From: Amphiscolops sp. MND2022
Taxonomy: Eukaryota
DNA length: 64,000 bases
NCBI GenBank assembly: GCA_964187785.1
Contig: OZ076417.1
Location: 29,698,001 to 29,762,000 of the forward strand
Direction of reading: 5' to 3'
The position numbers and the translations under genes are program-made. This document shows positions 1 through 64,000 of this stretch, piece after piece; the stretch's first letter is position 1, and each line of letters starts with the position of its first letter. A model generated the notes under the pieces. That model had not been told where the DNA came from, did not search any database, and saw nothing but the letters and a program-made list of their open reading frames with translations.

Positions 1-158
1 TCTTGGATTCATTTCCTTTCATGAACTCGGGCGAAGAGTTTCCGTGTTGAAAGAACTATTTTACGTTAGAGTTCAGAGTTCAATTATTAGGGCCTGAAGG
101 AGTTTTTATTTCTCTTTCATGTAGACTATTTCAAGTCTAATTAGAGGTTTGGTCTCAG

Positions 159-420
159 ATGTACTATTGATGCAGTTGATCGATACGATGCTCTTGCATT
201 TTTGTGTAAGTTTGTGTAATTTCGATAATGCGATTTTGCATGAGAGTTTGATGGAAATCAGAAGTCATTGCAAAATCACTGGTTATCTCGCTTCACAGAT
301 GAATCTCTAAAGTCTAGCAATGAGAGCTCAGTTTTTCAAAACTTATCAATCAAATCAGAGATAATTTTCGACTTGAATTCCTTATTTGCTTTTCCTAAAA
401 TGAAAAAAAATCATATTTAG
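159..420 (+). CDS. Candidate last two exons of a host gene entering from the left (159-205 and 299-420)
   Basis: tctcAG|159..205|GTAAGT and ttcacAG|299. Phases match (..CTIDAVDRYDALAFL-Y-ESLKSSNESSVFQNLSIKSEIIFDLNSLFAFPKMKKNHI*). No recognisable domain. Confidence 0.25.
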
Positions 421-640
421 ACTAATCAGTTATAAACTTAATATTGTTTTCATACTTCGGCTCCTGCAAAATTGACTTTTTCTAGTTTCGGGATGTTTTT
501 GGGAATTTCTTAACCAAATTCGTGTATTCGTAAACAAAAATGAAAAAAAACCCAGAAAACTAAGGATTTGGCCGATCCGATGCGAAGACAAAAATTAATT
601 CCACTTCCAGCAACATTTTGGAAATCTAAAAAGCCTTTTT

Positions 641-949
641 AACCCTAAGTTTGAAACATCTAACGCACAAAAGTTGTTATTCAAATAAATCTAGATTACA
701 GCAAAACTCAACCTCACTGTAATAATTGTGCACCATTTGCAGAAAAAATGTTCTCTGTCTGAAAACACAATGAAATTCATTCGACAACAAACAATGAATC
801 AATTGTTTTTGCTTGTTTCTAGGCCAAGCAATATAATATACCACTTTTGCGCACTCAACTTCAAAAAAATGGGAAAAAGTGGATGAAACTTAACAAAAGT
901 AGGTTAACTGAGAACTCATTGAAAAAGTTGCGGAGCTACCATTACAAAC
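641..949 (+). promoter_or_regulatory. Upstream region conserved between the two tetraspan paralogs
   Basis: aaccct.agt.tgaaacatctaacgcac, ataccactt.tgc.cactc.acttcaaaaaaa and aaaaagtggatga...tgagaactcattga.aaagttg recur at ~37788-37976 in front of the paralog. Confidence 0.55.
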
Positions 950-1531
950 ATGCGGAGCTACCAGACTCTTTTGGTGCTGGCAATCGTTTTTGGATGCGTC
1001 GCTCTTCTTTGCAACGTTCTGGCAATAAAACAATTTTGCAATGTGACTGTGAATGGCAGAAATTACGTATGTTCGGGCACTTTATATGACGACATTGGCG
1101 ATTATTTCAAAACTAATACTGAGGTGAAAGTTCAGGTCATGTTTTTGTTCCACGTGTTTTCTATTATCTGCGCAGTGACAACAATCATATTGGCCGCGAT
1201 AGCGCTCTGTAAGGAAATGGTCAAAAACTTCATTTACATGATAGTGACAATCGTCTTAGCAGCAATGACTAGCGTCGATCTATTGGTTGCTGCATCTATG
1301 AAGAGTAACCTCTATGTGATATGGCTGAACATGAAAGGTGTGAAAGAAGAGATTGAACGCGATGCTGAGTATCGTGGAAATGCAATGAGTAGCAAACTGC
1401 AACTTGCGATGTTTTGGATTGCCTTTCTCATTGCTACAGCTTGTTTGATTTGCTTGATTATTGCCACGATCTATGCACCTTCGGGTACTGTGAAAAAGCA
1501 ACGACCGAAAACACGCCGGAAGAAACGATGA
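950..1531 (+). CDS. Intronless four-TM claudin/PMP22-like tetraspan membrane protein (193 aa)
   Basis: Four hydrophobic helices, first loop with a Cys pair (C..NVT..NYVC) and an N-glycosylation sequon, basic C-tail KKQRPKTRRKKR. A paralog at 37977 shares the reading frame. Confidence 0.75.
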   Translation: MRSYQTLLVLAIVFGCVALLCNVLAIKQFCNVTVNGRNYVCSGTLYDDIGDYFKTNTEVKVQVMFLFHVFSIICAVTTIILAAIALCKEMVKNFIYMIVTIVLAAMTSVDLLVAASMKSNLYVIWLNMKGVKEEIERDAEYRGNAMSSKLQLAMFWIAFLIATACLICLIIATIYAPSGTVKKQRPKTRRKKR

Positions 1532-3099
1532 CGTAATTCGAATGCCAGATGCAATGTTCAATATGCCATAGAACGATTGTATTGTTGTAATTTTCTTATT
1601 GTTGATTGAACTGCTTTTTCGGAAAAAATTGAAATCAAACCCTGTAAAATTTAATAATTTATTTCTGAATAATGATTTTAAACGATTGGTTTTTCTCTGG
1701 ATTTTGACTTCCGCTCTAATCAGTAGCCTATACATCACTGAAACTATTGGTTTTCGAGCAATGGCGTAAACTGTAATGGCGTTTTCAATCTATAAGGGAT
1801 TGGTGTGACATACGTCCTTGGGCTGTGGGTGCTTCGACGAATACTGTCCAACCAGTCTTAGTCTTTGACTGCTAATAGTAACGTGCATTTTCCTGACTCT
1901 CTAAAGACCACCACTCGACTAGCACAAAACATCACTGCCAAGAATAAAGTAAATTTCTAGTTTCGGGGTGACATCGGAAAAGTAACTGAAGTTGCTTATT
2001 CTAGTACTCTAGTTTCAAAAACTGCCAAAACTATTTCTCGGGCTAGCTAAAAAACAGTTAAATTATATCAAAGCACGCATAAACCTGGCCGACAACACAG
2101 CTACAAGATGAGCCCATGCGCTCTAAGTACCAAACAAGGATCTTCAGGCGAAAAGACTCGTTTTACCGGTTTCCGCTACATATGGTAGCATAATGCTGAA
2201 AATCGATAAAAACCCGGTGTCAGCACCAAAAAAGTCTGTTGATGAGTTTTCATAGTATTTTTGGGCTACTAGGCCAAAAAAAACAGCAAAAAGAGGAATT
2301 ATATGCTCCGTGACAAGTCACACATCGAATTATAACATTTGACAAAAATTATGAACTTGTCAAAATCTCAAAATTGGCTGATTTTGCTGTACCAGAGCGT
2401 GCAGTTACATCACTCCCTGGCTTTAGGCATGACGTCTCTATCATGCGGAGAAGCGGGCAATGAAAATGTCTTTGCAATCCTGTGAGTTCAAACTGATGTT
2501 GCAAGGGTACAGTGGTACTGTCATATGTCGCTGATTGGGCAACTTTGAGATCGTGCTTTTTGCCATCCCCAGTACCTGCAACGCCCACGAACTGTTGAAA
2601 CAGAGCTAGCTCTCGAGATAGAAAACGATTAACGATTACTCAAACATGCTCCTTAAAATTCATCAAATGAAAAATTCCGTACATCAATCTAAGAGCAATT
2701 TGTGAGCACGAATTTGCTGCACAAGATTTGAATCTGAATTTGCTAGCATTTTGTTTTCGGACGTTTGAAGTTTTCTTGACTTTCCACGGCAGTAAATTTT
2801 CAGTTGGTAGCAAAGTTAAAAGGTGTTCTCGTTAAAATTTCGATTCAGCGGAAAAACAACTGTTTAAAGGAAAACAAGCTGCTTCGTCGATACTTTCACA
2901 GTTCAGTTTGGTTTGGGCAACACGCACTGATATGCAGCTCCATACCTGTATAGATTTCAATAGCATCTGTTAAGGAGCGGAAGAAAGCAAACTACGAACT
3001 GCTCAAAAATTAGAACTGGAGTGACGTGGGCAAAGAGAGACGAGATCCTGCAATTCAGAGATCTGGAGCTCGCCACCTTCCATTTGTTCGAGTGTCTTG

Positions 3100-5950
3100 T
3101 AGAAATCTAGAAGCAGATAGTGGAAACCTTGGGAAAATTACGCGAAAAAAAAAACAAAAAAAGCACCTTCGGGCGAAGGGATACATTTGGAGTTTTTGGG
3201 TTACCTGTTGCATTCATAGAAGTATTCTGAAACATGCTTCTCAAAGAAAGAGAGAAACAAGTTTTTGACGACGTTTTTATGACTACAACTTGAGTTTCGA
3301 AAAAAACCCTGCTTGAATTATTGTCACTCCTCCACTGGGGCTCCCAGGGCCTTACTTGACTACCGGATTTCAGTCGTTGAGCACCTCCTTTAATATGAAG
3401 ATAGCAATGACCAATGGAAGATACAAGACGATAATGCGGGCGTTGAAGACAACTCGCCCTTGAAAAGAAGTGGAGTGTAGGTTGGAACGTATAGGCAACA
3501 TCATCCGGTAGCACCGCGTGCTACCAGAAGAACATATCAAACCCAAAGTATCAGGAACTCAAATAGAAAATAAAAACACAAAGATAGAACATTAAATTAA
3601 GGTGATGCCTGGAAAGTGGTAATACGGGCAATAGAGACATAGATAATGCAGAATAACTCTTATACCAGTTCCTGCAAAAACGTCAATGATACTATGTTAG
3701 AAATCAACCAAGCTGCGAGGTGGGCGTTCAGGGTCCAGCATGGGAAAGTGATTTTGAGGGATTTCGTTGGCAAACAATAATGCTTTCAAATACTCCAAGC
3801 CTAGTAAGAAATCATCGGTAATTTGGCGTACACGCTGGGGAGTGTGTTATCAGTAGGTGAATAACGTGATTATCCATGAACGACAATGAAGTTGGGATTG
3901 TTAGGACTTCAATGATTTTTGGGAGGAGCTGGAATGTTTTGTCGCTGCCACAATCACGAAGTATGTAGAGTAAGGCAGCACAATTAGTATTAATGAAGAA
4001 ATCATGGATCATTTGGGTGCATGCTGGGTTGGAAGTGTTATCAGTAGGTGAAGTTCTGTTATCCATGAGAGAAAATGAATTTAGTTAGGACTTGACCGAC
4101 GTTTTGATGAAGTTTGAATATTTTGTCCCTGCCACACTCTCGAAGCATGTAGCGTATTGCAGCAGAATTAGTTTTAAGGATAAGTTGCTATATCGCCCTT
4201 CACCTGCAAGAAATACTTTGGTTGGTCGTATACAAAATATTCGAACCAATGGGTGGTAAAGCTCAAGGAAACACAATCTGACGTCCGGTTCCTTTTTTCG
4301 TCAGCTGGGTCGATATGATCCTGTCCACGAATAGCAGTCATATCCTGCATACGCACTTTGATAGGGGCTGATTTCCCACACTTGCTGTCGACCATGCGTC
4401 AAGAGTACCAAGAGCAGTGTGGATCGTTACCGGCTCGTTAAAAGAATGGGCCCAACCAAACAACAAGCGGATACGAGGAAAGTCGAATACAGTCCTTATG
4501 AACTCTAGCCACAATCGGAACTGCAGTTTTCACGATAAAGATCAATGAGATGGAAACACAGAAGGAGTTCATCAGTAACAACAGTCGGCAAATTTTCTAG
4601 ACAGCTACGCAGGCTGTCATGTTGGACCAAAGAGTGAGTATGTGAGGCAGTTACAGGTAACCACCAATGCTGGGCTGAGCGATATTTTTCACCAGACTCA
4701 CAGGTGACACCGTATTTGTCAGAAACGAGGTCAGTCGTAACACAGCGGACCATCTCTAGTTGGGTTGCCTCTCATTATTGAAAGGTCCAAATACATTGTT
4801 GGGAGTAACAGGAGGCACTGTAACTGCAAATGTGAATCACAATCCTCGGAGATCGCTCGTGCACCTCTTTAAACGGTGTTATCTACAGGAAAGATCATTT
4901 CTCTTTCCAGTCCGGTGTATGACTTCCCTGCGCGTATTACTACGCGACTGAAAGATATTTACCATTGTGGATAAGAGGTTGGGGCTTTGGGCTCACCGGA
5001 GTTTTAGGGGGTGCAGTTTGAGTTGCTGCAGCCATGATACAAATGCAATTGCTGAACCCGCATGTTACAAAACGATACCGAGGTACTCGATTCCGGCGTA
5101 AGTCATAGTGCGGATTAACCTGCGTTGCGCTTTGGTCAACATCGGATGTAAGCTGCGCAGTGTGCGCCTCAGAAGCAGAATCCGATGTAATTGATGGCTG
5201 TGTGTGGAATTCACGAGCTATTTGCCGTGATGAAATGGTAGTGGTTCCTCCCGTTTCCGGTTGACTTTCAATATGACTGGAGCGACTTCCTAGGCGCCAC
5301 AAACCAAGTGTTTTACTGGAAGCACGACCCTTGTTTCGTCTGTTAATTCTGGAAAAGTAGGACGATTGAGATATTTTATTTTTGTCAGTTCTATTGTAAT
5401 CCCAATTAATTGTCAAGCGCAGTTGCAAATTTCTTCACGATGATAGTGGTAAAAATCGTTTTTTTCCCGCGTCAGTAGAAAGACTCAAAGATTCTAGTGC
5501 TAACTTTAATTCAGCGGCCTGAATTGGCAGGAAATCAAGTGGAAGGGACGCGGACTTGGGTGTTTGGCGGGAAGTTGATTCCTACTGGTCCTTGAAGTTT
5601 GATGATACCGAGAAACGAATCACCAGGAGTTTACCTAAATTGGATTTCCCCACCTTGAAAGGTCGTCGAGTTGAACGAATTTTGAAGTTTAACCGCGGGA
5701 TTTAACCTTCGTGTCTAGCAAAAAATTTATAACTTGGAGCGAGACTAGAATAAAGACATGTATTTCTTTCAAGAGTTTATTCGCATTACTTAAGTCTTTC
5801 TTTTCGAAACATAATTTCCAACTTTAGCCATCTTATAGATTCCGTTTGTAATCCCACTTTCGTTTCGTATTCAATGAAAGTTTAAAAGCGAAATTTAATT
5901 ATTTTAGCACTTAGTAATTGGCAAGTCGGCTGGATTAATGATAAAGACCC
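3100..5950 (-). mobile_element. Decayed Gypsy-like 3' fragment: integrase C-terminus followed by a Cys-containing env-like/ORF3 remnant
   Basis: Minus-strand fragments include YETKVGLQ.. (integrase C-terminal-like), PHYDLRRNRVPRY (typical post-integrase linker), Cys/Trp-rich ORF pieces at 4174-4753 and a hydrophobic tail near 3300-3650. Many stops and frameshifts; boundaries approximate. Confidence 0.5.
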
Positions 5951-6659
5951 ACAAGAGAAACCAAAGGAACATAAGAACGCTGATTCAAACTATGTGATTT
6001 AATATTATCTAGTCATCACGTTTCCATCAAGTCATTTGATTGTATCTAGTAAGATTGGATGTAAGCAGCAAGTGAGGAAAGAACTTCGGAAAAGTGCAGA
6101 AGATGTTCGGTTATCCCTCTTCATTGCCCATGAAAAAAATGGCCTATCAGAAAACTGAATGACATTCGAAATTGAAAATTTTATGCCAATATGTCTGAGT
6201 GATACGGGACGTAGTCAAACAGAGGTTCTAAAGGTGATCGAAAATCGTTTATCAAAAGTAGACAACGTCTCTAAAGCTACCTCTGAACAAGGTTTTTCGA
6301 CTTCAAGAGTGGTTTTTCAGACGTGATGAAGCGGGATTTTGACAGTGTTCCTGTCATAACGAGAATTCTAGTTCCAAAAATGTTTCGAAAACAATCAACA
6401 ACAAGTGAATCGTTGTCCGTACACTTTTAAATTATGAATGGAATTTTAAAATGTCCTAATTTGACCCCAAAAGTCAACAATCTGAATTTTTTAGGTTTAC
6501 GATGTCATTTGAAGTATTTTGTGTACCGTTTCCTGTTTGTTTAAATGAATATGTTAAATGAATCAACTTTTCAAAGACTGTTTTAAAAGTTTGAAAGTTG
6601 GTATTCAGGAGCAGCAACTGTTTCGAGAGTACTAAAGTGTGAAGTGACTTAATCTAAAA

Positions 6660-8160
6660 AGATGGTGATGGAAAGCGATGGGAGCATGCAGACAAGGAAC
6701 AGCATCACAACCGGAACTGAATCTTGCAAACAAATGAACCTCGACGTTCCTCACAGCGGAATCTGTTCAAAGTTGGTCAGAAACATTCGTTTTAGACAAT
6801 AGGCGACAAGGCTTACGTTCAGAAATCTTCCTCGTGGGTGGCAAACACGTTTCGGAAGAAACGAATCCCTTGGGCATTAGTGAGCATTCGATAGTGCGAA
6901 CAGAGGAAAACTTGAATTATATGATCACGGAAACAAGGAAAGAGTAAGAAGCTTAGAGTTCGCAACAAGCAAGTAAAGTACGAAAGAATTGAGTGTGCTA
7001 TATGAACTGTTGGAAGACTACATCAACGTACAACAAGGGCACCTATTCCGGGAGACGACCTACTTTGCCGGTACTCTACTTCTTGTAGAATGAAACAATT
7101 GTTTTGAATTGGTCAATAGGTATGGATTTGGGAATAAGAAGGGTCTGTGCTGCAAAAGGATTTCAGTGAAATAAACATGTATCAAAAGCTTGGCCAAGGT
7201 GAATTGAAGCAGGTCAAACCCGGTAAAGTCAATACCAAAAGTGACATACAAACCATGAATGCAGTTTTTGGAAGAAAAGACTGAATTCGACTGGAAAGAA
7301 AGCCTTATCTCAAGTGACAGTAATGGAACCATTTGAATGGTAAAAGAAACTCTGGTGAAAGCAGTCGCACAGTAATAACCCTGACAAAACTCAATTGAGC
7401 AACGGCCACCGCAAGCGACCGAAGAAACGAACATGGAAGATTGAAGCTAATTGGAGCCCGATGCATGGAATGGAGGAAAAAGCTTAGATGAACGAGAATG
7501 GATTACAAGAAGGATTTTTCACTTTGGTACATGATTATAGAGATAACTCATAAGTGACAAAAATGCAATAGTGTTCCTTGAAAGAACCAAAAACAGAAAA
7601 TTGGAGCAAAAGGTTTTGCAGTGGACCAGCTACACAATTCAAGACAATGTTGAAACAGTATTGGTCTCTTGGTAAATTTGAGGTTTCTAAAGATAACTAG
7701 GAGTCTGGTTGAAACCCAGAACATAGAAAGTTGGAAGTGTGTGTGGAGAGAAGCTCGGTGACTTTCTACAAACAGAAGCGAAAGCGAAATTCCGCGGCGT
7801 TGCAGTTACTGGGATAAAACTCGGATGTGGCTACGGAAAACGACGCGTCAGAAAGCAAAGTGCGAAACGTAGCGCAGCGATCAAATTCTAACTAGAAATG
7901 AAATCTTTCATCGGGTGCACTGAGGACACTGAAAACGAAAAAAAGCACTTCAGTTGCCGTAATGTTGAAACGTTTTGCTGTCTATTTTTCAGTTCTAAGG
8001 TTCAACGACCTTTCAAGAAGGCCGGATCTAGAAGGACTAGAAAACGAACTCGCTTTGACATGTCCCTTCCGCGGTCAATCAATTTCGACGACGAATTGTG
8101 CAACACAGCAAGTATTGAGAAACTTACTGGAGACTTTTTTGACTTACCTGGAATTCTAAT
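6660..8160 (+). pseudogene. Decayed coding-like segment of unknown origin
   Basis: Purine-rich plus strand with one frame largely open between scattered stops (e.g. LELYDHGNKERVRSLEF, ELSVLYELLEDYINV). No motif recognised. Confidence 0.25.
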
Positions 8161-8849
8161 CTCAGCATGTTGAGGTAATTTTGGACCCTGAGTGGAATGA
8201 GCTTGAAAGATGCATTCAAGGTCATCGAACCGGGTTAGAAACATTGCTATGTACGCATATGACAACGTTAGATTGTAACGCTGTTAAAATCGATGATTTT
8301 TACATTGCGTGAGCATACTTTCTAGACCTTACTACAAATCATGCCGAAACCACTACATCGTTTGTTCACTCATTAATTTTAGTAACTCTCTAAAATGTCA
8401 TATAATTACACCACATATTTGAACTTATCTTTGCTCTATGTTTACTGAAGAGTCGTAAGCCAGAGTTATACCATTACTAGAAAGAGATTTTAGTAATTAA
8501 ACAGCTATAGTGAAGTTGGGTCTCAGGACCACAAGACCAATAAACTTTCACCTTTTTACAACTTCTCGCTTGAGTCACAGCCAACAAGTAGCCACTCTCA
8601 TATTTGGAGAGTTGGAGCGCGTGGAGATGGAGAGTGGAAAGTTTGCAACTGATCTCAGCAGATCGATCTCAGTGTAAAGCGGGATCAACAGGATGTCCTC
8701 CAGGTCACATCAGACCCACCAGAGAAACATTCCTTTGAAACAAGAAAACCAGGATTGTTTAGTAACGGTCCACAGCACTAAACAACGGAGCAGACCGGAG
8801 TGAAGTTTGTCAATCTTCAGGGGAAGATAAGGGCAAGCAGCCTTTCAGG

Positions 8850-11800
8850 GCGCTTCGCTACATTGCCCAACGTTTGAGATTGTTCTGTCGCATATTATGT
8901 TGTTTTGCATAGTCATAATGGATATCCATGAGAAGTCATCAAATCGAAGAAGTTCATCATAATTAGTTTGCCTAAAAGGTATAAAGTATGAGAGTGGAAA
9001 ATTACAAGAAAGACGATGTATAGGAAGGAGTGTATGAAAGGCCTTCATGATTGTGTTCTTAAGAGATGTAGTATGTTTGAGTCCCGAAAGTCAGTGTAGG
9101 ACACAGGTTGTGGGACAGTGTGAGCATATGCGTACATAAGACCTTTAGCAAATTTGTATTTCTTGTTACCACGAGCTAGTTGAGGAGCAGGTCGTTCTAT
9201 AGGCCATGTTTAGTCAGATAGTTATCTGTTTGAGTTTAGTTGTCTTGCGTTGAGAACACAATTAAAAGAGGCACATTTAGGTTCAACAATAAGAGCAGTT
9301 GCGTATATTGTACCGTAGTTGGGTTTATCTCGTGGAGAAGAAGCAATTGGTTTGAGAATATTATGTTATTCTGTTTCTTTGAGAAGATCATTAAGTTTAT
9401 TTCTGTAATGAATAGGTACTTTAAAATGGCGTTGGGTACTCAGTTGATTTGAGACGTATTCAGAAGGAAATAGCAGTTTCTTTCATCGTTTTTCTTTGCG
9501 TAGCATCACTGTTCTTGCGCGTACTTAGGCGGTTACAAGGTGTAACATATTCACTGTCTTTGACGTCAGAGATTTGGTAATTAAACTTTTTGATGAACAT
9601 TAGATTGTCTTTAGAAAACACAACAGTAGGCAAAATGTGTGTTTTAGATATATCAGATGTAAGTTGGACGGTATATGTGAATGAGGCAGATTTGGTAGGT
9701 GCTGAGGTTAGTCATAAACGTGGTGTTTGAAAAATAGGTAACAGAAGATAGATTGTCTGATAGTGTTATATCTTAGTTTGATGGTGAAATGGGTTCAATT
9801 AAATCAAGGTATGTATGAGCAGCATTGTGTACCAGTTTATTATTTTCATTCAATTGATAAATTTTAGGTTTCTCATTGGTAAATGGTACTTACGTTTAAC
9901 CAAGATGTCTTCTAGGAAATGTAGCAAAGTGGTTTGTTGAAGTTTCGATCTATTGTTGAACAAGTGTCAGGTATATTGTCAGTGAAAACTTCAATAACGT
10001 TCAAGGAGAAAAAAGTATGTGGTATTAAAGAGAAAGAAATAATCACGAGAACTCGTACTATGGTCGCGAATTTAATGCATTTTTATTGGAAAATGTTGAA
10101 TCTTTGAGGAGTTGGGTTCAAACGATCATGTGTTCTAGAATTAATTTTGTGTATGTTCGAAACATATGGATGGATAACCGTTGTATAAAGGGGAGGTGAT
10201 ATTAGTAATATTTAGTTGGTATTTAGGTCGGTGTTTTAATTATCAGGTAAAACTTTGAATTTTATTGTTCTGTATGGTTTCTTTGTCGAAATTCGTCGAA
10301 AAGAGTGCCAAGGAGTTTATATTTATGTCTTCAACGGCGAAATGAAATATACACTGCCGACATTTATCTTCAGGTGAGTTTTAAGGTGATAGTCACATAG
10401 TTTAAGAAAGGAACTTCAGTTTGATTTGCGACAGTTGGTGTTTTCAAATATGGGTTGTTTTGTCAATTTAAATTTTGTTAGTGAAGTTTTACGATTGTAG
10501 GATAAGTGGGATAGTTAAGGACAGAAAGAGAAGCACTAATGTCTAATAAGAAAGAGATTTCTAGTCGTGAAGGATGATCATTTTTATTGTGTCTTCCAGG
10601 GGTATGTGAAGGGAAATAATTAACCAACTCCTCGTGGGTGAAGACCATTGGCCATCTCAGTGGGATGGTTCATATGGTTTTCAAAGTTGATAGAGGTTTT
10701 TGTTGGTATGTTGTAACTTTGTTTCCGCAAATCCATAAGAAGTGTATTGTTGAATTGATTAATCTCCGAAAAACAACGACGGGAATCACGTCTTGAAGAA
10801 TCTCCATTGAAACGTCCATAAAGTGAGTGATATGATCGAGAATCTCGTCTGTAATTGTCATTTCTAGATCCGGTTTTTGATGGAGGAGTAGTTCTTTGTT
10901 CATATTTGATTGGTCTCTAGAATGAGAACGATAACTTTTTGTGAGGATGTGGTTTTTCGTTTGTTTAAAAACGGCGTGAGTCGGCGGAGTTGTGTGTTGG
11001 ATAAGTGGGATAGTTAAGGACAGAAAGAGAAGCACTAATGTCTAATAAGAAAGAGATTTCTAGTCGTGAAGGATGATCATTTTTATTGTGTCTTTCAGGG
11101 GTATGTGAAGGGAAATAATTAAACCAACTCCTCGTGGGTGAAGACCATTGGCCATCTCAGTGGGATGGTTCATATGGTTTTCAAAGTTGATAGAGGTTTT
11201 TGTTGGTATGTTGTAACTTTGTTTCCGCAAATCCATAATAAGTGTATTGTTGAATTGATTAATCTCCGGAAAACAACGACGGGAATCACGTCTTGAAGAA
11301 TCTCCATTGAAACGTCCATAAGGTGAGTGATATGATCGAGAATCTCGTCTGTAATTGTCATTTCTAGATCCGGTTTTTGATGGAGGAGTAGTTTTTTGTT
11401 CATATTTGATTGGTCTCTAGAATGAGAACGATAACTTTTTGTGAGGATGTGGTTTTTCGTTTGTTTAAAAACGGCGTGAGTCGGCGGAGTTGTGTGTTGG
11501 AGTCCCAATGAGAACGTAACACCTCTTTCGTTATGTTGTATGTTTTCTTCAGTTTTATATTTGTAGTCAAAACCATCGAAAAGTTTAGCTGGTTCTGAAA
11601 AAGGAGCAGAGGAGTTTACATAGGTTGGATTTGAGACTGTAGTAAATTATAGAGTAGATGAGTGCAAGGTTTGATAGTTAATTATCGAGGCGGTATTCGT
11701 GGGTTATGTATATTAGCTGGGATTTGAGTAGTACAGGTATTAATTCAAGTGTTTTGTACTTATAGAAGGAATTCGTGGTACTGGGACGTTGGTGATTTGG

Positions 11801-13900
11801 GTGGTGTTCTGTAGAGGAAAAGAGACGTTAGATGGAAAGAATTAACGAAAAGTTTAGATGAAGAGAAAGATGAAGGTTTAGATTTGTTGTAGCAGTAGTT
11901 TGAGAACTTTGTAATGACGTATTGAGGAATAGTTGGGTGTTCTGAGTATTTGTACTACCTAGGATTTACTGGAGAGGATTGGTGGGATTTGGTGGAATTA
12001 GTGGTCCAGAAAGAGTTCTAGCGATTATAATTTCCGCAGGTGTATTTGTATACATGGTGTCACCGGTGAATGTAGCAGGTATAGGAGGAGCAGTAGGTTT
12101 TTCGGCTGGAGTATATGACTGTGTCCCTAAGGTAGTTTGTCTTCGAGTAGGAGGTGATTGGATATGAGTATGGGTTGGATTCTGAATATTTATATTTAAT
12201 ACTGTATGAGATGTAGCCGGTTGAGGGGAATTATGAAGTGACCTATGTGTAGAAGAAGCAGGTGGTGGCGAGGACCAGAAAAGAGAGGTATTCTTTGCTG
12301 TGTTTGGAATGATGTCTATTTTAATATTGTATTTGTTGTGGATAATGTATAAGAACCATTTTGAGTATGCTTTTGGTTATCCCCTTCTGATATAGGTCTT
12401 GTGGGAACTAAAAGGTTGTTTGAGTCTATTGTAGTAACTGTGTTATTATGTGTCAAATGAAGTATTCTCTGGAGGAGTTTCATCTTATGGTAAGTTATTG
12501 GGAACTGTTTAGGTTGATTGTAGTAGTAGATTTCTGGAGTGAAGATTTTTTTGCTTGTTGTTGGGGAAACATTGGTGGTTCATTCTGTTGTTCTTGTTGG
12601 GGTAATATTTGTGGGTCTCGTTGATTTCCAATGATGAATGGACTTTGTTCAATGGTTTGGACAAAAGGATCATTTAGTGTTACAATGTTGTCAAGTATGA
12701 GGTTAGTATCTATGAGGTCGGCTATGAGATGTTTCATTTTGTTCAAGAACAAAGTCATTTTCAAATGTATAAGTGCCGAATTTTGGGGTGTGTAGTTCTG
12801 TAAGATTTCTTTTACATGGATGGTTAGAACTATCATCTCTCGTAAAAGGTAGGGTTCAGTTTGATCAAGAGCCCGAGGAAAGTGAAAATATGCAGATTGA
12901 CATCGAGAAAACGTTAAACTACCTGAATTTCTGGCATAGTGTCGTCACTAAGTTGAGATTTGAAAAACGTTATTAAAGAATAGTGTTGTTTGTTAAAAAT
13001 CTTGTTGTTACCAATGATGCGGAGTGTTGTGTATCGTAATTTTTGATTTTACATTTTGGACTTCAAATTAAACTTGTTTTGATTGAATATTTTCTAAGAG
13101 AGAAGACAAGGGGACCAAACATGGGTGTATCTTGATTTTCATCATGATCCATGAGTTCATTCATATAATTCAGAAAAACATCCTGTATTGATCATGTTGT
13201 GTTTTGTGGATGATTGGCTCTAGTAATTTCCTGTGTCAATTCCTTCCTGGGACGTGATTGAAACTGATTTAAAAACGCGTCTGAGAAGGACTTGTGCTCA
13301 CAAAATTTTATAACAGAGACAAGATTGTAAAAGTTCTCTAAGATTTGGATTTGGATGAATAAAGTAGGCTTCAGTCTGGGATAGAAGTGGGTTTGTGTAT
13401 CTAAAAAAAAGCTGTTCAAGAATTGTGTTATGTCTTGGTTTTATAGAACGTAAAGCACGGTGCTATGATGAAGAACATCGAGTTATAATAGTTTTACAAT
13501 GAAATGTACTATATTATGTCAATGAATTATAGTATACAGTGGCGTTAAGACGGAGAGACAAGAAAGTTGATCTTTGTATGTAAATAGGAAGCGAGTTTGT
13601 AGTCTATATTAAAGCGAGTATGATATGCAAAAAACGGAGTCAACAAAACAAATTGGATTAAAATGGTCAGCATTGTACTAAGGAGAAGTAATGGTATGTT
13701 GTTTACATACGTTATGTGGAAACGGAATGTATGGTATATACCGAAATGTCCAAGAATGAGTATTAGGATTATAGTGATCATAAGGTATAATAGATAGGCC
13801 TAATGTGCTATAAGAGTGGGACAGTAACGTCACAAACAGTTGTTCAGTTATTGAGAAAAGACTATTTTTCTGAAATGTAATTTTTTGCAACTTTCACTTT
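8850..13900 (-). mobile_element. Decayed Gypsy 5' half (gag - protease - RT N-terminal part), truncated in RT
   Basis: Minus-strand remnants: gag-like EPAKLFDGFDYKY..VTFSLGLQ (~11500-11600); degenerate aspartic protease RLEISFLLDISAS; RT-proximal KKFNYQISDVKDSEYVTPCN and a degenerate YxDD (LLRFDDFS) near 8940. The left end is approximate. Confidence 0.65.
10500..11500. repeat. Near-identical ~500-bp direct tandem duplication inside the Gypsy fragment
   Basis: 10500-11000 matches 11000-11500 with few differences (duplicated ORFs 10670-11035 and 11170-11508). The junction uses a GGA microhomology (gtaGGAtaag / gttGGAgtcc giving gttGGAtaag). Confidence 0.95.
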
Positions 13901-14515
13901 TTCCATTCACTTTTTTGCAGGTGGCTGGGGAAAAGAGCTATTTTTACACAAATAACAACTCACCCCAGATACTCTAATATAGTGTCGATAATTTACGTTT
14001 TCCTATATTCTATTTTGCGTTTCGTAAATTAGTATTTCAAAAAAAATTGCTGTCCTCATTTGATGACGAAAACGCTGTCGACGTTAACCCCAAATCTTAG
14101 TAGGTCATAGAACTTAAAAGCTCATTAAGAAACTTTAAATCGTAAGCTCACTCTTCAATTGGCATGTATACAATTCTCAAAGGGTTTTTGAATCCTAACA
14201 ATTTCAGACCTTTCTCTGAACCAAAACTGAATAAAGCGTTAACCATGACTCACTGTGATGTACCATATACTAATGCTCAGCTTTATACCAACTCATGTAT
14301 TCTTGAACTTTTACCGAAACCTGGTCGGATGATTTGACTCCAAAAAAATTCATCTCCATAGATTTTGTAGCCTGGACTTAGGACGTATACTTGTCTACCA
14401 TGCTTACTACTATGCATACCATCTTATTAGACTATCGGGTATTTTCGTTGTCTATCATCTTGAATTATAGAATGTAAATGTCCGTTAATACCATTACCAC
14501 CATTTTGTTTTTATA

Positions 14516-15372
14516 CCCAGTGTAACATATCTTGAAACTCTTGCCAAAAATTTTACCATTTCCTGAAACCCTTGGTAAGAATATGTGCGATCTTGCAAGA
14601 TAATGCCAAGAACTTCAAGATAAATACCACATTTTTTCTACTGAAAAAACGCACAAAAGGGTTTTTGGTACGAAAAAACTCTCAGGAAAAACCAAGAATC
14701 TTGTCAAGAAATCCAAGAAATTCCAAGAATCTTGTCAAGAAATCCAAGAAATGCCAAGAATTTTGGCAAGAAATACGGAAAACCCAAGAATTAGCGGGAA
14801 ACAGTAAGAGATGATCATGAATCAAATCGCTTGAAAAGGTCATAATTTTCATTAATTTTTGTAAAAGTAATGCTGCTATGCGCCACTTAAACATATAATT
14901 GTTGAACTGACATTAGTATACTGTCTTAGTATACTACAGTTCCACGTCTAAAAAGCCGATATGTCAATTGCTACCAAACTTTGTTTGTATCATTGCAACG
15001 TTATCAATCTGATTCAACATTTTGACTGCACAATACTTTTGGAAAAATTCCCTGATTTTATATTTGATATTTTTCCATTTTCAGCTGGAAATTTTATTAT
15101 AAACAAAATTTGTTCCATACGAACGCTCCTGGTTGATGTTTGATGAAATGCATAAATTATCACAGACATAAATGAAATGCTGAATGCAGATTTCACCTCC
15201 CGGATTTCTCGACAAGAATTTTGCCAATACTTTTGTCAAGAATTTCAAAATTTTTCATCGGTCCAAGATAATTCAAGATCTTATCAAGGTTTTCAGGAGG
15301 TAACGTGAATTTGCGGGAAAATCCAAGATTTTGGCAAGAGTTTCAAGATATTTTACACTTCACTTCACAGGG
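14516..15372. mobile_element. Non-autonomous CACTA/EnSpm-like element (CCC...GGG termini, TA flanks, subterminal TCTTGNCAAGA repeats)
   Basis: Left TA|cccagtgtaacatatcttgaaactcttgccaaaa; right ttttggcaagagtttcaagatattttacact..caggg|TA; many tcttg(t/c)caaga and ccaagaa repeats at 14690-14790 and 15200-15350. Confidence 0.7.
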
Positions 15373-15430
15373 TATCCACTTTGGCAAGAGTTTCAAGATA
15401 TTTTACACTTCACTTCACAGGGTATCCACT
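15331..15430. repeat. Perfect 50-bp tandem duplication of the element's right terminus
   Basis: ttggcaagagtttcaagatattttacacttcacttcacagggtatccact occurs at 15331-15380 and 15381-15430. Confidence 0.95.
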
Positions 15431-16846
15431 TCACACTGACATCATAATTTGCATCACTGCATTTGTTTTTAAGACCTGATACCTGCAGCTGTTAAAGTCT
15501 TCCCAAAGTTCTTCGACGTTCATTTCTAATCTGAAAGATATCTTGAAGTTTTCAAAAACACCAAACAAATCTGAGTGCTTGAAAATTCTGAAAGTTTCGC
15601 GGATCAAAAGGGTTAGAACATTCAAAAACGAAGAAGCTAGCTATGTACTATGCTTTTTGGGGTACAACTCTCAGTGTTCTGCCTAAACAACACTTAGGAA
15701 AGATCTCAAAGATTGAAAAAAAAAGGAAAAGATCCAAATTTTTCTGCTAATTTTGTGATGTTTTTGAAAACTTTCCAGGATTACTTTGTCAAAAAAACTA
15801 AAATAACAACTGCACTCGAGATCCCGTTGGTTTTTTGATGCGATGTTTGCAGATAATTTTTAAAAAATGAGTTTTTGAATTTTGACATTTTGAGTGGTGT
15901 TTGTGAAACGTTTTGTAAGCTTGATCGCAACGGAAGCTACAACGGATTTGTCAAGCTATGCAAAACGAATCTGAAGGAATTAATTTTGTTTTTCAGTTAG
16001 AACAACTCCTCGATCTGACCCAAAATTGTTAAAAATCCGCTTTTGAGTTTTTTTGGACGTTTCGAAAGAAGTTTTAATAGAAACTGGCTTGTTAAAATGG
16101 TGAAAAGATTCAAAAGCAGGCGAACACTTTATCAACTAGGCTGTTTTAAGCAAAAATGTCAGAAAGAACTCAAAATTGTCAAAATTCCGAAATTTGAATA
16201 CAATCGACCTTTTTCCTTGAAAATTTTGTAAAACATCAGGATTAGAATCTGGAAAAAACTCAATGACGAAGAATTTAGTTATCAGATATGCCTCTTCGTA
16301 GATATTCCAGCAGTTTGTGGTGAGACAAATCCCACAAACATTTCTCAATGTTTGACATTTTATTGATTGTTTGTTGACAATTCGAATACTTATTTTTCTA
16401 AATTTTCATAGAATACCTATTTTTAAAAGATATTTCCGAGTCTCAGAATCTCTAAACGATATAATTAGCCATAAAGTATGTTTTTAAAAAGAAGCATTGC
16501 CAGGTTTGTACGATAACAAGTATCTTAGAATGCACCAGATTATTCAACAAGCCGGAAACGGCCCAAGTCGACGCCACATCTAAGGCTCAAAAATAGCAAA
16601 AGGACTTCAAAGTGTCAAGTACTTTCCTCTACAGTACCCAAAAAAATTTCCAAAAATTTTTTGAATTTTTTTGAAGTTTCTGATAAGTCGCATGGTACCG
16701 AAAAATGTAAAAGGGACCCTTTGGCTGTTTTTCAACATCCATTCTTTTTCAAAATGGGAAAAAATGAAGGATGGACCCTTCGGAGACATTAAAAAAATTG
16801 CGAAAAAAAGTCTCACAAAGCCGAAAAAAATGTACACAAAAAAATT

Positions 16847-16890
16847 TGGTCAAGGGCGGGACTCGAACCCATGTCCTTCCGCTTGGCAAA
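16847..16890 (-). other. tRNA-Gly(GCC)-like 3' half with Pol III B-box inside a repeat (SINE- or Helentron-like)
   Basis: Minus strand TTTGCCAAGCGGAAGGACATGGGTTCGAGTCCCGCCCTTGACCA then AATTTTTT. It resembles the tRNA-Gly anticodon loop and T-arm; the D-arm and 5' acceptor half are not recognisable. Confidence 0.45.
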
Positions 16891-17325
16891 CCTCAAAAAG
16901 CCGTAACCTCTATTCCAGTGTGGTTTAGTGTTAGTGCCAGACAATGTTAGTGCCAGACAGCAGTGTTAGTGCTTACTTATAAAATTTATAAAATCTGTCA
17001 GTTCGTTGGTCTTAAAAAAAGTCACTACTATAGTCTGCGTTTTTCTTCGAAAAGCGCCGACTAAAAAACCTGAACGCCGTATTTCATGCCTTTTTTAGTG
17101 ATCCATTCCAGCGATTCAAGCAACGACTGAAACCAATGTCGGGGAGGATGCTTGAAAAGAAATCTGCAACTTCTTAAAAAAGTACCTCAAAATGACAGCA
17201 ACGTTTTCGGAAACAACCGGCACTTTCCATTTTTGACAGTTTCAGTGGAGTTTTACAGGTGTAAACATTCATAAACAAGTGTCGGATTAGAGAAGTCAAA
17301 AAGCTCATTACAAGTAAATACATTA

Positions 17326-17376
17326 TGCATTACCGTTTTCGAAAGAACATCATGTTCTTTCGAAAACGGTAATGCA
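17326..17376. repeat. Perfect 51-bp palindrome (25-bp arms, 1-nt centre)
   Basis: tgcattaccgttttcgaaagaacat-c-atgttctttcgaaaacggtaatgca. Confidence 0.9.
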
Positions 17377-17589
17377 ATGTTGTTTGCAGAACATGATTTC
17401 GGAATGACCCATAGATATTACAATTTTCAGTATGCTGTTACATGATGTTTGCAGGTTACATGATGCAATTACCTGATGTTTGCAGAAAATGATTTCGGAA
17501 TGACCCGTAGATATTGCACTTTTAAGTTCTGTGTTCTGCAAAGGTTGTAAAAAGTTTCACGAAATGGGAGATTATGAAAATATAAGTGT

Positions 17590-17925
17590 TCAAAGACGCT
17601 GGAACTCAAATTCAGTGTGTCTCACCTATAGCCCTAATCTTTTTAAGGGGGACTAGACCTCTCCATCAGCCAAAATGTAACAAAAAAGGAAAAAATTATT
17701 GTTTCCGGAAATTTTGTGTTTAGCAATTAAAATACACAGGATGCGGGAAAACAAAAAATGTGAAAGTATTTACAAAATGCGATGGGAAAATATTCATCCA
17801 AGATACATGTATGTCTTTTACTAATTTGAACTATAATTTGAGCTCATTTATTTGAAGGAATGGCTCATCGATATCAAATGAAATTCTATTCAGAACATAA
17901 CAACGCATGCCTTGATTTCACAGGG
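17590..17925. repeat. Diverged third copy of the interspersed repeat also found at ~24670-24960 and ~27010-27300
   Basis: Shared tgtgtctcacc.atagccctaatctttt, tgtgt.tagca.ttaaa, tgtgaaagtatttacaaaatg and attc.attcagaacat. Confidence 0.7.
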
Positions 17926-18514
17926 AAAAATTAACAAGAGCGTTAAACACGCAAGCGCAAATAAATAAGGCACAGTAAGAGAAATATAAAGGCTACGGAA
18001 CAAAATCATATGAAAACATCTTTGAAATTAGCATCGAATATTTTATTCAAATTATGCACCGGTCGATGGTAGACTCCTGTAACGGTTTTTAGATGATGTA
18101 TTCGGTCGATGGTAGACTCCTGTTGGCCGGTGTAGACATGTTGAATTTTAGCTAATGACCACTGGAGTGGAGGAACATTGTCGTCAATTACAAAACAAAT
18201 ATCACCCAGCTCTTAAGTTAGCAGTTTCGTTTTTCCGTTTATTTCTTTCTTGCAGGGAGAGTACTTACACTTTGACCCATCTTCTCCAAAATTGAGAGAC
18301 CATTTTCAGGAATTGTATCCATCTTTTTGTAGGTGAATGTGTACTGTCAGGATTTTTCATATCATTAGTAGTCTGGATCAAGGGTACACTCTCCAACTTT
18401 CCAATTAAGCAGAAATGAGCAGGAGATAAGAAAAACTCGTCATTTGTAACTTCTGATAATGGGCAGGTTGGTCTTGAGCTCAAAATCATTTCAATTCGAC
18501 AAAGTAGAGTACAT

Positions 18515-20650
18515 TATTCTTCATAGGAGAGAACTTTGTTTCCCATAACTTTTCAGAGATGTATCTTTGCGCACTTGATTGCTGATTCCCAAAGGCCACT
18601 AAAGTGAGCAGCTCTTGGAGGGATGAAGAACCACTGCAAGCCTGCTGCTTAAGCCTGCAAGGAGCCACAGTGTTCATATACTTGCAGGTCTGCTATTTCT
18701 TTCTCCGAACAAACAACGGTTTTACATAAACACTACAAAAATTTTAACTATTAATAATATAAAACACGACAACCTCTACGAGAGACGAATCTTCTAATGG
18801 TTGCATTACATGCTGCTGCACTAAGGTCAGAGACTAGTTCCAAGTGCACTTCTTACCAGGTAGGATGTTTCTGAAGAATTTGGAGATTTCCTACAAAGGA
18901 AAGGACCAGCGAAGTCTAGACTTACGTCCTAAAAAGCCTCCAGAGGAGGGTCCATTTCCATTACGATACATATGTCGCGAAAGTGGAGTTTGTCATCAAG
19001 TGTAAAGTGTACTTTCCGTAAAACGAGAGCGAACCGTATTCTAGTCAAACAGTTCATAGTGTAAAGTTCACTAGTGTACAGTGTACAGTGCATAGTGTAC
19101 AGTCCAAGTCACACAGTGTAACGAGCAAATTACGTAATGCGTATTTGAAACAATGACGCGTTTTTATTGGCTTTTAATCGAACTAGCAAGATCTTGCTAG
19201 TTCGTTGCGGCAAATGTATCGTAATGTCTGCCTTTGGAAGATATCCCATCAAGGGAAATCTGTTTTCGATTTGAAGCGATTACGTGTGACACAATTCATT
19301 ATCATTTTTTTCGAACCAAATTTCTACAACTGGGAATCCAAAAACGAATTCTAAAATGGCAATTGTTGGGCTAGTCCCACCATGGAGTGTCATCTGGTGA
19401 GATTTCAAAACAACTAGGCGTGCGAGGTGACTGTTTTGAGAAACTGGTCTTCGAAATTTGTTTTCTTCACGTAACTTTGCCTGTAACAGTCTTCCTCCAA
19501 CACAAAGAAGACCGTTATCGAGAAAGGGATTAAGTTTGTTTTACGTATTTTACGCTTAAGCTTCACTTGTTGTGCAATTTCTAGAGTTTATATTTCTTCC
19601 GAATATCGTTTCTTTTGTTCCTGGTGAATCAAAATTATGATTGACTTTGTTAACTCAGGGCAGTAATGTAATGTTTTACTTAATGCAGTAAAACAACCTT
19701 GTTCTTCTTCAGTTTGTCAATAAAACGTCTAGCGCTATTCTTCAAAGGAGGGAATTTTGTTTCCCTTAACTTTTCGGAGATGTATCTTTGCGCACTTGAT
19801 TGCTGATTCCATAGGCCACTAAAGTGAGCAGCTCTTGGAGGGATGAAGAACCACTTGATGTGCAAGCCTGCTGCTTAAACCTGCAAGGAGCCACAGTGTT
19901 CATGTAAATGCAGGTCTGCTATTTCTTTCTCCGAACAAACAACGTTTTTCCATTAACACTACAAAAATTTCAACTAGTAACACTATAAAACACGACAACC
20001 TCTACGAGAGACGAATCTTCTAATGGCTTCATTACATTCTAGCTGCACTAGGTTCAGAGACTAGTTCCAAGTGCACTTCTTTACTAGCAAAGCACACAAA
20101 AAGTGCCAAGTAGGATGTTTCAGAAAAATTTGGAGATTTCCTACAAAAGAAAGGACCAGCGAAGTCCAGGCGTACGTCCTAAAAAGCTTTCAGAGGAAGG
20201 TCCATTTCTGCCTTTGGAAGATGTCCCATCAAGTGGAAATCTGTTTTCGATTTAAAGCCATAACGTGTGACACAATTCATTATCATTTTTCGAACCAACT
20301 TTCTACAACTGGAAAACCAAAAACGAATTTTATTACGGCAATTGTTTGACTGTCATGAGGAATTAGTCTTCAAAATTGGTTTTCGTCGGGCAACTTTGCA
20401 TGTAACAGCCTTCCTCTAACACAAAAAAGACCGTTATCGAGAAAGGAATTTAGTTTACGTATTTTACGCTTAGGCTTCACTTGTTATGCAATTTCTAGAG
20501 TTTATATTTCTTCCGAATATCGTTTCTATTGTTCCTAGTGAATCAAATTTATGATTGACTTTAATAACTCTGTGGCAGTAATGTAACGTTTTACTTAATG
20601 CAGTAAAATAACCACGTTCTTCTTCAGTTTGTCAATAAAACGTCTAGCGT
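18515..20650. repeat. Tandem duplication of a ~1-kb BEL integrase segment (copy 1 ~18515-19736, copy 2 ~19737-20650)
   Basis: Blocks such as gcgcacttgattgctgattcc, cacgacaacctctacgagagacgaatcttctaatgg and gtcaataaaacgtctagcg each occur twice; the copies differ by substitutions and indels. Confidence 0.85.
18959..19226. mobile_element. 268-bp MITE with TIRs and a 2-bp TC target duplication
   Basis: TIR cattacgatacat.tg.cgc / gcggcaaatgtatcgtaatg. The filled site ccattTC|MITE|TCtgcc contrasts with the empty site ccatttctgcc (~20200) in the duplicate copy. Confidence 0.85.
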
Positions 20651-23600
20651 AAGCAAGAATTCGAAGGACTTTGTATAAGGAGTTAAACTTCAACAAATCA
20701 TTTTTGGTATCTCTGTTAGATTCGACTTTTCCACTCTTCAGATGTTTCAAAAAGAGACGACGATTTGGGAAGTTCTCCTATTTATAACGACATCGGGCCA
20801 TTCCACCATAAATCATCATTAATGATATGGTCAAATTTGATTCCTCGAGATGCAGGATCCGCAGGATTATCCTCGGAACACACATGATTCCAATTCAACT
20901 TGGTTTCACTTTGAGTTTCACTGTTTCGGTTCGAAACAAACTCTGACGAACGAGATGGCTTTTTCACAACCAACAGAGAACTACTGTCGAATCAGTCCAA
21001 GCAAAGGTTTCTTCAATAAAACTGGCGTTTGAGCAATGGATTTAACAACGGAATGAAATATCCTAGTACCTAGCAACGCAGCACATATTTCCAATTTCGG
21101 AATAGATTGTGTTTTCACGGTAGCTACCTTGGGTTTAGCAACAAGCAATGACGACTTGCGCCTGCCATGAGAGTCAATGGCTGCAATATAAATGCAAGCG
21201 GCATAAGCCTTTTCTGAAGCATCACAGAAGAAGTGCAGTTCAGTTTTGTCTGATCAATCCATCAAACAATGCAAATCGTTGCAATTCCAGGTACCTTAAT
21301 GGGATCAATTTCGATCTCCACATCAAATAATGGTCGACCAATTCGGAAGGAAGTTCATCATCCCATGAAATATTTGCATCCCAAGCCATTTGCATTAACT
21401 GGTTCAAGAAAATGGCAACTGGTGATAACCAACCCAAGGGCTCAAAAGTCTTTGAAATGTCACTGAGCATTTGTATTTTGATCAAAAACTTTCCTTGAAA
21501 GTTATCCCTTTCCAAATGGGGAAACCTTGAAAACGAGGCAACCTTCGATATGTTGCCAAACAATACCGTGCGTTTTGATGATATGGTCTTTATCTAAAAA
21601 TTCCAAATTATCATCGGATTCTCTGTACTCCGGCGGAAGATCAAGAATAATGCTTGATTCATTCGAAGTCCACTTGCGGAGATTGAATCTTCCTCGTTTC
21701 AGAGTTTCTATTAATTGCTCTTGGCGTCCTCGAGCTTCATCAATCGAATTGGCTCCAGTGAGAATGCCATCAACATGGATTTCGCTCAATACAGCACTTT
21801 GCACCTCAATGGTTACTTCCGAAAAATTGGCACATTCTCGCAAAGATTGGTTTGACTGATAAGATGAAGAAGCTACGCCATATCTAACTCGGGTTTTGCG
21901 TTTCAACCGGACCATCAGCTGTAAATCTCAAGTAAATCCGACGAAAGTTGATCGGCTTTATACATCTTCGCTATATCAGCCGATAAAGTAACCTTGAAGA
22001 AACGGACTCGTACTTGGATATTGAACAAATCATCTTGGAGTTTGGGGCCAACTAGCAGATAATCATTAAACGAAAAACTAGTTGTTGTTTTAGCACTAGC
22101 GTCAAACACAAGACTCAGCTTGGTGGTTGTACCATCTTCTTTCAGCAGGCAATGATGAGGCAGGTAGAAGTTTGGAGAATAGTTATTTTCCACGGGTCGG
22201 ACTTGCTCCAAGTGTCCTGTCAAGGTCATTGAATTCTTAAACGAACGCTGAAAACGTTCGAAAAAGGTCGACATTGTGGGACAAAGTATATTCAAGACGA
22301 ATGAAACGCTTCATTGCGTTGGCTTTCAAAAGACATGACCTTTCGGGGTCCATCTTTAAATGGCATCTGTACTACAAAACGGCAGTCTTCATTGTGTCTT
22401 GAACTGCTATCGAAGTGCTCGTCACAATGACGCTCATCCGAAGTTAAGTTTCTAGTTTCAGGGACACTTTCTTGTTCCAAAAATTGCAAAAGGAGTTGGT
22501 CAGAATCACAATTTGGGGTTGTAGTAAAGTGGGACACCACCCAACCAAATCTGAAATCTTGAGTGCACAAGCCGTTATCTTTTTTTTTTGTTATCAAGCA
22601 AAATGTCTTCTAAAACAACCGCACCTAGAAAGAGATCAATCGTTTTAGGAAAGTTGAAAGTGGGATCAGCTGAGTTAAGATTGTTCACATGGCGCATGGT
22701 CAAAACGGAGCTTTCTTTATCGGGAAAGGTATTTGAGTTTCATAGTACGAGATGAAGTTTAACTTCCATTATGTGATCCAACGTCACTGGCGATAAGCTT
22801 CGAGTCTTTAGAAAATGGGAAGCACCCATGGTAGAAACATTTGATTAGTTGCGCTGAGTTGGCAGCTTGAGCGCTTTTGCTACATTTTCGGTTATTAAAC
22901 TGACTTGGGAACCGGAATCTAAGAGAGCACCCAGCTTGATTGCGCCCCGTTGAATTTCGAATTGTTACAAAAGATGTAGAAAGAAGAACAGTGTTCATTT
23001 CATTGTCAGCTCTAAAGTGCCCTGTCTTGAATTGCTTTGTAGATACCATTTGTTGGAAGCTGAATTCATACTTGAATAAGTTTGTGTAGTGATGTGTTGA
23101 TCAGGGAGCTAATTCTGAGGTGGATGAAGGAAGGTGTCGTGTTTCATCTTGCACTCACGGCAAGCGAAAATAGATGGCACGCATTTGACTAGTGTTCTTA
23201 TTGAACGCAGTTAAAACATTTTTTTTTGTCTTTAACGAACTTATGTCTATCAGCAAGACACATACCTCTGAATTTTGAACAAGCGTAAAGGCGATGATCC
23301 TCCTGGCAAGAATCACACGATGAGCCTTGAACAGCCTTATTCTGAACCCTTTTTGGCAGAGTTTGGTTCCCTTGATTGCAGGGAGGTGTCACAGCTAGTT
23401 GCGGTGTTACCTTTGTGCCACTCGATTCGAGTGCACGGCTTTTGTGTCAAGGAAAGTTGACAATAATTCCCTTGACAAAACCTCAGTGCCGGGAGTATCC
23501 AGCTGCCACTGCTTGCTTGACTCTGAATTCATCTTGTCGGTCAGAACAAATTATAAGATATCATTCCAATGCTCTACTGGTTGACCAAATTCAACAAGTT

Positions 23601-24344
23601 CTCGTGGATGCTCTTTGGTAAGTTAAAAAAAATTTCTCAATCCAAGAGCGAATTCGGTTTTCAAAACTAGCTGCCAAAATTTTGCTTGCAAATGAGCTTG
23701 AATGATGCTCCTTTTCGTTTCATATCGATCTTTTAACAACGTCAAAGTAATTTTGTAGTTTGTGTCAGATATCCAGGTTGAAGTATTTAACCTCGCTGCT
23801 TCACCCGTTCTACATGCTTTCAGATAGTTTAAAATTTCTGAATTGGAAAGATGGGAATTAGAATCGGTCGAAAAAACTCATCCAGTCAGTGTAGGATCCA
23901 GTGAATGTTGGTAGCTGAAATTCGGAAGCTTCCTTCTACTCGATGTTGCGGAATTGGTTGAAAAAAGGTCTGTTGAAAACACAAGGGGACGCGTATCACG
24001 TTGTTTTTTATAATTACCAATCAAAGCAGACAACCTAGCAATGGTAACACTAGCAGCAACATTGAACTCCAATTGCTGTTCCACTTCATTGGCTAACTCA
24101 TCTTCTATCAATATTTGAATTTCGGCTTCGAATTTATGAATCCTTGAAATTCTATCTTGTAATGTCTCTAGCAAAACTTCACTTTGAAATACTTTAGTTG
24201 AAGAGTCAATAGCAGTGAACGTAAGGTCATGAACTCTTTGTTCCATTCTATCGAAAGCACCTTTGACCATCTCTGATGCGAGTAAATTTTCTACCTTCAA
24301 TAGTTGGTTGCGCGGAAGCACTGCTTTCAGTTACCGACATATAT

Positions 24345-27300
24345 ACTTCGTAAAGATATGACTTTATCTGTATCCGAAAGGTTATGAGGTTAAAACAAAG
24401 CATAAGCTTTCAAGGAAATCAAGAGTTTTTTCTCCGTTAAAGAAACAAAATGCTTTAGGTTGTAAATTGGAAAGAACTAACCGGAGAATGACAACCAATA
24501 CTGGATGAAGCTGAGACTAACAGAGTGAAAGTTTTGCAGATTCGTTACTTGGTAATTAGTAACTTGACAATCGAGTGATAGTTTTGTAAGGACAACTTTT
24601 GGTACAAAGTTCCAAAAAGTAGTTTTTTTTCGAAAATTCAAAGTTCGTAAGTCGGGGTCTAGGGTCAACGACAATGTGTCTCACCGATAGCCCTAATCTT
24701 TTAAAAGCGGACCAGGCCGCTCGATCATCAAAAAGAGTAATAGAAAAGGAAAAAACTATTATTCCCGGGAAAATGTGTCTAGCAGTTAAAACACACTGGA
24801 TGCGGAAAACATCAGACACCTGTGAAATTTTTTACAAAATGGGAAAATAAGTATCTAAGATACATATATGATCTTTTACAATTTTGAGCTAATATTTGAA
24901 CTGATTTACTTGAAGCAATGACTCATCCATTCCAAATGGAATTCCATTCAGAACATTCAGAAATATATACAAGCTGATTTTTACAGTTTGTGTTAGAGAT
25001 TAGTTTACAGAGTCTGAAACTACAGAATCATTGTTTTTTCATGCGTTTTCGTAGTGTATTGAAAACATTTACTAGAAAAAGATTCAAATTTTTCGAAGAC
25101 CAAAACCCTACATAACCAACGAAAACCTTTGGCACCAAAACGTAAAAGACAATCGATTTGGGTAACGAAGGCGTTCATGACGCGTCAATTTCTGATAAAT
25201 TCAATTAACGAAAAAAAACTAAGAAGCAAAAGTCACTCGAAGTGTTTTCAACAATTCAGGGGATTTTGGATTTCGATATGGAAACAAAATTTCGAAAGGG
25301 AATTCACATTGTTTTCGAGGAACTTGAGAACGTTTTGAACATCACTAATATCACAAACTTACTGGACAGAACAAAAACATCTTTTAATCATTTAAACCGC
25401 TACACGGTTTAAATTACACCGTTACAGTGTAACCGCTACACGAACAAAATTTTTACACTTCAGAATTTTAATTACTTCCGATAGCAACGCATCTGTCGCT
25501 CCAACCTAGTTGCCGAAACTTTCCAACTACATCATAAAACACTCCCAGCACAAAGTGAATTCACCATTGTGCTGATTGTCTAACAAGTCAACATTTTGCT
25601 GTGAAACTTCACAACTTTTCTTCTCCACTTCCATTTTATTGAAAACGCACCGGATTTTAACTTTCGAATCTCAATGGATACTAAAGGACCAATCTATCCA
25701 ACGTCTCATGGCAGTAGTTGCCTTATTGATGCATTCAGTCATGTGTGTCTTACAAATCCCACTTTTCACAACTCTAATGTCCTTCAAACCCTTCTCCATC
25801 TTTGGATTACACAAGTTGGTCGGCCAATTATATAGTCACAGACTGCGGCACAGAATCTAATGACCAAGATACGACGCACCGCTGCTGTTTTCTCCTGAAT
25901 TTATTCATGCTTCCAGAGCTCCTCATACCCCAAGACTAATGGCCTATTAGAAACCGTAAAACGCAATCCTGGAACACATCTCCGTTTCTTAAGAGATCCC
26001 AACTAATTGTTCTTTTTTAGCCCGAATGTAAGCTTTTACTCCCAATATATCTTTTCTTTCGCAAAATAAACCCTCTCCTTGCCAAACTATTTTTCGTTCA
26101 CACCTTCGAATTTCAATACCAATCGAATTTCCTACTAAAAGGAACTTTTTGACTACAAAATGAAACTCTTTGAAGAAATGCTTTGCCACATAAGGTGATT
26201 GACTATCCTAGCCTCACTCACTATAGTGATTAGGATCCCAGTCAATTTTTCGTTCACTTGTTTCCAAATAGACTTCTACCTGGCTCCTTTCCACAGAAAA
26301 CGCTTCGTTAGAACTTTATTCCACTGTAAAACAAGTATTCGAAATCAATTTCACTAACACACCCCCATATTTGAAACAACTACCTCTCAATAAATTTGTT
26401 ATACGTGATTTATGTTTCAACAACACTGTTGCTAATTTTTTGGGGTAGGAGCTATGTTGTTATTTGATTTATGGGAAGTCAAGGAGTTGTCATGTGAACA
26501 AACTAACTGATTCGTATTTTTAGGAAAACCATGATCCAGAAAAAAAGCCAATTTGAGCGTACCACTTTGATTATAGGGGTTCAAATTCAAAGAAGAAATG
26601 GCCGTGATATAGTTTTCAAGAGTATTGCGGTTATCAAAATCCAGACTTTTAAAGCTCTTTTTAGTAAACTTGCACCGAATACTTTTATCATGGGTGAAGC
26701 CGTTCAAATTCTTTTAGGGGTAAGTTCAATCAGAAACTTCGTAAAGATATGACTTTATCTGTATCCGAAAGGTTAGGAGGTTAAATCAAATGCTTTAGGT
26801 TGTAAATTGGAAAGAACTAACCGGAGAATGACAACCAATACTGGATGAAGCTGACACTAACAGAGTGAAAGATTTGCAGATTCGTTACTTGGTAATTAGT
26901 AACTTGACAATCGAGTGATCGTTTTGTAAGGACAACTTTTGGTACAAAGTTCCAAAAAGTAGTTTCTTTTCGAAAATTCAAAGTTCGTAAGTCGGGGTCT
27001 ATGGCCAATGACAATGTGTCTCACCAATAGCCCTAATCTTTTAAAGGCGGACCAGGCCGTTCGATCATCCAAAAGAGTAATAGAAAAGGAAAATTTATTA
27101 TTACCGGAAAAATTGTGTTTAGCAGTTAAACCACACATAATGCGGAAAACAAAAAACACATGTGAAAGTATTTACAAAATGGGGAAAATATTTATCAAAG
27201 ATACCTATATGATCTTTTTTTACATTTGAGCTAAATTTTGAGCGATTTACTTGAAGCAATGACTCATCCATTCCAAATGGAATTCCATTCAGAACATTCA

Positions 27301-28990
27301 GAATTATATACAGGCTGATTTTTACAGTTTGTTTTAGAGATTAGTCTACAGAGTCTGAAACTACAGAATCATTGTGTTTTCCACGCGTTTTTGTAGTATT
27401 ATGAAAACCTTTACTCAAAAAATACTCAAATTATTCGAAGACCAAAACTATACATAACCAACGAAAACCTTTGGCACCAAAACGTAAAATACAAGCGATT
27501 TGGGTAACGAAACCGTTCATGACGCACCAATTTCTGATAAATTCACTTACTGAAAAAAAAATAAGAAGGTAAAGTCACTCGGAGTGTTTTCAACAATTGA
27601 GGAGAATTTTTATTTCGATATGGAAACAAAATTTCGAAAGGGAATCCACTTGTTTTCGAGGAACTTGAAAACGTTTTGAACATCACTAATATCACCAAAC
27701 TTACTGGACAGAACAAAAACATCTTCCAATCATTTTTGTAACCGCTACACGAACAAAATTTTTACACTTCAGAAATATAATTACTTCCGATAGCAACGTA
27801 GCTGTCGCTCCAACCTAATGGCTGAAACTTTCTAACTACATCAGAAAACTCTTCCCCCACCAAGTGAATTCACTCGTCGGCAACCTGAAAATTTTTTGAT
27901 AGAGGTCCAAAATTTACTAAACCATCTCCAACGCAGACAAAACTATTCCAACCCAATCGTCGTTGATTACGGGAGTGATCAGTCCACACTTCGATTTCAA
28001 GATAAAGGCAACAGCATTACATGTACCTCATACAGTATTACAACCCAAACTCTCACATACGTGAAGAAATCGTTTCAAAGTCTGAACCTTCTTCAAACAA
28101 ACTCGCATATGCTTACCTCCTTTTAAAAAATTTCATGCTGCCTTTACGAAAACTCACTCTCACAGCCACACCGCTGAAAAACTCCAAAAAAACTTATATC
28201 AGTTCTACTGTCTACAACATCTTCCTTTATATGGTTTTCTGTTTTCATTGTGCTGATTGTCCAACAAATCAACATTGTGCTGTGAAACTTCACACATTTT
28301 CTTATCCACTTCCTTTTTTTGAAAACGAATCGGATTTTAACTTCCGAGTCTCAATGGAAACTAAAGGACCAATCACTCCAACGTCTCAAGGCAGTAGTTG
28401 CCTTATTGATGTATTCAGTCAAGTGTCTTTTACAAATCCCACTTTTCACAAATCTAATGTCCTTCAAACCCTTCTCCATCATTGGATTACACAAGTTGGT
28501 CGGCCAATTATATAGTCACAGACTGCGGCACAGAATCTAATGACCAAGATACGACGCACCGCTGCTGTTTTCTCCTGAATTTATTCATGCTTCCAGAGCT
28601 CCTCATACCCCAAGACTAATGGCCTAGTAGAAACCGTAAAACGCAATCCTGGAACACATCTCCGTTTCTTAAGAGATCCCCAACTAATTGTTCTTTTTTT
28701 AGCCCGAATGTAAGCTTTTACTCCCAATATATCTTTTCTTTGGCAAAATAAACCCTGTCCTTACTTGCCAAACTATTTTTCGTACACAGTCTATCCTAGA
28801 CTCACTCATTATAGTCATTAGGATCTAAGTCAAATTTTTCGTTCACTTGTTTCCAAACAGACCTCTACCTGGCTCCGTTCCACAGAAAGCGCTTTGTTAA
28901 AAATTTATCCACTGTAAAACAAGTATTTGAAATAAATCTTACTCACACACCTCCACATTTGAAACAACTACCTCTCATTAAATTTGTTAT
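24345..28990. repeat. ~2.4-kb segmental tandem duplication (24345-26405 and 26736-28990) of a noncoding repeat plus Gypsy integrase
   Basis: Both copies start acttcgtaaagatatgactttatctgtatccgaaagg and end caactacctctca.taaatttgttatac. Copy 1 lacks the ~27870-28240 segment; a unique inverted-looking fragment lies between them (26405-26735). Confidence 0.85.
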
Positions 28991-29499
28991 ACAAGAAACT
29001 TTCACATGTCCAGTTTTAAAATCAACTCAAATCGCTCCGATTTTGTCTAAAATAGGTTACCTAAACATCTTTCTGAGCTCACCTGATTTCTTTTGATCCA
29101 GTAAAATTGCTCCTTTTTTGTTCAATAGATTGTATCATTCAACGCTGATGAACACTTTCATGAACACTTTCAAGATTCAACGCCAGATCTTTAGCCTTGT
29201 CATGAATTTATACACGATACGCCTGCGTTGTCAACCACTCCAACCTATCAAAATGTCTCTACATCTTCGAAACGTAAAACAACACCTCAAAATCGTATTG
29301 TTCCTGGCTGTTATCAAGACGCCTCCGATATTATTGAACACATCTCTGACTCTGATTTTGACTCTGGTTTTGACACTATTTTCAAGATGCATCAAACTCC
29401 ACTATATAAGTTCCTGTTATTCCTTATTCAAAACAACACAACCTTCGCCAGAGTTGCTTTACTAGAGTACATCATTTTGCTCAAGCCCATCCATTGTTA

Positions 29500-31270
29500 G
29501 AAAACACATGTGAAATCGAAGTTTAGATACTACTGAATGAAAACGTGCTTTTAAGACATCTTAATGGTAACCCTAAACTCGATGCTTTGGACTATAGTAG
29601 CTCTTTCACCTTTTGTGACAATGCTCAAACTCAACACTTCTTAGAAACAAAACGGCCTCGATTTCAACTTTCTGAACTCAACACTTAACACTGTGAACTT
29701 TTGAATGGATTAAAAACTCACATTTTTTAAATCCAACTCCTGAAGATCAATTTGTCTGTTGCGACAGATACGATTATATTTTCAAAAAGAAACGTCTCCT
29801 AACATTTGAGAAATTGAAATTACTAAAGATGGGAGAAAACAAGCCATCCAAAACGGACAAACTTCACTTTGCTTCCCTGATGATGGTTTTTCTTAACCAA
29901 CCATTCTAACACCTTAAATCACAGTGAGGTGTTTTGCCTAGTTTTTTCAACTCACTCCTTCGTGGAAGACTTCCTAAAATCAATTACAGATGTTGGCTTG
30001 AAACTGAAATCTTCTTCTATCAATCTTACTATTCACATGGATTTCTTCACCTTGATTCCAATACTCACGCACGCCCCTCATGATTTGACACGTTTCCGAA
30101 ACAAAGATGTATTTTTGTCACAATCCCAGACCTTCGTATTCAGCTAAAAACCATGACCTTTTATTACCTTTTAAAAATGATTCAACATTAGCTGGACAAC
30201 GTATCCTTCTTCATATACCAGAAGAATAACAGTATAATCGTTTTTCAAATCAACTTCTTGCGAAAAACTCATTCAAAAACAACAACCAACATCTCTTACC
30301 TGCTTTGGCTTTCTCAGTTAGCTTTGCCACTATCGTTCATGAAGCTCATATAAATACCAAATCTGACTACTTCGACTATCATATGTTCAAAACCATGACT
30401 GCTGTGGAACTTAACACCCTCCACACTATGTGGAGTAGAAGAAACTCAATTTTCCCTTTTACTCTCAATGTCCTTCAAAAATCCACAACTTGTTTTTTAA
30501 AATCTCGAAACAGAAATGACTTGCCTTATGTTGAAGGCTCCAACGCTTGGCTTTATGATTGGCCACACCGCTTTTCTCCATTGTATATAGCAGAACAATG
30601 TGATGATGAAAACCTGTTAAATATGAAGACATTGTAATGTATGTTGATACCATTAAAAGACCAACCTTTTTAAATGCGAACCAAAGTCATTTTGAAGGTT
30701 TTCCTTAAAATGTTAATGCTTTTGACTTAGATATAGATCAAAATGGTTTTTCAACACTCGAACGTCGTGAAAAAGATCCCATTGAAATATTTGAACCAAA
30801 ACATCTTCAAACCGATATAGAGCAAACCCTTTTGTTGCTCAAGGAGCAGGTATATAATCCCACATTGAACTCCAATCATTTTGGGGTCGGGTTCTCTTTG
30901 CCAAACTTTTGATAACACTCTAACACTCATAAACAAGTCCATAAGCGATGATATTAAAGGTAAAAATCCTTCGATTTCAAATCCAATAATCTTTACATAT
31001 CACTCCGTATCGGCCTTCATGACTATATAGTAAACATGACTCTGAATGGTTTGCCAATACTTTCATTGAACTTTTTGTGTAACCATGCTACATAAAACCT
31101 CAGCGTGGAAATATTATTCTACTATGCTCTTCACACAGCTACTTTTCAACTCCCTGCGCAGTGTTTACACGTCTTCCAAGGCCGATAGCAATCCTTAAAA
31201 AAAACTTTACTGTCTTTCTGCATTTGGACATGTTTTTGGGAATAATTACCCAAGCAGTGATTGAAACTGT
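29500..31270 (+). pseudogene. env-like (viral fusion glycoprotein-like) ORF remnant of the Gypsy element
   Basis: VHEAHINTKSDYFDYHMFKTMTAVELNTLHT..LPYVEGSNAWLYDWPHRFSPLYIAEQC, then further spaced Cys and a hydrophobic C-terminal segment near 31050-31250. Its position after integrase is the usual env slot. Confidence 0.5.
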
Positions 31271-33145
31271 TGACTCTGATTCTTATAGAGACTCCTAAAA
31301 GTAATCAAAAAAATTTTCAAACTCTTTTATATCCAAAACATCTGAACTGAACATTTGAAAAAATGCAACGGAACGCCATAACTTTAACATCTACTCCCAA
31401 CCCTGCCATATCTCCACCTTATCCGTCTTTAGCGCCTTACTTTTCTTCACTGTCGAGCCACAAAATGTTTCAAGTCCTCCTCTACTAAACTAAACTGTTT
31501 CAAATCATTTTCCCTAAACAAACGTCCCAACTTACGTCCCAATCTCCTAAACAATTTCCTAATTCAAATTGTTATAATGACACTTCTTCTGACACCTCTC
31601 CTAGTTATTTCATATCCCATTCATAACATCTGGCACTCATATGAATCTTTCAGAGTTTTACCCTACCGCAACATCACTACATTAGAAGAGCATTCCATCA
31701 ACCTACATACCAAACTCAGTTAACCTCCTGGCAGCCCACCAAAGATGTTTTCCTCCCGTAGATTTCCACATGAAAATTGTTCACCAATACGCATTTCATT
31801 TTTATTCCCCTGTACTGCAACATTTCTCTAATAATCCATAAAAATTAATATATGACAATAACTTCTCCAACTTCTGAAGATGAAACGTTTGCAAATTTTG
31901 ATTTTTCTCATCATGTAACTACGTCATTTCGGACGTTCTCGAATTGACTCTCCCATTTATTATCAACCGTTCTAATCTTACCCTACTTCAATGTACTATA
32001 AACTCTACCGCACCTGGAATTAGCCACATAGACTTTCCTGTCACAACTTCGCTTTCACCTACTATTTCCACTACCACAACTTTCAATCAAATCTCTCTCA
32101 CAATTTCTCAATCCCTATCTCCCACTGCAACAAACGTCAACTTAACCATAGACAACGATACCTTAATTCAAAAGAAAAATTTCGATATGCTCAATGAACC
32201 TATTTTGATGGATTTCCGTATTCTGCCTCATGGTTTTTTATCCTCTCAAAACCCATCACAAACTAACAATATATCTGACGAATTTCCCAAAATCAACGCT
32301 CGAGTTAAATAAAACAAACATCCCTTTGTATTCATGGCTTCTACATCTTTTCGCTTTTTTTCTTCTTCAAGACGGCAACTACAATCAATAAGCTGCCTAC
32401 GCTTCGAAACAACTCCCCCAGCTTCCGTTCTGACAAAGAAAAAACTCAAGTTCTTTCTATTTCATTTTTCTCAAATCCACCCAACATGATCTTAACACAA
32501 ACTCCAATGACTGGACTGTGTTAAAAAGGTTCGCCATCAATTTTTAATACCTTTCTGATTGAAAAAACTTCAAACTTTCATAGTTCAAAGTCACAATTTT
32601 ACTTTTCCATTTTCATTCCACGCTCACTAGTCTCTTCACCAAATCTTCACAATTTTAACAATTTCAAACTACGATCCTGAGAAACAATATTTCAATCTCG
32701 CTCCTTATCATAGTCAAAATAACCCACATTTTGTTCCACAAGAACATTTGAGATGAAATTATGATTTTCTCCTATGAGACCAACACATATACCTAAAAAC
32801 GTTAAGATTCTCTTTCCAAAACTAAACAAACTAGAGAGCACCCCTCTGGGTGACAACGCTCGTCGATCTATTTATATATCCCCCGTTCATGACAATTCCC
32901 CCATCGCACAACTTAATTTTATTATTGCAACACTCACTTCTTTTACTCAAGAAACAATATAAATATAATTGAATTAACAATGAACAATCAAACTCACACG
33001 ATTCTTCTGCTTTTATCTTCCACACAACTAACCTAATATATGTATAAACTACTTCTCTTGTCCTACTGACATATTTTTCAATGGTATTCTCTCTTTCACC
33101 GACATGTAGAAATTTTCCCTTTTTCTTGTCCGTTCATATTCCTCA

Positions 33146-33514
33146 TGTAACGTCCGACAGTCGGCGTTGCTGAAGTTTTTGAAAATTTCGATCAAAAATT
33201 CGAAATAAGCGATAGCAAAATTTCTAAATCAAGATGGCCGACCTGACAGGTACTGGAAATTGAAAAGGATGATGGAAAATAGTGCAAAAAACCCAGACCC
33301 AGCCCGAGAGACAGACCTCGTTGTCCCTGACACCCGAAGAAACCCAGAAGAGGCTGAAGAGAACAAAACCACGGGTTGTGTCATACCCGAAAGGAGGTCC
33401 TGGAAGGCCCGAAGGGGATCGAGAACCCGACGGTGGTTTACCCGAAGATTTTGGAAACTGCATGAAGATCAGCATGTTTTATCATTTTCAGTGCGTCGCT
33501 AGCCGGTCGTTACA
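33146..33514. mobile_element. 369-bp solo-LTR-like insertion (TGTAACG...CGTTACA)
   Basis: Perfect 7-bp terminal inverted repeats with TG..CA ends, GC-richer than its flanks, flanked by tca on both sides. Removing it rejoins a reading frame (..YSS-LTPMKVIVT..). Confidence 0.6.
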
Positions 33515-34300
33515 TCACTCACACCTATGAAAGTTATCGTAACCTCCAAAAGCTCCTCCAAGTCCATGACAAACAATCTTACATTTTATACTTTTCATAT
33601 GAGCGGCGACCTCAATGAACTGACTCTACTCAAAACTCCTCCTTTCGACAAAACTCCCTCAAATCAGTTGTACGGTAAAATCTCCACTTGCTCATCTGTT
33701 CTCACCTTCGTTCTTTCTTCATCCTATTTGAATCCATCCATTTAATTTGTTTTGATTCGTTGAAAACCATCTTATGGTTTTCAACTCTTCATCCTCCCTA
33801 TCAAACGTTTGTTAAACAATTCACTTTCACTCCTACAAACCACTACCCTAGTTAAAAAGTCCCCTCTAGGGTAAAAAAAGTATGAAAAGATTTTTACTCG
33901 AAAAATGGTCAAAAACATGAAAAATTTTCCATTGCAGAATCGGTCTTTCCAGTTGTCACAAAAACATCCATCAATTTGAAAACACTTCATTTTGTTCCTC
34001 TCTTGACCATATCTTATCAGCTCGTTTACACTCTGCTATTAAATTATATTCCTGCCAACTTCTTCTCGTTTCCACTCCTTTTATCACTTTCTCAAAAGAA
34101 GCTATTTTATTCCGTTTGTTACCATTGGTATTGATAACAAACGTTTTGACAAAAACTTCAAGAATAGATAACTTTAAACTACTCACAACTAATATTTTGA
34201 AGAAATAATATTGAAACTTGAAATACTTTTATTGAAACTAGTTCAACATCTTTACCCAAATCATTGAAACATACTCAAAATTCACTTGAAACTGACACTA

Positions 34301-35131
34301 CCCAGTGACACGAATCTTGGCACGCTTGCCAAGATGCATGGGTATGCTTGCCAAGATCTTGGCAAGATCTTGCCAAGATCTTACCAAGGCTACCATGATC
34401 ATGCAAGATCATGGCAAGGCTGACCATGCGTCTTACCAAGCGTACCAAGATTTTCCATGTATCTTACCAAGCTTTTCCATGTGTCTTGCCAAGCATACCA
34501 AGATTTTTCTATCCATCTTGCCAATCCAACCAGGATTTTTTCATGCATTTTTCAGTAATTAGAACCCGTTATCTCAATAGATCAGGTAATAGCTAATTCT
34601 AAACAAATAATAGCTAGAAAAGTTGGTTTTCACACCGATATCGCAAACCCGCAAGTTGCAATAACTTGATTCGGAGTTTGCTTGGTATGATAAGTCATGT
34701 TAGTAGTAACAATGCCGTGCTCTCAAGTAACAAAACTCGGTCAATAAGTGCAGCAAATTATTGAGCAAATTTTGGATAATTTTCAATTAAAAACTATTTT
34801 CAATCAATAAATATTATGTCCAAAGTTATTACAATGGCTAATTCAAAAATTGCAGACGACAAAGAATTTTTGCGAAAAGAATAAATTATGCACAATTAAT
34901 ACCAGCTTACATGTCTTACCATGGTTATCTTGTCAAGATCTTGCCATGATCTTGCCATGATCTTGGCAAGCATTTCCACATGGAACGCTTGTCAAGATCT
35001 TGCCAAGATCTTGCCAAGATCTTACCAAGCGTAGCATGCATCATGTTTTTCCATGCGTCTTGGTAAGCCTACCATGCGTTTCCATGTTTTTCCAAGATCT
35101 TGGCAAGGCTACCAAGATTCGTGTCACTGGG
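34301..35131. mobile_element. 831-bp non-autonomous CACTA/EnSpm-like element
   Basis: Perfect 20-bp TIR CCCAGTGACACGAATCTTGG, TA on both sides, dense subterminal tcttg(c/g)caagat and ccatg repeats at both ends. Confidence 0.9.
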
Positions 35132-36263
35132 TACAAACACATATAGTTTCATAATTTTAATTGACCAAAAGTTTATTTCGTTTCAGTCACAAATTCAACT
35201 TCAATCTTCTATTTCTTCAAGAAATCTTTATTTTTCAGTAAATCGGGCCTTCTGCTGCTTCTCGCGACAACAGAGATTCTGTTAAATCATTCCCCATGCT
35301 GACCTCAGTGCTTGAATCCACAACCACATCTTCATGTTTTCAAATCCTACAGCAATCTTTTCTTCTCAAATGACGACATTTACTTCTGGCTCATCTTCGC
35401 AAACCTCTCCATCAACACTGCCATTGAACCTCCCGCTTCCACCTGTTGTACAGCCTCCTTACCTAGAATACACACACGCATCTTCCAATTTCCGTCTCTT
35501 GTTCCAACAATTTCACAATTACTGCCATGTCCAGATGTACAAAGATTGTTCCGTCAACTTCAGATGTACAAACCTCGTCATCCAGGAAAAAACCAGCCCC
35601 AATCAGGAGAAGCCGGTTCCTTCAGTCGCAAAAGTGTCGCCTACACTGTAGTATACAAACTTTTTCCAAGTAAAACAACGCTCTAAAACAATATAATTTT
35701 AATTATGTAAACTCTATTACATAAAGAGCTTAACTATTTAGATAAACTTGCGTCTAATCTCGCTGTTAACCCACCATCCGTCTTTCTCTGTGCTTCAAAA
35801 AATTGAATTCCAACTTACTTATTAATTGTGTGTTTTTGATTTAATACTTTAATCGCTGTTGCCAGACCAGTTCCATTCACAAATTTTCAAAACCCGGTCG
35901 GATGATATAATTACGACATTCACTTCAGTCTAGACATATACGCAATTCGTCAGGCAAATAAATGATTTTCAATTACTTTGGCAACCATAATAACTAATAA
36001 ATATGGCTATAGATCAGTAGTACACTTTAGCTATAAGCCACTTTGGGTTTGTACCTCAACTGAACGGACAATTTATTTTACATTGCGTAGTTGATCTCCC
36101 AGTATTCGAAGCCATGGAACGCTTGCCATGATCATGGTTAATCTTGCTAAATCATGGTTAACCGTACCATGGTACCCTTATCAAGATCATGGCAAATCAT
36201 GATTCATGGAACGCTTGCCAAGATCAATGATGCATTTTTTTTCATGTGATATTATACTAGTCT

Positions 36264-37694
36264 CTAAATATTTGAAGTATTTAGTGGTTTTTCTTCCTTT
36301 TTGGATGTTAGATTTGCTGTACTTTGTTTGATCTGATTTTTGATGAAATAGCCCCAAAATATCTGAAAAATGTCTATCTTAGCCTCTGCACGATCTTGCA
36401 TGGCCATGACATCCTTGCCAAGGATGCCATGGTTTCGAACACTGGGCTCCCTATACCTGAAACAGCAGCCCTGTTAGCATGTCTATAAGGTGCTTTAACG
36501 TCGTCACGTTCCATCCCTTCTGAAATAAGATGACAACTAGAAAAAATCCATAAGCCATAATCCATCAGTACTTTCTCAAGCTCAAAATGATACTGCTCAA
36601 AACATTAGTGTTATGGCTAGAAAATTTCCGTTAAAACACTTTATGACACACCAAGGAAGCTGGAACGATTTGCTTGAAAGACGAAATACATTGCTTTCTT
36701 CGTTTTTGATGCCGGCAACTTAAAACCTTTGAATTGTAACGTCATGTTTTGATAGATCATGCCTAATCGCAAAACGAGTCTGATTAATTCTAAGTGGCGA
36801 AAATAATGTCGAGTTGAAGTATATATGCTCAAAGTACCTGTCAAACGAAATCAAGAAAGCGGAGCAACATTAGCACAGGGAGATAACAAGGAGACACAAG
36901 GAGAACACAAGAGTACGGCATGCAAATTACACTGCATCTTGCAGAAAGTCGGAGACTCGATTGGCAAATACAGTTTGTCTACTTTTAACACGATGCTACT
37001 TTTAATAAAAAACTCTTAAATTTTAGTCTCGTGGCTTAATTCTTGCTTACGGTGCCTGTAGCCTCTTCTTTGTGCATTGCCGATACAATTCTATACACTT
37101 TTGCTTTTTGATGATGTCTCAGCTCTTGGGCTACTATTTGCCATTCTTGTGCCTGTACATTACTTATAAACCACCAAGTTTGTAAAAGCTGATTATGCGG
37201 TTATTTTTAGACCGAATTAGGAAAGAGAAAAGTAATTGTCAAAATTCGTATTTATCAATCATGAGCCAAACTCAGTTTTGACGAGATTCAGAAGTCATCG
37301 TCAGAAGTCACTTGTTACTTTTTATCTTCAATGAGTCAGTAGAACCAAGTAATGAGATCTCAGTTTTCAGTAAAAATTGACACCTGAAAGAACAAAATTG
37401 AACGTTTCACTTAGGATAAACGCCGCATTTCACCGTTTACGTGCACTTTAATTACAATAGCCACCTTAGCGTGAGTTTATCCATCTGAATCAGAGTAAGC
37501 AATTTCTCAACACTGATATGTGAACTCTCACTTGATAAAAGAATGTATATTAAAATATCTGAGAAAAACGCATTTCTCAAGAGTTCTTTGTTTTTGTGTT
37601 CAAATTTCCACCAATGCAGATTATATTTTGCAATTTCTTTACACACTGTGAAAACTGGTTCCCTGCTGGATTTGATTACAATCCTTTCCTGTTT
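36264..37694 (-). CDS. Candidate multi-exon host gene fragment (exons ~37694-37465, 37383-~37310, 37152-37051, possibly ~36837-36730, and 36456-36264)
   Basis: Open protein-like exons with GT/AG borders: KQERIVIK..MDKLTLR (phase 2) joins in phase to CQFLLKTEISLLGS..; AQEWQIVAQELRHHQKAKVYRIVSAMHKEEATGT|GTAAGC; last exon after GCTAAC branch site..TTTCAG|G reads YREPSVRNHGILGKD..SNI*. Not all joins could be resolved. Confidence 0.4.
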
Positions 37695-37976
37695 CTGAGG
37701 ATCGATCACGTGTCAATCACAACACAGAACTATGAAACTAAAACGACCTCATGTTGAATATCATTTTTATTGTATTAGCCTTTGTCAACCCTCAGTATGA
37801 AACATCTAACGCACCATAGTCGTTATTAGAAAAATACCTTTACACTACAGCGAAACTGATCCATATAATATACCACTTCTGCACACTCCACTTCAAAAAA
37901 ATTGTGGAAAAAAGTGGATGACATTTGACGAAAAATGTAGATTACTTGAGAACTCATTGACAAAGTTGATACAAAC

Positions 37977-38505
37977 ATGCAAACCCACCAGACACTTTTG
38001 ATATTGGCAGCCGTTTTCGGGTGCGTCGCTCTTCTTTTGAACGTTCTCACAATACCGATGTTCTGCAGTGTGACCATGGACGGTAAAAGTTACAAATGTT
38101 CTGGCGTTTGGTATGACAGACTCGACATTAGTTTTAATCGCGAGAACATAAAGGTTGGAGTCAAATTCATATTCAATATTTTAGCAATTTTGAGCGGTGT
38201 GACAACTATTATATTAACCATAATAGCACTCTGTAAGGAAATGGTGAAAAACTTTATCTACATGATCGTAACCATTGTCTTGGCTGCAGTGACTAGTTTC
38301 TGTTTATTGGTTGCATCAGCTCTGAAGACAGCTTTACATGTGAGATGGAATACAGACAAAGACTTGCAATTTAAAAGAGAAAATGACATTGAGGGTCGCG
38401 GTGAGTTCGCAGCTTCGCAATTGCAACTTTCTTTTTTTTTGGTGTGCTTTCGTCTTTGCCACAACTTGCTTGATTTGCTTGGTTATTGCCCTGAACAGGC
38501 ACTGA
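37977..38505 (+). CDS. Second claudin-like tetraspan paralog (~175 aa after removing one T in the 38432-38440 run)
   Basis: Clear homology to 950-1531 (e.g. ALCKEMVKNFIYMIVTIVLAA is identical). TM4 (SFFWCAFVFATTCLICLVIAL) is in a shifted frame after a T9 homopolymer. Confidence 0.75.
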
Positions 38506-40359
38506 TTGAATGATTACGCAATTTGATATGATAAAATTGAGAAATAAATTTCGCATCAAATTAGTGATTGTAAATTAAATTTAAAGGAAAAGAGCTGTTC
38601 TTATATATTGATCCCAAATTGAGGTACGTTTCTCAGGAACTTGGAACTTAACTCAATGTAATGATGAATACCACGAAGATGTGAGCGCATAGGAAAAATT
38701 TGGAAAAAAGCAATGCAGAAAAAGAACGTTTTAGCTTGCGGGTTCAAAAAATCCTTTAAAATTTGAAAATATGAAAAAAACATGTAACGAAGTTTTCGGA
38801 AATTGGCGAAACTAGAAAAAGTTGCGTAGCGCCGGAATAAAGACTCCTTGATACATAAAATTTGGTGTTGAAAACGGAACGATTAGTGGCTCAACGATTC
38901 AATAAAACTTGTAGCTGTAAAGTCGGGCACTTGATGTCTACAGCTGCACAATTTTCTTGAATTACCATTTCACAAGTGCGCGGATCTCGCTGTGGTATCG
39001 AATGAGCAACTACCCTGTGGAATAGGATTCATTTGAACTCTCAACTCTTTGAATTATTAAAACATGTCGCGCTTGGCTTCGAGCATAAACGCTCAATGGT
39101 CTGCAGAAGTTGCTACGATTTGTGTATGTTTCAGGGCCCAAATCCTTTGAACTTATCTGGTCTCACATTTTGATGAAAGAGCTAAAATTATTTGAGAAGA
39201 TATACTTTGAGGAAAAAAACAGTATATCTAACAGAAACACGAAGACGTCATGACAGAAACTTTGATGGCCCACATCCTTGTAGTTTTTCCTGAAGGAGAA
39301 TGATTTCCGTATCTATTGTCAGCTCTGAGATATATCAGCTACAAATTGGATGATTCTCTGACTTTTTTCATCCCTTTCGTTTTAGCCAGAAAGAAAAAAA
39401 TGTTGACATCACTTTCCGGCTAAGATGTAGCCTACGGAACCCTTGAACAGTTTGTGAAACCAGGGACTCTGTATTCCGCCTCAGTTGTGAGTTATAGGGA
39501 AGCATAAACGAAAAACACTCGAAAAGCGTCTTTTTTTTTCAAACTTTCTTTGCCAAAAACCATGTAGTCAATTTTTGAAGACTTTTTCCTGCCAGAATTT
39601 AGCCTAGCATCTTGCATTCAAAATAATAGTCCTATCATGGAGTGTTTTTGTTTTCGAGTGGCATGTGAGTTATCCATAATTCATCGGACAGCGTTTTATC
39701 TGCAAACAATATGAACCATGTTCGACAAATTGGCTAACTGGCAGCGTGAAGAATAAATTTTTCAAAGTAAAGTGCAACTTTTTCAACAAAAGTTCACAGC
39801 TGGCGGTTGTTTAGTTTTTTTTAAAACGGTTCTAGTTAATGACATCGTGGAGTTATAAACACTTTTTGTAAATTAAATAATTCACACAGTGAGGTGGAAA
39901 AACGTCGAAATCACCTAGGAAACTTGATAGTTTAAGTGAGTTCTTGCTTGGAACGAAGCTACCCTAGTTTTTCAGAATCACAAATTTTGCAAAATTCGTC
40001 CTAATTTCTTACAAATTATGCATTTCTTACAAGAATCTTACGAGTTTGTACGAAAAACGCAAATTTTGCAAATTTGTTACAGTGTTGAACATTTCTTACA
40101 AGAATCTGATAACATTTTTGCAAAATTTGCATCTATTTGTAAGAAATTCTTACAAAAAATGCGATGTGTTACTTCGACCAAAAATTCGTTCAAGATTTTC
40201 TGGACCCATTTTGTGTCTTTTTTGAATAACGCCTGAATAAGAAGTCTGTATCTATATCAGGGTAACATTGATGACCCGGGTAGCACCAAGGACGCTTTTT
40301 GGTACCGCGTTTCCTGAAGCCGCTTGAAAAAAGGACTTTGTGTTTAATTTTAGGGTAGA

Positions 40360-40660
40360 TTTTCATAAATTTTAGATGAAAATGGTCCAAATTTGGAATA
40401 TTGTCGGAAATTTTAGATGGAAATGGTCCAAATTTGGAAGATTGTCAGAAATTTTAGACGGAGATGGTCTAGATTCATATTTTTGTTGGAATAAGATCCA
40501 AAATCACCGTATTTTGGTGAAAAAACGTTTAAATTCACTATTTTTGAGGAATAACGCCTAAAATCACTTCTTTGGGAATAACGTCCAAAATCACAGTATT
40601 TTTGCGGAATAACGTCTAAAATCACGTTATTTTGGTAGAATAAGATCTAAAAACACCTTA
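40360..40660. repeat. Minisatellites: ~39-bp unit (x3) and ~30-bp gaataa(c/g)g.ctaaaatcac unit (x6); the latter recurs at 47660-47740
   Basis: aaattttagatggaaatggtccaaatttggaa repeats; gaataacgtctaaaatcac..attttggta repeats on both sides of the satellite. Confidence 0.8.
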
Positions 40661-40664
40661 TTCT

Positions 40665-43600
40665 ACTTGGCTAGCGCAGCATAAAAACAGTTTTTTTTGA
40701 GCTCGTGATTACCTTTTTGTGATTCTGAAGAATGTTCCATCTCCGTTATAACCTCCCTTTCAAGTTTTATCTATCTTATGGTGCTTTTTTTGTACGGGTA
40801 AACTTCATAATTATCTTTTGAGAATTATCCATTCATTGTTGCTTTTTCACTACAAATACTCTTCAGGAAGCCCTTCTCATTCGATATGTTCGCAATTGGT
40901 TGGCGAAGATCGGAAAACATTGTTTTTTTTATTGGAAAAAGTCAATTTTTTGTTGGACCTCAAGTTTGATGACATCAAAATTGGTGTTTCTTCTGGTTTT
41001 TCCAGTTTTTTAGGGAGTTTTAACTCCAATTACTAGTTCATGGCGCTACTAGAGTGTACTGTTCCTTACTTGTCTAGCGCAGTTTGGAAAATGTGATTCT
41101 TTCGAGCTCGTGATTACATTTTTTTGTGTATCTGAAAAACGTTCAAACTCCGTCATAATCTCCCTTTCGAGTTTTATCTATCTCATGGTGCTTTTTTCCA
41201 TGCAAATACACTTCAGGAAGCCCTTTTGATTTGCTACGGTTGCGATTGGTGAGCAAAGGGTCAAAAAACGTTGTTTTGTTCTGTTGGAAAAACCTTGTTT
41301 TTCGTTGGACCTCAAGTTTGATTCGACTTTAATGTTGGTGTTTCTTTTGGTTCTCATGTTTCTTTGAGGAATTTTCACTGCAAATATTCATTTATAGCGC
41401 TACTAGAATGTACTGTTTTTTACTTGGCTAGCGCAGACTAAGAAATGGGTTTTTTTTGAGCTCTTGAAAACCTTTATGGTGTATCGGAAAAAATGTTCCT
41501 ACTTCGTTATAACATTTTTTTTCGGGTTTTATCTATCTCACGGTGCTTTTTATATGCATATACACTTCAGAAGCCCTTCTAATTTGCTACGATTTCGATT
41601 GCTGAGCGAAGAGTCAAAAAACGTTGTTTTTTCTGTTGAAAAATCTCGTTTTTCGTTGGACCTCAAGTTTGATCCCACGTTAATGTTGGTGTTTCTTTTG
41701 GTTTTTCATGTTTCTTTTTGAGGGATTTTCACTGCAATTTTTCATTTATAGCGCTACTACAATGTACTGTTTTTTACGTGGCTAGCGCAGACTAAGGTAT
41801 GTGTTTTTTGAGCTCTTGATTACATTTTTGGTGTATCTGGAAAATGTTACTACTTCGTTATAACCTTTTTTTCGGGTTTTATCTATCTCACGGTGCTTTT
41901 TAAATGCAAATGCACTTCAGGAAGCCCTTTTGATTGGATACGATCGCAATTGGTGAACGAGGAGTCAAAACGTTTTTGTGTTGGAAAATCCTTGTTTTTT
42001 GTTGGACCACAAGTTCGATCAGACTTTAATGTTGGTGTTTCTTTGGGTTTTCATGCTTTTTTTGAGGCATTTTCATTACAATTCCTCGTTTATCGCGCTA
42101 CTAGAGTGTACTGTTTTTTACTTGGCTAGCGCAGCATAAAAACCGTTTTTTTGAGCTCGTGATTACCTTTTTGTGATTCTGAAAAATGTTCCATCTCAGT
42201 TATAACCTCTCTTTCAAGTTTTATCTATCTTATGGTGCTTTTTCATACAGATAAACTTCATGATTATCTTTCAAGGATTATCCATTTATCGGTGCTTTTT
42301 CACTACAAATACCCTTCTGGAAGCCCTTCTCAGTCGATACGTTCGCAATTGGTTGGCGAAGATCGGAAAACATTGTTTTTTTGATTGAAAAAACTCACTT
42401 TTTCGTTGGACCTCAAGTTTGATCCGACTTTAATGCTGGTGTTTCTTTTGGTTCTCATGTTTCTTTGGGGGATTTTTACTGTAATTATTCGTTTATAGCG
42501 CGACTAGAGTGTGCTGTTTCCTTTTTTGACTAGCGCAGACTAAGAAATGGTTTTTTTGATCTCTTGATTACATTTTTGGTGTTTCGGAAAAAAATGTTCC
42601 AATTTCTTTATAGCCTCCCTTTCAAGTTTTATCCATATCATGGTAATTTTTTTCATGCAAATACACTTCAAGAAGCCCTTCTGATTTGGAACGGTCGCGA
42701 TTAGTGAACGAAGAGTCGGAAACGTTGTTTTTTTTATTCGAAAAACCTTGTTTTTCGTTGGACCTCAAGTTTGACCAGACTTTAATGTTGGTGTTTCTTT
42801 TGGTTCTCATGTTTCTTTGAGAGATTTCCACTGTATTTTTTCATTTATATAGCGCTACTAGAATGTACTGTTTTTTACTTGGCTAGCGCAGACTAAGAAA
42901 TGGGTTTTTTCGAGCTCTTGATTACCTTTTTGGTGTATCGGAAAAATGTTCCTACTTCGTTATAACATTTTTTTCGGGTTTTATCTCTCTCACGGTGCTT
43001 TTTAAATGTAAATACACTTCAGGAAGCCCTTCTACTTTGCTACGATTTCGATTGCTGAGCGAAGAGTCAAAAAACGTTGTTTTTTGTTGGAATAACCTTG
43101 TTTTTCGTTGGACCTCAAGTTTGATTCGACTTTAATGTTGGTGTTTCTTTTGGTTCTCATGTTTATTTGAGGGATTTTCACTGCAATTATTCATTTATAG
43201 CGCTACTAGAATGTACTGTTTTTTACTTGGCTAGCGCAGACTAAGAAATGGGTTTTTTCGCGCTCTTGATTACCTTTTTGGTGTATCGGAAAAATGTTCC
43301 TACTTCGTTATAACATTTTTTTCGGGTTTTATCTCTCTCACGGTGCTTTTTAAATGTAAATACACTTCAGGAAGCCCTTTTACTTTGCTACGATTTCGAT
43401 TGCTGAGCGAAGAGTCAAAAAACGTTGTTTTTTTGTTGGAATAACCTTGTTTTTCGTTGGACCTCAAGTTTGATTCGACTTTAATGTTGGTGTTTCTTTT
43501 GGTTCTCATGTTTCTTTGAGCGATTTTTACTGCAATTATTCGTTTATAGCGCAACTAGAGTGTACTGTTTCCTTTATTGACTAGCGCAGACTAAGAAATG

Positions 43601-46600
43601 GTTTTTTTGATCTCTTGATTACAATTTTGGTGTTTCGGAAAAAATTTTTCCAACTTCTTTATAACCTCCCTTTCAAGTTTTATCCATATCATGGTAATTT
43701 TTTTCATGCAAATACACTTCAAGAAGCCCTTCTGATTTGGAACGGTCGCGATTAGTGAACGAAGAGTCGGAAACGTTGTTTTTTTTATTCGAAAAACCTT
43801 GTTTTTCGTTGGACCTCAAGTTTGACCAGACTTTAATGTTGGTGTTTCTTTTGGTTCTCATGTTTCTTTGAGAGATTTTTACTGTATTTTTTCATTTATA
43901 TAGCGCTACTAGAATGTACTGTTTTTTACTTGGCTAGCGCAGACTAGGAAATGGGTTTTTTCGCGCTCTTGATTACCTTTTTGGTGTATCGGAAAAATGT
44001 TCCTACTTCGTTAAAACATTTTTTTTCGGGTTTTATCTCTCTCACGGTGCTTTTTAAATGTAAATACACTTCAGGAAGCCCTTCTACTTTGCTACGATTT
44101 CGATTGCTGAGCTAAGAGTCAAAAAACGTTGTTTTTTTGTTGGAATAACCTTGTTTTTCGTTGGACCTCAAGTTTGATTCGACTTTAATGTTGGTGTTTC
44201 TTTTGGTTCTCATGTTTCTTTGAGCGATTTTTTACTGCAAATATTCGTTTATAGCGCAACTAGAGTGTACTGTTTCCTTTATTGACTAGCGCAGACTAAG
44301 AATTGGGTTTTTTGAGCTCTTGATTACATTTTTGGTGTATCGGAAAAAATGTTCCAACTCCTTTATAACCTCCCTTTCAAGTTTTATCCATATCACGGTG
44401 TTTTTTTCATGGAAATACACTTCAGAAAGCCCTTCTGATTTGGAACGGTCGCGATTGGTGAGCGAAGACTCGGAAATATTTTTTTTTCGAAAAACCTTGT
44501 TTTTCGTTGGACCAAGTTTGATCCGACCTAAATGTTGGTGTTTCTTCGGGTTTTCTAGTTTCTTTGGGGGGTTCTCAGTGTAGTTACTCGTTTATCGCGC
44601 TACTAGAATGTATCTAACTCACAATACTTTTTCACTATAAATACCCTCCCGGAAGCCTTTCTTATTCGATACGTTCGCAATTGGTTAGCGAAGACTCGAA
44701 AACAATGTTTTTTGTTGGAAAAACCGTATTCTTCATGGCACCTCAAGTTTGATCCGACTCTAATGTTGGTGCTTCTTCGTGTTTTCATGTTTCTTTTTTC
44801 ACTACAATTCCTCGTTTATCGCGCTACCAGAGTGTACTGTTTCTTACTTGGCTAGCGCAGACCAAAAGCTGTTTTTTTGAGCTCGTGATTACCTTTTTGT
44901 GATTCTGAAAAATATTCCATCTCTGTTTCAACCTCCCTTTCAAGTTTTATTTATTTTATGGTGCTTTTTTATGCAAAAAAACTTCAGGAAGCCCTTCTTA
45001 TTTGATACGGTAGCAATTGAATAGCGAAGAATGGCAAATATTGTTTTCTTTTTAAATGGAAAAACCTTGTTTTTCTTTGGACCTCAAGTTTAGTCTGACT
45101 TAAATATTTGTGTTTGTTTGGGTTTTCATGTTTCTTTAAGGGATTTTCACTGCAATTACTCGTTGATATCGCTATTAGAGTGTACTGTTTCTCAATTGTC
45201 TAGCGTAGAATAAAAACTGCGATTTTTACATCTCGTGATTTCATTTTTGGTGTATCTGGAAAACGTTACTACTTCGTTATAACCTATTTTTCAAGTTTTA
45301 TCTATCTCACAGTGCTTTTTTTCATGCAAATACACTTCAGGAAGCCCTTCCGATTTGCTACGGTCGCGATTGGTGAGCGAAGAGTCAAAAACGAGGTTTT
45401 TGCAACAAAAAAAAACATTGTTTTTCGTTGGACCTCATGTTTGATCCGATTTCAATGTTGGAGTTTGTTTGAGTTTTTATGTTTTTTGAGGGATTTCCAC
45501 TGCACTTACTCGTTGATATCGCTACTAGAATGTACTGTTTTTTATTTGTCTAGCGCAGAATAATAAATGCAATTTTTTCAGCTCGTGATAACATTTCTGG
45601 TGGATCTGAAAAGTGTTCCAACTTCGTTGTAACCTTTCTTTTAACCTTTCTATCTCACGGTGCTTTTTTCTTTGCAAATACACTTCAGGAAGCCCTTCTG
45701 ATTTGCTACGGTCGCGATTGGTGAGCGAAGAGTCAGAAACAATGTTTTTTTTTGTTGCAAAAACCTCGTTTTTTGTTGGACCTCATGTTTGATCAGACGG
45801 CAATGTTGGTGTTTCTTTTGCTTCTCATGTGTTTTGAGGGATTTTTACTGCAATTATTCGCTTATAGCGCTACTAGAGTGTACTGCTTCTTACCTGGCAA
45901 ACGCAGACTAAGAAATGGGTTTTTTTGAGCTCTTGATTACATTTTTGGTGTATCTGAAAAAAATTTCCAACTTCATTGTAACCTTTGTTTCAAATTTTAT
46001 CCATATCACTGTGGTTTTTTTCTTCGCAAATACACTTCGGGAAGCCCTTCTGATTTGCTACGGTCAGAATGGGTGAGCGAAGAGTCAAAATTGTTGTTTT
46101 TTCTGTTGGACGAACCTTGTTTTCCGTTGGACCTCAAGTTTGGTCCGACTTTAAAGTTGGTGTTTCTTTTGGTTCTCATGTTTCTGTGAGGGATTTTCAC
46201 TGCAATTATTCATTTATAGCGCTACTAGAATGTACTGTTTTTTAATTGGCTAGCGCAGACTAAGAAATGTTTTTTTTGAGCTCTTGATTACCTTTATGGT
46301 GTATCGGAAAAAATGTTCCTACTTCGTTATAACATTTTTTCGGGTTTTATCTATCTCACGGTGCTTTTTATATGCATATACACTTCAGAAGCCCTCCTAA
46401 TTTGCTATGATTTCGATTGCTGAGCGAAGAGTCAAAAAACGTTGTTTTTTCTGTTGGAAAAACCTTGTTTTCCGTTGGACCTCAAGTTTGATCCGACTTT
46501 AATTTTGGTGTTTCTTTCGGTTCTCATGTTTCTTTGAGGGATTTTCACTGCAATTATTCATTTATAGCGCTACTAGAATGTACTGTTTTTCACATGGCTA

Positions 46601-47450
46601 GCGCAGACTAAGAAATGTGTTTTTTTGAGATCTTGATTACCTTTATGGTGTATCGGAAAAAATGTTCCTACTTCGTTATAACATTTTTTTTCGGGTTTTA
46701 TCTATCTCAGGGTGCTTTTTAAATGCATATACACTTCAGAAGCCCTTCTAATTTGCTACGATTTCGATTGCTGAGCGAAGAGTCAAAAAACGTTTTTTTT
46801 CTGTTGGAAAAACCTTGTTTTTCGTTGGACCTCAAGTTTGATTCGACTTTATTGTTGGTGTTTCTTTTGGTTCTCATGTTTCTTTGAGCGAATTTCACTG
46901 CAATCATTCATTTATAGCGCTACTAGAATGTACTGTTTTTCACATGGCTAGCGCAGACTAAGAAATGTGTTTTTTTTTGAGATCTTGATTACCTTTATGG
47001 TGTATCGGAAAAAATGTTCCTACTTCTTTATAACATTTTTTTCGGGTTTTATCTATCTCACGGTGCTTTTTATATGCATATACACTTCAGAAGCCCTCCT
47101 ATTTTGCTATGATTTCGATTGCTGAGCGAAGAGTCAAAAAACGTTGTTTTTTCTGTTGGAAAAACCTTGTTTTCCGTTGGACCTCAAGTTTGATCCGACT
47201 TTAATATTGGTGTTTCTTTCGGTTCTCATGTTTCTTTGAGCGATTTTTACTGCAATTATTCGTTTATAGCGCAACTAGAGTGTACTGTTTCCTTTATTGA
47301 CAAGCGCAGACTAAGAAATGGGTTTTTTGAGCTCTTGATTACATTTTTGGTGTATCGGAAAAATTGTTCCTTTTTCGTTATAACATTTTTTCAAGTTTTA
47401 TCCATCTCATGGTTCTTTTTTCACTGCAAATACCTTTCAGGAAGCCGTAT
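40665..47450. repeat. Tandem satellite, ~20 monomers of ~350 bp (some ~400 bp or truncated)
   Basis: The anchor ctagcgcag recurs at ~40671, 41074, 41428, 41783, 42126, 42530, 42883, 43231, 43581, 43933, 44287, 44853, 45200, 45549, 45898, 46250, 46598, 46949 and 47301; gttggacctcaagtttga is conserved in each unit. Confidence 0.95.
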
Positions 47451-49012
47451 GTAGCCCTGTCAGAGTTGACCACTTCTCAATTGGCCAGCGACGACTGAAG
47501 AATGGGACTTTATTACATAACTTTATTTGATATTTTCAGTGTTTTTTTACATTATTTCAAGTGGTATTTTTAATTTTAATTTTCCTTTTTTGCAGCCGTT
47601 TTAGAGAAAAGGTTTGAGTGAGAAACAGTTTGAGGTTTGAGAAACAAAAATTATTCGATAGAATAGCGTCTAAAATCACCGTATTTTGGTAGAATAAGAT
47701 CTAAAAACACTATTGCACTAGAGTAACGTCTAAAATAACTTTTTTGAGAGAGATGGGATCATTTTGTTGCGAAAGGCTGAGGTTGAGAGTATGGAAATGG
47801 TATCATTCATCGCTCGAATGAATTTTTCTGATTAATAGGTTAGGAGCGACTTTTTTTCCAGAATTTCCTTTGGTGGAACAATGCAAATTTTGTAAGAGTT
47901 TTGTAAGATTTATGCATTTTTTGTACCATTTTCAGCTGAAAATCGCAAATTTTGCAAGAATCTTGTAAGAGTTAGTGTCAAATAATGCATTTTCTTACAA
48001 GAGTTTTTGTAAGAATTTTGCAAAAGATGTGAATTTTTTCAACTAGGGTATAAACGAGATTTGTTTAAAAGGAGGTTTGTAACTAATTTAGTTTTCATTT
48101 TGTTTGCTCTTATTATCGAATTCAGCAGTTGTACAACCAACGAACACAAAACTATGGAATCTGTCACAGTCCGCTCCCGGACTGGATTGCGGATGCAGGA
48201 GAGTTGGTTTTGGGCGCGGACATGGGTGCACCGCAAGACTCACGAAAAGGTATTTTGGCTATTAACTCAAACTCTAACTAAATTTAAATAAACTGTGACT
48301 TGAAACGCAATAATACTTTTGTCTAGCAAAGTCCCAAATAAACTAGTGAACGCATTCTAGATTTTTATGCTCTCGCAAAATTGGATGAAATAATACCGGA
48401 AATGTAAAATACACGTTTACCGCGCGCAAATTTGAGCGGAAATGAAATAAGGAAGCAAAATAATCCAAAAATGATTTCACGCATGTTTGTCTGGACGAGT
48501 CAACCACGACAAATGAAACATTCACAACCTGAAAATTAGAATAAAACTACCCCAAGATAAAAGGGACCATAAGCTAATCTAAATGGAAATACATCAAAAC
48601 TAATCCCGAAAAATTACATTTCATTTGGACCTAAAACAGGAAATTACAGGGAAACAACACACCGTGGTAGTTAAGCCTTTTCTTAGAAAGACAGCTTAAT
48701 TACTCTTTTGAACAGCAATTAAAGCGATTTAGGACGTCAATACTGCGCTGAGTAAACAATGCGGCGAAAGAAACGAGAGTACATGTATATTTGTCGTCAA
48801 TAAGACGCAGACAAGTTTGAAAGCATACCAATTGACGTCACTGCCTCGCATACGCGTACCAGAAAATCATTCCAATTATCCGCCTATACTGATAGCATTG
48901 CTAGAAATCATTCCAATTTACCGCCAGTGTGACGTCACTGCTCCGGTAGCTAGCGAGAGACTCATTTCTAAAATACTCGTCAGCATTGCGTCAAACTAGT
49001 CAAAATCTCTAT

Positions 49013-49110
49013 TCTGCCAAGAAAACTCGTCAACATGACGTTGACAAGTTTATGAAATTCAACTCTGCCAAGAAAACTCGTCAACATGACGTTGACAAGT
49101 TTATGAAATT
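49013..49110. repeat. 51-bp tandem duplication in LTR U3, each copy with the hairpin GTCAAC-atgac-GTTGAC
   Basis: tctgccaagaaaactcgtcaacatgacgttgacaagtttatgaaatt occurs at 49013 and 49064; the same duplication is in the 3' LTR (~62870-62965). Confidence 0.9.
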
Positions 49111-50088
49111 GAATAAAATGGATGAATTTGCTGAATTTAGTCAAGTTTTCATCGCATAAGTGCCGTTATTTTATAAGAAAGGGAAATTGCAGGCTGTTGC
49201 AAATCGTATAATGAACGTATTGCTGATTTTTACATGGTTTAAGGTCTTAATTTAGAATGCATTTTGATACAAGTGGAATAATTTAACCTCATGTTAAGCA
49301 ACTATCGTGTACTCTTAACAATAAGGGAATCTCCGTGCATAAACCATCTTATTACAAGATTCCACAGTAGATTAATTAGGAAGTCACAGTTTATTCTCCC
49401 CAACTAGAAGCTTATTATGTACCAGAAATGTATTTTTCATATACTTTGCATTTTTGTACTCCACAACATTGAGCGCTGTATTTGTGATTGTGTTCATGTT
49501 TTCTTATATCAATGCGACCAGTTGCTGCCCAGTTATACACGTTGTGTTGATGTTGCTATTTAACAAACGTTGCTGTTAATTTTATAAATCTTGTCGCATT
49601 TGACACGACTCGACAATGTTGCTAACAAATATTATTTTTATATCACAATTTTATTCTCACTTTCAGCAAAAGCTTGGGTCCAAATTCATAAAATATCGTC
49701 CTAGCATCGTTCAAATATTCCCATTTTGGAATTAGTCATAGCATTTTTGTCAAAGCGAAATTCAAAATCAGGTATTTTTTGTTCACGTCAGCGTCATCTC
49801 AGCGTCAATTTCCCGCGAACCAAAGCAGTAAAACAGGGAATCATTTCCGGTTTGACAGACTGAAGTAATATCTACTTCCTGCTTGGGAGGAAGCAAAAGG
49901 ACGCCGAGATGAAATGATATGATCAAACTTGATGACTAATACTGAATGAAGAACATCGTGTCTCAAAAATTGACGAAATGTCGACGTAAAATTGGGAACA
50001 AAATGATTTTTTCATCGAAAATACAGGAAATGACTAATTGTTCAAAGAAAATTAGGGCTTTGTTCGTGATCAAATGATGCTGGGAGGG

Positions 50089-50127
50089 TATAAATATGAT
50101 AGGATTTGATGATTAAGGGACTCAGTC
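50089..50127 (+). promoter_or_regulatory. Putative LTR core promoter: TATAAA plus TCAGTC initiator
   Basis: TATAAA at 50089-50094 and TCAGTC at 50122-50127, ~120 nt upstream of the gag ATG; both are also present in the 3' LTR. Confidence 0.5.
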
Positions 50128-50242
50128 TTTTGTAATTGCATGATTCAGTTGAATTTTCAATTCTACTCTCTCAACTTGTTCTACTTTGTCAGAAAATTCT
50201 TCGAAAGAAATTCAATTCTTCGAGATCAAACTTTTCTACAAA

Positions 50243-51679
50243 ATGTCAACAACAAGAAGCCAAAAAAGAAAGAACGATCAGCAAAGCACCGATGAGAACG
50301 TAAGTGAAGGCTTGATTTCACCTATAGTAGTAAGGGATTCTTGTCCTTTGAATCAGGATGATGAAGTAGCTGGGCCTTCTAGACCCAAATCCCCCCGGAT
50401 TGAGAATAGTTTTCTTGAAAGCTTGAGAGCTTCATTGAAGGAAGAAATAACGTCAGAAATTAAGAATCTTCTTATTGAATCTCAGAAGGAGATGTTGAAA
50501 CTCCTTAAGCCTGAAACAAAAGGGGTTATTAGAGAAAATATTGAAGAAGTAGAAGAGGAAACTAGAAGTTTTTACACTCCCACAAAATCAGTGAGAATAA
50601 GTTCTACTCAAAACGACCCGATGATATGTCGTAACATGGTGACAGGAGTCCTAACCGACTCCACAAACCAGCCAAAAAGAACAAAAGCCAGGTCTCAAAG
50701 TCAGCCGCCGTCAAAAGAACGTCCAGTAGCGGCAAGGACTCTATTTGCAACAGATAAAAACGATAGTACTACACTACCCATGCCCAAAGCACTCACGGCG
50801 TCACTCCCGACCTTCGACCGGAAGTCGGAAAAATTTGAACTATTCGAAGACCTTTTCCGGAACAACATAAAAATGTACCCACACCTTACTGAAATCCAGA
50901 AAATAAACTACTTCCACTCCCTCCTCAGGGGAGATGCCTTACAAGCATTTTGCAATATCGAAGATACGAAAAAAGATTCACTCGATGAGATCATGACAAT
51001 TTTCAAACGACGCTTTGGAGAATATTTGTCTATGGCCAAGGCAAGATGCGAATGGGACGCGCTCAAATTCGACCCCTCGAACCAGAAACTCCACGAATTT
51101 CTGGACATACTTCAAAAAACTGCCAAGGAAGCTTTTGGCTCTGAAGCCCAACAATTTATTGATAAAGCGATCTATGCAAAGATGCCAGACCACGTCAAGA
51201 AAATACTAAACAGGGCATACCTCGAGGATAAACCCTATAATGATATCGTACTCCACCTCGAACGCGAAATGAGACTTAACGGCTTAGGAGCGCCGGATGA
51301 GGTAACCCTAGTACCGCTAAACAAGGCAGAACCAGCCCCAGCAAAAACTGAGCCCAAACAAGTCGACAACACAACACAAAATGTCAAAAAAGGATATTGC
51401 TTCTACTGCAACAAATTCGGACACTATAAGGCAGAATGCAGAAAAATGAAAAGAGACAAATGGATGCAAACCAGGAAAAACAATGGTCAAACTAACTCTA
51501 GTGTAGGCAAATCGCTCGAATGCGAAACATGCGGCAAACCCCACAAAACGGAAGATTGTTGGAACGGAGCCAATTCTGCCAATGATCCACGACCTAAGCG
51601 TCACAACAATCCAGAATCAAAAAAGGACGTTCCCGTCCAACAAACGAAGGACAATGGTGCCACTGAGTCAAAAAACTAA
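50243..51679 (+). CDS. gag: Gag (478 aa from ATG 50243) with two Zn knuckles
   Basis: Open frame; CFYCNKFGHYKAEC (CX2CX4HX4C) and CETCGKPHKTEDC (CX2CX3HX4C); capsid-like LRGDALQAF..IFKRRFG region. Confidence 0.92.
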   Translation: MSTTRSQKRKNDQQSTDENVSEGLISPIVVRDSCPLNQDDEVAGPSRPKSPRIENSFLESLRASLKEEITSEIKNLLIESQKEMLKLLKPETKGVIRENIEEVEEETRSFYTPTKSVRISSTQNDPMICRNMVTGVLTDSTNQPKRTKARSQSQPPSKERPVAARTLFATDKNDSTTLPMPKALTASLPTFDRKSEKFELFEDLFRNNIKMYPHLTEIQKINYFHSLLRGDALQAFCNIEDTKKDSLDEIMTIFKRRFGEYLSMAKARCEWDALKFDPSNQKLHEFLDILQKTAKEAFGSEAQQFIDKAIYAKMPDHVKKILNRAYLEDKPYNDIVLHLEREMRLNGLGAPDEVTLVPLNKAEPAPAKTEPKQVDNTTQNVKKGYCFYCNKFGHYKAECRKMKRDKWMQTRKNNGQTNSSVGKSLECETCGKPHKTEDCWNGANSANDPRPKRHNNPESKKDVPVQQTKDNGATESKN

Positions 51680-51725
51680 TTACGCCGCGCCTGCGCTTCG
51701 GGGAAACAGTAGACGCGAGGGCGTA
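51670..51725 (+). promoter_or_regulatory. Putative -1 programmed ribosomal frameshift signal
   Basis: Slippery heptamer A-AAA-AAC (51670-51676) immediately before the gag TAA, then a GC stem TACGCC..GGCGTA (51681-51725). The pol frame is -1 and open back to 51667. Confidence 0.75.
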
Positions 51726-51729
51726 TTCA

Positions 51730-54700
51730 ATGAACGATCCCCCTACGACTTACACAAAAGATACAACAATAGAATGCGATGGAGCTCCAACAGAGGACTG
51801 GCTGAGACATCAGGCACTCGCCTCCATACGAAGACCCCTCATACAAACTGAAAAAGAGCAAACACTAGATGAGGACCATGGAGACGACCACAAACAACAC
51901 CCAAATCTCATACAGCCATCCACCACTAACACAACACGATCCACCGCAACCCAAATAGAACAAACTGAAAACGCCCACGAAGACCAACCACCGTCACCAC
52001 TAACAAAGGAAGATATTCACGGCTCCACCCAAGTACCTATCTTCCCAGAAGATTTCCCCGCATCTCTCAACTCTATTAAAGAGTATGTCACTGAAAAAGA
52101 CGGAGAAACATACTTACCCCTCCACTCGACTATAGTCCTCAAGAGCAGGAGGCGAATGCTATACTTGCCACTAGAATTCGGCGAAATAACAATGGATGGA
52201 CTTGTCGACTCAGGTGCGTTCATCAATGCCATGTCTTGGTCGGACTACAATGCGATCAAAATGAACAGTGACAACTGTGTCATAAAAGAGTATCCACAAC
52301 CTCCTTTCAAAATCGAATGCGCAAACGCTCAACTGGAGCAACCAATAGCCACGGCCGATATACAATTCAACATAGGAACGTATACCTTCACGGACACCTT
52401 CGTGATACTCTCAAAAACGTCCTTCCCAATAATCGGACTGAACTTCATGAGAAATCACCAAGCAGTAATCGACACAGCCAATGGGACCATCACCTTCCCC
52501 CATGTCGAAATGACCTTAGCCATGACAGATGAAAAGAAAAACTGTAACCCCAAACCACTCCAAATCATGACCGAAGGGAACCAGACACTGCCTCCACAAC
52601 AAACAACAACCGTAAACGCGATATTCATAACTACTAATACAATTGACATAACAGGAGCAGTACAACCGCTACCACAGTTTGACGAAACAGCAACCATCAT
52701 CGTTGCACCAGCACTAGCCACAGCTCACAACAAACGGATCAATTTACGAATAGCCAACTTGACAGATTTCCCTCACACCATAAAAAATCACACCAAATTG
52801 GCAGAATTGCAAATCCTGAGGCCAGAAGACACCAAACAGATACGACCCATAGACGTTGCAACGCTAACCACTCTACAAGACCCAGATGACACACACATGT
52901 ATGTGAACGAACTCATGAAATCCAGCGACAATGAACATAACGGTGAAAATTTCTGGTTCCCCACACCCGAGAACCCAGGAAACGAAGAAGAACATACACC
53001 GATACAACGAAGGATACTGAAAGAAATCCGCGAACTCATTCAAAAAGAAAAACTAGACCCAACCAAAGACCCAGAATCACGAAAGCATTTCCTGGACATG
53101 TTCCAGTGGGAAGGTTCTCAAATCGAAGGCAATGACAGGAAGCAACTCGAGCAAACAATAGTCGAATACAACGATATCTTTGCCCGACATCGCCTTGACA
53201 TCGGAATCAATAATAGCTTCAAAGTCAAATTAACTCCGAAAGACGAACGTCCAATTTACACACAAAGCTTGCCGGTACCAATTAACCTGAAAGAGGATCT
53301 AACAGTCGAATTAGCACTAATGCATAGGTACGGCATAATAACGACCCTACCATTCTCGAAATATGCAAGTCCAATTTTCGCACAAAGGAAGCCAAATGGC
53401 AAACTGCGTCTACTCGTCGACCTACGGAAAATAAACGCACTAATTTCAGACGATTATATCAACAACAACCACCCAGTCAGCACCCTGTCGGACGCAGCCC
53501 AACACTTAGCTGGGAAAAAGTTGTTCTGCAAACTAGATTGCTCCCAAGCATACCACTGCCTACAGATGGCAGACCAACGATCAATCGAAATGCTAGCCTT
53601 CAACTTCGCAAGTAGAACGTTCGCCTACAAACGCCTAGCACAAGGACTGAGCAGAGCCCTATCGGCATTTTCAAGTTTCATGCGAGAATACTTGGACAAA
53701 GTAATCAAAGCTGACCAATGTGCGCAATATGTGGATGACATCGGCATAGCTGCCAACTCCGTGACACAGCTGATACGAAACATCCGAGCCGTCTTCGAAT
53801 GCATCAGACAAGCAGGACTCAAACTATCCATTGACAAATGCCACTTTGGGGTGACTGAAGTCGAATTCCTTGGAAGGACGATCACCCCACAAGGAATCGC
53901 CCCCCAAGACCACAAGATACAGAAATTCTTAGCCAATGTGAGATTTCCAAAATCAAAGAAACAAGTACAGAGGTACATTGGCTTTGTCAACTATTATCGC
54001 AACTACATCCCGCGATTGTCCGAAAAATTGCTCGGATTTTACGAACTATTGAAAGCAGACAAGCAAATCAAAGTCACAGAAGAACTACTCGATCACTACA
54101 AAGCGATCAACGCAGCATTAGCGCAAGCCTGTGGATTAGCTCTCAAACAACCAATCACAGGACGACAGTATGTCCTGATGACGGACGCCAGCTTCCGAGC
54201 CTCTGGCTACGCCCTAATGATTGAGGAAGACAACGACAAAAAACTTAATTCAAAAAAGAAGACATTTGCACCAGTCGCATTCGGATCAAAGGTGTTCTCC
54301 CCAGCTCAAATCAAAATGTCAATCTACTGCAAGGAATTTCTAGCAATCTATCACGCCTTCCTTGAATACAGCCATATTCTATGGGAAACAACCCTACCAA
54401 CCCTTGTGATGACTGACAACAGATCGGTCACGCGTTTCTTCCAAACAAAAGCAATCCCGCCCACTCTGTGGAATGCATGTGATTATGTACTACAATTCAA
54501 TTTCCACATAATGCACGTGGCTGGTACACAGAATACAGCAGCTGATTTCCTATCGAGAATTGATCTCAACCCCAAGGAGAGAGTCGAATTAAAAATCAGA
54601 GAGGACATCACAATTCGTCCAATCCAAGTAAACCTACAGTCTACTGACGTCGCAGATGAAGAACAACTTTTCTTTCTTCCAGATGAAACGATTGAAACCG

Positions 54701-56592
54701 AAGAAGATATACTCCTGCAGAAGGAACAAGCAAGACAAAATGCGCGCGACGAAGAAACGACCAAACTTAAACTAGCTATCAAAGAAACTAACCCAATCCC
54801 AGTAAACAAAGCCTCCTACACCTTCGGCGCAATAAAAGAAGACGCACGCATCAGAGCCGAACAAGATTCAAATCTAGTTTTCAAAGCAATCAAAAAGAAA
54901 TTGATTTGTGAAGAATATGACAAACATCTCTTACAAACTGATCCGACAGCAAAACGTCTCCTCATCCACGAAAACAGACTAATTGTCAAAGATGGAATAT
55001 TAATGCGCAAATATTACGGCGAATGTGGCCAAGTCACCCACCACCAAATACTAATCCCTGAACACTTGGTTACAGAACTCCTGAAAACAATACATGGACA
55101 AATGGGAAAACACCCAGGAATTACAAAAATGATTCAAGAATGCCGATCAAAGTACTATTACCCCGGCCTAGCAAAAAGAATCAGACAATGGGTAATGCAA
55201 TGCGAAGACTGTATCAAATACAAACGGATTAACAATAGCCAAATCAGACCAAAAATGATCAACAATACGGAACATGTTCTCGGACCAGAAGATATCCTCG
55301 AAATCGACATACTACCGAACCTGCCAAACTCTGCAGGATATCAGAACATCGTCACAATGATAGACGTATTCTCAAGATATCTTTTTGCATACCCAACGCA
55401 GAACGTCACAGCGAAAACAATCGGACGATGTATCGTCGACGTCATGACAAGACACGCATACTTGCCAACACTGATACTATCAGACAAGGGCTCACAATTT
55501 CGATCAGAAGTCGTTACAGAAATAGCCCAGATACTCGAGATCCAAATCAGCCACGCATCCACGAAACATGCACAAACGATCGGAATCTTGGAAAGAACTC
55601 ATGCGTCAATCAATACTGCACTAAAAATTTCCACGGGCGAAAGACGTTCGATGTGGCATAAATACGTCCAAATAGCTGTAATGAACTACAATACAACATA
55701 CCATGAGACTCTGGGCTGCGAACCATCTACAGTATTCCACGGACGAATACCTTATAATGTCTTCGACCTAAAATTGGGGATCAAGCCAAAGTGGAAAACA
55801 ACGCCCAATTCGGACATAGCAGAGCAAATACAAAAACAAATAGACGAAGTACGAGCGACAGCGAAGGACAATATAATGTTATCCTACCTCAAATACAAAA
55901 AATATTACGACCGCAAAGCGTCCGCAGCTCCACTGAAAATCAACGATTATTGTTACATACTCAATCCGAAAGCCGACAATCAATCGACAAAATTTGCGTT
56001 CCAAGATTGCATTTGGACAGGACCGTACATAGTGATCAAAGTGCTTTCCAATAATAACTACACAATACGAAAGATTGGCACGAGATATACCCAAACACTG
56101 CATCGAATCAGAATACGACCTTATGTGACAGATCAACGAATACCCGACGTCACAGTACGGTCAAACGAATACCTACCAGATCCAGACGTTAAAGTATCAC
56201 ACAATGATTGGTATGCAGTCTCGTGGGAAATGGATTTCGGTAAACAAATCGACGAACTCGACACATCAAAAAATACGGAGACTGAACAAAGAACAGAAAT
56301 ACAAGAAGTGACAAGTACAGACGACAATACGATGCCACAAAAATTAACCGACAATACAGACGAAATGATACCACCGTCACCGGACTTTTCGAATCTCACT
56401 ACAGACGTAGGGGATAACCCATATATACGTCGCCCCCCACCCATTCAAAGTCCACCTATTCCCCCAAAATCTCCGCCTACAGTCGTCGGATATAATCCGA
56501 GAAAAACAGCGAAATATAATCTACGACCTAATCCTAAACCTAATGCTGACCCTGACTTTAGACGACTTGACGCAATAACTACGACTCACTAA
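51730..56592 (+). CDS. pol: Pol: aspartic protease, reverse transcriptase, RNase H, integrase (1620 aa from the first ATG; probably made as a Gag-Pol fusion)
   Basis: LVDSGA (52207), QYVDD (53728), LMTDAS..TDNRS (RNase H), H..MGKHPG..C..C, DILP..SDKGSQF..ERTH (DDE), WTGPY. No internal stops. Confidence 0.96.
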   Translation: MNDPPTTYTKDTTIECDGAPTEDWLRHQALASIRRPLIQTEKEQTLDEDHGDDHKQHPNLIQPSTTNTTRSTATQIEQTENAHEDQPPSPLTKEDIHGSTQVPIFPEDFPASLNSIKEYVTEKDGETYLPLHSTIVLKSRRRMLYLPLEFGEITMDGLVDSGAFINAMSWSDYNAIKMNSDNCVIKEYPQPPFKIECANAQLEQPIATADIQFNIGTYTFTDTFVILSKTSFPIIGLNFMRNHQAVIDTANGTITFPHVEMTLAMTDEKKNCNPKPLQIMTEGNQTLPPQQTTTVNAIFITTNTIDITGAVQPLPQFDETATIIVAPALATAHNKRINLRIANLTDFPHTIKNHTKLAELQILRPEDTKQIRPIDVATLTTLQDPDDTHMYVNELMKSSDNEHNGENFWFPTPENPGNEEEHTPIQRRILKEIRELIQKEKLDPTKDPESRKHFLDMFQWEGSQIEGNDRKQLEQTIVEYNDIFARHRLDIGINNSFKVKLTPKDERPIYTQSLPVPINLKEDLTVELALMHRYGIITTLPFSKYASPIFAQRKPNGKLRLLVDLRKINALISDDYINNNHPVSTLSDAAQHLAGKKLFCKLDCSQAYHCLQMADQRSIEMLAFNFASRTFAYKRLAQGLSRALSAFSSFMREYLDKVIKADQCAQYVDDIGIAANSVTQLIRNIRAVFECIRQAGLKLSIDKCHFGVTEVEFLGRTITPQGIAPQDHKIQKFLANVRFPKSKKQVQRYIGFVNYYRNYIPRLSEKLLGFYELLKADKQIKVTEELLDHYKAINAALAQACGLALKQPITGRQYVLMTDASFRASGYALMIEEDNDKKLNSKKKTFAPVAFGSKVFSPAQIKMSIYCKEFLAIYHAFLEYSHILWETTLPTLVMTDNRSVTRFFQTKAIPPTLWNACDYVLQFNFHIMHVAGTQNTAADFLSRIDLNPKERVELKIREDITIRPIQVNLQSTDVADEEQLFFLPDETIETEEDILLQKEQARQNARDEETTKLKLAIKETNPIPVNKASYTFGAIKEDARIRAEQDSNLVFKAIKKKLICEEYDKHLLQTDPTAKRLLIHENRLIVKDGILMRKYYGECGQVTHHQILIPEHLVTELLKTIHGQMGKHPGITKMIQECRSKYYYPGLAKRIRQWVMQCEDCIKYKRINNSQIRPKMINNTEHVLGPEDILEIDILPNLPNSAGYQNIVTMIDVFSRYLFAYPTQNVTAKTIGRCIVDVMTRHAYLPTLILSDKGSQFRSEVVTEIAQILEIQISHASTKHAQTIGILERTHASINTALKISTGERRSMWHKYVQIAVMNYNTTYHETLGCEPSTVFHGRIPYNVFDLKLGIKPKWKTTPNSDIAEQIQKQIDEVRATAKDNIMLSYLKYKKYYDRKASAAPLKINDYCYILNPKADNQSTKFAFQDCIWTGPYIVIKVLSNNNYTIRKIGTRYTQTLHRIRIRPYVTDQRIPDVTVRSNEYLPDPDVKVSHNDWYAVSWEMDFGKQIDELDTSKNTETEQRTEIQEVTSTDDNTMPQKLTDNTDEMIPPSPDFSNLTTDVGDNPYIRRPPPIQSPPIPPKSPPTVVGYNPRKTAKYNLRPNPKPNADPDFRRLDAITTTH

Positions 56593-56810
56593 AGATGAAA
56601 AGATAAACTCAGGAGTCCAGGCCGAACCGACCTGACAATTTTCAATTCACAGGCATACTACGACCTGACTAAATGTATTTTTCCTTTATCACTCCAAATG
56701 TCATACTTCAGTCTGTATTCAATAATATATCACAAAGAATAACAACAAAGATATAAAACAACAACTACACTTCATACTACTGAGTACACACTGAGTAAGA
56801 TAAAGAAGAT

Positions 56811-59800
56811 TCATTTTCTCTCTGAACCCCCAGCAATTCCCTTACTCGAAGACTGCCCCGACTTCTTCTTACTCTTCTTTGATGCAGGTTCTCCAGTCCC
56901 CTCAACACTCTTCTTACGACCAAGCAATGAGGCAATACTTCCGTACACCTTCGTCTTACTAGGGCGGACAGAACTAGATCCCCCCGACGAAGAGCATGGG
57001 GGTGCGGAAACAGATGAAGCTGCCGGACTTTCTGACTGTGAGGAACATCCACCTTCACCACCACTTTCCACACTGCGACTAGGATCAGCCACACCACAGG
57101 GTGATTCACAACTGTTGCTCCTTTTGCGACTGATACGATCATTGAATAAACGACGATAACGATCAACAAACGCAGACTGACTACCACTACACAAGCCGTC
57201 CCAAGGGTCAAAATCAGAGCACAACATAAAGGAACTAGCACTGGCAATTGACTTCCGAACTTCACCAATCGTAAACTTTGTAAAAAATGACCCCAGCTTG
57301 AACTCCGAAGACACAACACAACTCTGAACGCCCTGAATACACGTCGTGACAACAAGTTCAGGAACTGCGCAACCACTGCGATCTAAGTCTACTGCTGGAA
57401 ATGTCATTCGAGGCTTTGAGACAACCAAACAGCACAGTTTGAACACTCGACACAGTGACTTGCGAGCCAAAAAACTGTAATCGGATAGTAGATGATGGCG
57501 AACATCTTGGATAGCCTCAGCAATCCCTCCACTACTGACGTGTCGCGCTCGAGCATCAACAACAAACGTCGAATATTCTTCGGTAGCTGATTTTGACTCC
57601 AATGTAGAGATGACCCCACTCCGCTCTAACACACGGATCAACTTGCGAAACAACAATAACATATGATGGTCATCCCCCTCCAATAGCAACTCCGGACAGA
57701 AGGAGTAAATACCTTGCGGAAGATCTCCAGTAACAGACTGCTGCGACAAAATGACAGTGACAAGACGATCCATGAATTTACCACAGAGGCCCCGGAAAAC
57801 TTGAGATTCTCCACCTTTGTGACGACGAAGAACAGCGCCAAACTCATGGTTACACAGAAAATCGGCAGCAGCAACATTCTCATAAACTCTCAGCTTTGAC
57901 GGGTCCATATACTCCTCCCATGCATCCAGACTGGGAAGAGAACCGAGCTTGCGACTGCGTGACAACAAACAGTAGACAAATTGGCAAACTTCCATATACC
58001 CATGAAATCCGTAGTCCGGGCGACAAGCCAACTGTTTCTTGAACGAACACGAGTCTGAAACACAATATACCGACCAATAACCAGAGAAAAAACAGTGTTT
58101 TCCCCACCCACTTCGTGCACAAAGAAAATAACACATAACAAACACGCTACATGAAAACCCAAGGAAACTAGACACCAAAATCATACTCACGGAGTTCGAG
58201 GATATGCAAGTGCAGACCAAGACGCAATTCGCCAGTAGACTCAGAGTAGACTTGCCAATCAGTGCCACGCATCTGCAACACACAGACAACATTACTAAAG
58301 ACCCGTTCACAACCACATGAGCAATGAAGACTACATGAAAAACCACGACAATATAATAAAAAAAAAAAAGAGGAAAGAAAAACAAAGAATTTCTTACTCG
58401 GCCAGCTCCAGTCTTGAAATGTCGAGGACCTGTGTGTCTGACAAAATCCTGCACCGAGGACCACACGGCAATCAAGTCAGCAACGACAGCTTGCAAATCT
58501 ACGAAGTCGACACGGCCAGCAATGATGCAGCGACGAAGGTTGGGCACACTCTCACACCAGGACTCCTGCAGAGCACCTCGTAACCGAAGCATGAGATAAT
58601 CGACCATCGTAGTAGTCTCTAGGCCACCGAACACTTCTTGATGAGCAAGTCGGAAGCAATACAAAAATACTTCAGCGTCGAACTCCCGATACATGAGGAA
58701 CTCACGTCCATCCACTCGAGTATCGCTGAAAACCCGCAACAACGTCTGACTACCACCATGACAGGACAACGGCATCTGACATGAGGCAGTACTATCAATA
58801 ACGCGAGATAGTCCAGCTAACTCAGCTTCAGGAACTGCCCAACTGACTCCACCCTCACACAGACGCTCATCAACGTGTGGTCATCAAAAGTTTGAACAAA
58901 GCATTTGTGCAAACCATCCACCTCTGCAAAGAAGACACTGTATTCTCGAAAGGCACTAATCCGGGCAACGAGAGCGCGCAACACTCGTGGGAAGAGGGCT
59001 CCACAAATCAACGACTAAAACATAACAACGAATGCCCACTATATTCAAACAAAAGGGGAAAAGAAAGGAAAAACAACAAAAAAAAACAAAAAGGAGGACC
59101 AAACCCCCATCTGAATTAAAACCAAAACAAAAATACCAACCAATGACTCCGATCGGCTCCACTGTATGTTGTACAGAGGGTTCTCGGGTCCAAGAGTTGC
59201 ACGGAAACATCCCCACAACTTCCGCAAAAGGGTATAACTACCACCAAATCGCAACAGTTCGATCAAGCAATTAACCATCGTCATGAGGGGCACGCTCGAA
59301 TCGGGCTGGACACAAGCAGGAAGCAAATCTTCGGGGAAACTGAAGCCCTCATCTTTTCCTTTACTGGGACGATTGCGATACTCTTCCAACTGTGCATCAC
59401 TTAGAACCATGGGATCCATGAGGCGATTGTATACTGGCAAACCATTCTGCACACGATAAGTGACATCGAGTTGCCAGTGACGCTTCCCAAAAAAGTGCCG
59501 ACTAAACTCGGCAGCACCCCGCGACTCCATGGAAACGTCCCGCTGACAAATCATGCAGTGAAACAACTTGCTGGAGCCAGTACTTGAACCACTAACGAAA
59601 AGCTCATAGATGAGATTTCCAGTGACCATATCCCGTCGAAGATGATTTCGTGGGCTATACACACGTTTCCGACTGCGATCAGCACTTTCCAAGGTCGTCT
59701 CCATCCGATTGATCAATTCTTCAAAACCTGCAATAAACCAACTATCACATAACTAAGCACCACGAGACAAAACTATGGAAACAGACAGAAAAGACGAATC

Positions 59801-60837
59801 GCTCCAATTAGTTGATACACCAAATACAAGAATATACTCACGAGCAACGAAAGGGTCCAACGTGTGACTCTCTGCATCTGAAATGCCAGCCCTCGATATC
59901 TCACCAGGTTGCACAGCCTTGCTAGGCAACGCTGTAACCAATTCACACGTCTCGTCTGCGTCCAACAAACTGAATCTCACACTCGGCACGGCAACCCCCG
60001 TCCTATCCCTCAAGGAAGACTTCGAAACAGACTGGTCATCAGCCCCACCATCCTCAGGGACAATAAGCTGTACTAAAACAGAAAGAAACTTCTTCGCATC
60101 AGCTGAGACAACCACAACAATACAATCCCCCTACTTTTTTCTCTCTCACTCCCACGTATACACATAACAATTTAAAAAGTCATCAACAGACCAACTCACC
60201 ACGTTTATTCTTCGATGACACTCCTTCAGCCCCGCCGGTTGCTACTTCTTGTCGCAAGAATGACGAAAACCGTGGAGAAACAGTAGTCTGGCTACCCCCT
60301 GCTCCCTCCTTGAGAGGGGGGGGAGCCCCCTCACCTTCGTGAGCGACCGCAACAACAGCGGGAGCAGCAACCTTGATGATGTCAGCCAAGGGAACATCAG
60401 AATCACTAGAGCCATGCAAATCGAGAGAAGCAGGAGCAGGAACATCAACTGGAGAATCAGTAGCATGGTGCGTCGAATCAGCAAGAGGCACAAGAGAAAC
60501 TCCAGAGAGATCACCAGGAAGGGAAGCTCTGAGCACAGTGTCGGAAGTCCCAGCCAAGGGAGAAGAAAACGTCGGTCCTGGCAACAAATAAACATCCCAT
60601 AACGACGCGTCAGAAAATCTAAGCTGTGAAAGATGCAAACAGAAAAAGGCCAATCTGTAAATAGCATTAATTCACGGAAAGCTTAAAGGAATGGGGAACA
60701 ACAAACTCACCTGTTACAGGCCGACGAACAACGTCCGCATCACTCGGATAAATGTCTCCCTCAGAAAAGACAAACTGGGTTTCATTGCCGCTCTGAGCGC
60801 CGGTGTCAGGACGAAACCGGGGAGTTTCTTGATTCAT
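56811..60837 (-). CDS. Spliced antisense accessory gene, 7 exons (60837-60711, 60577-60200, 60072-59842, 59727-59141, 59014-58398, 58272-58191, 58054-56811); ~1088 aa BED-finger / inactive hAT-transposase-like protein; one 1-nt frameshift in exon 5
   Basis: Six GT-AG introns of 133, 127, 114, 126, 125 and 136 nt (donors GTGAGT x4, GTTGGT, GTAAGA), all phase-compatible; C-x2-C-x16-H-x5-H finger at 59477-59557. Confidence 0.75.
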
Positions 60838-60869
60838 CACAAATGGCAGGAATCTGAAAACAACAACCA

Positions 60870-61180
60870 AATTGACGTCATCATAACGGTGACAAAAGCA
60901 AAAGTTAGCTAAGCTAGCGAAATTGACGTCGGCATAACGTCGGCAAAAAGGTTATCTGGGTTAAGAAATTAATCTGATATCCTAAAATGACGTCATCATA
61001 ACGGTGACAAAAGCAAAAGTTAGCTAAGCTAGCGAAATTGACGTCGGCATAACGTCGGCAAAAAGGTTATCTGGGTTAAGAAATTAATCCGATATCCTAA
61101 AATGACGTCATCAAAACGGTGACAAAAATCAAAGTTAGCTAAGCTAGCGCAATGACGTCAACATAACGTTGACAAGCTCA
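60870..61180. repeat. 115-bp tandem repeat (~2.7 copies) built from TGACGTC-NN-CATAACG-NN-GNCAA modules; candidate bidirectional promoter
   Basis: tgacgtcatcataacgg occurs at 60873 and 60988, with a variant at 61103; it lies between the divergent starts at 60837 (-) and 61387 (+). Confidence 0.85.
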
Positions 61181-61386
61181 GCCGAACAAATTAATTTAAC
61201 CAACAACCAATAGAATTTGATGTCGACATATCGCCAACACCTGAAGATTAAAAAGGATTAAAATGACTGAACAGCCAATCAAAATGAAGGGATTTTTCCA
61301 ATAATTTCACTAATCCTAATCAATCCCGAAATTCATTGTGAAACAATCAAACTCGAAAAACAGCAGCCAAGAAATTTCGTCGCAGA

Positions 61387-62118
61387 ATGAACAATTTATT
61401 AGACATCTACGAACTGATCGACATCTCGTCATCAAGCGAGGAGGAGGGCGAAATAACAAGATCGTCCACCCCAATACCGAATGACAGTAGGGCCTATCCG
61501 AGTTTGGTCATCGAAATTCTGAACTCATCAGCAGAGGCGAACGCAGATGAAGAAGAATACCTCGACCTATCGGTAAATTCGCTAGAAACAGAATGCAAGA
61601 AAATGAAGCTGAGTGAGTCGTTCCCTAGTTTTGAAACTGTAGAATCGGGACAATACCCTCACTCTGAGTCGACCGAAGAAGTTATTGCTGACTCCCCGGA
61701 AAGCCCTGATGAAAGCTTGTCTTCGGACATATTCATAGTAGAAGCCCCAGCTGTACAAACCGAATCAGTAACAAGTAGCAAAGTAGCCGAATATCTGGAG
61801 AAGGTGCAACAAGAAGACGCCTCTTCATACTTTGTCACGCCCCCTGGTCCGCTGAGAAGAATAAATCTGCCGACTACTAGTCCTCTAAACGATCTGGAGG
61901 AGCCGAAATTAGCGCCAGACGAAGCCAAGGAAAACTACACCCGCGAAAATCAACTGCAACAGGCGTTCGACTTCTATCAACCCGGTAAAGCCGTTCGCCC
62001 CATGACAGTGGCCCTGTCACAGTCCGCTCCCGGACTGGATTGCGGATGCAGGAGAGTTGGTTTTGGGCGCGGACATGGGTGCACCGCAAGACTCACGAAA
62101 AGGTATTTTGGCTATTAA
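61387..62118 (+). CDS. Acidic Ser/Glu-rich, probably disordered 243-aa ORF extending ~100 nt into the 3' LTR
   Basis: ATG-initiated 729-nt open frame with coding-like composition (SSSSEEEG, DEEEY, SPESPDES); its last ~34 codons lie within the LTR. Confidence 0.55.
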   Translation: MNNLLDIYELIDISSSSEEEGEITRSSTPIPNDSRAYPSLVIEILNSSAEANADEEEYLDLSVNSLETECKKMKLSESFPSFETVESGQYPHSESTEEVIADSPESPDESLSSDIFIVEAPAVQTESVTSSKVAEYLEKVQQEDASSYFVTPPGPLRRINLPTTSPLNDLEEPKLAPDEAKENYTRENQLQQAFDFYQPGKAVRPMTVALSQSAPGLDCGCRRVGFGRGHGCTARLTKRYFGY

Positions 62119-64000
62119 CTCAAACTCTAACTAAATTTAAATAAACTGTGACTTGAAACGCAATAATACTTTTGTCTAGCAAAAATCCCAAATAAAACTA
62201 GTGAATGCGTTCTAGATTTTTATGCTCTCGCAAAATTGGATGAAATAATACCGGAAATGTAAAATACACGTTTACCGCGCGCAAATTTGAGCGGAAATGA
62301 AATAAGGAAGCAAAATAATCCAAAAATGATTTCACGCATGTTTGTCTGGACGAGTCAACCACGACAAATGAAACATTCACAACCTGAAAATTAGAATAAA
62401 ACTACCCCAAGATAAAAGAGACCATAAGCTAATCTAAATGGAAATACATCAAAACTAATCCCGAAAAATTACATTTCATTTGGACCTAAAACAGGAAATT
62501 ACAGGGAAACAACACACCGTGGTAGTTAAGCCTTTTCTTAGAAAGACAGCTTAATTACTCTTTTGAACAGCAATTAAAGCGATTTAGGACGTCAATACTG
62601 CGCTGAGTAAACAATGCGGCGAAAGAAACAAGAGTACATGTATAATTGTCGTCAGAAAGACGCAGACAAGTTTGAAGGCATACCAATTGACGTCACTGCC
62701 TCGCATACGCATACCAGAAAATCATTCCAATTATCCGCCTATACTAATAGCATTGCTAGAAATCATTCCAATTTACCGCCACTGTGACGTCACTGCTCCG
62801 GTAGCTAGCGAGAGACTCATTTCTAAAATACTCGGCAGCGTTGCGTCAAACTAGTCAAAATCTCTACTCTGCCAAGAAAACTCGTCAACATGACGTTGAC
62901 AAGTTTATGAAATTCAACTCTGCCAAGAAAACTCGTCAACATGACGTTGACAAGTTTATGAAATTGAATAAAATGGATGAATTTGCTGAATTTAGTCAAG
63001 TTTTCATCGCGTAAAAGCCGTTGTTTCTTAAGGAAAGGAAATTGCAGACTGTTGCAAATTGTATAATGAACGTATTGTCGATTTTTTATGGTTTAAGGTC
63101 TCAACTTAGAATGCGTTCTGACACATGTAGGATAATCTCAACCTCACGTTAAGTAACAACCATGTATCCTTAACAAGAAGGGAACTTCCGCGCATGAACC
63201 ATCTTATTACAAGATTCCACAGTAAATTAATTAGGAAGTCACAGTTTATTCTCTCCAACTAGAAGCTTATTATGTACCAGAAATGTATTTTTCATATGTT
63301 TTGCATTTTCGTATTCCACAACATTGAGCGCTGTATTTGTGATTGTGTCCATATTTTCCTATATCAGTGCATCCAGCTGTTGTTCAGTTATTTATATTGT
63401 GTTGATGTTGCTATTTAACAAACGTTGCTGTTAATTTTATAAATCTTGTCGCATTTAACGCGACATGACAAGGTTGCTAACAAAGTATTATTTTCATATC
63501 GCGATTTCATTCTCATCTCTATCAAAGGATTGAGCCCAAATTCATAAAATATCGTCTCAGCGTCGTTTAAATATTCTTATTTTGGAATTAGTCATAGCAT
63601 TTTTACCAAAGCGAAATTCAAAATCAGGTATTTTTTGTTCACGTCAGCGTCATCTCAGCGTCAATTTCCCGCGAACCAAAGCAGTAAAACAGGGAAGCAT
63701 TTCCGGTTTGACAGACTGAAGTAATATCTACTTCCTGCTTGGGAGGAAGCAAAAGGACGCCGAGATGAAATGATATGATCAAACTTGATGACTAATACTA
63801 AATGAAGAACATCGTGTCTCAAAAATTGACGAAACGTCGACGTAAAATTGGGAACAAAATGATTTTTTCATCGGAAATACAGGAAATGACTAATTGTTCA
63901 AGGAAAATTAGGGCTTTGTTCGTGATCAAATGATGCTGGGAGGGTATAAATATGATAGGATTTGATGATTGAGGGACTCAGTCTTTTGCAATTGTACAAT
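62015..64000 (+). repeat. 3' LTR (truncated by the window end)
   Basis: Direct repeat of 48162-50140, starting TGTCACAG. Confidence 0.92.

Follow-up and report, generated by a model that had tools for sequence, protein, structure and literature searches.

The closest described systems are found among the Retand, Grande and RIRE2 retrotransposons, Ty3/gypsy elements of plants that have a long region between pol and the 3' LTR (2.9-6.6 kb in Retand). In this region lie a conserved ORF in antisense, whose product probably binds nucleic acids, and a tandem array (PMC11963269, PMC7264820). In maize Grande, the antisense gene, gene23, has its own promoter upstream (PMC7264820). The Retand arrays are family-specific, with a function given as unknown (PMC11963269), and the roles and origins of the antisense accessory ORFs and of the adjoining arrays are also stated to be unknown (PMC7264820, PMC11963269). 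In the Oikopleura elements Tor3b and Tor4b, env is driven by an internal promoter (PMC4402516); Cer1 encodes an RNA-export protein, CERV (PMC10309623); and bdelloid elements have captured varied sense ORF3s, where the main text of the account mentions no transposase (PMC5408684).

A retrotransposon with a Retand/Grande-like layout

The array considered here lies in an LTR retrotransposon of 15.8 kb at the right end of the window, i.e., the whole stretch of 64,000 nucleotides that was analysed (Table 1). The two direct repeats, each of about 1.98 kb, are 94.6% identical over 1,982 columns when 48161-50138 is aligned with 62014-63994. With these long terminal repeats, a gag with CCHC and a pol in the order PR-RT-RH-IN, the element is a member of the Ty3/gypsy group; Pfam gives the gag-pol domain order of Ty3/gypsy, and the best PDB sequence match is Ty3 Gag-Pol (E 1.9e-45). 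In layout it is Retand/Grande-like, since the region from pol to the 3' LTR measures 5.4 kb and contains, besides the array, one antisense gene and one sense ORF. TRP28 (PF04195), the test for Retand, is absent from the ORFs of the window, from 72 and 57 aligned members and from P0443, a relative of the antisense protein. Unlike Retand, the element has an antisense gene with seven inferred exons and hAT-like features, and a second conserved ORF, in sense direction, which points away from the antisense gene. Furthermore, the motif of the array recurs in the LTR, which is not reported for Retand in those parts of the two accounts that were considered (PMC11963269, PMC7264820). The element resembles Tor in being an animal element of Ty3/gypsy type, with a candidate internal promoter where the third gene of Tor is under an internal promoter, but that gene encodes a sense env glycoprotein, while here there are an acidic low-complexity ORF and a spliced antisense gene. 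Literature searches among open-access papers gave no description of this combination of features.

Table 1. Positions of the element's parts, its regulatory candidates and its accessory genes in the window
Feature	Position	Strand	Remarks
5' LTR	48162..50141	+	right end not fixed
LTR CRE octamers (48833, 48930) and AGCTAGCGA word (48948)	48826..48956	+	all found in array too
51-bp tandem of 5' LTR	49008..49110	+	shared site at 49028 and 49079
gag with CCHC	50153-51679	+	open
pol, order PR-RT-RH-IN	51667-56592	+	open
Antisense accessory gene, hAT-transposase-like	56811..60837	-	seven inferred exons
Antisense exons	60837-60711, 60577-60200, 60072-59842, 59727-59141, 59014-58398, 58272-58191, 58054-56811	-	splice-site reading
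C2H2 finger, C-x2-C-x16-H-x5-H	59477..59557	-	
Splice-acceptor-like site	60838..60870	-	AG ending 60854, 16 nt upstream of antisense ATG; putative, by likeness to other acceptors of the gene
Tandem array, 2.6 x 115 bp	~60869..61176	+	six modules; four hairpins per unit on +
Array module matching LTR site at 20/21 nt	61156..61176	+	arms form a perfect inverted repeat
Degenerate seventh module	61213..61241		start 61218, 65 bp past sixth
Candidate internal promoter core	61246..61345		AGCCAATCA at 61273-61281 inside imperfect inverted repeat (arms 61246-61260, 61311-61325)
Sense accessory ORF, 243 aa	61387..62118	+	acidic, serine-rich, N-terminal SIM-like motif
3' LTR	62015..64000	+	may run past window edge
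51-bp tandem of 3' LTR	62858..62965	+	shared site at 62883 and 62934

By eye, the stretch from 50141 to the gag ATG shows no tRNA primer site of the TGG type, the right end of the LTR not being fixed, and upstream of 62015 no clear purine run is seen by eye as a polypurine tract. The 3' end, where one half of a target-site duplication would be expected, lies at the window edge. A 10-nt stretch in 50141-50245 is, again by eye, complementary to the junction of the 51-bp tandem of the LTR, which is a weak hint of Tf1-like self-priming. Near the tandem and the end of the LTR there are an AATAAA just after the tandem, two TATAAA words and an initiator-like TCAGT (49112, 49583, 50089 and 50122), and these words lead to mutually conflicting U3/R/U5 layouts; the U3 in which the LTR motif had been placed is a putative one. 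A consensus splice donor, GTAAGT, is found at 50300 on the plus strand, 57 nt inside gag. The differences between the LTRs are uneven, with 79 of the 110 differing columns within 49163-49762, though gag and pol are fully open. Recombination or conversion of an LTR would account for this better than a high age of the element. The plus strand is rich in A and C over 50142-62015, across sense and antisense genes alike; this is a bias of the strand that runs through the whole element, whatever the direction of coding. Directly left of the element there are about 19 copies of a satellite of about 350 bp (40840-47446). Flanks rich in satellites, together with introns of the spliceosomal type, would indicate a eukaryotic host, probably an invertebrate. 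Elsewhere in the window the GC skew is mirror-imaged at 9000-14000 and 28000-36000 (up to +0.45 and -0.49); no Pfam family is matched by the open frames in these stretches, and a 500-bp duplication (10496-11501) lies within the skew.

The array and the site it shares with the LTRs

The array is built from units with a period of 115 bp (60869-61169, 2.6 copies, 94% matches), as had been predicted, and its modules start at 60873, 60924, 60988, 61039, 61103 and 61153. In each module a TGACGTC overlaps the left arm of a 17-bp quasi-palindrome with 6-bp arms, a 5-bp centre and nearly fixed outer bases. The original prediction had about six copies of the pattern TGACGTC-NN-CATAACG-NN-GNCAA; six modules are indeed found and five of them follow it exactly, but the module at 61103 has AAAAC for ATAAC. 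Instead of the expected sub-period of about 57 bp, the module spacing alternates (51/64/51/64/50). Because the 115-bp units are 94% alike, there are only some three or four independent variants among the six modules. The seventh module can form its hairpin on the minus strand but not on the plus strand.

The predicted match of 20 of 21 nt between the last array module and an LTR motif is confirmed, with one mismatch, at each of the four LTR sites in Table 1. It is far beyond chance. With one mismatch allowed, the longest match between array and LTR measures 21 nt. None of 300 dinucleotide-shuffled LTRs reaches 18 nt, the maximum being 17 nt; 17 nt is likewise the limit for 155 real 380-bp tiles taken from the rest of the window, and 14 nt when the array is compared with 29 real 2-kb tiles. 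When a matrix is made from the other three array variants, leaving out the 20/21 copy, the four LTR sites are top-ranked outside the array, with 19.7 bits against 17.6 for the next position. A degenerate 20-mer, which was fitted to these same sites, has ten matches in the 64 kb with at most two mismatches, all ten in the array or the LTRs and all on the plus strand, and none in 100 shuffles. Degenerate relatives of the site occur in the 5' LTR at 48795 and 48978, and in the one at 48795 the outer bases and the tail are preserved, although no hairpin is possible.

The flanks of the 21-mer and the spacers differ between array and LTR, and the module spacing is 50-51 bp in both, an agreement that depends on one shared value. 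From the same spacing, in spite of unlike flanks and spacers, follows that conservation is at the level of the site and not of the block. Outside the 21-mer, two further words recur in both array and LTR, one of 11 nt that surrounds the CRE and one of 9 nt, AGCTAGCGA, near the second CRE; they are given here as plain observations.

A mostly neutral origin of the array must be weighed at this point. A short piece copied from the LTR by template switch or conversion could have seeded a tandem amplification, or the hAT transposon that brought the antisense gene could have left its subterminal repeats as the array, and the CCAAT block to the right would then alone be the promoter. In Retand, such arrays are a common feature of the region that separates pol from the 3' LTR, and they are specific to the family (PMC11963269); hAT subterminal repeats adjoin the transposase gene (PMC10368747); the 94% likeness of the units implies recent amplification, and the clustering of LTR differences described above implies that the element recombines. 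Such an origin is nevertheless improbable, in that array and LTR share the motif alone, without flanks or spacers, that the diverged array variants keep outer bases, centre and pairing, that each unit has four different hairpins, and that three types of word are common with the LTR. Against the transposon version it also counts that, among the 25 longest of 40 inverted repeat pairs, none brackets the antisense gene, although old ends may have decayed.

CRE-like sites had been expected in both regions, and they are present in both: TGACGTCA occurs four times in the array, twice in each LTR (48833, 48930, 62688 and 62785) and once in the 48-kb flank. TGACGTC is enriched, with 28 occurrences against 6.0 expected, and a bZIP-type input at the octamers is a candidate. 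Of the six modules only four have the full octamer. In the LTRs, the shared site lacks the TGA in front of it and therefore contains no CRE. In the array the CRE overlaps the shared site, while in the LTR it lies 100-200 bp away, from which follows that there are two signals and not one. A single factor for the whole array and the LTR, as originally proposed, does not fit this separation. In its strict form, where one bZIP/CREB-type protein binds everything, the 21-mer is a pair of CRE half-sites and start sites flank the array directly, the proposal is very improbable: it draws on the enrichment of TGACGTC and on the CGTCA and TGACG that lie three bases apart in the LTR site, but the six array modules all have TAACG or AAACG as their second half-site, the right arm and the CAA tail are conserved outside any CRE, and left of the array there is an acceptor-like site rather than an evident core promoter.

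The LTR of HTLV-1 has 21-bp repeats with a CRE core. Tax and HBZ of this virus serve as a working analogy only, on account of the CRE repeats, the element-encoded nuclear regulator and the antisense gene; here, unlike in HTLV-1, the site is also internal and can be separated from the CRE, and no sequence kinship is expected. The antisense gene of HTLV-1 and its promoter are mentioned in two of the accounts cited (PMC7264820, PMC11963269).

A candidate internal control region, read as DNA or as RNA

Our preferred reading, to which we assign a probability of about 0.45, is that the array works as an enhancer at the DNA level within an internal control region, with inputs from a host bZIP factor and from a second factor, both in common with the LTR. 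The array would be the enhancer part of this region and act as double-stranded DNA, with the CREs bound by the host bZIP factor and the 20-bp quasi-palindromic site by the second, probably dimeric, factor. The LTR would hold the same two types of site in another arrangement, and it is proposed from this that common inputs govern both the accessory genes and the genomic transcript. That CRE and shared site overlap in the array and are separate in the LTR would be expected from the turnover of sites in enhancers. The CCAAT block would be the promoter core of the sense ORF and probably fire leftwards as well, and from the leftward antisense RNA the array would then be spliced out at the 60854 acceptor. 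Promoter and enhancer activity, bidirectionality and splicing are in this scheme predictions from the DNA.

The word AGCCAATCA in the block is one that we take to be an NF-Y-type CCAAT consensus. The DNA upstream of the ORF in relatives was read through spurious N-terminal extensions made by the gene caller, which 15 of 120 sense-ORF homologues have. All seven extensions of at least 36 aa agree with the translated sequence of 61265-61340, as none of 500 shuffles does in any case; three of the seven span the CCAAT box, the frames vary, and the identity of the ORFs is 52-69%. Shorter extensions, which cover just about 60 nt upstream of the ATG, match in none of eight cases. The matches show 61265-61340 to be a non-coding block conserved in diverged relatives, and this conservation, which concerns the CCAAT block and not the array itself, supports an internal promoter.

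On the left side of the array a start site had been placed near 60880, where instead the splice-acceptor-like site at 60854 is found. No GTRAG donor occurs from this acceptor up to 61661, and the first ones are at 61662 and 62096. The donor at 62096 is a GTGAGT consensus on the minus strand of the 3' LTR and faces the antisense gene. Since the acceptor-like AG has no nearer donor, the array may lie, as far as the antisense RNA is concerned, within an intron or an outron. In an acoel, spliced-leader trans-splicing affects 30.2% of the genes, and it is common in some invertebrates (PMC9911081).

The folding of the array, which had no part in the original prediction, depends strongly on the strand. 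Single units fold with z values of -4.1 and -4.8 on the plus strand, and of -0.4 and -0.9 on the minus strand (200 shuffles), and of 137 plus-strand windows taken over the element, the two with the lowest values lie within the array. This could mean that the array acts as structured RNA in the plus-strand genomic transcript, where a repeated unit of four hairpins serves export, packaging or stability, and where the same hairpin, with a 6-bp stem and a 5-nt loop, recurs in the LTR part of the RNA and is read by the element's finger protein or a host protein. CTE and RRE are RNA export elements. The array resembles them as a structured repeat between pol and the 3' LTR, unlike them in having no Rfam match, and it is a candidate for export by analogy. 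The model would be a protein made from spliced RNA that acts on genomic RNA, as with CTE, RRE or CERV, and for an export protein encoded by the element itself Cer1 provides the precedent (PMC10309623).

We consider this RNA reading doubtful, though a strong rival, and the pairing evidence is divided. All six modules pair at 6/6 positions on the plus strand, where variants differ by a double change that replaces A-U by G-C, and a T-to-C difference between units turns a G.U pair into G-C in a GAAA-capped hairpin; all ten sites have the same orientation. When stems are counted in a strand-symmetric way, five G.T and no A.C occur in the four stems of unit 1 that do not overlap, where the background share of G.T is 0.345 in the element interior (p 0.005 for unit 1) and 0.504 in the flank control. 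When the seventh module is included, which has three A.C on the plus strand, the count becomes 6/9 and p rises to 0.05; an alternative register of hairpin 1 has two A.C, and the third partial unit and the seventh copy together have two G.T against eight A.C. The extended LTR stem has A.C on the plus strand and folds equally well or better on the minus strand, as the LTR tandem also folds better there. Rfam gives no match in 47500-64000 (one row, E 0.81), and none for the array and LTR sites at E up to 1. Because the units are near-identical, there are few independent changes.

For the reading as DNA count the confinement of the shared site to array and LTRs, its high rank when the 20/21 copy is left out, the conserved CCAAT block, the TGAC upstream of the stem, which is unpaired in the RNA fold and yet kept in 6/6 modules, and the LTR copy at 48795, which cannot pair; Grande gene23, Tor env and the Hermes BED domain are precedents. 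Against it count the folding on the plus strand only and the restriction of non-Watson-Crick pairs in the four main stems to G.U, which a DNA enhancer leaves unexplained, and also the likeness of the finger to RNA-binding fingers and the family-specific nature of the Retand arrays. The asymmetry between strands could also come from the keeping of an unstructured minus-strand leader, or from A-to-G biased mutation. The DNA and RNA readings are not mutually exclusive.

The accessory genes and a candidate circuit

The divergent genes that had been placed on the two sides of the array are indeed there, and both belong to conserved families (112-170 homologues). The last antisense exon has 112 homologues (8,000 candidates scored), the finger exon 170/233 and the sense ORF 147/535. 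A profile search gives 874 representatives, and the homologues belong to no named family. For the antisense gene, exons 1-3 are defined by splice signals only, the splice phases are compatible save in exon 5, and the frame of this copy is broken between 58880 and 58820. The similarity of the homologues stops at the predicted donor of exon 4. Exons 4 to 7 are collinear with P0443, a relative of 890 aa without interruption (E 1.7e-24, 2.9e-10 and 6.7e-29).

The four ligands of the finger are kept in 56, 55, 53 and 56 of 57 aligned sequences. The label of a BED protein, which the gene had been given, is not upheld: zf-BED matches none of the 57 finger homologues, and in a structure search with Foldseek the ZBED1 BED (E 3.1) stands amid fingers of matrin type (E 2.4-4.1). 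The nearest leads are matrin/U1-type fingers. At the level of a lead, the finger resembles these RNA-binding fingers at least as much as BED.

Weak but concordant signals make the antisense gene hAT-transposase-like. As in hAT/Hermes and ZBED/FAM200/DUF4371 proteins, an N-terminal C2H2 finger is followed by a collinear body of about 800 aa; the last exon aligns to Hermes residues 368-568 with a low structural score; and for P0443, 8 of the 10 listed Atlas rows have ZBED/FAM200/DUF4371/DUF659/hAT-dimer families (scores 0.79-0.83, lead level only). Unlike hAT elements, the gene has no sequence match in Pfam or PDB, which is also the case for P0443, no zf-BED match and no terminal inverted repeats among the 25 longest of 40 inverted repeat pairs, and it lies in antisense inside an LTR retrotransposon. 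In the putative RNase H-like core, where hAT transposases have a DDE triad, the first strand is seen by eye to lack the usual Asp, in this copy and in P0443. The BED domain of Hermes binds cooperatively to a 17-bp quasi-palindromic pair of repeats (PMC10368747). The ancestry of the finger protein, its adjacency to the array and the restriction of the 20-bp site to the element suggest that this protein itself may read the site, as DNA or RNA; taken by itself this is rather unlikely, and a host factor is about as likely a binder.

The last ~100 nt of the sense ORF are inside the 3' LTR, and the first ~100 nt of this LTR encode a C-terminal Cys/Gly-Arg-Gly-His-Gly motif that is conserved in the family. 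The N-terminal motif of the ORF is SIM-like, and the protein is a candidate anti-silencing or SUMO-decoy protein. When contigs are compared by size, 30 of the 118 sizes among the listed sense-ORF matches recur among the antisense-exon matches, an indirect sign that the two genes travel together.

Of the co-regulation of LTR and internal promoter that was originally put forward, the divergent conserved genes, the CCAAT block, the motif shared with the LTR, the conserved C2H2 finger and the weak hAT signals stand, while the one factor, the BED label and the start near 60880 find no support in the form given. A wider conjecture is that an LTR retrotransposon took over a hAT transposase gene, in antisense and with its introns kept, as sequence-specific regulator of its own quasi-palindromic site, in LTR and internal promoter alike, or of the corresponding RNA hairpin, with the divergently expressed, SIM-bearing acidic protein as partner or anti-silencing factor. 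The odds are against this conjecture, but if it is true, the element has a self-contained circuit of two proteins and a target, built from a part of a class II transposon. The DNA site and the plus-strand hairpin lead to two opposed predictions, and the accessory-gene clusters are large (up to 166 and 173 near-identical members), so that the data for a family-wide alignment exist. For the antisense accessory ORFs and tandem arrays of such retrotransposons, the element offers a candidate origin, a hAT transposase, and a candidate target, a 20-bp site that occurs in the array and the LTRs only.
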